A stretch of 49,442 nucleotides of DNA, the filler included, from Catajapyx aquilonaris (lineage: Eukaryota): the NCBI GenBank assembly GCA_000934665.2. It is 2 parts of 2 records of this genome, joined end to end, with 100 filler letters (N's around TTAATTAATTAA, not from the genome) between each part and the next. Parts side by side here need not be neighbours in the genome. Positions count along the whole stretch, not along the records: positions 24,714 to 49,442 come from JYFJ02005482.1; 1 more part is not named here. The stretch is one strand, 5' to 3'. This document shows, piece by piece, positions 1 to 49,442 of this stretch. The position numbers and the translations under genes were made by a program. Numbering within the stretch: the first letter of the stretch is position 1; each line of letters starts with the position of its first letter. The notes below the pieces were generated by a model that worked only from the letters and a program-made list of their open reading frames with translations, was not told where the DNA came from and ran no database searches.

Positions 1-2092
1 GTGGCAATACTGCAGGGACTAATACGGTACCGTACATATAGTTAGCGCCTTTGGGGGGATGGGAAGGATTAAAATAATAAAAGTGATCCAAGCGTCAAAC
101 ACAACAGAAAGTGCACAGAGACTACAGACATACCGGTACCGTATACGTATGTGAAGAGCTCCTACTACTTGTAAGTTACTACTTGTAGTTTGTAAGAAAG
201 TAATAATATCGGCATAACACAGGTTTTTAAAAACAACCCAGTCCTGCGAGTAAACTCCAATAACAAGCCAATTTGCAAGTGATGTAACTGACAGCAGATG
301 AGGTAGATGGCCTTAGGTCAACATTTTGTTGTTAGCATGAATCATTCTGCTTCGCAGCGTCATTCAAGTGTGAAACGAGAAGGTAGCGTGATCTACAATC
401 AAAACCTGCACAGTCTAACAGTAGAAATTGATTAAAAGAGAGGAAAAACACGGCCTTTGGAAATTATGGTGCAATTTATGGAAATCACAATTAGCTCCCC
501 AAAAAAATCGTAACAATACAGATGGCAAAAAGACATAATCCAAAGGGCCTGAATCAGATCAGTGCTTTAAGATACATTTTACATGCCTGTTTGGAGTTTG
601 AGAGTATTGTTTTAAAATAAAAGGCCGGCTCTCACTGTCAGATGCGTTGTCATGAGATGGTGAGATGCCAGAACTTGCCTTATTTATTATGCATCTGTCA
701 GATAAGAATCTGTGTTAACAAAGAAAATTATCATACTGAATATTACCGGAACCTGTCACAATAATAAAAATAATAAACAACAATGGGCACATTCATTTTG
801 GAATTTCTGGTTATTACGAATGAAAGTATTTCTAAAAGAAGAGATAGGTTATATGTGTTTCAGGTAATAATTGGATTTAAAAAAAAAACACCTCGTAATA
901 TTGTAATTGGTCTCTTTGTGATCTTGCATCAGTACAGGCCATTTTGACCGCGATCATCAGTGGTAAAGAACAGGAAAGCCACACAATGAGCGAGTTCGTG
1001 GGTGAGTGGTGGATGGTAATTGACCACTGCAGAGGATGATGGCCGACGTTCGATGCTCCCTCGGCCAGCCGTCAAGAAAGGAACTCGGTTATTAGTCCTC
1101 CGCACATGATGAAGGATGAGGAGGATTGCAGGTGACCTTACAGAAGGCCGTTACGGTCTCGCCCTTTTCCTGCCCATTCTTCTCTTTTGTCTCCCCCCTT
1201 TGTCTTCTGATGATCCTCCACTTGCTTATTCCTCCAAAAAGCGAAAGTTAATGCCAATTGACAGCAAGGTCATCGGGTTTCAGTGGCCCACCATGAGAAA
1301 CAAGCTTGAGGCATGAAGTACCATGTCGTCAGTAGATTGTAGTTACCGCCCATTTGGCAGCGTTATTAGTCATCCACGCCTATTCTAAAGTCATTAAAGA
1401 GTCGGTTTATTATTTCCTGTTGTACGTCATCTTTTGTTTCAGACCAGAGATGGGAGGAACGTCTATTTTCAGATTTACAAGGAAAAAAAATATGATTTAC
1501 GATCTGGATGAAAATGTACTGATTCTGACGCTTGGGATAGATGGAGGTTAGCCATGGTCACCTCCTTCAACCCCGAACTCTCGTTTTCACCCGGCCTCTA
1601 GGGGGGGCAAGGTCACCGCCTCCTCTCGTTCTCAACGCTCCGTTGACTTCAAAGCTTATCTTTCTGTCTTTCCTCCCTGAAGAGTGGGAATAAAAAATAA
1701 AAATGAAATCTTTCCCCCACCTTCCCACTACCTTCTACACCCTCCAACCACACACTTCGCAAAAAAGAAAAACTGGAATATCAGGAACATTTGGCTACCA
1801 GAAACATTAGCGAATATACTTATTTTGAATAGAACCAATAACAATCAGCAAAAACATACCTTTTTTTCAAGGATTTTGACGGTAGCCAGTAATTGTTTGA
1901 CTGTTGTATGCATCAATAGAAATAAAAGCTACGATGGGTGGGGTCTTTATTAGTTCCCGTGGACTTCACCAGGATGCGCCATGACTCCACCCACGCCACC
2001 CCCAGACATCTTAAAAGGACTGCTGTGCTCCGTTTGCCTTTCCATTACTTAATCTGATTGTTAGGAGTTTACAATAGTACACTGGAGCACCA

Positions 2093-3513
2093 ATGTTGCT
2101 CCTAACCTTTGCCTTAGGAACATTGGTGACGGGAGGATGGACGGTTCCCTATACCAGACGGGGGTCTAGTGAGTTGACACATTAGACTTTTGAGTTTGTA
2201 GCAGGTCATTTGACGAAGATTGGTGTCTCCTCAGGTTGCTTCACTCGAGAGAGCATCGGGCAAGAATTGGCGCCAGAAGTAACTCGTAGAGAGATATTCC
2301 TGAAGGACGTCACCGAGTGCGAGAGAGAGTGTCGAGCCGCCCATTTTGATTGTCCTGCCTTCAGCTTTGCGTGAGTCGCCTTAATGTTCTTCCTCGTCAT
2401 TTTACTTTTCTATTCTTTTGTGCCGGGGTTCTTTTGCTTTTTTAGCCAAGGAACACATGTGAGGGTGCGCTTGTACTGTTCATTGGATTGTTAAGGATCT
2501 CAAGGAGGCGGGGGGAAGTTTGGAAAGGGGCTGATGCAACATGACAGATTTTGGGTGGAAATTTTGATGTGGATCACTGCACTGAAGAGTGAATATGAGT
2601 TCAGGTTCAGTGCTTTGGTGCATTGTATTGTTGCCATCCACTTATTAATTTTGAAAACTTTCTTTGATCCGGAGTAGAATGATGTGAGCGTTTTTTGAGT
2701 CTTCAGGGTGAGGTAATGTTTGGAAATGCCCATTGTCTTCCAAGAAGACTATCTGACTTCTCCGTAATTAAATTCATTAAAATTAGTAGCACAAGCGAAT
2801 GGCCCCATCACAAGCCCAAATATTGCGGAGTAAGACGTCACACGTCCACCGTCACACTTGCGTACAGTACAACGAGGGTAACACTCATAATTCATAGCAG
2901 ATAAGTGTTACAGTAATTTACTCTACAATTAATGATTTTGCAATACAAAGTTCCGTGTCCAAATTGCAACAGCCATGATTATTGTCGCGTACAAACTCAT
3001 GCTCAGTGATAACATCTGTTTATAAAAAAAATACGCCACTTTTGAATTACGCAGCTTAACCGCTCTGTATAACCCAGGTAGTGAGACGAAAAGAGTATCA
3101 TGTACCGAACCTGAGTCAGGCATCATTGACTGCAAAGTGAGACCGTTATACCTTATGCTTATACGCATACACGACAAAAGCTTCATTAGTTAGGATGTCT
3201 CCATCTTTCAAACAAACCATGACCTACAGTCTAGACGCCCTATTTTGAGCCCATCCTTTTTGCTCTTGCAGGCCATCATCCGCATCCAACGGCACCTGCC
3301 GCCTGACAACCTCATATGGCGGCCGAACAAACAACAACGAAGACATCCTCCTGTTTGTCAACAATACCTTGGCCGACTTCTACCGTCGCATACCCGAATG
3401 CCGGTACTTGGACGACAACTACAACTCCGTTCTGGAGACCACTCGACCTTCCACATCGCCTCTCTACAACCCACAGCCTTACTCCAAGCCTTATTACTAC
3501 GGATTCTCCTCAG
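2093..3513 (+). CDS. Signal peptide plus one PAN/apple domain; alternative 5' part of the downstream PAN gene or a separate paralog
   Basis: Exons 2093-2168 (MLLLTFALGTLVTGGWTVPYTRRGS, donor A|GTGAGT), 2235-2370 (CFTRESIGQELAPEVTRREIFLKDVTECERECRAAHFDCPAFSF, donor GTGAGT) and 3272-3513 (PSSASNGTCRLTTSYGG...ADFYRRIPEC...YYYGFSS, donor G|GTATGG). Phases are consistent and the Cys pattern matches the downstream PAN repeats. Not captured by the ORF track. Confidence 0.8.
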
Positions 3514-4609
3514 GTATGGACACACATTTTTGCTCGAAATTATGCTAAACAATGACCACATTTTGTTTTGGAAGCGACAGGACGGACAAATGGCCTCCAA
3601 CTACATTATTGTTGAAGTGTAGGATTCCGTTGCGGAAAAGGAAAGCTCGTTCCCTAAAATTAAGTAAAAAAAAAAGTTGGGTAAGGACACAAGGAGAGGT
3701 AAAAGAAGGTACTAACGAGTAAGCGGAAATCCAAGTGCAGGAATTTTATGAAGAGGGTGGCGGGGATGACGGGTAGGGGGAGTAGAAGGAAGTGTGGTTC
3801 CGCTAAATTATCACCCACACGAGAAACGACCTCGGGGTTTATTCTGAAGGCGGACATACCCAACAAAAAATGCTACCTGAAAACTGACGTAAGACAAGAT
3901 CCGTAAATGTTGTTCCCTTTTATCAATCTGGATTGGATGCGCATGGGGCTTGCTTCTTCGAGCGTAACATCTAGTATATCGTGAAGGACGACTTCCCACA
4001 TTGTAATAGCTGGTTGTTGACGAACGAGTGTGAATAGGGTTGGTCTTACATGTTATGAAATCATAAAGTCAACTGAGTTGTATTTATCATTATAGAGGCT
4101 TACTGTATAAGTTATGATAATGACTTTCAGATTTGTCACGGTTATTAGGGCACACAGGCGAATCGCTGAAACTCAAATGAATTATCCTCAGATATTTTCA
4201 ATTATTGTAGCTGCACTTCATTACGTTCATTAAATTATTTGTCAAAGTTAAATTGATATGAAACTATGCTTCATAGATTTGGTTTTGTACTTTTGGGGGA
4301 AAGTCTGATAGTGTATAATGATTCAATTCTTAAAGAGGTTATTTTTTATTTTTTATTTTGTTTACCCCGTGATGTCCCTTACGGGATCTATAGGTGGGTG
4401 GCACACCACCATCAGTTTTCTATATATTTTCCAGCTTCTTTCTCCGGTGCAAGGAAACAGGGATATTGGGAAAGGATAGGAATTGTTGGGGAGGGGACAC
4501 CTTAAAGAGGTTATGTACGATCACGTTTTATCCTGTGAGGTGGATGGAATGGCGCAATACATATGACAGAATTAAACTGACAGGTGACAAACGACTGAAT
4601 TCGTCATAC

Positions 4610-5014
4610 GTATATTTTGTTAGATATACCCCGTGCTAGAGCCATGGGCTCTCTTGGGGGAGTGGAATACCACTATGTGCAGGGACAGGGTGGGGATAGG
4701 AGGGGGGGGGGACACTGGTGCATGTGCAATGTCATCAAGTTGGGGGTCGTGTGCAGTCCCTCAGGGGGCCGTTCGATTAGATGACCCCCTAGATGCGAGT
4801 TAGAAACCCCCGACTAACCCGCACCTCCTCCAGGACAGGGGAAGGAAGGAAGCGTCTGTGGCCTATTTTACGGTACGATCCCGGAAATTATTTTTGGGGC
4901 GACCTTGGAAAACCACAGAAAACCAAGGTCAGGACCGCCGGCCTCCAGGACTCGAACCCAGGACCTCCCGATTAGCAGTCGGATACCAAATCCCCTCCGC
5001 CACTACTGCTTCGG
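4610..5014 (-). mobile_element. tRNA-derived SINE
   Basis: Minus strand begins ACCGAAGCAGTAGTGGCGGAGGGG...CCGACTGCTAATCGGGAGGTCCTGGGTTCGAGTCC (B box). The body is similar to the copy at 5285, and the tail is hairpin-CACGGGGTA-A-rich. The 3' boundary is approximate. Confidence 0.75.
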
Positions 5015-5284
5015 TATCATACGTATTAATACAGTACACTCTTTAAAATGGGTCAGTCCAAATCGACCACTTTCGCTTGGTCTAGCGCACGGGGTCTAGA
5101 GCAAAATAGTTGTGACTACTACAAAACAAATGAGTCTCATTTCTACGATCAAAATACTCGAGTGGAGTACATTGGTTAATGTTATAAGCACTCCACACGA
5201 CAGATACAGCCACATTCTATTCGACTACTTATACATGATAATATGATTGATATGTAATATTTAGTTATATATCATATCTGTGAC

Positions 5285-5636
5285 ACCGAAGCAGGTTGGT
5301 GTAGTGGTTAAGGCATCCGACTGTTAATCGGGAGGTCCTGGGTTCGATTCCCGGGGTCGGCGATCCTGGCCGTGGTTTTCTGTGGTTTCACATGGTCCCC
5401 CTTTGATAATTCCGGGATCGCTTCCGTATAATAGGCCACAGCTGCTTCCTTCTTCCCCTATCCTTGGCCCCACCAATGTGTGAGGAAGATTTCAGAAAGA
5501 TTTAGTGGTAAAATGGTGGTACTCCACATCCCCCCCCCCCNNNNNNNNNNNNNNNNNNNNNNNNNNNNNNNNCCCCCCCCCCCTAAAGGAGCGCCGATGA
5601 TCCCAATGGGGTAATATAAATAAATAAATTAAAATA
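5285..5636 (+). mobile_element. tRNA-derived SINE (tRNA-Asn-like head)
   Basis: A box TGGTGTAGTGG, anticodon-like arm CCGACTGTTAATCGG, B box GGTTCGATTCC. A non-tRNA body is shared with two other copies; the tail is AATGGGGTAATATAAATAAATAAA. Contains a 32-N gap. Confidence 0.8.
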
Positions 5637-6493
5637 CCTGTAACCATTCTGAGGCGACTGACGAGTTGCCTTTATTGGTCAAATTGACGAAAACATTTGT
5701 CGGAGCAATGGTAACACTTCGATTGGATTTGGTCAATTTTGACTAGATATTTTTGAAATTGTACACATAGAATCAGTACCAAAAGACTTTCTGTTGTGTT
5801 TGAGTGCTCCAAAGCAAACATGCACGTGACAACGTGAGTACAGTAAATATCGTATAATGTACATTTCAGTATAGGCCAATGTCTTTTAAACTATTTGTGG
5901 AATTAGCATACTATTCTTCCGATTTAGTGGCGCTTCCAAAATACTGGACTGGAATCACTTTCATAATTGCAAAATTGTGTAGTATATATTATGCTACATG
6001 AGAACCTATGTCAGACTTGCACATCGGAGTAATAAAAACTCACTCATAAAATTGCATCACAGGCTTGTAATTAGTAATTACGTATTTTCAAAACACTCGC
6101 CCCAAGTGATGCTTGCTGAGGGAATTAATACAAGCAGACTCCACTTTCTGCACGTCCCATTGTATGAACGCAAAATTAAATGGAAATATCGTACTGTGTA
6201 CAGTACAGGTATTCACAATACACAATCAGATATTTTCTCCTAATTTGAGTTGATACAACTGGCCCTTAACTTTAAGGGTTATCCGACTTTTAACTGGAAG
6301 CGACTTAAGGGATTTTTTTTGTTCAACTGATCTACTCTGAAGTAGGTACAAAAAATAAAAGCCCTGACTTGGGGGTCGCACCCAGAGCAATTCTATTCTT
6401 TGGCGCGAAGTTTCCATGCGCCATGTAGCCTTCTCCAAACTAATGATTATCCTAAAATGCATGCAAATTGAGCTCATTGTATTCGTCATTCTA

Positions 6494-6569
6494 AAAAATC
6501 TCAAGTCAATTCATTTGCTGTTTTATAAAGTTCTTTATAAAACAGCAAATGAATTGACTTGAGATTTTT
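6494..6569. repeat. Perfect inverted repeat (37-bp arms, 2-nt loop)
   Basis: AAAAATCTCAAGTCAATTCATTTGCTGTTTTATAAAG-TT-CTTTATAAAACAGCAAATGAATTGACTTGAGATTTTT. Confidence 0.9.
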
Positions 6570-7279
6570 ACATTTTTTAAGAATGATGGTATAATGGTAT
6601 ACCATTAGTATAATGGTAAAATGCGATAAAACTATTATATCTTTATAATAGTTGTATCATATTTTTTCTGAAAGGGCTATTGGTAAACTACGCAAAAATA
6701 GGGACTTCATCTTCATATTTATTTAAACAATTAAAATTACAATTTAGTGTCTCAAACAGCTGATTCCATACTAATCCCCAGTGTAGTCTAATCGACAATC
6801 ATCCTGATACAACTTTACTATAACCCCCNCCCCCCCCCCCCCACAAACACCTTCGATTCTTAGCCCACTTTTGGTTTGCAACATTCATAATCTGAGGAAG
6901 TGTGCAATGAATTAATATTGTATGCCCTCCCCTAACATGGCCTCGCTTGGCAGTTTCACACGCGTGTGAAACCAAGCATTCTACCGCAGCAGTGGTGGAC
7001 TTGGAGTGTGTAAGTTGAAGGAGGGGTCGAGATACCACCACCCTCACAATATTCAACACTCTCAACTAACACGCAAATATTCTGGACAAGAGACGGACTA
7101 TACAACTATACCACCCAACCATACCCCCTACCACCATCCCCCATCCAAGTCTGTGGTACATGCTTGGTTGATCCGGAGATGAGGTTAGGCGTAGGCGGTG
7201 TGTGAGCCAAGTGAAATCTCGTTGGTGGTGACCAGTGGTTGACGGAAGGTCGGGGAGGACTGACGCTCCCTCCGCAACC

Positions 7280-10200
7280 ATGGGGTCGCACAAGTGTTTC
7301 ACGTTCTCGCTGCTGGCCTGTCTGGTACATGTCGCAAGTGGTACACGCATCGCCATTATTGAAGACGCCAAACAAGGTATGAGAGTGCTGTCGGTGGTGA
7401 TTGTGTCGGTAGGTGGAACCCAAATCTTGGTGTTGTGCTGGTGTGCGGTATGACAATGTACGCAAATTTACCCACGTGGTTGCACGGTCCTCTACAAGGG
7501 GCGAGTTAATTAGCATTTTGCATGCATTTTATGGGCCACTTCAGGACGCATAAATTACACGATCTGTGAGTAAACATGGGCTCATCTTGTATATCGTATA
7601 ATGGGGTACAAATTATTTGAATGAGCCTTATCATGCAGGCGGATTACGTTTCCGGGGTTCCGCATAGGCAGCAATGTTAGGAAAGCACTCTGATACATTT
7701 GTGTGATTAGCTTGAGCAGTGAATTTCTCTCGCACTTATTACACGTGCGATTACCGATGCGTGTTTCCGTAATTGTAATATCAAGCATTCGTAGAGCGAA
7801 TTTGTCATTTGTATACGAAACAAATTAATTGCCTGCAGGAAATATCGTGTTCAATGTTGAGTTCGTGATAAATGACAGGAGTAATGTTGGTGCCAGACAT
7901 TTAGATGCAATGTAATGACTAAACACGACTGTATGCTCACTTGAGCCCAGTAAAGTAGACAAATGATAAGGCTTACAGTTATAGTTACGTAAGTACCAGC
8001 ATGCTGTTTATTGCTTGGTTTATTGCCATTGTGATATGAAAGAAGTAAACCTTGATTCCTTTGGTGTCGCCTAAACAATAAATCTTGCTCGAGGTTAGAC
8101 ACTATAAAATTAATAATGCATTTTATTAAGGCATTTCAGATCTGTCAAATGTTTTAGAGCGAGACAAGAACATTCTGCATTAGTCATGTCGTACTAATAG
8201 GGCCAACTTAATTGATAACCCGTTTAAAGCATTTTTTACACTATTATTGTAACAATAATTATGTTCGTGCTACGATTATTAATGCCGCTCTTTAGTTAAA
8301 CTGTTACCCATCATTAGTCTGAAAATGCTAAACTTACATCAATATTTTTTGACTGCTCAAGATATAATAATATGATTCGCGCGCGCGTGCGCATTGCTAT
8401 AGTAACTCCGGTGTTAATGAGTAACCGAATTTTTCATTGAAAGGCATCTACTGTTTTGAATGATGTAACACAAAATTAATTTCCTTGGATAACAGCGGAT
8501 CACATAACCAAATGAGTATTTGACAAACCCAATATTACAATGCCATAATAGATATGAAACCATGTACTGAATTACTCTGAAGCTGTGTGTTACATTAGTC
8601 CACATTAAGTAACATGGAGAACTAGATAATTCATTTGTTTGTTTCTACTGATTCATCGTATCCTTTTGAGCCAAGTGAGATTGCAAATGACTTACAAGAA
8701 ATAAGCGAAGTCATAATGTCGTTTCTGAACTTTCTGGCATTAGCAATCCTGAAATAGATGCCCAAACAAGAAGTTTAGTATTTAAAAGTGGACTGTTACA
8801 CTGCCCATGTGAATCACGTGACATTAATATACCACCATGGGCCACAAGCATGTCACAGATTAGTTTAAAACTGCTCGAAAGGCTATAACCACTCTTAACT
8901 TTGTAGCAGTTAATATGGATTAACTATAATGGAACCTTGAAGAAGCTGCAATAATTGTTTACAAAATAATGCAGTGATCTTGGCGCCTTAAATTAATAAT
9001 AGACCAGCTAAGAAAATAGGCCCCTTAAAACGCGGATGAAATGTGCACCGTAATGTATTTTGTATACAATACAATATTAGATTGGCAATTAAACTGGTTA
9101 TTGTTTTTACAAGTACATCATGGTGCTTTGCGTGCTTCAGCAGAGTTTTTCTCATCATGACGAGTAATTGCAGCCTATTGTTCCGCTCTTAAATTTTCAC
9201 ACAGAAATTCAAGTGAATTATGACTCGGAACAGAAGTACCCCATCAATTTCTTGCATGACGGATACAATTTACAATGAGACGCATGATATACTTTTAGTG
9301 GTGTGATTGCACGTCATAGAACGCACTAATCCTTCTCTAAATTAGTTAAAGAGATGAAGAGGCATAGAGAGCGCACAGTGATATTAATCGAAAGTGACTG
9401 ATAAGCAACCTGAGACGTCCCTATACTGTAGTTCCATGATTCTCAGACTTTGTTGGCAGCGGTCACTTGTGCCAGACAATTATCTTGTATAGCTCACTCC
9501 CCCTGGAAGTAGGTATTAGATTAACGCGTCATTGACCGTAAGAATAAAGAATTTGCATTTTCGGATTCCATATGTGGAATCTACTGAAATACCGGTACTT
9601 GAGAATCACTGCTATATAGAGACATTCTCTCAGATTCTCTACCTGGCTGAAGCTAATGATATGTCGGTATTCTGCCAACAAACATCATGGTGTTATGTTT
9701 ATGAGTTATAGCCTACAAAATCACCACTGAAGAGCCATAGTGCCGTAATACAATTGGGTGATCGAGGAATGATTAGCCTCAATAACATGGAACCCTGTAC
9801 AGGGTGAACCAACTTCAAGTGTCGTTTTATAACGACTATTAATCGCCGTTATAAAACGACACTTGAAGTTGGTCCACCCTGTATACAATGTACAACATTA
9901 TTTTTTTTAAAGCCTTAAAACACATCCCCGGAGTAGAATAAGAACAGCATTAAATCGCAAAATTATAACACAAAAATGACCTCACTGATATAATAAATGA
10001 AATGATTTTGCTACTGACTATAATGCGATAACCGCAACTCATAAAATGACGGTAAGACAAGTGGCGGCACAAAGTTGTATTCACCTCAATGAGAAGGTCG
10101 TGTAGAACACAAAAACTCTTTTGTTCAGCTGTCAAAAAGTTGATATATTATTTAGAAAGGGTAAGTGCTCGCAGATATCATTCATAATTATAGTAATTGT

Positions 10201-13200
10201 GCAGTTAGAGGACAAAAAGGCACGACAGATGACTCTCACAAACTTCCTAGGCGATTTTATAGCAAGTTCAAATATGCAGTTATAATAAGGAACTCGTATT
10301 TAAAAATCAATATGGTACACATAATATCCTTGTGATTCAGGAAGAACTTCTTCTGACATTCTTTTGAAGACGTAATATTTCACTACATAAAAAATACCTT
10401 ACACTCGAAGGCGCTTATCTCCCTAATCTGGAAATGCCCATTAAAAAATCCGCCTTTTTTCATGCACGCTATCGCTTCTTGCGATCAACAAGTTCATTAC
10501 ATGTAAGTGCAAATTGTTGCAACCACCACTTCCTGGGAGTCGGCTGTTTTTGCGAAATGCGCGAGGAAACCCAAGTTTGTTCCGCTGAACTGAAAACACA
10601 AGCCTCAGTGGTGGACTTGCGTCAAAGAAATATCCGGGGGCCCTCCCATTAACAATTTACCGTAGTGCGCGTAGCTTTAGTTCAACTCCTGTAGCAATTC
10701 GTTCAAAAAAAATATATTTTTTTTCGCAAAAATGTGTGGAGGTTATGGAAATAGGATCGCCTTGAGAATGCCCGAAACTTATGCCGGAGAGAATTACGCC
10801 AGACGAATTTGCCATTGTCTTTGATTGCCGTTGCGGAACACGGAGGGCTGGAAAGGTGTTTAAAGGTGGAGATGTATAAAAGGGGTGGGCATCCGCTTGT
10901 CCCCCCAACAATGGAGGAGGACATAGCCAAAGAAAGGGATGGAAGCTCATTCTAGCGAAGAAAATTCCAACAAGAGAGGCACACCCGCCCTATTACATTT
11001 TCTACCCAGAATTTTGGTAACTACGTCCCATCCTACATAACGTCAAGGTCCTAAACACACCTAGCTAAGATCTCATCTCTGTTGGATCTAGCTTGATTCG
11101 CCTGGCCACCTAGCGCCAAGGACGTATATATGAGTGTTCCTCATCCAGGAAGTGCAGCAAAAACGTCTTATCGCCTCGGATGAGTCCCATTAGAACCAAT
11201 GGAATGATCAATAAGTAGGACACAGCAACCTTCGAACATCCCCGGCACATCTACCTTCGGAAGGTCTCATGGCAAGGTGATTCTTTGAGAAGGGCAGTCG
11301 AGGGGGGGTCATTGAGAAAATGACCAATGTTGTAAGTCCGAGCCATGAGGATTGCTCTGTAGTACAGAATATACTTGCCATCAAACAAACAATTACAACT
11401 CTGCGGACTGAAGACTTGAAGGACAATTGAGTTTCTGATCGGCACTTGTTGTACTTTTTGAGCTGACTAAGGCAAGAGATAAGAAACTGGAAACTGCCGT
11501 AGATTTCATGCATAATGTACGGCCCATTATCAGCACATAAATTAATCAACGATGATCAACGATCTTGCTTTTCTTTTTTACTTAACCAGGAGAGAGCATC
11601 CTTTTGAGTTGTGAAGGTCGTAACGCTAGCTAGGAATTTCCAAGAAGTAATTGGGAAATTACAGCATTCACTATTGAACAGCCAGGTGTTTCTTTATATC
11701 ATATATCAAAAAGGAATATATTCTTATTATAGTAGGGGCCGGATATCACACTACCGCGTGATGAGGTTGGGTAATCTGCCACTAATGTAAGTTTATGGTA
11801 CAGTACGTTACATGTGTGAGCCGTGGGGCATTCACGAGCCTCATTCTAGGATGTTGTAATTCCCATTATATGATATGAAAACAGTACTAATGCAGCAGGT
11901 ATTTTGACTCTGCAATATTTGAGAGTAAATATAAATAATACATATATTGAATGAATTGTATATGTAGTTATGTAAAAATAAATGACATGACTGTTTCATC
12001 CACAGTCTGCTTCCGACGTGACCTGGTTCGACGTCGACCACTACCTGCATTCGTCAGGATCTCACTTTCAGTCCGCTCCTTAGAAGAATGTGAAGACGCT
12101 TGTCTTCGAGAGAAGGCATTTTATTGCTTAGGATTCGGATTCAGTTTCTCGTGAGAAATATCATCAGACTGTGTCAAAGGCCATTATTTTAATTAATTAA
12201 TCAAATTGTTTATAGGGACTCGGATGGACGGTCCAGAAACTGTGAACTGGTTGCAGACAGGCTTTCAGATCGAGATCTGGACGGAGACCATAGGTTTGAT
12301 TTTTTCGTCAGAAGTGAATCAGAACAAGACTGTCGAGGTGGAGCGTCATTCACTGCCAGAGGACACACCTACCTACCTTTAGAATCGTCAGCAGCAGCCT
12401 CATGTTTTGAGAGGGCACGATTGGGCAGCAGATTGGACAGGTTAGTTACATCTGGCACTATATTATTTAGACACATGGTACACAGCTTGATTCAAGATTA
12501 CAATGAGTCATTAGAATCATATTTTCACCAGAGTATTTATATATAATTTCAGAGGCATTGTGGAGGACGCTGTGAAGGTCAAAAACGTGCGGGAGTGTCA
12601 GGAAGAATGTCTTCGTGCCACCAGGTTCCGTTGCCAGTCATTAAGCTTCCGGTAAGTTTCGCCATCATGTCAGTACCGTTGTAGTAATGAGTGGACGACT
12701 CGCGTGCTATGTGAGGCAGCCTTGTTTTTTGACAAGAATGCTCACAATGGCTACCTAGGTGATTCATTTTTTGTTACATTGTCGTAGTCAAGGCCGTCAA
12801 TAGGAACACAGTTCTTCATCTCTGTCACCATGTGTCCTCGGACATGTGTTGCACTAAAATAGGATGTTTAATTTTGTAATTTATTATTGTGTCAATGCCA
12901 GGATTTATAAAGAGTAAGAATTGTGGGTTGCCTGTGCGTTTCACATGACCGCCTACATGTATGGTAAATACATATGGACACACATTTTATATAGAAATGT
13001 TGTAATAGCGTCACTAATTCAGCTGTCTTTTTGACAGTTTTCCACGATATTTTGCAGAGTATACCGGTATCTTTTGTCTTGACATGCAATGCCATGTATA
13101 CTTGCACCTCCATTTCAAATATGGGAAGAAGACTTGTGTTCACGCATCGCGAACAGGCATGATATGCTTAATATTAAACTGCCTACATGCAAAAACTTTC

Positions 13201-16200
13201 TAAGTTCAAGGAAAGTGATTCTAGATAGTACGAGAATCCTTCCGGTAAAGCTCATACGCTCACAACGCTATATAGGATTACCATTTTGAGAGTATATTTT
13301 TACGCAAAATGAAGCAACTTCTACTTGGATTGTGCGGTATTGAAGAGCAAGTTTTAAAATGTATTGCTGCTGGGTTATTTCCTCCTCAATGTAGGCTGTA
13401 CTTTGTGATTTTATGGTGTAATGTTGTGTGTAACTAGGTGTCAAGACGTGAACTTGTGTAGTTTCTCCCATGCATCGTCAATTCACGTCTTTTTTGGCAT
13501 GTAAAGATGGAAAAATATGCCTACGCAAAGCAAATAGGGAAGGAAAGATAGATTTACATAGTCTAGGCCTATGGTCCCATAAACTCAATGCTATATTTTA
13601 AAAAATAGGCCTAATTGTTGCGCTTACAAACCATTCGCATATAAATATTTGTAGTCAAACAGCTTATAGCGTAAGCCACTGACTACTTTCGAAATCTTCG
13701 CCACAGAAACGTCACATTTGTCATTTGAATATTTTCATAATGCAACTTGAAAAGTGTGTCAATTTTCCTCCATATTTTTCTGCCTCTGATCAGTAGTGCA
13801 CGTGCATTGTTACGATATTTTTTCATATTATATTAAAAACATATGTCACCTATAGAATGTAGTAGACCTATACACTAATACTGACTCGAAGAAGTGCAAA
13901 GTATGTTACATTGTAATCATTGGTATTTGAGTAATGTTCTATTGCCGTCATTCTGAACAAGACTTACAATTGGCAGGACAACGGAACCGTCGTACGGCGG
14001 CATCCATAATGATCAGTAAGTTAACTTATACGCACACAGTACGTCATATTATGCATTGTTTCTATTCCCAACTTTTCCAGCACACTATGCAATATTATCA
14101 CCTCTTTTAGTTAGACAGGCCACACTGCCCGGAGCGGATTTTGTTTCGGAAAAGGCAAATAGTCTACTAACTGGAAATTCGTTATTACAGAAATTGTTGC
14201 AAATAACTGTCAGAACCATCACAAAGCTTCAAGTAACAAGATTAGTGCTGACAGCTGTTTTTCATAAACTCATCCAATGTCCTCTATAAATACGTACATC
14301 GGAAGCCTGATTATTATTCTGTACATAGTAATAGGCCTACTCTCACAAACGACTCAACCTGCCTTCTCCGGAACAAATCACCTTGGACACTGCATTGTAG
14401 AGTATCACCCGTAAATAGGTTTTACCTCGTGTCACGTAATTAGTTAACCACTGAAATTGGTAGGCGTGCCATACTTCATTCCCTGCCAAGGAAGGTGAAA
14501 CGCACTGTACTTCCTCTTATCCTCAATCCAATCATTTCACTTCCATTAGATTCTAAACTAATTGACGTTTCAGGCTCTCTTATGGTGAAACCAACTGTGA
14601 GCTGTCATCACGGAGTGGGCGTGACCTGGATCCCTACCGTGACTTGATTCCCGATCCAGACGCTGATTTTTACGAGCGTGTTGGCAAAGGTCGAGAGTGC
14701 GAGGGTGACCGAGGTTACGGAGATCGAGGTTTTGGAGACAGAGGTTATGGAGACCGAGACAGAGGAGACAGAGATAGAGGAGACCGTGGAGGATGCTTCA
14801 TATTGGCCCACAAGGGTAAAACATTTGCCAGAGCATTGGTTAGAGACGCACTGGAGCTCAGAACACCACGTGAATGTGAAGCTGAATGTGTTAATAACAG
14901 GAGGATTAGATGCAAATTATTCTCATTCCGGTGAGTATATCGGTAATGTCAATTTGATTTACAATATTCAATTAGTGGTAGATGGAACTGTGATGGGGGA
15001 AAATATGGGACTGAAATGTGAATGATGGTTTCAGTGTATCACTGACATACGGACAATCTCCGCCTGCCAACTATGCCCGATTTCATTCGACCCCATCTTG
15101 TGAGATGAGCGATGTGGATCCTCGTGATTTGGACCCTTACCGTGATCTGATCGTGGACCGTGATGCGGATGTCTACGAGCAACGGGGTTTTGGTTGTGAA
15201 GCGACGGCAGGAAGACCGGGATATCCATCATCATATCCACCTGGAGGATCAGGTTATGGTGGATCCTATCAGGGAGGGCCAGGAGGGAGAGAGGATGACA
15301 GAGGTCCATACTCTTACAGTATATAATTGGTCTATTTAATTTAAATAAATAATTTCTTTTAGATTGTTTCCGGCTCTCGCGGCCTCGATATCGTTTCGCG
15401 CAGTCTGCTGCCAGAGTGGCCATAACAGTACAGGGTGTTGCAGAATGCAAGAGTGAATGTCTTCGATCGTACAAGATTGAGTGCCGAGCCTTTGCTTACA
15501 GGTAAAAAGTTGGGTTTCACTGTACAAAACGCGATGCACATACACAACTGATGAATATGCCACTTCTCATTTTGTTGAACACTGATTGTCATGTCATCTG
15601 CGAAAGTTGATGTTCAGTGCCCATGTATAGGGAAATCAATTCCGTCACGTTTCCCAGCGACTTTGAATGTTGCGACTGTGTACTGCTGAGGCCCTTGTAG
15701 CTTAGTGGTAGAGCAAACACTCGACAGAGTGTGTGGACCCAGGTTCGATTCCTGGCGAGGGCAGCGATTAAGTACAGGTTCCCCATCCTTTTAAAATGCC
15801 TAAATAATAATAATAGAGAACATGGGAATTATAATTACTGCACATCAACCGTGTCTGAAACATGGCTTTATATGTGGTAGACAAAAGACATCATCCAGGT
15901 AATGTAATACTTGTTATTGAATATGTCACGTTCCAAAAAAAAAAACAAAAAAAAGTTGTTCCATGTATGGCACCTTCCGCAGGCAAGAACATGGCTATGG
16001 CTACAATTGCCAATTGAGTGACAGAGACGATCGCTCTTTGGATCCTGCCAGAGATCTCATACCTGACAATGGGTATGACGTGTTCATTCTGGATCCATAC
16101 GCACCAGGTAAGTACAGTAGTTTCATAGATTGCATTTAACTAGGAATTGGAACCATAATTTTCGTTCTCTGAATAGGATGCCGAAGTGGAGGAGGTGGTG

Positions 16201-19200
16201 GTGGAGGAGGAGGAGGAGGAGGAGGAGGCCACCACGGAGGCCACGGTCAAGGTAGTTACTATGGGTCTGGTGGTGTAGGCAGTGCATACTACGGTAGCAG
16301 CAACAGCGGAGGATTGTATGGGCACAACTATGCCGGAGGGTCATCGTACGGCCAGGGTAGTGCGACATACGCAGGATCATACAGCGGCTCACAAGTTGGA
16401 GGAGGAGGCCGCTGTGAGTATGACCATGGGTCAATGTATCTGGCATCGTAAACGGTCTTCTGTGGCCTGTCTTTTCATCAGCACAGGTGCTACTTATAGT
16501 AGTAGGCCTACTTAACAATTTCAAATCTATCAAACTTATTTTATGTATCTTTCATACCAGGCTGGCCAAAGTGTAGAAATTTCAAATGTACATAGCAGTA
16601 ACTTATGCCATAGTTAAGTTACAAATAAGATCTCGCAAATCAGCGTGTTAGTCATACATTATGCATCACATATTTGCACATTTGGGAGATTTTGGCTTTT
16701 TAGCAGTAACCATGCTACCAGTATGTAATCAAGGTCCTTTTGAAATCGAAGAACTGGTTTACAGTGTGTGTAGTTATATACTGTATTGAACATCGTCGAT
16801 CCTAGGTTCTATAACACCACTGGGAAAACAAAATAACATCGAATGACGGCTGATGACGGTAATAGTTTATTGAGAAGTCAAACTGTCAAATCCAAACACT
16901 CTGTGTTATATAGTTTTATTGTAGGACTACATGCTACCATAATGTCAAATTATTCAGGCAATTTAACGCCCATAAGAGGGTCTATTATTTATTTTTCTTA
17001 AACTCTTAATCACTTGATGAACTAAAATATTTTAAAATAAGATGCCATTAGGAGTAAACTCAGTTTTTCCTTTATAACAGACTTTATAATTAGCAAACAA
17101 CTTCAGCCTCCCATTGCTCATTTGCCACAGTGATAAAGCACACAATCATCAATACTACTCTATAATATATTATGTAGTCTATGAAGTAAGGTCCTAGTAC
17201 TCATATAATTACTGTTTACAGTGGGCTACATTCTGTACAGATCACTCTTTAGCATCTCATATATGCAAAACAAAAAACAAAACAAAAACAAATGTAAAGT
17301 AGGCCTATGCATCTCATAGGCCTACATCCCTATATATTTTGGGATCCTACATTAACCCTGACTATATTTACTGGAATTATACACCAGTTTAACAAGTTCA
17401 GTTTTGCAACAGAATAGCTTGCTTCTATTGTGCCATACGAATAATAACGAAGAAACCAACCTTGATTACGGAAAGGTAGCATTGGCTCAATGACATTCTG
17501 CTTCTGTATTCATAACCAAATCTTGGAAATAGAAGGTTACTTAGATTTTTAAAATTATCAGTCAGGAATATGTATTGCACCTTACACAGGTTTGCTATTA
17601 TTCTGGACCATAAAACAACAACACTATTTTAACTAGTGTATAAAGTCGTTTATACTGTATTCTTGCACGTTATTTCATTGCAACTTTTTGACACTTGGTA
17701 AGGAGCACTTACAGAGCTGCATGAGTGAAGTCAAATCCTATAACTTGGTTGACTCATGACCACCAGAAAGTCAACCATCCAATAAGTATTGGTGTTGGTA
17801 CTGGAAATGTATAAATTCACATCGACCATATTTCATTCCATAAGCTGATGTTTTTACAATTCCGGTAACAGCTGCTGCTTTTACAAGTGTGAATTTTTTT
17901 TATAGCTTTTTTGTCACATAATACATATCAGAATATGCTATGCAGTAAGTGTATGAAGTATGCCACTACCTTCACATACTTCGTGCCAACTTTTAAAAAT
18001 GATGTTTGCATAATTTTGTATTTAAAAAAATTCTTGCATCATAAGCAATGGTGCTGGATGACATGGGTGTTGTTTCTACCTCTTTGGCTAGCAGCACTTG
18101 GAAATTCTTTCTTGTTACATGTGATTTATCATTTTGGACAGCGCTTTGAACTCTGACCCATAAGGTGAAGCACTGACCCACAACTCTCTCCTCACCAGTG
18201 CCGCTAGAGATCACTGTCAGCACAGGTTACCGCGCCGCCTCTTCGCCCCTCCCCAAGTGACCTCTCACCTCAGCCTCTATTTGGGGTCACTCCTTTCCAA
18301 TATGTACATAAACTCTTTTTTAACCACTACTCTTTATTTTGTTGTGTTGCACATTATTTTGTTGTTGTTGCACCATGGTGTATGTACGAGTATTTTAGTT
18401 GTTTTGGGAAAGCAGAATGGATGGTTGGCTCTTTGATTTGGTGGATATTTGGTGATGTTATGCTTTGTAGGTTTTCATTAGGTCTACTTAATATCACGCA
18501 GCCTTTGTCACTCATAATAAATGTATATGTGTACCAAACAACTGCACCGCAATCGCATGTGTAGTTGGCGGGGAGGTGGTATGGGGAGGGGCGCAGCTTT
18601 CACCATGGTCATCAAAGCATTTGCCAAACCCAAGTGAAATATTAATGGTGTCTTGTCTCAAGTCACTTTCGGGAATGCCCCCACCTGATTGACTATTGAC
18701 AAGAGTCAGTCAAGAGCACAATTGGAATTTGCACTTGAAACTAGGCTGTATTGTATCATCTCTCCAAGTGGAGGGACTAGTTGTATTTCTCCAAACCAAA
18801 GATTCAGTGGATCTGGAGATCAATCATAGTAGTCCTGATGCTCCTCTAAAAAACGAGGCTTCAAAAAAATGACCTGGCTGGACAATATACGCTCTGACTG
18901 CCAAACTTGAGTGACCTCACCCAATCCAAACCTCCTCCACTTCCACGCCTTTGGATACATAACCTGCGCAGACCCATGGGCATTGACTGTTGGTGGAATC
19001 CCCTGCAAAAGAGGGCAGTGTGTCCTTGATCCTAAGGCAGGCTACTGGGCATGTGACGTGGATGAGAGAGGCACTTGGGACTACTGCTGCCGGCCTGACC
19101 ATCGCTGCGGTTATTCCTCCAACTTCCACCTTCCATGGTACGTCTCATCGATTGAAGTTGCCTAGCTACATTTCTTACATGCTGCTCTTATCTTATTTCA

Positions 19201-19571
19201 GGTGTTACGTGGGAGAAGTTAGCAGGGAACAGTGGCGTCCTTGTAAGAGTGAGGGACCTCAACAACGACCATACGCTTACTTGCATCGTCAAAAGTCACC
19301 ACCACCACCTCCATCAGGCTTGCTGCCAGCAGCAGTTCTAGCACCCAAAAAGGCAGTAACTCTAACAATTGTTGAACTACCTATACCTGGGGAGGAAGAT
19401 GAGGAGGAGGAGGAGGAGAATGTAGCGTCAGAAGGAGTCAATGAGGTTGCAACGTCTGAAGAAAATTATGATGATGATGAAGTGGAAGGGAGTGGTGAAA
19501 CAACTACGCCCACAACAACAACACCAAGTCCACCCACCGGAAACATTTCAGTGGCAGATGCTGCACTGTAA
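7280..19571 (+). CDS. Secreted multi-PAN/apple domain protein with Gly/Tyr-rich linkers, Cys/Trp-rich C-terminal module and acidic/Thr tail (~742 aa)
   Basis: Exons 7280-7376 (signal peptide MGSHKCFTFSLLACLVHVASG), 12006-12150, 12216-12440, 12553-12651, 14574-14930, 15035-15303, 15363-15501, 15983-16107, 16177-16413, 18972-19137, 19202-19571. All introns are GT-AG and the total of 2229 nt is in frame. Four repeats of CF...ECxxxC...C..F.F...C.L....L...D.Y. The extreme C-terminus is less certain. Confidence 0.85.
9800..9881. mobile_element. Tc1/mariner-type hairpin MITE
   Basis: TA|CAGGGTGAACCAACTTCAAGTGTCGTTTTATAACG...CGTTATAAAACGACACTTGAAGTTGGTCCACCCTG|TA: near-perfect inverted arms, CAG terminus, TA flanks. 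Confidence 0.75.
15691..15763 (+). other. tRNA-like sequence (pseudo-tRNA or SINE head) inside a PAN-gene intron
   Basis: Acceptor stem GCCCTTG/CGAGGGC, D arm GCTTAGTGGTAGAGC and T arm CCAGGTTCGATTCCTGG are intact. The anticodon arm is non-canonical (ACACTC-GACA-GAGTGT), and (TAA)n lies ~40 nt downstream. Confidence 0.65.
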
Positions 19572-19876
19572 ATCCCCTGAAAGTGACAAGTCGAGTGCAA
19601 AGTTCCGTCATTTCAGCAACACAGTATACAAATCAAAGAGCCACATTACATTTGCTTTGCCCCCAACAGTTAGTCAGAAAATCAAACCATTTCCCTCCAA
19701 AACACATTCCCATCTGCAGGGATCCGAGGCCGCCGAGTTGGAGGACGATGGATCTACGAGCTCATCGAATAGCCTGCTTGCCGCCATGGAAAACAAAAGA
19801 AAATAAATTAATCCATTTTTTTTACTTATATAAATTAATAGTTTTATTCAGTCAGTGACCTAAACACTGAAACATC

Positions 19877-22459
19877 TCATTGTTTCAGTTTCTTCCTCTT
19901 TCGTTTTGGTTGCTGCTGTTCACCTTTCCTTTCAGCTACATGCTCTGTTGACTTCTTATATTCCATTTCTTGGTGTTCCACCCGAGATAATTTTCCACTC
20001 AGTCTGTTTCCGTGCCGAGCAGCTCTAGAGAATAATTTAAAATGTTAGGGGATTCCAGTACTGATACCAAGGTGCAACCAAAATAGTACGTTCAATATGG
20101 CCAATCAAGGCATTCAAAATTCTTATAAATTGGCCTTTTTCATCTGAAGTGCCTCCACCCCGAGTCTTAAGAAAATCACATAAAGAGGCAGAGGAAGGCT
20201 GAGAGAACCATTGGCTTCCCTCAAATTTTGTCTGTGAATGATTACTTACTTTACTTTCTCCATGTGACCTGAGGCAGGTTCAGCCTCCCACTGGATTTTG
20301 TTTTTAACTGGTATTCATTTGTGGCAGTTTGATATGTTTAAACATATACAGGGTAGTGGTCTGCCCAAGTGGATGGTCTGAACAGGGGGCCATGGGAGAA
20401 CTGACGGATTACTTGTTCCTGGTCTGCATGTACACACCAAGATCATCTCATTTTTATGAGTTGCATCGCTTTGGTTATTATTTTACTGGTTTGCATATTT
20501 TAAAATACCTGCATGATGTATGCACATGGGGAGTAGATCCTTTTCATCTTAAAACCATTTATAGCACACACTCCCTGTAATGAACCTCCTGGTAATACAT
20601 GTGGACCAGGAGTAAATCCATCAGCTCTCCCCATCCCTGGTAGGGAGTGTCCACCATGGGTAAAGTACCACCCGGTACCACCCTGTACATCCACTGCAGT
20701 AAAGCCAGACCCAACTCAACAACTTACTTATGAGCAGTTCTTCCTTCGCATGCCTTTAACAGCTCAGACTCACTCCATGATCTTGTCTTTGTTATCTCAT
20801 TTGCAACTCCACTCCCTTCTGAGGTCTCCAGTCCATTATCCAAGACAGCACCCTATATAGAATGCTTGTAGTAACCAGCAAATCATAATTGATTTTCACC
20901 ATACCTTCACAAAATCACCATATGATGAAGTAGTTTTATGTGGTTTGGCAGCTTTTTTGGAAGTACTCTGGACTGCAACATCACCATTCTGAAGAAGAAA
21001 GCACACATACAGTCCTCATTATATTGGCCTGTCATAAGGCTCACACTGTAGGAAAATTCCAATGCCCAATATCTTGCTCTAAATTTCTGGATTGAGATGT
21101 AAATATTTTTGGTTACTGGTGTGATTTGTTGTGATCCACAATACTTTTTAGTGCAGGTCATAGCTACTATCTTCTGCAAGTGTGATATTATAAGGGATAG
21201 TCTAAAATGAAGTTTTTCGTACTGTAAAATGGCTTAATAGGAACTTTGATTTGGTTTTTTGTGTGCTGATACCGGGTTATAGATGATCCCATTTTCTCAA
21301 GTTTCAAATGGCCCTGGAATGCCCCAGGAACCTTTAACAACTTTGATTTTAATTATTATTTGCATATGCTGATATAGCAAAATTCATGAGTATTGGCTAT
21401 ACCACTTACAGGGCTATGGGGCTGCATGTAATATTAGAAAAGATTTCGCAATCCCTACAGACAATGCCAACGAGCAGTTTTTGAAAGTCCTATTTTCATC
21501 CAGATAATCTAAGGAGATGTGAAATTAACTAACCTTATTTTGAGATACTGCAATGCTTTTCACTGTCTGGTCAAAAGCTTGTTCCCACCAATTTGTAGTA
21601 AACTCTGCTCCTGGATCCACTCCCAATCCAGCTTTGTCAAACTTCCGCTTCGGCCGAATGGGTTGTGCCATTCCACAGCCATCACGGCCCAGTCCTTCGC
21701 CTACAAAAAAGTACGAATTTGTCATTCATCAGAATATAGTTCTCATGTCCCAGCTACATGAAAGAGGTTATTAGGCAGTTTAGGATTCCCAAAAAATGTG
21801 TGAATAGCAAACATAATTGGTGGTTTTCTCTCATTTACTTTCACACAACCAGCGGCCCTAAACTACACAATTACCAAAAGCAATGCAACATGTTGATAAA
21901 ATTTATCCAGACCCCAGGGTTTCCTTTAACCCTGGAACCGTGACGTGCCGGAAAGTTACGGCAACCGTGACGTGGGGTCTTTTAGGATCCCATCCATATT
22001 TTTATTTTTATTAATTTTTATATAATACTTTTCAATGTATTGACTATATGCAATAATTCTTTGAACAATGCCTAAAATGATCGCTAATTCAAAATAAACA
22101 TACACTTCCTGTTATATCCATTTTTTAAATGGCAAACGTTCATTGTAATTATAATTTTAATGCATTTTAATTCCTTTGGGGTCCTAAAAGACCCCACATC
22201 ACGGTTCCCGGGTTTTAAAAAAAAGTTACACGTAGCACATGGTGACACTCAGCACATGTGTGTTGATCAGTTAGGCAGTGTTTTAGTATAATGGAGCAAT
22301 ACAACAAAATTTAGCAGCATTACAAACCACTTGATATATACGCACAAAGTACTGGCACATTTCGGAACCTTCTAAATTGGCCCCGCAACTCTCACCTTCC
22401 TTCCATCCCAACTTTTGAAGATGACCGCGTGCAAAATCCATGCCTTTTGGTGTCGCCAT
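19877..22459 (-). CDS. GPATCH4: G-patch domain-containing protein 4 (~195 aa)
   Basis: Exons 22459-22396, 21700-21534, 20988-20905, 20852-20728, 20024-19877 (588 nt, in frame). The translation has MDFARGHLQKLGWKEGEGLGRDGCGM...AGLG...NWW and the family motif ELLKACEGRTAHKAARHG...GKLSRVE, plus a basic C-terminus. Confidence 0.92.
21930..22212. mobile_element. piggyBac-type MITE in GPATCH4 intron 1
   Basis: TTAA|CCCTGGAACCGTGACGTG ... CACATCACGGTTCCCGGG|TTTTAA, with subterminal inverted GGGGTCTTTTAGG/CCTAAAAGACCCC. The right TTAA is imperfect. Confidence 0.7.
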
Positions 22460-23139
22460 CTTTGATAAGCCATCGGCCAAAAAAGCATAGCAGCACTACC
22501 TAACTAATATTACTGCTACAAATATTAGCTACCACAATATTTCCAAAAAATGAAGAAACAAAATCGTGATTTACTGCATAAAAGTAGCTTTTGACACATT
22601 TCAGCATAATCCCACACCATTATAAAACTTCTCCACTAATGAAAAGATGCTCCAATCCCCGATTTCGCAGTTCTCACGCGCAGTTTCAAATTGCGTAGTG
22701 CGATATGTGTTGCTATCTGGTGACCAATATTGTAACTGAGTATTCAAACCATGTTGCCATATCTACACATCGACGTCAGACTCATACTACAGCGTGGTTA
22801 TACTGTGATGACCCACAAGTCACCTTGAAATGCTCTGCTTCGAGCCCCGTTCATTGACAACTCCGGAAAATTTATGTAGCCACATAATACCCATGACATC
22901 AGCCTCTATTTTATACCAGTGACTCAAAACTGACTCTAGCAAATAAAGATCAGCCTGTTTTGCGTCACCACCAACAACCATGTGGTACATTACTCACCAT
23001 TAAACCCACCTTTAATTTTCGTTAAATCTGGCATACAACTGAATCACTGCGGTACAACCCCCTCAAAATTGGTGGGTTTACAACCGGTCCTGACTCAAAT
23101 CCCGCGCCTGATGCTCAATTTGGCAACCTTGTCCAACCC

Positions 23140-24044
23140 TGCCGCCATGTTGGACCCATCTCTCTTCCTCTATACTCCGTTTCGCATCGTGTGGTGGCGT
23201 GTCGGCTGGTCGTCTGTCCTGGGACTCTTCGGCAGGCGGTTGGAGCACTAGGGCAGGTCGCAGACGTAGCTGAAGTGCCGTCGCATCTGTGCTGAGTTGT
23301 GACGCCTACTTGAGGTAAGTGGGTTGTTATGTGTGACTGAGCAGTTTTGAGGGATCAGCTGACGTTTTCTGGCAGGTCATGTGCGGGTGACATGGTGACA
23401 GGGAGGTGTGTCAGGTGGGTGATGTACCGCATGGTTGGGGTGGGATGGTGTATACTGTATAGTATTTTTTTTATAGCGTGGAGTATGGAGGTTTAGAGAG
23501 CATGAGGTTGGTGGCATGCTGTTTGTTTTGGGAATTGGTCGTGTGATAGTTGATGGCACACATGAAGGCACATGAATGTTTGCAGTTAATTTGATTTGGG
23601 TATGGGTTGATTTAGTATGGCCTACCATGTCAGTTTAAGTTGGACCGTGTTTGGTCATGGTACAATTCATACAGGCACATGGCTTGAAGTTTGATTATGA
23701 GTTTGTCAGTGGGACATTCAGCAGATATGCAACTTTGTTATAGTAAATAAGATAACATGTTTCTATAATATTTATCCTCACATTGTGGATATTGGGTGTG
23801 TGTATTACATGATATTGGAGTCTATTAAATCTTAATGGTATAAACAATATGTTTAGTCGTGATAGTTGTTGAGTTGCGCCATCATTGGTAACAGGTGTGG
23901 ACAATGTGTAGCAAGTACCAGACTTTGATTAGCATAACAATACTACACATATGGAGAATGCAAGAAACTCGAGCATTGATGGACATTATGATTGAATTGT
24001 AGCAGAGGGGACCACTTTTATTATGACACCCAATCATCTACCAG
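23140..24044 (+). other. 5' exons of an unidentified gene divergent from GPATCH4, truncated by the contig end
   Basis: GC-rich exon with strong donor GAG|GTAAGT at 23314/23315. A second exon 23895-24044 ends ATG ACA CCC AAT CAT CTA CCA G|GTAAGT (MTPNHLP, ATG at 24023). The transcription start is approximate. Confidence 0.5.
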
Positions 24045-24399
24045 GTAAGTAAAAAGTTGAAAATCTCAGGAAGGGTCAGAAAAACACAGAATGAATTTTT
24101 ATTTTGAAGGACGAGGAACAAATTGTTTTCTTAGATAAAGTAAATTTAATGTCTTGAGGTGCGTCTTGATAGGCAACATTACTGCTGGGAAGCAGAGTCA
24201 ACAACCGGATTATACCACAGATATGTGATGCCTGGTTTTTTTTTAAACAGATGGTAACGTTAGATGTTCCGACCCTTATGTAGACATCTGATGGGAATTG
24301 ATGGATGTACTTTTTAACCCAGATATGCCTGAATAATTTATTGTTAAGTATTTAAAATAGTTTTTTAAAATGAGCAAATGAAGAACTAACATGACTAAA

Positions 24400-24613
24400 A
24401 AAATAATAATAATAATAATAATTGATACCCCATTATCAGCCCTTTAGGCTTTATTAGGGGGGGATTTCTCCCAATTTTTTTTGTCTGGAACTCTTTCCAT
24501 TTTTACTATACTTTTCCATCGGAATTGAGGCAAGGATAGGTAAGGAAGGAAGCGGCTGTGGCCTATAATTACGGTAACGACCCCGGAATTATCCTGCGGT
24601 GACCATGGGAAAC
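24400..24613 (-). mobile_element. 3' part of the same SINE family, cut by the contig end
   Basis: GGATAGG...GAAGGAAGCGGCTGTGGCCTAT...CCCGGAATTAT matches the reverse complement of 5400-5465. The tail reads AATGGGGTA + (TTA)n on the minus strand. Confidence 0.7.
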
Positions 24614-24713
24614 NNNNNNNNNNNNNNNNNNNNNNNNNNNNNNNNNNNNNNNNNNNNTTAATTAATTAANNNNNNNNNNNNNNNNNNNNNNNNNNNNNNN
24701 NNNNNNNNNNNNN
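24614..24713. other. Artificial contig spacer (six-frame stop linker)
   Basis: Exactly 44 N + TTAATTAATTAA (24658-24669) + 44 N = 100 nt. Genes on both sides run into it unfinished. Confidence 0.9.
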
Positions 24714-24823
24714 ACAAGTGCACTCGGGTGTTTTAAAAAGGCGACCTGCTGACTTATACAAAGGGGAGTCTGGGGATTCGAAGCATTGACACTTTTTTTA
24801 AGGATATCATTCGTAAAGATTAC

Positions 24824-27800
24824 CTTTTGGAAGAACGGCTTGATCGTTTGGTTCGACGGCCATAGCTGCGGTTTCGGCACCACCTTTGTCGAAAGGGTTG
24901 AATCTGGATGCGTTGTCAGTGAATGCTGTTTGTGCCTGGACCGGGCTTTTGGGCGGAGGTAATAGATTAGGTGTTTCACCAACCTCCTCACTGACAAATG
25001 GCCTGTAAGAAATTAGTCATTGTATTAGTTCAAAATTCATCAGCCTCTGGTAGGTTGGCAGGGTATCACAGCATATTGACAACGGCTGACGGCCCTGTAG
25101 GTAGATTTGTCAAATAGTTTTTCGCCATAGTATATACCTAGTATAATGCTTTGTGAATGTAACGTAATTTCCCACTGCCCCAATAATTTCCCTGCAGGTT
25201 TATACCAGGCATGTTCATTCATTTCATTCTTTGAAAACAAGTCTGCAGCTACACACAGTGAATTTGTCATTTGATTCTATGTAACTTTCATCACATTGCA
25301 ACGAGTTTGCATGGTTGTATTGCAAAAATAACATATCGAAACACCTTTCCCAAATTACAGTATATTGCTTCTTTTCCACTTTTGCCGGATTTCACGCAGT
25401 AGGCTTTAGCATTAAGTGTGATGGGTGTCCGACACTAACTTCATGAGGTGAAAAGTATACACTAAAGGGATTATGATGATTGTGTATGGATAAGGAAGAG
25501 ATGGAAATGTTGATAATAATCTGAGGGAATCGGGATCAATACTATGCTCACAATTTCTTTCCTTTTGAAAACTACACATTTAGATGCATCTTGTGCCAGT
25601 CTGCACCACGGAAAACCAGGCATCGATTTGTTGTTAACCTTTATAAGGTTCACTGTTGTAACGATCAATAAAACCTTCGTCGACGATCTACTTTCATTGA
25701 CACAACCTCGCGTAACAAGCCTTTGTGCTACAGGTATTCCTATATCATGCTTTGCCATTTCCTCTGGTACACTATATGGTAATAAATATTTGAAAAACTT
25801 AGAGTTAAATGGCCTGAAATACTGTATACGTCTGCTCTCGTGATATAACACTTATTTTTCATTCTAACTCTCTTGGCGTATATATTATTGGAGTATATTC
25901 TGTGACTGAATGTGCTCTTATACTGTAAAGTGCTGAGAGTTTATCCAAAACTGTTAATGAAATAATTCCGTTAATAGAAGAGCAAAGTCTGGAAATCGTC
26001 ACTTGCGGCTATACCGTTATAGACCGCACTGGCACTCATTAACTGCACAATATCATGTGAGAATAAAAAAAAGGTCCAGTTTTTCTTGCAAAGCTATGAT
26101 AGGTCTTTGCAAGAAAAACTGAAACCCCAAAAATGAATAACATTTTGAGATTATTTTTCTTTCTTTAAAGCCGTACCTACGTAATAAATCAATACTCACA
26201 CCTGATAGCCATAGCATAATACAAAATAAATCAATAAAATCCTGTTGGAATCTGAGCTCTGATTAAAATCCACCAAAAAGATTCTACATCATGTATCCAT
26301 GAACATATTGCTAGTGAATTTCATCCTTGGAGTAAAATGACTTTCCTCTATTACTTGAAAAGCGGTTTCCTCATGCAGAGGCGAAAAATCTATGTCGAAG
26401 GCTTTCGCTGTGCATGCTAATTACTCTCCCGAAACTGAATTACGCTGCTAATAAGTAAGCCAATATCATTTCCTTCCATCTACCATGAATGTAATCAGAT
26501 GAAAGTGATGCAGTAAAAGTGCTGCAATGTTCCCCTTCGCCTCATGCAGGAAATGTAATACCACATCACAATCAACTCACTTGCTAAAGACAGAGAGGTC
26601 TGGTCCTTCGTTGTCGGATTCTTCCGAGACCTGTTTGGACGCTCCTCTGGCTGGCGTACTTTGTGGCACAGGGGGTGGTTCGGTCAGGGTCAAGAACGGG
26701 TCAAAATGATCATCTGTCCCGAATCCCATGGCCTGTTTTGAACCACCAACGTCTGTGGATGAACCCCATGCTGCGGAAATAAATTCACAGTAAGTTGCGT
26801 CTCATATACAGAATTTCATGGTGGTGAACTGCACAAGTCTCTAGTTCAAGAGGGTGGTAAGTCCAGAAGTTATGGGTTGTTTACACCAGAAAGCCGTTCA
26901 AAGAGAAGCAAAAATCGCAAGTGAATGTGGCCCTGATTGTTGCTTCTAGAGGCTTAACACTCGTTTCTGAAGTAAACATATTGATATTCCCCTACACTCA
27001 CCCTTTTACCAAGGAACTTGGGCAGTTCACCGCTATTGTAAATAGGACATTTTACAACAGCTAACCTTCTATAGCAGGCCCACTAGACGCGGCGAATGGA
27101 TCAAAAGGATCTTTACTCGCGTCTTCTGCAGCAGCCTGTTCAAATCTTGCGGCAAAAGCATCGAAGGCATCTCCTCCGTCACTATGAACCACCACACCGA
27201 CACTTGCACTGCCACCTCCTGTGCCGCCGCCACCACCGCCACCAGTACCAAAAAGGTCATTAACCTGGGCATCAGTAGAGGTAGGAGGGCCTCCAAAGTC
27301 CCCTAGAAGGTCTCCAGAAGCAGCACTGGTTGGAGGGGGTTGCTGACTTCCAAAGAACCCGAAGAGGTCATCCTGCGGTTGCTGTTTCTGTGGCTGCCTT
27401 GGAGGTGGCACTGGTGCTGAGGTCGGTACTTGAGGTTGAGATTGTGACAAGAAGTCCACAAAACCGTGAGATGATTCTTCTTGAGATGTAGTAGTGTCCC
27501 CAAATAATTCCATTGCAGGCTGACTAGGTGCTTCCTGGTGAAGTTGGCCTACATCTGATTGGAGTCCTTCACCGAAGAGGTTACTACCCTGGTCAGCAGT
27601 TTCACCTTCATTTTCACCAGGAGCTGTAAAGCGATCATACGATTCCATTATTATTAATTACTCTAACGATGAATGCCACATAAAACCTGCGTGCTTTAGT
27701 GTTTTAAGCTCATACTAACCCAGTAGGTCAGGAGATGGACTCCTTGGGGTTGGACTTGGGGACAGGTCGGCTTGAGTTGGGCTCGGAGTCTTGGCAGCTC

Positions 27801-29060
27801 TTAGGCGATCTAAAAGATGATCAGACGTGGCTTCCATTGCCCCAGTGACTACCTGTATCAAATCCTGCGTTTCTCTAGACACTAGAGGACGTGGAGGTGG
27901 AGGACGCCCGGGTGGTGGTACTTTCTTCGGTGTCTCCTCTTGGTGAGACATTTCCGTTGCTTGTCCATCCTGAGAATCTGGAGCAGTATCCGGTTCCCGT
28001 TCCTCTGAATCTTGTGGTTTTAATTCAAGCGGAACTTCGGATGGCTGCGCTGGTGCAGGTTCCAACACTGGTTCTGCAAGAGAGTATTAACATTAGCATT
28101 TTATTCATACGTCTATTTTTTTAAAGGCATTAGGGCAGTACCTGAAGCAGTCATTGGTGGAGGGAGGTCTTCAGCAGGTTGGGAGCTGTCTACCCCGAAC
28201 AAGTCTGCAGCAACGGATGTTTGCGGATGTGCAACCCCAAAGACATCAGCTGCTGACGATGCAACTACTTCTGGACCAGCTCCAAATAAGTCTGCAGCAG
28301 AAGTTGGCGCTCCAAAGACATCTGCAGCGGCAGAAGTTGGCGCTCCAAAGACATCTGCAGCGGAAGAAGTTGGCGCTCCAAAGACATCTGCAGCGGCAGA
28401 AGTTGGCGCTCTAAAGACATCTGCAGCAGCAGAAGTTGGAGCTCCAAAGACATCCGCAGCAGCAGAAGTTGGCGCTCCAAAGACATCCGCAGCTGATGAT
28501 ACGACAGAGTCAGGGGGACCTCCAAACACGGCTGCAGCTGAAGATGCAACAGTGTCAACAGGACCTCCAAACATGTCTGCAGGTGCAGCAGAAGCTGGCA
28601 CTCCGAACATGCTGGCCGCAGACGACGCGACGACGTCGACAGGAACGCTGTAAGCTGTGGCAGGAACAGCCGTTGACATTCCAAACACATCTGACGGTTG
28701 AGATGTGCCAAAGAGGCCACTGCCAAACACATTTGCTGAGGAAGACACTGCCGCAGCCTCCGACACACTTCCAAAAAAGTCGGTGGACGTATTTCCAGCA
28801 TCTGACACTCCAAAAGATGCAAACGGATTGGTGCTGGCACCATTTGATGACGAAAAAGAAAAAGTTCCAGCCGATCCACCATGGTCATCTTCAACACCCA
28901 TGTTCAGGAAAGGGTTTGCTGAAGAAACTGCTGCTACAGGTTCCTCGGATGCAGAAAGAAAGGGGTTTGAACTCATCCCTCCCCCTCCACTAACAACGCC
29001 ACTACCAAAACCTCCACTATCATCCGACAGGAAAGGATTAAATCCTTTCTGCACTTCCAT
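24824..29060 (-). CDS. stnB: Stoned-B (stonin family endocytic adaptor), N-terminal part; second cistron, 3'-truncated by the contig end
   Basis: Exons 29060-28142, 28073-27720, 27623-27066, 26770-26581, 25002-24824 have consistent phases. Five NPF motifs (four at the N-terminus, plus LPPPKSP...SRFNPFDK), DPF motifs, FDAFAARF and Pro-rich tracts. It starts 20 nt after the stnA stop. The stonin- and mu-homology domains are not in the window. Confidence 0.88.
26077..26121. repeat. Intronic hairpin
   Basis: CAGTTTTTCTTGCAAAG-(11 nt)-CTTTGCAAGAAAAACTG, 17-bp perfect arms. Confidence 0.8.
28291..28493 (-). repeat. Coding 33-nt tandem repeat (AAADVFGAPTS x6) in stnB exon 1
   Basis: Six near-identical 11-aa units are visible in both DNA and translation. 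Confidence 0.9.
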
Positions 29061-29080
29061 GGTTGATGTGTTTATCTTAT

Positions 29081-32000
29081 TTAATTCAAAAGTTGAGATT
29101 CGAGTACCCTGATTTCAGCCTTGCCTGGTTGAGCGACTTTGTCCACTATAGAAGTGTCAAAAGGATCTGCTTCTTCTTCTTCTAATTCACCGCCACCAAT
29201 TTCAAAAACTTTCCTTTCTACTTGAGGTGTTAGTGGCTTTACTTTGTGAGGATCCTTGGACTCCAAAAGATGATGCTGATCAGTATCCTGAGGTTCTCCT
29301 TCTTCTGGAGGCTCGTCTGTACGGGGGTTAAAATCAGGGTCGGTTACTGACCTCTTTAATGATGTTTCTTCTCCGTTAACCAACTCGTCGGCTAGCAATT
29401 TTAGTTCTGCTTTTCCGGGAACAATGTTGTCTGCAATTGAAGTATCGAAAGGGTCTTCGTAGGCTGTTGCTTCAAGTTGCAGTCCAACAACCGGTGTTAA
29501 TGGTTTCACAGTATCGTCTTTTGTTCCTAGAGTCTCGGTTAAATCTAATGTGCTTGGAGGTGGTGGTCGAATTGGAGCTGCTGGCCTTGCCGGAGCTGCT
29601 GGTCTGAATGGAGCTGCTTTTGGTTGTCCTTCCTCTGCTTTTACTTCTCCTCTTGGATCAAAGTCTTCGTCCGATAAGCTCTTCTTTATAACAGCAGGAA
29701 TAGCGGTAGGTACAGTGGCAGGTATAACTATCGGTATCGACGGTACAGTAATTACGTCAGGTATAGTACTTTGCAATAATTCGTCTTCCAAAACTTTTAG
29801 CTCCGACTTTCCAGGAAGGATGTTATTGGCTATGGAAGTGTCAAAGGGATCTAGTTCTTCCTCTTGGAATGCTTTTCTCTCAACCACAGGAGTAAGAGGT
29901 TTGACACGATGCTGATCGCCCACTTCTAAAATAGCTTCGGCAGTAAGAGAAGCTTCCGGCGCCTTGGGAAGACACTCGTCTGTTTCTCCTTCCCGGGGAT
30001 TAAAGTCGTCGTCAGAAGTGCTCTCAACCGTGCCGACTAATTCGCTTTCAATTAGTTTAAGTTCAGCCTGTCCCCGAGGCAATATCTCTGCATATGAAGT
30101 GTCAAATGGATCTACGTAGTTTAACTTATCGTTGGAATTTTCCACGAGGGGAGTGAGGGGTTTGAATTCCGGTTTGGCCTCACCTTCAGGAGAGTGGAGC
30201 AAATCTGGTGGCAACACCTTTTGCACGGGCAACTCTTGAGGTCGAGGTTGAGGTACACTTTTAGCTGGCTCCTCTTTGCGGGGCTCAAACTCAAAATCAG
30301 AGAACCGTCGAACTTGTGGGATTGCTTGTGCTTCGGACAATTCCTTTTCCAACTGCTTCAATTCCGCTTTTCCAGGGGCGATGGCTTCCACGTGGGAAGT
30401 GTCGAAAGGATCTAGTTCTTCTTCCTCTTTCTTCTCCTCTTGGGCTATTTCTGCAGCAGGAGTGAGGGGCTTGACAATGCCTTCCGAAAGAGCGTCTTCG
30501 TCGTCGAATGCCCCGACCTTTAATGCATCCGGACGTAGCTGAGGTAGTGGTGGAGGTGGTTCCCCGGCTCGAGGATCAAAATCATCGTCATCTTCTTCTA
30601 CTTTGTCAACAGTTGAACGCAATAGTTCTTCCTCGAGCAACCGCAGTTCCGCCTTGCCTGGAGCAGCAGTAGTTTCAACAACGGAGGTGTCAAAGGGGTC
30701 AAAGTCGTCTGGTGGAGGTTTTGGTTTCTCTTCTTTCGGAACAACTGGTGCGATTGCTTCTCCCAACTGTGTCAAGTCAGTGGTGCTACCACTGAGAAGG
30801 TCTTTAGCAACCTCTAAGGAGGACTTTGGTTCAAATTCTTCATCAGGAATTGCATTTGGTTCCGATTTAGCTGGCGGGGGTCTACTTGGAGGTCCAGGCC
30901 TTGCTGGTGCAGGTCGTGGTGGTGCAGATTTTTTGGGTGGTTCAACTTCACTACTGTCTTCAAATTCAGCCCACTCTGATTTCCCAACTGGCTTCTCTTC
31001 TGGGGGTTTCTCTACTCCTCTTTCTTCTTTCTCTACTTCTATACCAGTACCCAAAGCAAAATCTGCAACCGAGGTGTCAAAAGGATCTGATGCGAATGGG
31101 TCCTCTTGTTCGTCCTTGACAGGTTCAGTATCAGCGGTTGGCACAGACTCGGTTGGTTTTTGTAGCGATTCTGATGCAAGAGCTGCAAACTCGTCTTCTA
31201 GGTCGTCGTCTTCGTCTCTTTCCTGCTTGACTGCTGGTGCAGGAGTTTCGTCCAAAAGTGATTCGACCCCAACGTCCGAAGCTGTCTGATCGATTACATC
31301 AAATTCGGCAACTAAATCCTTCAACCCCACGTCATCTTCCTTTACATCTGCAGCCTCTTTTGGCGAAGATGTTTCCTTGTCAGAGGCTTTTGGGGCAGCT
31401 ACAGCGGCAGTTACTAGAGTTGAATCTAGAGACTCTACAGCCAGTAGGTCATCCGAGACGTCAAGATCAAGTATACTCTCTGGTACTGTTTCGAGGGTTG
31501 GCTCAACAGGCGACTTTGGTTCAGGTTCTGTTTCTTGGGCTCCGTCACCTGCGTCAAAGCTCCCAAGCAAAAGGTTGACTTCCCGGGGAACAACACGGCG
31601 CCGTTTGCTGCTCTTGCTCCCAGATCCAGTTATAGCAGCTGCCTGATCTTTGTCGACTATTCCAGAGAGAACCTCAGCAGCCAAGCCCAAGTCCACTAGT
31701 TTCTTTTTAGGTTTTCCAGGAGTAACTTCCGGCTCGTTACTTTTGATGAGCGCGTCAACAGCGGAGGTGTCGAAAGGGTCCGGTTCGTCGTCCTTGGTAT
31801 CTTCTGTGGGGCTTTCTGGTACGTAGGCAAACTTAACTTCACCACTTGTTACCACATCTACGTATGAAGTGTCAAAGATGTCCTCGTCTTGCTCTGGTTC
31901 CTCTTCTGGGATTTCAACTATGTGCAACTGCTCAGGTAAATCGTCCTGTGTAGAAACCTCCGCCTCTGCAGCTCCCGCGGTTGCGCTGTCACCTTCCTGT

Positions 32001-32470
32001 ACAACGGCCCCTGCTTCCTGTGGTTGATTTTCTTTATCAGATTCGACTTCTTCTTCTTCCGGCTGTTGACCTTCCCCAAATCCTATCCACTTTTTTGATT
32101 TGCCACTACCCTTACGTTTAACCGGTTCTTTGCTTGGTACCTTTTCCTGCTCCTCCTTTCGCTTTCTTTGAAAGTAACTGTCACCCTTGATGCGATCTAG
32201 ATCTTCCTGGGTCTTTTTGAGGACAGTGTCAATACCACTGGTAAGCGCCTTGAATCTCTGCCATTCTTCGTTCTCCTCCTTCGGTTCGGCTTCTTCAAAC
32301 TCTGGATCTTCAAGAGCTGCTGCAGCCGCGGCGGCCCTCTTTCCTTCTGCAGCTTCTTCCTGGTCTCTTCTGTACTTGTCGAGCTCCTCTGCGCTGAAAA
32401 GTTCGTCGTCGTGATGCTTGCCCTTCTTGCCTTTGATCTTCTTCTTAATTCCCTTGGTTAGTTTGTGCAT
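29081..32470 (-). CDS. stnA: Stoned-A (1129 aa, single coding exon); first cistron
   Basis: Starts MHKLTKGIKKKIKGKKGK just after the acceptor CTTTCAG| at 32496. Contains EEWQRFKALTSGIDTVLKKTQEDLDRIK, eight DPFDTS motifs, six PGKAELxxLE-type repeats, and DFDPR/KPLTP repeats. Highly acidic with no internal Met. The ORF-track extension to 32608 is intronic. Confidence 0.93.
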   Translation of the reverse strand: MHKLTKGIKKKIKGKKGKHHDDELFSAEELDKYRRDQEEAAEGKRAAAAAAALEDPEFEEAEPKEENEEWQRFKALTSGIDTVLKKTQEDLDRIKGDSYFQRKRKEEQEKVPSKEPVKRKGSGKSKKWIGFGEGQQPEEEEVESDKENQPQEAGAVVQEGDSATAGAAEAEVSTQDDLPEQLHIVEIPEEEPEQDEDIFDTSYVDVVTSGEVKFAYVPESPTEDTKDDEPDPFDTSAVDALIKSNEPEVTPGKPKKKLVDLGLAAEVLSGIVDKDQAAAITGSGSKSSKRRRVVPREVNLLLGSFDAGDGAQETEPEPKSPVEPTLETVPESILDLDVSDDLLAVESLDSTLVTAAVAAPKASDKETSSPKEAADVKEDDVGLKDLVAEFDVIDQTASDVGVESLLDETPAPAVKQERDEDDDLEDEFAALASESLQKPTESVPTADTEPVKDEQEDPFASDPFDTSVADFALGTGIEVEKEERGVEKPPEEKPVGKSEWAEFEDSSEVEPPKKSAPPRPAPARPGPPSRPPPAKSEPNAIPDEEFEPKSSLEVAKDLLSGSTTDLTQLGEAIAPVVPKEEKPKPPPDDFDPFDTSVVETTAAPGKAELRLLEEELLRSTVDKVEEDDDDFDPRAGEPPPPLPQLRPDALKVGAFDDEDALSEGIVKPLTPAAEIAQEEKKEEEELDPFDTSHVEAIAPGKAELKQLEKELSEAQAIPQVRRFSDFEFEPRKEEPAKSVPQPRPQELPVQKVLPPDLLHSPEGEAKPEFKPLTPLVENSNDKLNYVDPFDTSYAEILPRGQAELKLIESELVGTVESTSDDDFNPREGETDECLPKAPEASLTAEAILEVGDQHRVKPLTPVVERKAFQEEELDPFDTSIANNILPGKSELKVLEDELLQSTIPDVITVPSIPIVIPATVPTAIPAVIKKSLSDEDFDPRGEVKAEEGQPKAAPFRPAAPARPAAPIRPPPPSTLDLTETLGTKDDTVKPLTPVVGLQLEATAYEDPFDTSIADNIVPGKAELKLLADELVNGEETSLKRSVTDPDFNPRTDEPPEEGEPQDTDQHHLLESKDPHKVKPLTPQVERKVFEIGGGELEEEEADPFDTSIVDKVAQPGKAEIRVLESQLLN

Positions 32471-34483
32471 ATTCCACCGGAGTGTCACGAAGTGGCCTGA
32501 AAGTAATTCGTATATGACCTTACGCTCCAATAATATTTGCCTATGCATGCTCATAAACCACATTATGTCCTTGTGAGTGGTTTTATTCTCATAATGCAAT
32601 CCATGCAAAATAATTGTGCCGTTCGTATCATTTTACAGCTCACTGCACTGTTTACTAATAATGGTAATGATGAAGTTGATCATTACTAGATAGTCTGTTA
32701 TTCTCACTATTGTTAAGCATAGACTACTACTTGTGTACTAGCCTACCTGTTGCAATTTTGATCTGAATCTCCATATGCAAGTTAGGAGTATGATTTCACG
32801 TACTATACAATCATAAACAGTAGCCTACTTGACACGTAGCCTACTATAAGACAAGCCAATAAGTTTCGACCAAATGTACCTTGGCGCTAGAGAACCCTCA
32901 GCAAGAACTTTCACCTTGCAGGAGTGCTGACAATTGGACAGCGCCAATATGCCCTTCGCCTATTGTTTGACATACAGGCCTAATACGTTGTCAATAATCA
33001 AAAGCTTCGCCAAAAATATTGGTATGATATGTTACATTTTAGGCCTACTGTATTTTGGATGCGCGTCTAACGTAGTCTAACGTCCAAAATTATTGGTATC
33101 CAATTCCCTCTATAGTTATGCTAATTCGCACTTTAGCTATTACAGTATTATTACCTGACGCTCTCAATATCAGGCTGAAACCTTTTTCCTAGAAAACATT
33201 GCGTCACCATTTTTTTTATTGCGTGCTATAGCATTATGAGTCGAGTCTGGTGCTATTTATGGCCATTTCATTGTCAGTATCGTCCATACAAAAATTACCT
33301 AACTGCGACGCCTCAAACTTAACAATAAGAGTGATTCGCAGTCCAGAAGGAGTAAAGGCTACATTCAGCCAACGACAAAGTTTGTCCGAATTCTCCTGCG
33401 AGCTGCTAATGACTTTCCATGTTACATCAAATAAAGTCATAAAATATTGTGACTGATCGCGGCACTCTCGCACCGAAAACACCATGTCACGCATATTGTA
33501 GGCCTATATGCCAGCAGTTGAGCCTGTCACTCTTGCCTTCGAGTATTCGGGTTCAAGGGAATGGCCTAAAAACAATCGATCAATAATTTGCACATTTCAT
33601 ACACGTCAGAGGACATTCCACAGTACCGTATAATATTATTAACATAATCTGACACACTAGCAAATTTTCATGCGGTAGAAAAGTCATTGGTTGTAAATTA
33701 GGCATTAGGCATTAGCCCTGGTTATGAAATGACCTGCAAGTGCTACTGCCGTCGCAGTAGGGCGCCATGTTAGAAAACCAGAAGTCAATAAATGGGACGA
33801 AAACCGGCCGGAGAATGACGTCATTGCCCATGGCGGCGTCGTATATGGCCCAGTCTTGAGAAAATGGATACCATCTAGAGCTAAAAATACACCACAAACT
33901 ACTGACACGATATGAGATATTACAGGTGCATCAAAAGAATTGGATCACCACCATGTAGTCTGAAGTGGTATGTGCACAGCAAGTGTACCACTAGGGTGCC
34001 TCCATATTATGAAAATAAGTTGTATGTCACATTATGTACAACAATTATACAGTTTTCAACACTGATCCTGACAAGGTAATGAACACCTTTCATTTCCAAT
34101 ATGACCACGCACAACACATGCACACAACCTACGCACACATCCGCGCTTACCTCCTCCGGCATGACAGGGCACGACCCCTGCTTGATATCACTTCCCGAGA
34201 CATGAATCAGAGAGCTGGCCACGGATTCCAACCGAACAATAAGCAATACCTAGGACACACACTCAAACTCCCACGCACACACTCAAAGACTAGAACCACG
34301 GAGGTGGTTGGAAGGAAAATGGTGCCATTTGACTAAACAACGAATGTTCTTCTGGTATGTAGGTAAGGTACAGGTGGGGTGGGTGCTAGCAGCTAGTTAG
34401 TGGTGAGTGTTTCAGGTGAGAGTGGGTGTGAAGGCGAAAGAGATGGTGAGGAAGCACTGGGCCAGTCCCACTACCTCACTCAC

Positions 34484-34655
34484 CCCCTTGCTTTTTGGAT
34501 CGATCGATTGGTCGCACGCACGAGGATGGCATCTCTTTCAGGAGCACCTCTTCCGCGCAGCGCAGATGGCGCCAATGCTGGAGATATTGACCTCCATGTA
34601 ACCTCCTCGCCCACACACTCAAATTTCGCTCAAAATGGCAGGCGGCCCAGCTAGA
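34484..34655 (-). promoter_or_regulatory. Putative promoter/first non-coding exon of the stoned transcript
   Basis: GC/CpG-rich patch with GCCATTTT and a strong donor GGG|GTGAGT at 34484/34483, upstream of the stnA acceptor. Confidence 0.4.
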
Positions 34656-35358
34656 GATCGATCGGTCAAGGCTCATCTGGTGTCCTCCGCAATATAGGGA
34701 CTGTTTCATCATCATGGTGGAAGGCAGGTGCACCACAGTGGTCATTCATAAACAAGCAGTAATGACCACCTGCAGTCAAAAAGTCTGTACTGGAGCATGG
34801 AGCTTCGGGGCTAATGTTGTAATCGACACTTATCTTTGTGTAATATTATGCAAGAAGTGATAGTAAACTTATATAGCTGTAATATCAGATTTTGCAATGA
34901 GTAGTTTGCCCAAATCTGTAAAGTGACCTTAAGGGATGACAATAAAAGGGCACCTTACTGAGTCTTATTTCTCTGCAATATTAACGTCACTTTCGAATTT
35001 GAAAGCTACCGGTTCCGTGCCCTGGTGGAAAGGGTGCGTACTGTTGGCCTCGATGGCTGTTAGCTGCTTTGAAATTGCACAAACTCAACCTTCGTGGGAG
35101 CTCCTCTGACCACCTTCACCCGGTATTCTACATGTACTATAAGCACAATATACTATAAGCACAGTCATATTGTTGGCGTGTATGAGAAAAGTCTGCTGTT
35201 GCGCACTCTATGTGCTACATAAAAATTATATTATCTGCAGTCTGACTCTTCTGTAGTGGCCAACACAGCCACCTGAAGCGACAGCATCCTGTATACTGGA
35301 GAGTCGCATAATTATGTGAATGAATTCATCCGGGCAACTTTTACCACTTTCTAAAAAT

Positions 35359-36037
35359 GAATGACCCAGAATGGAAAGGGCATAAGTCCATGAGACAAAA
35401 TTTTACAGGGGAGACAAAAAACTTAAATGCGGCATTGTAAATTCGTCAAGGTGGTCGGACTCGCGGGAATGTTGATCTTAGTCGACATTGGCATCATGTT
35501 GAGCAGAGTTCGGTGGAAAACGCGTCATGACAGATGCGTGAGAGCGATTTAAAGGGACGGGACTTACGTCCGTTTCATCTGAAAGATGGCAGGATGAGAA
35601 AATCTGTGCCGTTCTGTCACATGATAACATAAGTAACACAAAATAATGTATTATTTTGTGTTACTTATGTTATCATGTGACAGAATGGCACATATTTTCT
35701 CATCCTGCCATCTTTCAGAATGAAAGGGACGTAAGTCCCGTCCCTTTACTTCAACATTTTCCTGAATACATGTAGGTATTTACCGGATAATGACACGATG
35801 GACAAAGTGCATTTTCATTCCGAAGCAGCAATTTCAGCATGGAAAAGGTGTAAGTCTAGATCTTCCCCCTTTGCCATTCTGGAGGCAATTCTGACATGCT
35901 AAAATATAGCATATGGGTGGGGACTTTCGCTCCCTCTCATACTGGATCTTATGCCCTCCATGCTGAAGAGTTTTCTTCCGCGAAAAAGTCATTTTGACCA
36001 AAAGGTGGACTTATGCCCTTTCCATTCTGGGTCATTC
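35359..36037. mobile_element. Non-autonomous TIR element, Sola1-like
   Basis: Perfect 32-bp TIR GAATGACCCAGAATGGAAAGGGCATAAGTCCA with AAAT on both flanks (an AWWT 4-bp TSD is typical of Sola1). Long internal palindrome at 35551-35747. Confidence 0.8.
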
Positions 36038-36697
36038 AAATATATAAACTGGAACGTGTATGCATTTTTAGCAGATTTTTAGAGTGACTCACAAATAAAG
36101 AGCGTATATCCAAACTGCCTCCAGAAACATTATGTATATATAGCCTACTGCATATTTATCCAATTATTTGACTTTGATTGGACTGCCTGGATTTTAAGAA
36201 AGGAAACTGTGAACATGAGAACAGGCATGATACATGAGATGATCGACGTGAGTCACAAAAATCTAGCGTGGACTGTCCTAGCTTATTACCTGAATCTGCG
36301 TCCTTGTTTCAATAAAATTCCGAATTCCCATGACTGGTTATTTTAAAAGGACTGAACCATTGATATTTTTGCTGCACATTTGCATATCGTTTAATAGATA
36401 ACTAAATAGTGACCCAGCCAATAGTGACTATGTTAAATGAAATACAGTAGTACACAACATCATCTTCGTTCATTTTTCTTTCTACTTCAGTGGCATTAGG
36501 CCTGCTATACTGCATCAATCAAGATATAATTTGTCCCAAAATGCACCTCCGTCATTCCACTTTGATTATGACCTTCAGGGCATCTTAGTTGGCTTTTGAA
36601 AGTCATATGGCAATCATTTTGTCCCTCTTCAAGATGGTGTGTTTGCAAAAAGAGCTGTTGTAAGTTTCCTTAAACTTAATAGATGCATGCCTTAGCT

Positions 36698-37018
36698 CAG
36701 GGGTTCCCAACCAGGGGTACGGAGCTAAGTAACTTACCCCTGAGCCCAAATCGAGCAATTTTGGACATAGCACAGCCCATATAAAGTGGCTTCACCAAAG
36801 GAAAACATATAGCTGGTTTATATTCGAAAAAATAACTTAATTTTCTTTCACTTCATTATATTCCTGGTCCCAAAATATTGATTATAAGGTAGTTATCACA
36901 ATGATCACGGATTAGTTAAATGTCAAGGATTCGGTAACCTGTCATCCTGGTAGGGGGTACGAGAAGGACCAACTTCTCTCAAAGGGGTGTGAAGGCCCGA
37001 AAAGGTTGGGAACCACTG
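36698..37018. mobile_element. hAT (Charlie-like) MITE
   Basis: TIRs CAGGGGTTCCCAACC / GGTTGGGAACCACTG; 8-bp flanks CCTTAGCT and CTTTAGCT (7/8 match). Confidence 0.85.
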
Positions 37019-38268
37019 CTTTAGCTGATTTTCACAATTTTGTCTCCATTGAGAAGATAATCGAATTTTGTGACATAGATGGTGAAATTGTAGCACTCAG
37101 ATATAATCACTCGTTCTGGTAACCGACTGGTAGAACTGGTCGGCTATTACCTATCCTTCATACGTATAGATGGTGTCACGTGGATTGACATGCGACTACC
37201 TTCGTAAAAAATGGAGCATGCTTTGCCAAATCAAGTGAAGCAATTAAATGTTACAAAAATTTGAAAGGAACTTTAATATGAGACAACTGGCCTATCATTT
37301 CCACCATCCTCCTATACATGTATTATGCCCTCGCATGCAATGTCATAGCATAATATTGCAAATCCAGCCCATGCAAGTGTGACAGTTCAATAAATTATCG
37401 CTTCGTATATATATTGTACGACGCGATGATAGTGAACCATATCACACTCTTTTCTTGCTGGGCATAGAGAGCACCTGCCCGACCTCTACTGATAACTGCT
37501 CAGTACTACATCAAGGATCCTTATCACATTATGTGACGGCGAGAAGCGACATTCCACTTTCACTGACACTAGACAGCGAGTGTACAGTGTACTCTGCAGA
37601 CTCGGCACGTTACAGGCAAAGCAGCATCCTGCAGGTAATAATAGTTTTATGCACGGTGGTTTTATGTAATAGGGCACCGGTAGGCCTACATGACAGGAGT
37701 GTTGTCCTTCAGACATTCTGATGTACAATTTTCCGAGTGATCCAAGTTAATCAGGATATCTGGAATACCCACACATATGTGTGTGTGGTTAAACCATGTT
37801 ATAGATAATATAGACGTTATCCTGAAATGTTTTTTTTCAATACCATACTATTAGTTTTCCGTCGGCATAGCACGTCATCAAGGCAGTTTGGTACCGCAAG
37901 TCATACAGGAACAATAATTAATTGCTCTCATATGATTATCCTTTAGAAGACTGCAGTTACTTCGTAAAATAACGCGTGAGTTGCAAACAGTATGTAAACA
38001 ACTTAAATTGGTATTGTCACAACTGTGTCGACCTTGAAAATCATCCGTTTTCCTCATCGTAAGGCGTACTGTTTGTAAGCGCAGTAATATAATGTTACTA
38101 GTGCATTTTATAGTATTGTTCTTTAGATGCCGGAGCGTCCTTGAGGCTACCATAAAAGGAAGAGCATTTTTGCACACTCCGCGATGCATTTGATACAGTA
38201 ATATGTCCTCATTTCCTTATCTCTACAGCAGCAGCAAGAATCAAACAGCTTGACAGATATCAGGTGCC

Positions 38269-39394
38269 ATGGAAAACATCTGGCCGAATCCCCGTCCACC
38301 ACATGCAAGCCAACATAGGTGAGTTTAAGATATATCACTGCCGTATGTGTTGCGAAATCTGTGGTGTCAGCAAAATATTGAAATTATACCCTTAGGGATG
38401 ATGTGATAGTAACCGTGATGAAAGAGGAAGGATTGACCCCTGATGAAGTCCAGTCTACAGGAAATAAAGTGTCCTTTGTGTCACACGGCATTGGCGAATT
38501 TAGGTGTCTGAATTGCTGCTCAAACACATGGCAATCGAGCTGGACATGGGCTGTCCTCAACTTCTACGAACAACAGTGCCATTATCTCTACGGGCAAAAA
38601 TGCCGCCATTGCTACAACCGTGTTATGCCGCCTAACAACTATTTGTACGAGCAGTGGGAAAGGCCCATTTTTGAGAAGAAGCACTGGGAACATCTGGTTC
38701 GGAATGCAGTTCAGAGGCAAGTATTGTTCCGCATTTTTTTTTTCACCAGTCACTGATACATAAAAAAATACTCATTTTAGTGAATGAGCCACAATAAAAC
38801 AATTCAGTAAAATATCGTGTACTTTTACCGACTTTTACTTACGGCCAGTTGTATGCAAGGAAAATAAGGAGCATCTCTTATTATGCTTAGCTATGTCCAA
38901 CACATAATCCTACACATAGATTTCCTCATAGAACTCGGAAAAGGCATTTTCTCTCACGTCCTGCCACTGAGATCTATCCTACCCTGTCATTTTTTTTTTT
39001 TTTTTTTGCATCAAAGGATCGCTCAATCGATTGCTCAGAGCGACAGGCCTTCTCGAATTTGCCACATGATGTCGCATTTTAATTCACACTGAAGGCTGCC
39101 TGGAACTGTAATGGATTGAAGTATGAATATTACGTATTGTAGATTCCAATGCGCAATAATATATAACTCTTTAAGAGCATTGATCTTCTTGAATATTTCA
39201 GTGCTAAGAACTACATCTCATATATTGATGGAACAAAGCCAAAAGAGGAGGAGGTTGAGGGTCAGCAGCCAGAAATTCAGCTGCCAGAGGTTCCACAGCT
39301 ACAAGAGGAAAGTGTCCCAACAACAGGGCCCCATGAAGTTGCTCTGTGTGAAAGGTGCACTAGTCTGCACCGTCCTTGCTGGAGACGTCGCTAA
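38269..39394 (+). CDS. 3CxxC zinc-binding domain protein (RTP/ZAR1-like), paralog A (~187 aa)
   Basis: Exons 38269-38318 (MENIWPNPRPPHASQH), 38396-38716 (GEFRCLNCCSNTWQSSWTW...QKCRHC), 39202-39394 (GPHEVALCERCTSLHRPCW); 564 nt in frame. The second intron uses a GC donor, AG|GCAAGT. Confidence 0.85.
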
Positions 39395-41086
39395 CTTTCA
39401 CATATTGTATGTCAATTAGAAGTCTGACGTTGCCTTATCAGGTTACAAACCGCCTAAACTACATTGGATTTTTTATTTTATACCGAATATCAAGTGAATT
39501 TTAATTAACACGAGAATGTGAGAACTGCATCCAGTGAGCTAAATGTAAGCGTTGAAGGATGCTTAATATCAACATTTTTGTCAATCATTCCTGTATCCCT
39601 ACATATAGTTTGAAAGCGGACTTTCTCACATACAGATGTTGTATACAGTGTGTTATTGCGACTTCCCTTTCACTCCCATTTTATTCCCACGCTATCTGTC
39701 TAGTGACTAATTAAAGCGCAAGATAACATTTTAGGAGTTTTGAGATATAAGCATAAAACTGATTATGAATTACAGAAGCTGTTACAGCAATGACATCGTA
39801 TTTTGATTAGAATAGTTGTGGTACATAGCATAGTCTCGATTATATGGACTTCGCATTATACGGATATCCACCCGATATGGTATGGCAATTTACAAAGTTG
39901 TACTGCCAACTCAGGCATGCAGGTTATTTTCCAGTCACATCCTTCTGTGCTGCAGGGAGCTGCATTTGGCTAGAGAGGCGTAAGAACAGGTATCGGACCT
40001 GTGTTTGCAGTCGGAATTCGTAAATCGGACACAGCGCATACAACATGGGACAGTTTTACGACTGCTGAGATGGCACTGACTCTAGGAATACCTCGTCCCA
40101 AGAATCGCTGTAGCCTGTAGTCGTAACTGTCTGCGAAATCCCGTGAATCTTTGCAAATGCACGACAATTCGACGATGTCGTGCGTGTAATGCTGTTGTCG
40201 GTCGCATTTTTGAGCACGTTCTTTGAATAAATATGTTGTTCACACTCATTGGCTTCCATTCATTTATGTAGCAGCTCTACCGATATCTTCTGTCAACGCC
40301 CTCTAACATCCAAGGACGATGTCAGCGGACATATGCAGTATATTCATAGATTCAAAAGGTTTGTCTTGCTGTTCCCCATCTACAGTACGGTACCATTTTG
40401 TAAACATAGTTTTAAAACACCCTGTATGCCAATATATTGTGTCATTAGCAGAGGTCGAATTTTTTATGAAACTTGTCCCTCTTCCTGCTCTATATAGATG
40501 GGGTTCAGGAGGTGTTCAGCAACAGCCACGAGTCACTCCGGTTCATTGCCAAAAACTATCCATAATAATGTCAATTTGATGATGATGGACATACAATTTT
40601 AAATGTTGCTCATCGAGCACTTCAGTTGGCTGCTTGATGGACACACAGTTGTTGCCATAATTAGTTAGAAATTAGTTAGAAATAAACAAAAACGTTGTTT
40701 ATTTTCCCGCCCCTGAAACTCACTGGAAATTCTTCAAAACTTACATATTCTCTTGGAGCCCCAAAAACAAAACGTTAATAGTAATAATAGAATAGGGGTT
40801 GAACGCAAGAATGGACTATAAGCGCCGAGAGGTGCAAATGGAGATAATTAGACCTAAAGTTAAAAATTTGTACAGTACTTCTGATACGTGCACGTACATC
40901 TCATAAGCTCTTATGTTGCAGACAATGAATCATACAATTTAGTGATGAAATTGAAGAAACGTATTTATTACTGCATAACCCCCAAAAATTTTAACTTTGA
41001 CAATCCGTTTGCGCACAACATGGTAGATAGTCCATTTTAACAAGGACAGAAATTTGCTTCATTTCACATAATGGAGCTTTAACATG

Positions 41087-41670
41087 TCAGGAATGCACTT
41101 TGCACTCTCTCTGTTGCATGGAAGCCTCATTCACCAGATCAGGAGCATCTGAATCGTCGACGACAACTCCATCACCTTGGGTATCACATGGTTTGAGGTT
41201 CCGGTAAAAATGTGCATATGCTGCACTGGGAACAAAGTCTATCAAAGTCAGCAGATGTTTCACCTTTGCTTCTTGAACCAGTCTTCCCTCGGGATACAAT
41301 GGCAACAAGTGAGTTAGTCCCAGCTGCTTGACCTGGCCCCGTGTCGCCTTGCGAATGTTCAATGTTCGCATCATTTCATTAGGATTGTGTGAGTACTTGT
41401 ACCTCAATTGGAAAGGGTGATTCCTGGTGACCTCCAATTATTCCAATATCTTGAGCCTTTTGATTTTCTGTATTAATTTTGCGGTGAGTGACTTTGTACA
41501 CCACAGTATACATTTCACGTTGACAATTTCACGACATGTCATTTCATGAACTACAAAAGGTTTCTTAAGCTTTGCCTCTCTGACAGCATCTGCCCAGTAA
41601 CAAGGAAGGTAAACAGCTCGACTTGGCTTTGCCTTTCCTATAACTTAAAACCTCAATCAGTTTCTATACA
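41087..41670 (-). pseudogene. Degenerate DNA transposase C-terminal fragment, Sola-like
   Basis: VIGKAK...VYLPCYWADAVREAKLKKPFVVHEM...LYPEGRLVQEAKVKHLLTLIDFVP...HFYRNL, interrupted by a stop and probable frameshifts. It resembles Sola transposase C-termini as I recall them. Confidence 0.6.
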
Positions 41671-42335
41671 TGCACCGATTGCTTATCTACAGCGGAAATG
41701 TGCTTATCATTACTTTTATTTTTAAAACTGCATCATGTAACTATACAGTGCACACAGAAGATAATCACTAGAGTGCTTTTTGCCTTGCAGCGACTGGCGA
41801 AGGGTTTTTTGCGTAGCGATATATTTACTACTGCCTCGCAAAGAAAGGTAGGAATATAATATTTTGTGTGTCGGTGAGTATGGGTAATGCTGAAACTGCA
41901 AGAGGTTGTAATTTAAAATGATTTTGATACCTTAACAAGTCTTAGATATGCATATAAAATATAATCGACCCTTTGCAAAAAAAAATTAAATACGGGTCGC
42001 ACATCACTGAACAGAAGTGACATTTATTTGGTAGGAAGTAGGCTATCATGCCTTTTTTGAATTTTTGTAATCAATGTTGGAAGCACCATAACCATGGACA
42101 TTTGTAGCCTATCGTTTGTTCCATAATTAAGCGTACATTCGTATCAGAATAAATGTCACGTACAAGTCCTGTTGGCCCCTTGAGGAAGTGAGGAGCTAGA
42201 TGCAGGAGTGCACGCGACATTTTCACCCATATACACACATAATATCAATTATTAAACATGCGGTATAGTTCTGTACACTTTTTTCATGTTGGAGCAGACC
42301 CGAGAAAATTCACCCGACATGCAGAAACAAGCACT

Positions 42336-42389
42336 GGCTAAGGACAACTCACGGGCTAAGGACAACTCACGGGCTATGGACAACTCACG
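42336..42389 (+). repeat. 18-nt tandem repeat x3
   Basis: GGCTAAGGACAACTCACG, GGCTAAGGACAACTCACG, GGCTATGGACAACTCACG; likely a transposon subterminal repeat. Confidence 0.8.
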
Positions 42390-43025
42390 GCCAAAGTTCC
42401 GGCCATGTAATGACCATCAGAAGAAGTTAGTATAATAATCATTGTATACATAGCACTTAACTGTACATAACTTTGCAAATTGGTTCATTTCCAACCGGGG
42501 GAGGCCAAACATCTGCGATAGCAGGTTGGTTATGAATCCTGTCCATATACTCGTACAGTATCTCATCCGCGATAAATGGTAACATTATTATACTGTGTTT
42601 CAATTGAGGTGTCCGTGTAATTTAGTAATTCCCTCCCCCCCCCCCACTAAACTACCTATTGTTAGGAGCGGATCTAGGCTGCAAAAATAGGCTCAACCCG
42701 CGGGTTCAACCATTGATCTCAGATGGCATTTGGTCAAAATGTGTCACTCGCAATGACTTCAGATCGGAAATTCATTGCAAGTCATGCGGCCTTAATGAAT
42801 TAGCTTCTACTCAACCTGCTCAACCTGATATTAAAAGCACACATTTATGATAATCTGATAACGTTGGTGACTTGATACGATTCAGAAGTGCAAACGAGCA
42901 TGCCCAGATTAATGCAGTCATTTTGAATTAGTGGATTCGAGTAGGCCTATAGGTATTAACTAGCACTCTTAACAACAATAAAGGTCCGTGCAAGATAGCG
43001 AAAAGGTGAAGCACATACCCCCACG

Positions 43026-43140
<115 letters not shown>

Positions 43141-43271
43141 TATTAAAGGCCAATTTGACTGGTATATTTGAGCTGATTGATGATAAAGTATTCTGAAAAA
43201 TGAGTTTCAGGACAAGGGCGCAATTTCAGTGCTTGCCATATGCGCTCTTTTCAGTAGATCAGTACGCCTAT

Positions 43272-43947
43272 ATGCCAGAGATCTCTTCAACAACTGTTCA
43301 CATTATTATCAGTGATTCAGTGCTCAAGTATTCGAGTAAAAACATAAACACTAACACTTACGAATAAATCCACGTTCTTGTACGTTATCTTATATTACTT
43401 AACATTATTCTCAGAGATGATATCACCGTGAATGTCATGAAAGAAGAAGGACTTCTTCCAAAGGAGGTCGAAGAAGATTACAGAAGCATCGTGCATAAAT
43501 GCACAGGATATTTCCAATGTCTGAACTGTGGAAAAAATTGGACTTCGGTGTGGACCTGGGCAAAAATAAGTCTCTACGAACAACAGGTCCTATATCTTTA
43601 TGGACAAAAGTGCGAAAGATGCCAAAATTATTTTGAAAAGCCAACATTTTACAGTGAAGATTGGGAAGACCTAGTTCGAGGTGCAGTAAAACGGTACGAT
43701 GGTTTAGAATTCTATTCTGCATTATGCTGCCAAGTTGTGTTAAGTGATATCAACAGAACAGCTGAATATCTTTTTCCTTTCTTTTAGTGCCATAGAAGGC
43801 CTCACTTATAATTATTACATCACGTTGACTGAAAGGAGTGGAGAACCATATCAACAATGTGATGGACCCCACCGACCTGGGATGTGTGAGAGATGTGTTG
43901 AACTGATGGGAATAAGGCCTTGCTGGCTTGGCTGGTATAAGAAGTAG
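43272..43947 (+). CDS. 3CxxC zinc-binding domain protein (RTP/ZAR1-like), paralog B
   Basis: Firm exons 43415-43693 (DDITVNVMKEEGL...GYFQCLNCGKNWTSVWTW...QKCERC) and 43788-43947 (GPHRPGMCERCVELMGIRPCW). The first coding exon 43272-43327 is tentative (correct phase, weak donor). Confidence 0.82.
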
Positions 43948-44622
43948 TTAATTTTTATGAAGAATCATTGTCAGTCTCGCGGAGAAAGCTATACAAGTCT
44001 ACATGATGCATACAGCCTACACTGTGCAATCAAGATGCCAATCAGTATCATGTTATAACTTTCTGAACCTCTCTATAGTTTCGTTGGAATAGACTAGATA
44101 TACAGGTGGTGCATTGTATACACATCCACAGTATAAAAATGGAGGAAGAGGAGACATCGTGAATTGTTTACTTACCGAAGCAAACAGTTTAAGGCAAGAA
44201 ACCCATTGGAAGCAACATACTGTCATTCATTGTCGTGATTGATACCTTCATTTATAACTTCTCTCCTTTCTCGTATCCCGAATAGTGGACAGGGAAATGC
44301 ACCACTATGTATAAGCGTGGTGTAAATAATTATAGTATAAGCTCCTTTAAAACATCTTGTAATCATAAAATTATTTCTACTTTTTATGTGGAATAAACGT
44401 AACGGGGCATATTTAAAATCAATGTTAGAACTTATCGGATTATTTTTGTATCTCAATTTGTCAAGTGACAGCAGGTTGCACCGAAGATGAAAGTATGTTA
44501 GTATATACATACAGCACTGGATGAATAATTTTGGTGTTCAAGTACATTTGGATCTGTCGATAAAAAATCAGGCACAAATGTGAAACAGATTTTTTTACAT
44601 AGGCCTACTCGTACTGCTCACC

Positions 44623-44624
<2 letters not shown>

Positions 44625-44661
<37 letters not shown>
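44625..44661. repeat. (CT)n microsatellite
   Basis: Directly visible. Confidence 0.9.
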
Positions 44662-44663
<2 letters not shown>

Positions 44664-45134
44664 CAATAACGTCTACTTTCTTGTGAACAATGCGAGTAGG
44701 CATATTTGGTAATTGTTGCACACAGAATAAATGTTTTTTTTGGGAAATAATGCATAAATTCATATTATTGTCGCACACCTAATGTCAAGAGTAGTCTAAC
44801 ACTCATTTTCCCCGTTAGCTGCTGCATTACAAAAAGTCTGGCTCTTCCGAGTATACCAGTCTGTCTAGTACGTAAAGCAATATGACACCCTCCAACCCAA
44901 CGACGACTGCCGTAGAGACAATAAAGCAGTAAAATGTGCGTAATCAAGGGCACGCTGCCCGTTGACCTCTGCTGATGGGGACCAAAGTCCACACTCTGGT
45001 AATGTCGCATGAGCCGTCTGCAACCTTGAAGGCGCGACGAGGGACACTTTTTTAAAACCATTTATTTGTTCTTTTTTTGTCTGCATAGGTCCAGAAAGGT
45101 CAGCCATGAGTCCCATGACCACATATTTGGGTAT

Positions 45135-45470
45135 ACACTGTACTCCCGATTATCCGGGCTAATGACTGCATGGGCGTAGCCGAATAGTCGGAAAACACGG
45201 ATAATCCTAAAATGGTTCTAGATACTGTAAAAGTGAGCTGTTCAGAGGTTTTTAATGATCTACTGTACATAGTATATATGTGCTTTAAATAAGGTTATTT
45301 AATCAAATAATGAAGCTTGCCACGCATTTTTAGTTTGTCTTCTGGAAATAGTACATGTTACATTTCTTTATTTGCAAGGCATACAGTATTGACAGTTTTT
45401 GCACTCTTATTTATTTTACTTTGTTTTGGCGATGCACGGATAATCCGCAAGGATAATCGAGAGTATTTTA
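45135..45470. mobile_element. Degenerate pogo/Tigger-like MITE
   Basis: TACTCCCGATTATCC at the left and GGATAATCGAGAGTA at the right, with internal CGGATAATC repeats. Confidence 0.5.
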
Positions 45471-46166
45471 ATGCAAATCAATATTCAGTATATTTCATAT
45501 CATAGTGGATTTCTCAGTTACTAGCTAAAAACTTTAGCGGCCGTTCTATCTGCTTTGGCCCCCCTCATACCCCCCCNCCCCCCCCCCCCATTCAAATCCC
45601 CCAAAGGTGGGGATAGTGCACTTTATGAACGCACCGAGTGTTTACGTAACGTTCACCAGCCCTGGCTGCTCTAATAATTTCTGTCATTTTAAATACCAAT
45701 ATAACCAATATATATACTGTGTATAGGCATTGTTTTTCCCATATAAATTTGTATAAATTTCTGAAAACCGCAACCTACTACTGGAAGATAGAAGGTAGTT
45801 GCAGAAAACAGCTATGCTACTGGTTTGTACTGTCCGCCAGCAGTTCCATTTGTTTCCAGCTCATCAGTGCGAGCACAAGCCACCTGCCGAAGCTCCTCTG
45901 TCTGGTAAGGATTCCAGTGGTTATATCCGCCCATGCTTCCAGCAGTTTCACAGTGGCTTACAATAATACAGGCTATTACTACTACCATTAACTTTATTGT
46001 GATTAGTTAGCATTTAACTAGATAGACAATCAATTGTCGTGTTTCTCATGCGTTTTACGCAGCTACAGGCAGACTGAATTAACATTTCCATGCCAAGGAC
46101 ACGTGTCTGAATCCTCGAAGCAGTCTAATAATGTCAAAAAATAATAAGTAGGCTACCGGTAACTAA

Positions 46167-46312
46167 TGGTTGAATTTTAGTCCCACTGCTAGTTACTGAT
46201 AACTTAGGAGTATCTGTGTTGGGGACGGTTACTACTAACTTAGCAGGATCTGTGTTGGGGATGGTTAATGCTAAGTTAGCAATAACTAGCATTGGGACTA
46301 AAAATTCCACCC
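46167..46312. mobile_element. Hairpin MITE, PIF/Harbinger-like, copy 1
   Basis: TAA|TGGTTGAATTTTAGTCCCACTGCTAGTTACTG...CAATAACTAGCATTGGGACTAAAAATTCCACCC|TAA; same family as the copy at 46961. Confidence 0.65.
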
Positions 46313-46336
46313 TAAGTCACATTTTGAAATTTCAAA

Positions 46337-46527
46337 GAGGCCGTACACATATTACGTCATCACATTTTTGACATTTTGACCCCCCCCCCCTCGCCTCCCC
46401 CTCGTCATACTTCGTCATCATTTGGCAACCCCCCCNCCCAACTTGGACCCTCCCCCTCCCCCTCTCGTCATCTTTGGTCATCAGGTAGCCCCCCCCTTCG
46501 ATGATGACGTAATATGTGAACGACCCC
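46337..46527. mobile_element. MITE with ~25-bp TIRs (PIF/Harbinger-like)
   Basis: GAGGCCGTACACATATTACGTCATC ... GATGACGTAATATGTGAACGACCCC, with C-rich internal repeats. Confidence 0.7.
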
Positions 46528-46960
46528 CAAAGCTTCAGTCCTTTTTGGACAATGGTGGCACGTGGTAACATGAAGCCTAACTGCTCTGCGTTATCTTTTG
46601 CGATAAGACTTATGGCAGCAAAAATGGCTCGGCTAGACTCTTATTTTCCAATAAAGTCCAGTTAAGATCTTGCCAGTATTAATAATCACTGGGCAACGAA
46701 TTTTGACAAAAGTCGAGGCTCTGTCAAATACCCTGTAGACATTCATTAATGATTTCAAGGCGCTGAACACGAATAATCGAATGTGACAATGAAAATGAAA
46801 ATGAAAAATTGGCTACGGTTTTTGAGAAATTCGCAATAGTTTCTTATACAGTATAATAGAGCCATACGTACCAAGTAGTATACACTACATAATTATGACA
46901 TGTACCAGTAAATGGTTAAAATATGAGTTATAACAGTATTTTCAAGTGCTTGAAAACATG

Positions 46961-47072
46961 GGGTGGAATTTTCGTCTCACTGATAGTTACTGCTAACGTA
47001 GCAGTACCAGTGTTGGCAATGGTACTGCTAAGTTAGCAGTAACTATCAGTGGGACGAAAATATATTCCACCC
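46961..47072. mobile_element. Hairpin MITE, copy 2
   Basis: ATG|GGGTGGAATTTTCGTCTCACTGATAGTTACTGCTAAC...GTTAGCAGTAACTATCAGTGGGACGAAAATATATTCCACCC|ATG; 3-bp direct flanks. Confidence 0.7.
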
Positions 47073-48085
47073 ATGAGTTTTTAGGCAGTGCCTTGGACAC
47101 CCAAAGTAGTGAATTTTATTAATTAAACATGATTCGTATTACTTGTGAACGATTATGCTCCAATGATGAGCACAAAAAATACTCCGCTAAAAACCAAACA
47201 TATGCCTCTGAAAAAATTGGTCCGTAATAGGCCCAAAAAGTCCCGAAATTGCTTCAAAAAGTTCAAAAACTATCCCAAAAAAGGCCAAATAGGCATGAAA
47301 AGTCGCAAAAAGCCATAATTTTATGCAAAATAGTTCCCAAAACCACGAAATGTGTAGTTTTAGGCACTATAAAACCAACATTTTCTACATCCTGCACTAT
47401 CTTATGAAACGGATAGGTCTCTTCACAAAACCATCCCAACTGTTAAGGAACTTAATAGGCATTTACCTATAAATCCGGACTCTCCTTATAATATACGTAC
47501 ATAGCTTTCTCAGAGGCTTGAATAATTAGATCCATTTTTGACCTTTTGACCATCGTATCTCAAAACCTATTGAGATCAAGGGTTTTTCTGAAAATGTGCT
47601 TTCTTTCTAGCAGATAGAGAACCCAAAATACACAATTTGAACATGAACTTCACATTGAAATTCGCGAGGTTTCCTTGTACGTCGCATACAGTAGTTTATG
47701 CATGACCATATATGACCATGTCTGTCTCTCCTAAACTATAGCGCCAATCGACAATAAATTATTGTCATATTCATGTTCATCACTTTGGAATTAGTCAAGA
47801 TTAGCTATTTCCATTTCAAAGCCTGTTTCTGTGTTGCCCAGTGTAACCTTTTCTGGTTACGCTAATGTCAGTTAGGCCTACGTTTGTTCTTACACATGGC
47901 AGACGAAATAATGGCTTCATTAACACAGTAAAATCTGCATCTTGCACTCGAGTTCAAACTAGAAAATGATAACTCGAGGCTGGCGACGCGACGTGACGAA
48001 TCGTTTAATGACAACAATAACTGTAGGCTATACAATATACCTTCTATTATTATGTAATATTTTTACAGGTAAATTCTTCTCATCA

Positions 48086-48956
48086 ATGGTACGGAAAAGG
48101 TGTGCTGGGTGGCCAAACCCAGTACCGCAGATATCAGGACAAGCTGGTGCAGCCCGTCCAAGGTAACAGTCACATTTACCTTCTTCAACTGAGATTAGCT
48201 TGAAATGAAATGAATGTTCCCTGCTCAATGGTCTGGATATTCTGCCCAATACTAGCTTAATTTCCCAGTGAAAACATGCACTCTGCATGTCGTAAAGTAA
48301 TTGATAGAAGGGGGCTTAGCAGTTGGGTATCAATACTGTGTAAGATGTACGATTACCTCTGAGGAATACTGAGAAAATTCCACCCTTTTTCAGCAACGAG
48401 CCGACGACAGATCGAGTGATACGGGAAGAAATGTACCCGACAAATCCATCCTCCTTTCATGGACACAGAACCATTGTCGCTAGAGGAATGGGGCATTTTC
48501 AATGTCGTAACTGTCATTACCGCTGGAATTCGGCTTGGACTTGGGCTACCATCGATTTTTATGCCCAAAAATGCACTCGTCTCTACTGGCAAAAATGCCG
48601 AAAGTGCAGGAGACCATTACCATCGTACCCTACATTTCAAGAGAGCTATTGGAGAAAATTAATCCAAGAGGGACTCTCCAAGTTAGTAAACTTACTACTT
48701 ACAGTCAGACATTTTAATGGTGCATGTTACAATTATTGAACATGAAACTGGTAAAATTATGAGAGAATATCTACATAAGGCTACTTTCAGGTGGGACACC
48801 GTCTACGTGCATCCCATCTACCAAGTGAAGAGCGGCAGGGACAATGGGAATCGCAACTCTGATGATCCTGCCACTGGTCCACATCATTGTGGACTCTGTG
48901 AAAGGTGCCAGAAGCTTGGATTTGCGTGCTGGTTGTCCTACAGGGGCTCCGATTAA
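48086..48956 (+). CDS. 3CxxC zinc-binding domain protein (RTP/ZAR1-like), paralog C (~176 aa)
   Basis: Exons 48086-48162 (MVRKRCAGWPNPVPQ...), 48394-48681 (GHFQCRNCHYRWNSAWTW...QKCRKC), 48791-48956 (GPHHCGLCERCQKLGFACW); 531 nt in frame with GT-AG introns. Confidence 0.88.
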
Positions 48957-48990
48957 ATATGAACTCCAAAGCTGCATTCAACACATTAAA

Positions 48991-49442
48991 TATTTTATTT
49001 TATTTTTATTTTATTTGTATTACCCCATTCGAGGGCAGGAGCCCTTTTAGGGGGACACAACGACAACAATTGTAACTTTGAGCGGACATATACCACGAGA
49101 ATGAAAAAATAAATAAAATAAAATAGAACAATAACTTTCACTGACCAGTGCTCACTACTAAGACTTCCTAGTCACACAATTCGATCCTCCTAATGGCATT
49201 ATCCAAAACATTACTGAGATTAAAGGCCAGATCCTTCGGTAAGTCTTCGAAAAGTAAATGAAAGCGGTCGGGTGGATAAGATGGCAGGTTATGAAGGAAC
49301 AAAAATCTGGGGGTACGAAAGAAAGGGCAGACATAAATTATATGATAAGGGGAAAACGGCTCCGTAATGTTACACCACGTACTTGCCCTGATCTGAAAAT
49401 ATTGGGACACCCCCAAAAAATGGAGTGGTGGGGTTATACACA
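48991..49442 (-). mobile_element. 3' end of a non-LTR retrotransposon (LINE)
   Basis: Minus-strand ORF ending at 49168 carries C-x8-H-x4-C...R (WCNITEPFSPYHIIYVCPFFRTPR), like LINE ORF2 C-terminal zinc knuckles. It is followed by a short 3' UTR and the tail AATGGGGTAATAC(AAATA)n. Confidence 0.65.

What the first reader, a model, noticed from the sequence alone, without database searches (positions are those of the whole stretch)
29061..32470. AUG desert in the first cistron: no internal Met in 1129 aa and no AUG in any frame for the last ~1 kb before Stoned-B
Seen: Stoned-A has no in-frame Met after the start. My manual scan found only about 12 out-of-frame ATGs in 3390 nt (a naive 1/64 rate gives ~53) and none between 30090 and the stnB start at 29060. 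This holds although the protein is rich in Asp-Glu/Asp-Asp pairs, where GAT-G would create ATG; GAC is used instead. stnB exon 1, by contrast, has several Mets. Known: in Drosophila stoned, absence of in-frame AUGs in cistron 1 is needed for efficient translation of cistron 2. Inference: selection here also purges out-of-frame AUGs, most strictly near cistron 2, pointing to long-range scanning, re-initiation or internal entry within the last kilobase.
Basis: partly seen in the sequence, partly recalled or inferred. Interest (0 to 1): 0.75.

Follow-up and report, generated by a model that had tools for sequence, protein, structure and literature searches.

The report
Arthropod two-protein stoned message avoids AUG
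This is the arthropod nerve-terminal gene stoned, whose one message carries two proteins; the first coding region avoids start codons so that ribosomes can scan three thousand bases to the second, and related species suggest rules for which stray start codons are tolerated.

Summary
Observation confirmed: stoned-A (32470-29081, minus strand, 1129 aa) has one Met, 12 out-of-frame ATGs and none in the last 1033 nt before stoned-B. Fair expectation is 22-25, not 53 (P about 0.0002). The depletion runs against this genome's codon-pair bias. It recurs in 17 of 18 divergent arthropod orthologs; stoned-B shows none. In this window alone the 1-kb gap is not significant beyond the gene-wide depletion (P=0.06); in the other orthologs it is (43 vs 55, P=0.002). 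Tolerated AUGs open short ORFs and have weak -3 context, also upstream of the last kilobase. This favours scanning through all of stoned-A with leaky bypass and reinitiation, over internal entry. Not found in my literature searches: these length and context rules, a near-invariant stoned-A start context, and an upstream ORF overlapping the stoned-A AUG in 5 readable leaders (4 lineages). The locus and leaky scanning are known from Drosophila; I could not read Wall 2005. No RNA for this organism was examined. The scan earlier noted an AUG-free first gene at an unrelated locus; no note on stoned was found.

The parts
29081..32470 (-). stoned-A coding sequence, one exon, 1129 aa; Lys-rich N terminus, DPFDT repeats, single Met; 12 out-of-frame ATGs opening ORFs of 1-23 codons
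   Evidence: best homologues named 'protein stoned-A'; single match in own genome
29061..30090 (-). AUG-free stretch before the stnB start; all 11 NAY|G sites use C
29061..29080 (-). 20-nt intercistronic gap; stnB start has A at -3 and G at +4
28116..29060 (-). stoned-B first coding exon (NPF motifs; six 33-nt repeats at 28297-28493); exact donor not determined
   Evidence: (tblastn to stnB part of P0056)
24810..28086 (-). further stoned-B exons (open frames 28086-27718, 27657-27064, 26801-26580, 25016-24810); the gene continues on contig G000:C6546 with the mu-homology domain
   Evidence: PF00928 in L056
32471..32498 (-). predicted splice acceptor (AG at 32498-32497) and 26-nt leader ending in the conserved start context; the -1 frame is open across it
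   Evidence: sequence; same 26-nt offset in L004, L012, L019, L024; the splice is inferred
34151..34330 (-). predicted upstream non-coding exon (donor GT at 34150) with ATGs at 34328, 34203, 34162; if spliced to 32496, ATG 34203 opens a 34-codon ORF that overlaps the stnA AUG and ends at 32445
   Evidence: prediction only; 4 of 7 candidate donors in the window give such an ORF, so weak on its own

Best explanation
The locus is the ortholog of Drosophila stoned in an arthropod outside the clade of named insects. One mRNA carries stnA, a 20-nt gap and stnB (inferred here; transcript-like contigs of relatives carry both). 40S subunits load at the cap. Some start at the stnA AUG. The rest get past it, by leaky scanning and possibly by translating an upstream ORF that overlaps it, and scan about 3.4 kb to the stnB AUG. 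Any AUG on the way costs stnB output, in proportion to how well it captures ribosomes (-3 context) and how unlikely they are to resume scanning afterwards (ORF length). In-frame AUGs open long ORFs and are removed almost completely, except in the last three codons. Out-of-frame AUGs are roughly halved; survivors are mostly weak or open short ORFs that allow reinitiation, and they are rarest near stnB. Shown: gene layout, depletion, length, context and position biases. Inferred: the mRNA, scanning, reinitiation.
For: Depletion in the window. ATG is the most under-represented of 64 out-of-frame triplets (z -3.5), while other codon boxes in stnA prefer T before G. 17 of 18 orthologs lie below expectation (174 vs 305); pooled odds ratio 0.30 in stnA, 1.23 in stnB. 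Frame +2: A precedes TG at 8 of 88 sites against 4149 of 13083 elsewhere. Length rule: ATG realised at 152 of 443 sites opening ORFs up to 20 codons but 14 of 167 opening longer ones (z -5.1); one site per stop codon 10 vs 21.2, P=0.0002; same direction in 13 of 16 untied loci. Context rule: -3 purine 63 vs 83 (z -4.0), 15 of 16 untied loci. Both rules are absent in NAY|H, NBY|G and stnB controls and in cadherins, and both hold upstream of the last 1033 nt (z -5.3, -3.0). No upstream ATG's ORF overlaps the stnB AUG in 17 of 17 loci. 117 unfused homologues hold 40 internal Met in 105,017 residues, 35 of them in the last 3 residues. L029 and L002 carry stnA and an uninterrupted stnB frame. Leaky scanning for fly stoned is reported second-hand in PMC2978622 and PMC11892635 (passages).
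Against: No RNA or ribosome data for this organism were examined. L022 shows no depletion (NAT|G:NAC|G 16:2). L005 keeps 28 upstream ATGs, 5 of them in a 385-nt gap; L012 has 2 in a 125-nt gap with acceptor-like sites. L003 and L017 have ATGs 24 and 52 nt before stnB. The stnA start has A at -3 in 14 of 14 loci, which is not a classically weak context. A 1-kb zone of stricter purging is longer than the reloading distance I recall for GCN4 or ATF4 and is unexplained. In the window alone the length rule is modest (P=0.013 on log length, 0.17 on the 20-codon cut) and the context rule is not significant (P=0.10). The 20-codon and 1033-nt cuts were chosen after seeing data.
Confidence: 0.7

Rival explanations
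1. stnB is made mainly from a separate mRNA (internal promoter or splice into the 3' part of stnA or the gap), whose 5' leader is the AUG-poor last kilobase.
For: Extra depletion in the last kilobase; acceptor-like sites and ATGs in the long gaps of L005 and L012; three database proteins are stnA-stnB fusions, which may be gene-model artefacts.
Against: Depletion (odds ratio 0.49, P=7e-6) and the length rule (z -4.1) hold in mid-gene. Met is absent along the whole protein. No acceptor-like site lies within 150 nt of the stnB AUG in 8 of 17 loci, and none at a shared position. L029 and L002 look like dicistronic transcripts.
Confidence: 0.1
2. Internal ribosome entry or shunting lands ribosomes about 1 kb before stnB, followed by short scanning.
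For: Stricter purge in the last 1033 nt and greater tolerance in mid-gene.
Against: It gives no reason for selection upstream of the landing zone, which is seen. Folding is ordinary: z 0.29 for the last 993 nt, -0.94 for the last 301 nt.
Confidence: 0.08
3. Termination-reinitiation: ribosomes finishing stnA restart at the nearby stnB AUG.
For: The gap is 2-65 nt in 15 of 17 loci; such coupling needs close stop and start codons (PMC10275272, passages).
Against: It does not explain Met absence or the AUG rules kilobases upstream. No TGGGA motif (TURBS core, recalled) in the last 100 nt of stnA in 17 of 17 loci; gaps of 125 and 385 nt exist.
Confidence: 0.07
4. Codon-pair or compositional bias, or selection against N-truncated stoned-A, with no link to stnB translation.
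For: Acidic low-complexity proteins can be Met-poor (general knowledge). Avoiding truncated stoned-A could account for in-frame Met loss.
Against: The genome's bias runs the other way (odds ratio 2.0 in cadherins). The low-complexity stnB regions hold 159 Met in 6283 residues against 1 in 13,171 for stnA. Truncation cannot explain out-of-frame rules.
Confidence: 0.05

Closest known systems
Drosophila stoned (stnA/stnB) dicistronic locus (Andrews 1996; Wall 2005)
   Same: Orthologous proteins, order, short gap, no internal Met in cistron 1; leaky scanning reported for cistron 2 (second-hand via PMC2978622 and PMC11892635 passages).
   Different: The window's stnA falls outside the clade of named insects, while PMC3393740 and PMC3373503 (passages) call stoned-A insect-only; database labels already name it in decapods. 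Out-of-frame length, context and position rules and the overlapping uORF were not found in my searches. Wall 2005 was not readable and may discuss out-of-frame AUGs.
Green algal bicistronic loci (PMC11892635, passages)
   Same: Under-representation of AUGs before ORF 2, remaining AUGs in weak context, leaky scanning.
   Different: Unrelated genes. Here the stretch to be scanned is 1.6-3.4 kb and keeps up to 28 AUGs that open short ORFs; the stnA start has A at -3.
ATF4/GCN4-type uORF reinitiation control (PMC10275272, passages; details recalled)
   Same: Reinitiation after short ORFs; an overlapping uORF that takes ribosomes past a start codon.
   Different: Here the bypass would feed a second functional cistron kilobases downstream rather than only repress; stress control was not tested.
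Drosophila Snapin dicistronic mRNA and Bombyx uENF1-uENF2-PP tricistronic mRNA (PMC2978622, passages)
   Same: Context-dependent scanning to downstream cistrons; Snapin's first ORF is Met-free.
   Different: Unrelated genes; uENF1 keeps an internal Met.

Membership tests
stoned locus | Cistron 1 homologous to Stoned-A (Lys-rich N terminus, DPF repeats) | tested here: met
   (best hit 'protein stoned-A', E 3.6e-118); no Pfam family matches
stoned locus | Cistron 2 is a stonin (NPF motifs, C-terminal mu-homology domain) | tested here: met
   PF00928 on the continuation contig; the join across contigs is inferred from protein continuity
stoned locus | Same strand, stop of cistron 1 shortly before start of cistron 2 | tested here: met
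   20 nt; 2-385 nt in 17 loci
stoned locus | No internal Met in cistron 1 | tested here: met
   114 of 117 homologues have none outside the first 10 and last 3 residues
stoned locus | Both cistrons on one mRNA | tested here: inconclusive
   No reads for this organism were examined; L029 and L002 look like dicistronic transcripts but could be intron-poor genes
leaky-scanning dicistronic mRNAs | Weak first start, strong second start | tested here: inconclusive
   stnA: A at -3 in 14 of 14, pyrimidine at +4 in 14 of 14; stnB: purine at -3 in 17 of 17, G at +4 in 11 of 17
leaky-scanning dicistronic mRNAs | Cistron 2 output falls when cistron 1 initiation rises or AUGs are added | not testable with these tools
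   needs reporters
ATF4-like overlapping-uORF control | Conserved uAUG whose ORF overlaps the main AUG out of frame | tested here: inconclusive
   Met in L002, L008, L021, L009, L018. Frame closed in L005; L028 overlaps in the other frame; only predicted in the window
ATF4-like overlapping-uORF control | Response to eIF2-alpha phosphorylation | not testable with these tools
   needs experiment
TURBS termination-reinitiation | UGGGA motif shortly before the stop (recalled) | tested here: not met
   0 of 17 loci
IRES dicistronic mRNAs | Cap-independent activity of the upstream region | not testable with these tools
   folding unremarkable, which does not exclude an unstructured IRES

The most novel reading that the evidence does not exclude
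Across insects and other arthropods, a conserved upstream ORF starting about 20-80 nt before the stnA AUG and overlapping it in the -1 frame is the gate that sends ribosomes past stnA. They then reach stnB by a relay of scanning and repeated reinitiation over 2-3 kb, so the Stoned-A:Stoned-B ratio would be tunable by ternary-complex supply or reinitiation factors.
Probability: 0.3. Interest if true: 0.8.

Novelty: new member of a known kind. Interest (0 to 1): 0.58.

Why it matters
How a ribosome reaches a second cistron kilobases downstream, past a dozen AUGs, is unresolved for cellular mRNAs. The orthologs give quantitative, testable rules: ORF length, -3 context, distance to cistron 2, terminal Met tolerated. 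They also point to a specific candidate element at the first start codon. The arrangement extends beyond insects, against the two 2012 papers I read in passages. The same ATG test could be used to screen for hidden dicistronic genes in animal genomes.

Tried and rejected
Ortholog DNA: nothing in viral or prokaryote collections. Donor prediction for upstream exons was weak: 4 of 7 candidates in the window and 3 of 11 in L024 give an overlapping ORF. A matching -79 uATG in L012 and L016 was rejected because L013 lacks it and the donors look repeat-derived to me. Extra depletion in the first 400 nt (6 vs 15.1) was not relied on, since the NBY|G control also dips there (z -2.3). TURBS motif not found; folding ordinary. 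Fly uORF or ribosome data for stnA/stnB: no hits in 12 of 73 supplementary files of PMC6070289 or 3 of 3 of PMC7260771 (two CG numbers among the terms were recalled); the 61 unsearched files may hold them. Wall 2005 is not held. The naive 1/64 expectation was rejected. The maximum-likelihood tree did not finish; FastTree was used. No structure or complex prediction was run.

Full report
Observation. The minus strand holds a single-exon ORF at 32470-29081 of 1129 aa with one Met. A 20-nt gap follows, then an ATG at 29060. There are 12 out-of-frame ATGs, the last at 30093. Synonymous permutation expects 21.9+-2.9 (P=0.00025) and codon shuffling 24.7+-3.6 (P=0.00015), so the depletion is twofold, not the fourfold implied by 1/64. 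NAT|G:NAC|G is 11:42, while the other codon boxes of the same gene prefer T before G. Cadherin exons of the same genome give 320:362 with an odds ratio of 2.0 the other way (two antisense frames removed). The 1033-nt gap is the longest in the window but has P=0.06 given the gene-wide rate.

Identity. The best homologues are named stoned-A (120 of 472 hits listed and used). The downstream exons match stoned-B. The gene continues on contig G000:C6546, which carries the mu-homology domain. One stnA match was found in the genome. In a FastTree tree the protein lies outside the supported clade that holds all named insects; its nearest rows by path are decapods, but its own place is unresolved.

Orthologs. 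Among 117 unfused homologues (3 fused models dropped) there are 40 internal Met in 105,017 residues: 35 in the last 3 residues, 2 in the first 10, 3 elsewhere. A metagenome scan gave 28 loci. I kept 17 and dropped 11: L006, L007, L011 as near copies of L005; L013-L016 and L023 as near copies of L012; L021 (frameshifted fragment, used only for its leader); L025 (many small introns); L026 (fragment). With the window this makes 18 loci, at most 51% identical in alignments over 200 residues; 7 fall in the insect clade and 11 outside it. Exon borders were set by eye. In all 17 loci with a visible 3' end a stnB start follows within 2-385 nt. Out-of-frame ATGs are below expectation in 17 of 18 (174 vs 305); L022 is the exception. 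stnB controls are below in 8 of 15 (175 vs 167). Pooled odds ratios are 0.30 and 1.23.

Rules among 614 NAY|G sites. Position: tolerance is highest mid-gene; the last 1033 nt hold 43 vs 57.6 expected (P=0.0006), and 43 vs 55.3 without the window (P=0.0024), with null controls. The last 300 nt alone are not significant (13 vs 16.3, P=0.14). Length: the ATG form is used at 152 of 443 sites that would open ORFs up to 20 codons and at 14 of 167 that would open longer ones. With one site per stop codon it is 10 vs 21.2 (P=0.0002); 13 of 16 untied loci agree. Context: purine at -3 in 63 vs 83 expected; 15 of 16 untied loci agree. Neither rule appears in NAY|H, NBY|G, stnB or cadherins. Both hold upstream of the last kilobase. 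Of 175 real upstream ATGs in 17 loci the median ORF is 9 codons, 3 exceed 30, and none overlaps the stnB AUG. The cut-offs were chosen after seeing data.

The first start codon. In 14 loci the stnA context has G at -4, A at -3 and a pyrimidine at +4 in all 14, T at -6 in 12 and A at -5 in 11. In four transcript-like contigs (L002, L008, L021, L009) an ATG at -40 or -43 opens an ORF that overlaps the stnA AUG in the -1 frame. L018 has such ATGs at -25 and -19 inside the exon. Shuffled leaders give this with probability 0.12-0.35 each; the joint value is 0.002 for four lineages and 0.017 for the three transcript lineages, before allowing for the after-the-fact choice of frame. L008 and L021 are related; both keep two uATGs, their alignment is much looser upstream of these, and they differ by a 3-nt indel inside the ORF. 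In 9 genomic loci the -1 frame is open from the predicted acceptor in 8, and the acceptor phase is shared in 7. Against: L005 has a stop in this frame, L028 overlaps in the other frame, and an in-frame stop shortly before the AUG in 8 of 9 genomic loci could equally be the conserved feature. In the window the overlapping ORF rests on a predicted splice only.

Mechanism. Selection that depends on -3 context points to scanning subunits reading these AUGs. Selection that depends on ORF length points to reinitiation; eIF3 stays on elongating ribosomes for only 12-60 codons (PMC10275272, passages). That both act in mid-gene implies ribosomes cross the whole of stnA. An in-frame Met is then the limiting case of a long ORF, and the tolerated terminal Met the limiting case of a short one. 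These steps are inferred from sequence, not measured. Unexplained: the kilobase scale of the 3' effect, L022, and the ATG-bearing long gaps of L005 and L012.

Known versus new. The dicistronic locus, the Met-free first cistron and leaky scanning are known in Drosophila. I saw this only second-hand, in passages of PMC2978622 and PMC11892635, and saw the titles of Andrews 1996 and Wall 2005 in the reference list of PMC4528330. Wall 2005 is not held and may treat out-of-frame AUGs. AUG under-representation with weak contexts is reported for algal bicistrons. PMC3373503 and PMC3393740 (passages) call stoned-A insect-only, whereas database labels name it in five decapods; PMC2374702 (passages) added nothing on translation. 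Seven full-text searches (listings only, apart from the papers named) showed no paper on out-of-frame AUG rules or an overlapping uORF in stoned. The library lacks most subscription papers, and 61 of 73 supplements of PMC6070289 were not searched. The scan's notes hold one unrelated AUG-free first gene and no look-alike of stnA.

Verdict. The feature is real. It is a new member of a known system, with comparative evidence that refines the mechanism and one bolder lead, the overlapping uORF gate, at about 0.3. Interest 0.58.

Noticed in passing
window 38382-38753, 43368-43784, 48344-48736 (+): Three open frames upstream of stoned, on the opposite strand, each match Pfam Zn_ribbon_3CxxC (PF13695); they look like a tandem gene family.
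   Followed up: partly
window 24614-24713: Scaffold gap of N runs. stnB is cut here and continues on contig G000:C6546; window 1-24613 lies off the stoned contig and showed no convincing match to the stnB C-terminal half.
   Followed up: yes
window 21528-21725 (-); 14566-14931 (+): G-patch domain exon (PF01585) and a weak PAN domain match (PF00024) left of the gap.
   Followed up: no
window 28297-28493: Six copies of a 33-nt repeat in stnB exon 1, 95% alike; several carry an out-of-frame ATG and inflate the 14:1 control somewhat.
   Followed up: partly
P0018, P0056, P0099: Three database proteins fuse stoned-A to stoned-B; probably gene models bridging the stop codon, but a real fused isoform was not excluded.
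   Followed up: partly
L005:3137-3524; L012:6787-6914: Ant-like and termite-like loci have long gaps (385 and 125 nt) with 5 and 2 ATGs and acceptor-like sequence; possible lineage-specific alternative splicing.
   Followed up: partly
L022:342-1472: The only ortholog without out-of-frame ATG depletion (16:2), though still Met-free and 24 nt from stnB; its nearest relative L029 is depleted.
   Followed up: no
L002, L017 leaders: In-frame mini-ORFs of one or two codons stop 3 nt before the stnA AUG, using the conserved stop at -6; another possible way past the stnA start.
   Followed up: partly
window about 33760-33835 and 34570-34645 (-): Motifs resembling YY1/Pho sites (consensus recalled) near the predicted first exon; possible promoter region.
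   Followed up: no

Follow-up and report, generated by a model that had tools for sequence, protein, structure and literature searches.

In the hexapod Catajapyx aquilonaris, within a 49,442-nucleotide stretch of DNA (the window), we found three tandem genes, A, B and C, whose products carry an RTP-type 3CxxC domain. Many such short, soluble 3CxxC proteins already have entries as uncharacterised proteins of spiders, echinoderms and amphioxus, and A, B and C belong among them. The family has been recognised before and occurs widely among invertebrates; what is new here is three additional members. We consider it plausible, and give an even chance, that this lineage-specific tandem expansion of small cytosolic proteins would supply RNA-binding antiviral restriction factors, by analogy with RTP4. 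To our knowledge, arthropods lack interferon, and few of their direct antiviral effector proteins are known besides RNAi. If A, B and C restrict viruses as RTP4 does, a vertebrate interferon-stimulated effector would extend to invertebrates, and three small, soluble, readily expressed proteins would be at hand for testing; if they regulate host mRNAs instead, the locus would be an ordinary paralogue cluster. The biological role of the 3CxxC family in invertebrates is a testable question.

Organisation of the three-gene array

The first-pass annotation had described an array of three same-strand genes with a common Cys/Trp/His scaffold, and a six-frame motif scan bore this out: G-x-F-x-CxxC, W-x-S-x-WTW, QKCxxC and GPH-x4-CERC co-occur at three loci only, all on the plus strand (Table 1). 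Each gene has three exons and encodes a protein of 176–187 aa (A, 187 aa; B, 181 aa; C, 176 aa) in which the first CxxC lies at residue 54–71 and two CxxC pairs and the H-x4-CxxC are intact. A tblastn search with proteins A, B and C as queries found no fourth copy in the window, but only 486 bp separate the end of gene C from the window edge, so further copies may follow gene C. An AATAAA lies ~150 nt 3' of gene C exon 3.

Table 1. Features of the 3CxxC gene array, in window coordinates
Feature	Position	Strand	Description
Gene A coding exon 1	38269..38318	+	Start codon; phase-2 GT donor; WPNP motif common with gene C exon 1
Gene A exon 2	38396..38716	+	N-terminal helix, CxxC, W-x-S-x-WTW, QKCxxC, P-x-F, helix; GC donor at end; PF13695 E 4.3e-7
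Gene A exon 3	39202..39394	+	Acidic linker, GPH-x4-CERC, CW, stop
Gene B candidate coding exon 1 (tentative)	42319..42425	+	Phase-compatible donor
Gene B exon 2, core 3CxxC domain	43415..43693	+	PF13695 E 5e-8
Gene B exon 3	43788..43947	+	GPH-x4-CERC, CW, stop
Nested inverted repeats, MITE-like, in the B–C interval	46168..47072		Repeat analysis
Gene C coding exon 1	48086..48162	+	Gene model
Gene C exon 2, core 3CxxC domain	48394..48681	+	PF13695 E 7.6e-10; most basic paralogue, pI 9.5
Gene C exon 3	48791..48956	+	GPH-x4-CERC, CW, stop

The intron positions had been called equivalent and of phase 2, and this was correct in most respects. All six introns can be read in phase 2, intron 2 aligns exactly in the three genes, and intron 1 aligns between A and B but is one codon off in C. 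Intron 2 of gene A, however, is in phase 2 only by means of a non-canonical GC donor at 38717; pairing a GT donor at 38721 with the acceptor at 39208 likewise keeps the frame, in phase 0. The candidate exon 1 of gene B contains an 18-nt repeat (3.3 copies), and an in-frame ATG further upstream, at 42286, is a possible start.

Assignment to the zf-3CxxC family held when the Pfam check was run: exon 2 alone matched PF13695 (Zn_ribbon_3CxxC, zf-3CxxC) with 30.8 bits for A, 33.8 for B and 39.7 for C, each clearing the curated 23-bit threshold. The reported lack of a transmembrane (TM) helix or signal-peptide core was likewise confirmed, with 19-residue hydropathy (KD19) peaking at no more than 0.44 (A, 0.44; B, 0.37; C, 0.19). 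The three paralogues have net charges of -4, +3 and +13 and unalignable linkers; A and B are overall not basic, their net positive charge being small. An AF2 model of gene A exon 2 had a pLDDT of 90.6.

Strong divergence had been noted earlier; pairwise identities were 47% for A-B, 36% for A-C and 33% for B-C, values that are ordinary for the 3CxxC family. Comparison of the paralogues gave a dN of 0.41–0.64 with dS saturated, and codon third-position identity was 34–41% versus 60–74% at second positions. On average, the three paralogues show purifying, not positive, selection, and the duplication that gave rise to them was shown to be old.

Of the transposon debris proposed to separate the genes, the MITE-like inverted repeats between B and C are present, but a scan of 78 of the 80 intergenic frames, among them 44 of the 46 between the genes, gave no match to a transposase family. 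Sites resembling kB were not enriched in the 2 kb upstream of the genes (candidate promoters), with no strict site in any of the three regions; a lone relaxed kB-like site upstream of gene A was rejected, as it forms the terminus of an inverted-repeat element. No receptor gene was noticed beside the cluster.

Relationship to RTP, ZAR1 and invertebrate 3CxxC proteins

The genes had been labelled RTP4/ZAR1-like. The RTP part of the label was upheld, with single-domain vertebrate-RTP-like rows scoring 35–40 bits against the exon-2 profile and a profile-profile (hhalign) match to RTP of 98.5% (E 3.9e-15, 81 columns), whereas ZAR1, at 16 bits, is more distant. The RTP-type features P-x-F and a helix after the second CxxC are present; in vertebrate RTPs, as in A, B and C, they lie between the second CxxC and H-x4-CxxC of the 3CxxC domain. 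Vertebrate RTPs resemble the array also in their recurrent duplication within lineages and, in fish, in the absence of a TM helix. Unlike vertebrate RTPs in general, A, B and C lack both the TM helix and the disordered C-terminal region, their central hairpin is shorter, and W-x-S-x-WTW replaces the RTP motif. The C-terminal TM helix is found in amniote RTPs only and is not a family-wide requirement (PMC8172065). Because TM-less fish RTPs and eleven Xenopus RTPs are already in print (PMC8172065), neither the soluble form nor the multi-copy expansion is new. In a free tree, the branch uniting six vertebrate RTP rows with a single fungal row stood apart from all other rows (SH 98); a joint clade of A, B and C with vertebrate RTPs was not rejected (p-AU 0.228; unrooted tree, 159 columns).

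ZAR1 and ZAR1L share with the array the patterns G-x-[FY]-x-CxxC...W-x-S-x-x-x-W and PH-x4-CxxC...C, and the ZAR1 RNA-binding domain ranked first in each of the four PDB fold searches. For P0009, a full-length spider relative, the best matches were the ZAR1 RNA-binding domain (PDB 9jko; Foldseek prob 0.99, E 0.038; VIA Z 6.4, rmsd 4.4, 87 aligned) and human Shiftless (SHFL, PDB 9kbo; Foldseek prob 0.99, E 0.12; Z 4.4, rmsd 4.6, 71 aligned), which Atlas annotates as an antiviral inhibitor of frameshifting. These scores are modest, none reaching E 0.001, and the gene A exon-2 model matched ZAR1 weakly (E 1.1, Z 2.9) and Shiftless with a Z of 2.3. ZAR1 differs from A, B and C in having an extra CxxC-x-CxC cysteine cluster in its C-terminal domain (9jko), where the three proteins have a helix and all lack the cluster, and a long N-terminal IDR, with the domain starting only at residue 319. 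In ZAR1, unlike A, B and C, an Arg precedes the PH. ZAR1 R397 is needed for RNA binding (PMC12799850), and the residue at what we infer to be that position is Gly in all three proteins. Zinc-ribbon features related to those of the array occur in ZCCHC24 (Atlas 0.90, the nearest cluster for gene C being PF17180/ZCCHC24-like) and in Shiftless (Atlas 0.78), but the similarity spans only 53–71 residues. In Pfam scans of exon pieces, PF17180 reached at best E 0.061 and 13.9 bits against a cut-off of 27 and PF23490 gave no match (exon 2 and 3 pieces), and PF15135 (Shiftless) gave none above cut-off. The three genes are not ZAR1 or ZCCHC24.

A protein search of 1.84 billion sequences returned 119 matches. 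Two were discarded as false, leaving 117 relatives: P0001, the top match, is a bacterial-type repeat protein of 5972 aa, and P0060 is a TPR protein. The implication that stand-alone soluble 3CxxC proteins are rare was not supported: of 120 relatives, 102 are no longer than 260 aa, and a TM-like segment occurs in only 4 of 123 sequences. Named examples come from four spiders (Parasteatoda XP_042896459, Oedothorax KAG8193294, Uloborus XP_054707447 and Stegodyphus XP_035217249) and from two urchins, one crinoid and amphioxus (including Strongylocentrotus XP_011677642, Antedon XP_071942880 and Branchiostoma C3Z048). Like A, B and C, these invertebrate proteins are small and soluble, with one PF13695 domain after an amphipathic helix and an identical order of motifs and of predicted secondary structure; their identity to gene A exon 2 is only ~20–31%. 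A word-based homologue search returned no candidate with gene B exon 2 as query and, with a 34-row alignment, 6 proteins among 622 candidates. No named hexapod protein was present among the matches looked up (30 of the 119, and the 6 rows of the word-based search). Some relatives occur in pairs on contigs of identical size, a hint of tandem copies elsewhere. Viral homologues were absent from 47 pattern matches in viral contigs, and BFVD gave no match at E 0.001.

Genes A, B and C form their own clade in the trees (SH 98 and 92), and their grouping with the spider clade was rejected (p-AU 0.037). Since the three genes group together, the expansion looks lineage-specific, in support of the expanded, diverged cluster originally described.

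Candidate functions of the array

In RTP4, the 3CxxC domain alone is the antiviral, viral-RNA-binding core, and the TM helix is dispensable (PMC8172065, PMC10470548); ten of the eleven Xenopus RTPs, which arose by recent duplications, are induced by poly(I:C) (PMC8172065). By analogy with RTP4 and ZAR1, the CxxC, CxxC and H-x4-CxxC ligands of A, B and C would coordinate zinc and so maintain an RNA-binding fold of beta-sheet plus helix. The genes might be turned on by nucleic-acid sensing of the STING/NF-kB type, and their products might attach to viral RNA during replication, or to replicase proteins, and so obstruct replication, with the differing charge and linkers of the three paralogues covering different targets. 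Two relatives carry fusions. In P0086/P0128, a cluster of three members of which the two longer come from ENA and Logan, the domain is joined to OAS (2'-5' oligoadenylate synthetase; OAS1_C above cut-off, E 1.6e-7), an independent pointer; in a second, it is joined to a PIN domain. The antiviral reading is supported by PF13695 membership, the RTP-type match, the P0009 folds (ZAR1 and Shiftless), the published findings on RTP4 and the Xenopus RTPs, the OAS and PIN fusions, the separate clade and the hint of tandem copies elsewhere. It is weakened by the lack of kB-like enrichment, purifying selection, the rarity of fusions (one OAS and one PIN among 117 relatives), modest fold scores and the non-basic A and B. 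Of the antiviral or germline family first proposed, the antiviral half has indirect support from the P0009 fold matches and the OAS fusion, and the germline half is weakened.

Storage of mRNA (ZAR1) and trafficking of receptors (RTP1/2) are further roles of the 3CxxC domain, which also weighs against the antiviral reading. A, B and C could be endogenous mRNA regulators like ZAR1 or ZCCHC24 that bind germ-line or embryo transcripts and control their storage, translation or decay, the duplication reflecting tissue sub-functionalisation. The rank of ZAR1 in the fold searches, the W-x-S-x-x-x-W shared with ZAR1 and not with RTP, the Atlas placement of gene C, and the age and purifying selection of the paralogues are all consistent with such a role. 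We nonetheless regard it as unlikely, given the missing ZAR1-type cysteines and long N-terminal region, the Gly at the presumed R397 position and the lack of PF17180 or PF23490 matches above cut-off; the high divergence of the family would also suit conflict more than housekeeping.

It is still less probable that the proteins have lost RNA binding and act as protein-binding accessory factors like RTP1/2, either soluble receptor-surface chaperones or immune-signalling adaptors. The domain is RTP-type, the net positive charge of A and B is small, and RTPs traffic receptors without needing the TM helix, RTP4 additionally regulating TBK1 signalling (PMC8172065). By contrast, A, B and C have no membrane anchor, the vertebrate RTP and fungal rows branch apart from all others, no receptor gene was seen next to the cluster, and the OAS and PIN fusions indicate RNA. 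A decaying or neutral array, with one functional gene and two drifting copies, would fit the non-canonical donor that the shared phase requires in gene A and the uncertain, repeat-containing exon 1 of gene B, but is very improbable: all three frames are open with every CxxC and His motif intact, the codon-position identities and dN values are those of constrained genes, and the gene A exon-2 model is confident.

Beyond the antiviral reading of the locus itself, we tentatively suggest, and think somewhat doubtful, that small soluble 3CxxC proteins are ancient, animal-wide, pre-interferon inducible antiviral RNA-binding effectors from which RTP4 arose. They would belong to the Shiftless/ZAR1 fold lineage and have expanded independently in invertebrates, with the OAS and PIN fusions marking an RNA-targeting module and the present locus a hexapod arm, a restriction layer made of proteins beside RNAi. 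We found no paper on the function of such proteins in arthropods; the main texts of PMC9980059 and PMC13319465 and one supplement file of PMC10917227 make no mention of such genes, and supplements may hide induced 3CxxC genes under bare identifiers (the string "3CxxC" in PMC10194337 denotes a residue number and is irrelevant). In supplementary rows of PMC8713801, a Nematostella gene annotated as ZCCHC24 is up with cGAMP (log2FC 3.96 and 2.29), which we count towards the antiviral reading; against this, it is of another 3CxxC subtype by name, and one among thousands of rows.

An RTP-like domain in an arthropod was noted in 2013, in Ixodes XP_002405527 alongside Ciona Ci8long (PMC3639994). The Ciona RTP-domain isoform was not induced by LPS (PMC3639994), which we count against the antiviral reading. 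The Ixodes/Ciona gene is, like A, B and C, represented in arthropods and RTP-like in its domain, but unlike them is apparently slow-evolving (55% between Ixodes and Ciona). Among 596 stretches of metagenome contigs, one (L001, a 41% match) was of a different RTP-like type; unlike A, B and C, it has an RTP-style hairpin and a phase-0 intron elsewhere in the gene, and it probably belongs with the Ixodes/Ciona type.

Gene structure and divergence

A six-frame motif scan placed the scaffold motifs at three plus-strand loci and nowhere else in the window, bearing out the three same-strand genes with a common scaffold proposed in the first-pass annotation. Models of these genes, A, B and C, were predicted from splice signals and reading frame (see table). 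The equivalent phase-2 introns claimed for them hold exactly for intron 2, which falls at the identical aligned residue in all three genes, and for intron 1 of A and B; intron 1 of C is shifted by one codon, and phase 2 throughout requires intron 2 of A to start at a GC donor at 38717. The frame is also kept with a GT donor four bases downstream and an acceptor further on. A GC-AG intron is probable at 38717, where paralogues B and C have GT. Exon 1 of gene B, which holds an 18-nt repeat, was placed solely by its phase-compatible donor.

Features of the window
Feature	Position	Strand	Remarks
PAN-domain gene exons	14566-16451	+	PAN E 6.3e-6; repeated R-D-L-D-P-Y-R-D-L-I motifs, Gly/Tyr-rich stretches
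Second start ~20 nt past stoned A stop	28113-29114	minus	Probably stoned B N-terminus
stoned A, single-exon frame	29081-32632	minus	Upstream neighbour of the 3CxxC cluster
Nested foldback element	35344-36052		70-nt near-perfect hairpin inside inverted repeats
Short element with terminal inverted repeats	36697-37020		Upstream of gene A
Gene A exons	38269-38318, 38396-38716, 39202-39394	+	187 aa; splice signal and frame
Gene B exons	42319-42425, 43415-43693, 43788-43947	+	181 aa; splice signal and frame
Gene C exons	48086-48162, 48394-48681, 48791-48956	+	176 aa; splice signal and frame

The exon-2 frame of each of the three genes exceeded the curated cut-off of PF13695 (Pfam zf-3CxxC), confirming the proposed membership. 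A profile of 31 relatives, built without the window sequences, extends past the junction of exons 2 and 3 as far as the closing H-x4-CxxC and CW motifs and scored 91-114 bits against A, B and C; the relatives came from the window's own profile, so this test is not fully independent. As had been claimed, there is no sign of a membrane helix: hydropathy exceeds 0.44 in no 19-residue window of the three proteins. The AlphaFold model of gene A exon 2 is a confident fold (pLDDT 90.6), with the helix and strand order of a full-length spider relative (pLDDT 87.8).

Pairwise identities between the proteins are 47, 36 and 33%. Synonymous differences have reached saturation in the 108-113 core codons compared (pS 0.72-0.83), where dN is 0.41-0.64 and identity is 34-41% at third versus 60-74% at second codon positions. 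Judged from such pairwise comparisons, which give averages and neither show nor exclude positive selection at single sites, A, B and C are old duplicates maintained by purifying selection.

Relatives of the 3CxxC genes

The exon-2 profile had 119 protein matches among 1.84 billion representatives. Two were discarded as false; the remaining 117 and three from a further search made up a set of 120 relatives, 102 of them no longer than 260 aa (median 167). Together with the window proteins, 4 of 123 sequences have a TM-like segment. In a 45-row sample, PF13695 matched 43 and each ZCCHC24 model (PF17180, PF23490) matched one. Named species among 30 matches looked up were four spiders, two urchins, a crinoid, amphioxus and one fungus. 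In the Atlas, gene A resembled PF13695 clusters from rotifers and ascomycetes, and the clusters nearest gene C were arthropod and PF17180/ZCCHC24-like. Three relatives (P0070, P0052, P0054) have two or three 3CxxC-like domains per chain; P0070 had no match in Pfam.

Genes A, B and C form one clade (SH 98 in a 97-row tree, SH 92 in a 35-row tree), and their expansion appears lineage-specific at the coarse resolution of a sample without a close hexapod relative. A clade with the spider proteins was rejected (p-AU 0.037); one with vertebrate RTPs was not (p-AU 0.228). The domain has P-x-F and a helix in common with RTP (hhalign 98.5%). ZAR1 shares W-x-S-x-x-x-W but has an extra cysteine cluster and a long N-terminus that A, B and C lack, and no ZCCHC24 model matched any of the three above its cut-off. 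The exon-2 profile gave single-domain RTP-like rows, labelled by sequence signature without a source name, 35-40 bits versus 16 for ZAR1. The domain is most fittingly placed in an invertebrate sister group to the RTPs. Two pairs of relatives on equal-sized contigs, P0011/P0018 and P0074/P0160, hint at recurrent tandem copies. A second type of RTP-like gene, closer to the canonical form and with a phase-0 intron, is represented by an exon on an animal-looking metagenome contig (L001, 950-1141), which suggests that arthropods have two 3CxxC/RTP lineages.

Probable RNA binding and candidate roles

By analogy, the A, B and C proteins probably bind RNA. In fold searches with the full-length spider relative P0009 as stand-in, the ZAR1 RNA-binding domain ranked first (Foldseek prob 0.99, E 0.038; VIA Z 6.4) and Shiftless second (Foldseek prob 0.99, E 0.12; VIA Z 4.4); with the truncated gene A exon-2 model, ZAR1 again ranked first, with a score at noise level. 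An excerpt of PMC12799850 gives ZAR1 R397 as required for RNA binding; this residue, by count the one preceding PH, is Gly in A, B, C and most RTP rows. In RTP4, the 3CxxC domain is described as the viral-RNA-binding antiviral core, with the TM dispensable (excerpts of PMC10470548, PMC12431671, PMC8172065), and the last of these excerpts also reports fish RTPs without a TM and a poly(I:C) response in 10 of 11 Xenopus RTPs.

Whether the proteins would also be antiviral effectors, one of the two roles suggested in the first-pass annotation, we regard as evenly balanced. A Nematostella gene named ZCCHC24 is induced by cGAMP (excerpt of PMC8713801), which counts weakly because it is another 3CxxC subtype among thousands of rows. 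Against an antiviral role count a Ciona RTP-domain isoform without LPS induction (PMC3639994), the lack of enrichment of kB sites upstream of A, B and C, and proteins A and B not being basic. A further point against it is that mRNA storage and receptor trafficking are among the other uses of the 3CxxC domain. Regulation of host mRNA seems an unlikely function for A, B and C, and action as protein chaperones a distinctly improbable one. Two fusions among the relatives count in favour of an RNA-binding antiviral role. One relative (P0086/P0128, from ENA and Logan) joins a small-3CxxC domain to a complete C-terminal OAS-like nucleotidyltransferase (PDB OAS1 E 1e-4; OAS1_C E 1.6e-7, above cut-off), and its zinc finger may be an RNA-targeting module. 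In P0059, a 3CxxC-like domain under the Pfam cut-off is joined to a PIN_4 nuclease domain.

The 3CxxC family is already known, as are its occurrence as soluble proteins, its repeated expansions and its arthropod members: an Ixodes RTP-like member was named in 2013 (excerpt of PMC3639994), and spider members are known from annotation. We found no functional study of arthropod 3CxxC/RTP-like proteins in a literature search with subscription journals largely outside its coverage. The interest lies in the family-level question of function, easy to test with A, B and C, rather than in the locus itself.

Surroundings of the cluster

The transposon debris said to separate the genes was recovered in part: the interval from B to C contains MITE-like inverted repeats, and 44 frames scanned between the three genes had no match to transposase families. 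Minus-strand stretches at about 39950-40250 and 41090-41440, between A and B, resemble DNA-transposon remnants, and the short element upstream of gene A is presumably hAT-like.

Over its full length, stoned A matches the termite Coptotermes best, at 240 bits against 157-179 for decapods. A quick tree grouped it with insects and separated it from malacostracans, with SH 87 at a node that is not resolved. The source is accordingly placed, provisionally, among pancrustaceans, probably as a hexapod of an early branch. In Drosophila, stonedA/B is dicistronic. A 1935-aa stoned-B-like protein of Vanessa appears to be fused, because despite its name it also matches the stoned A N-terminus.
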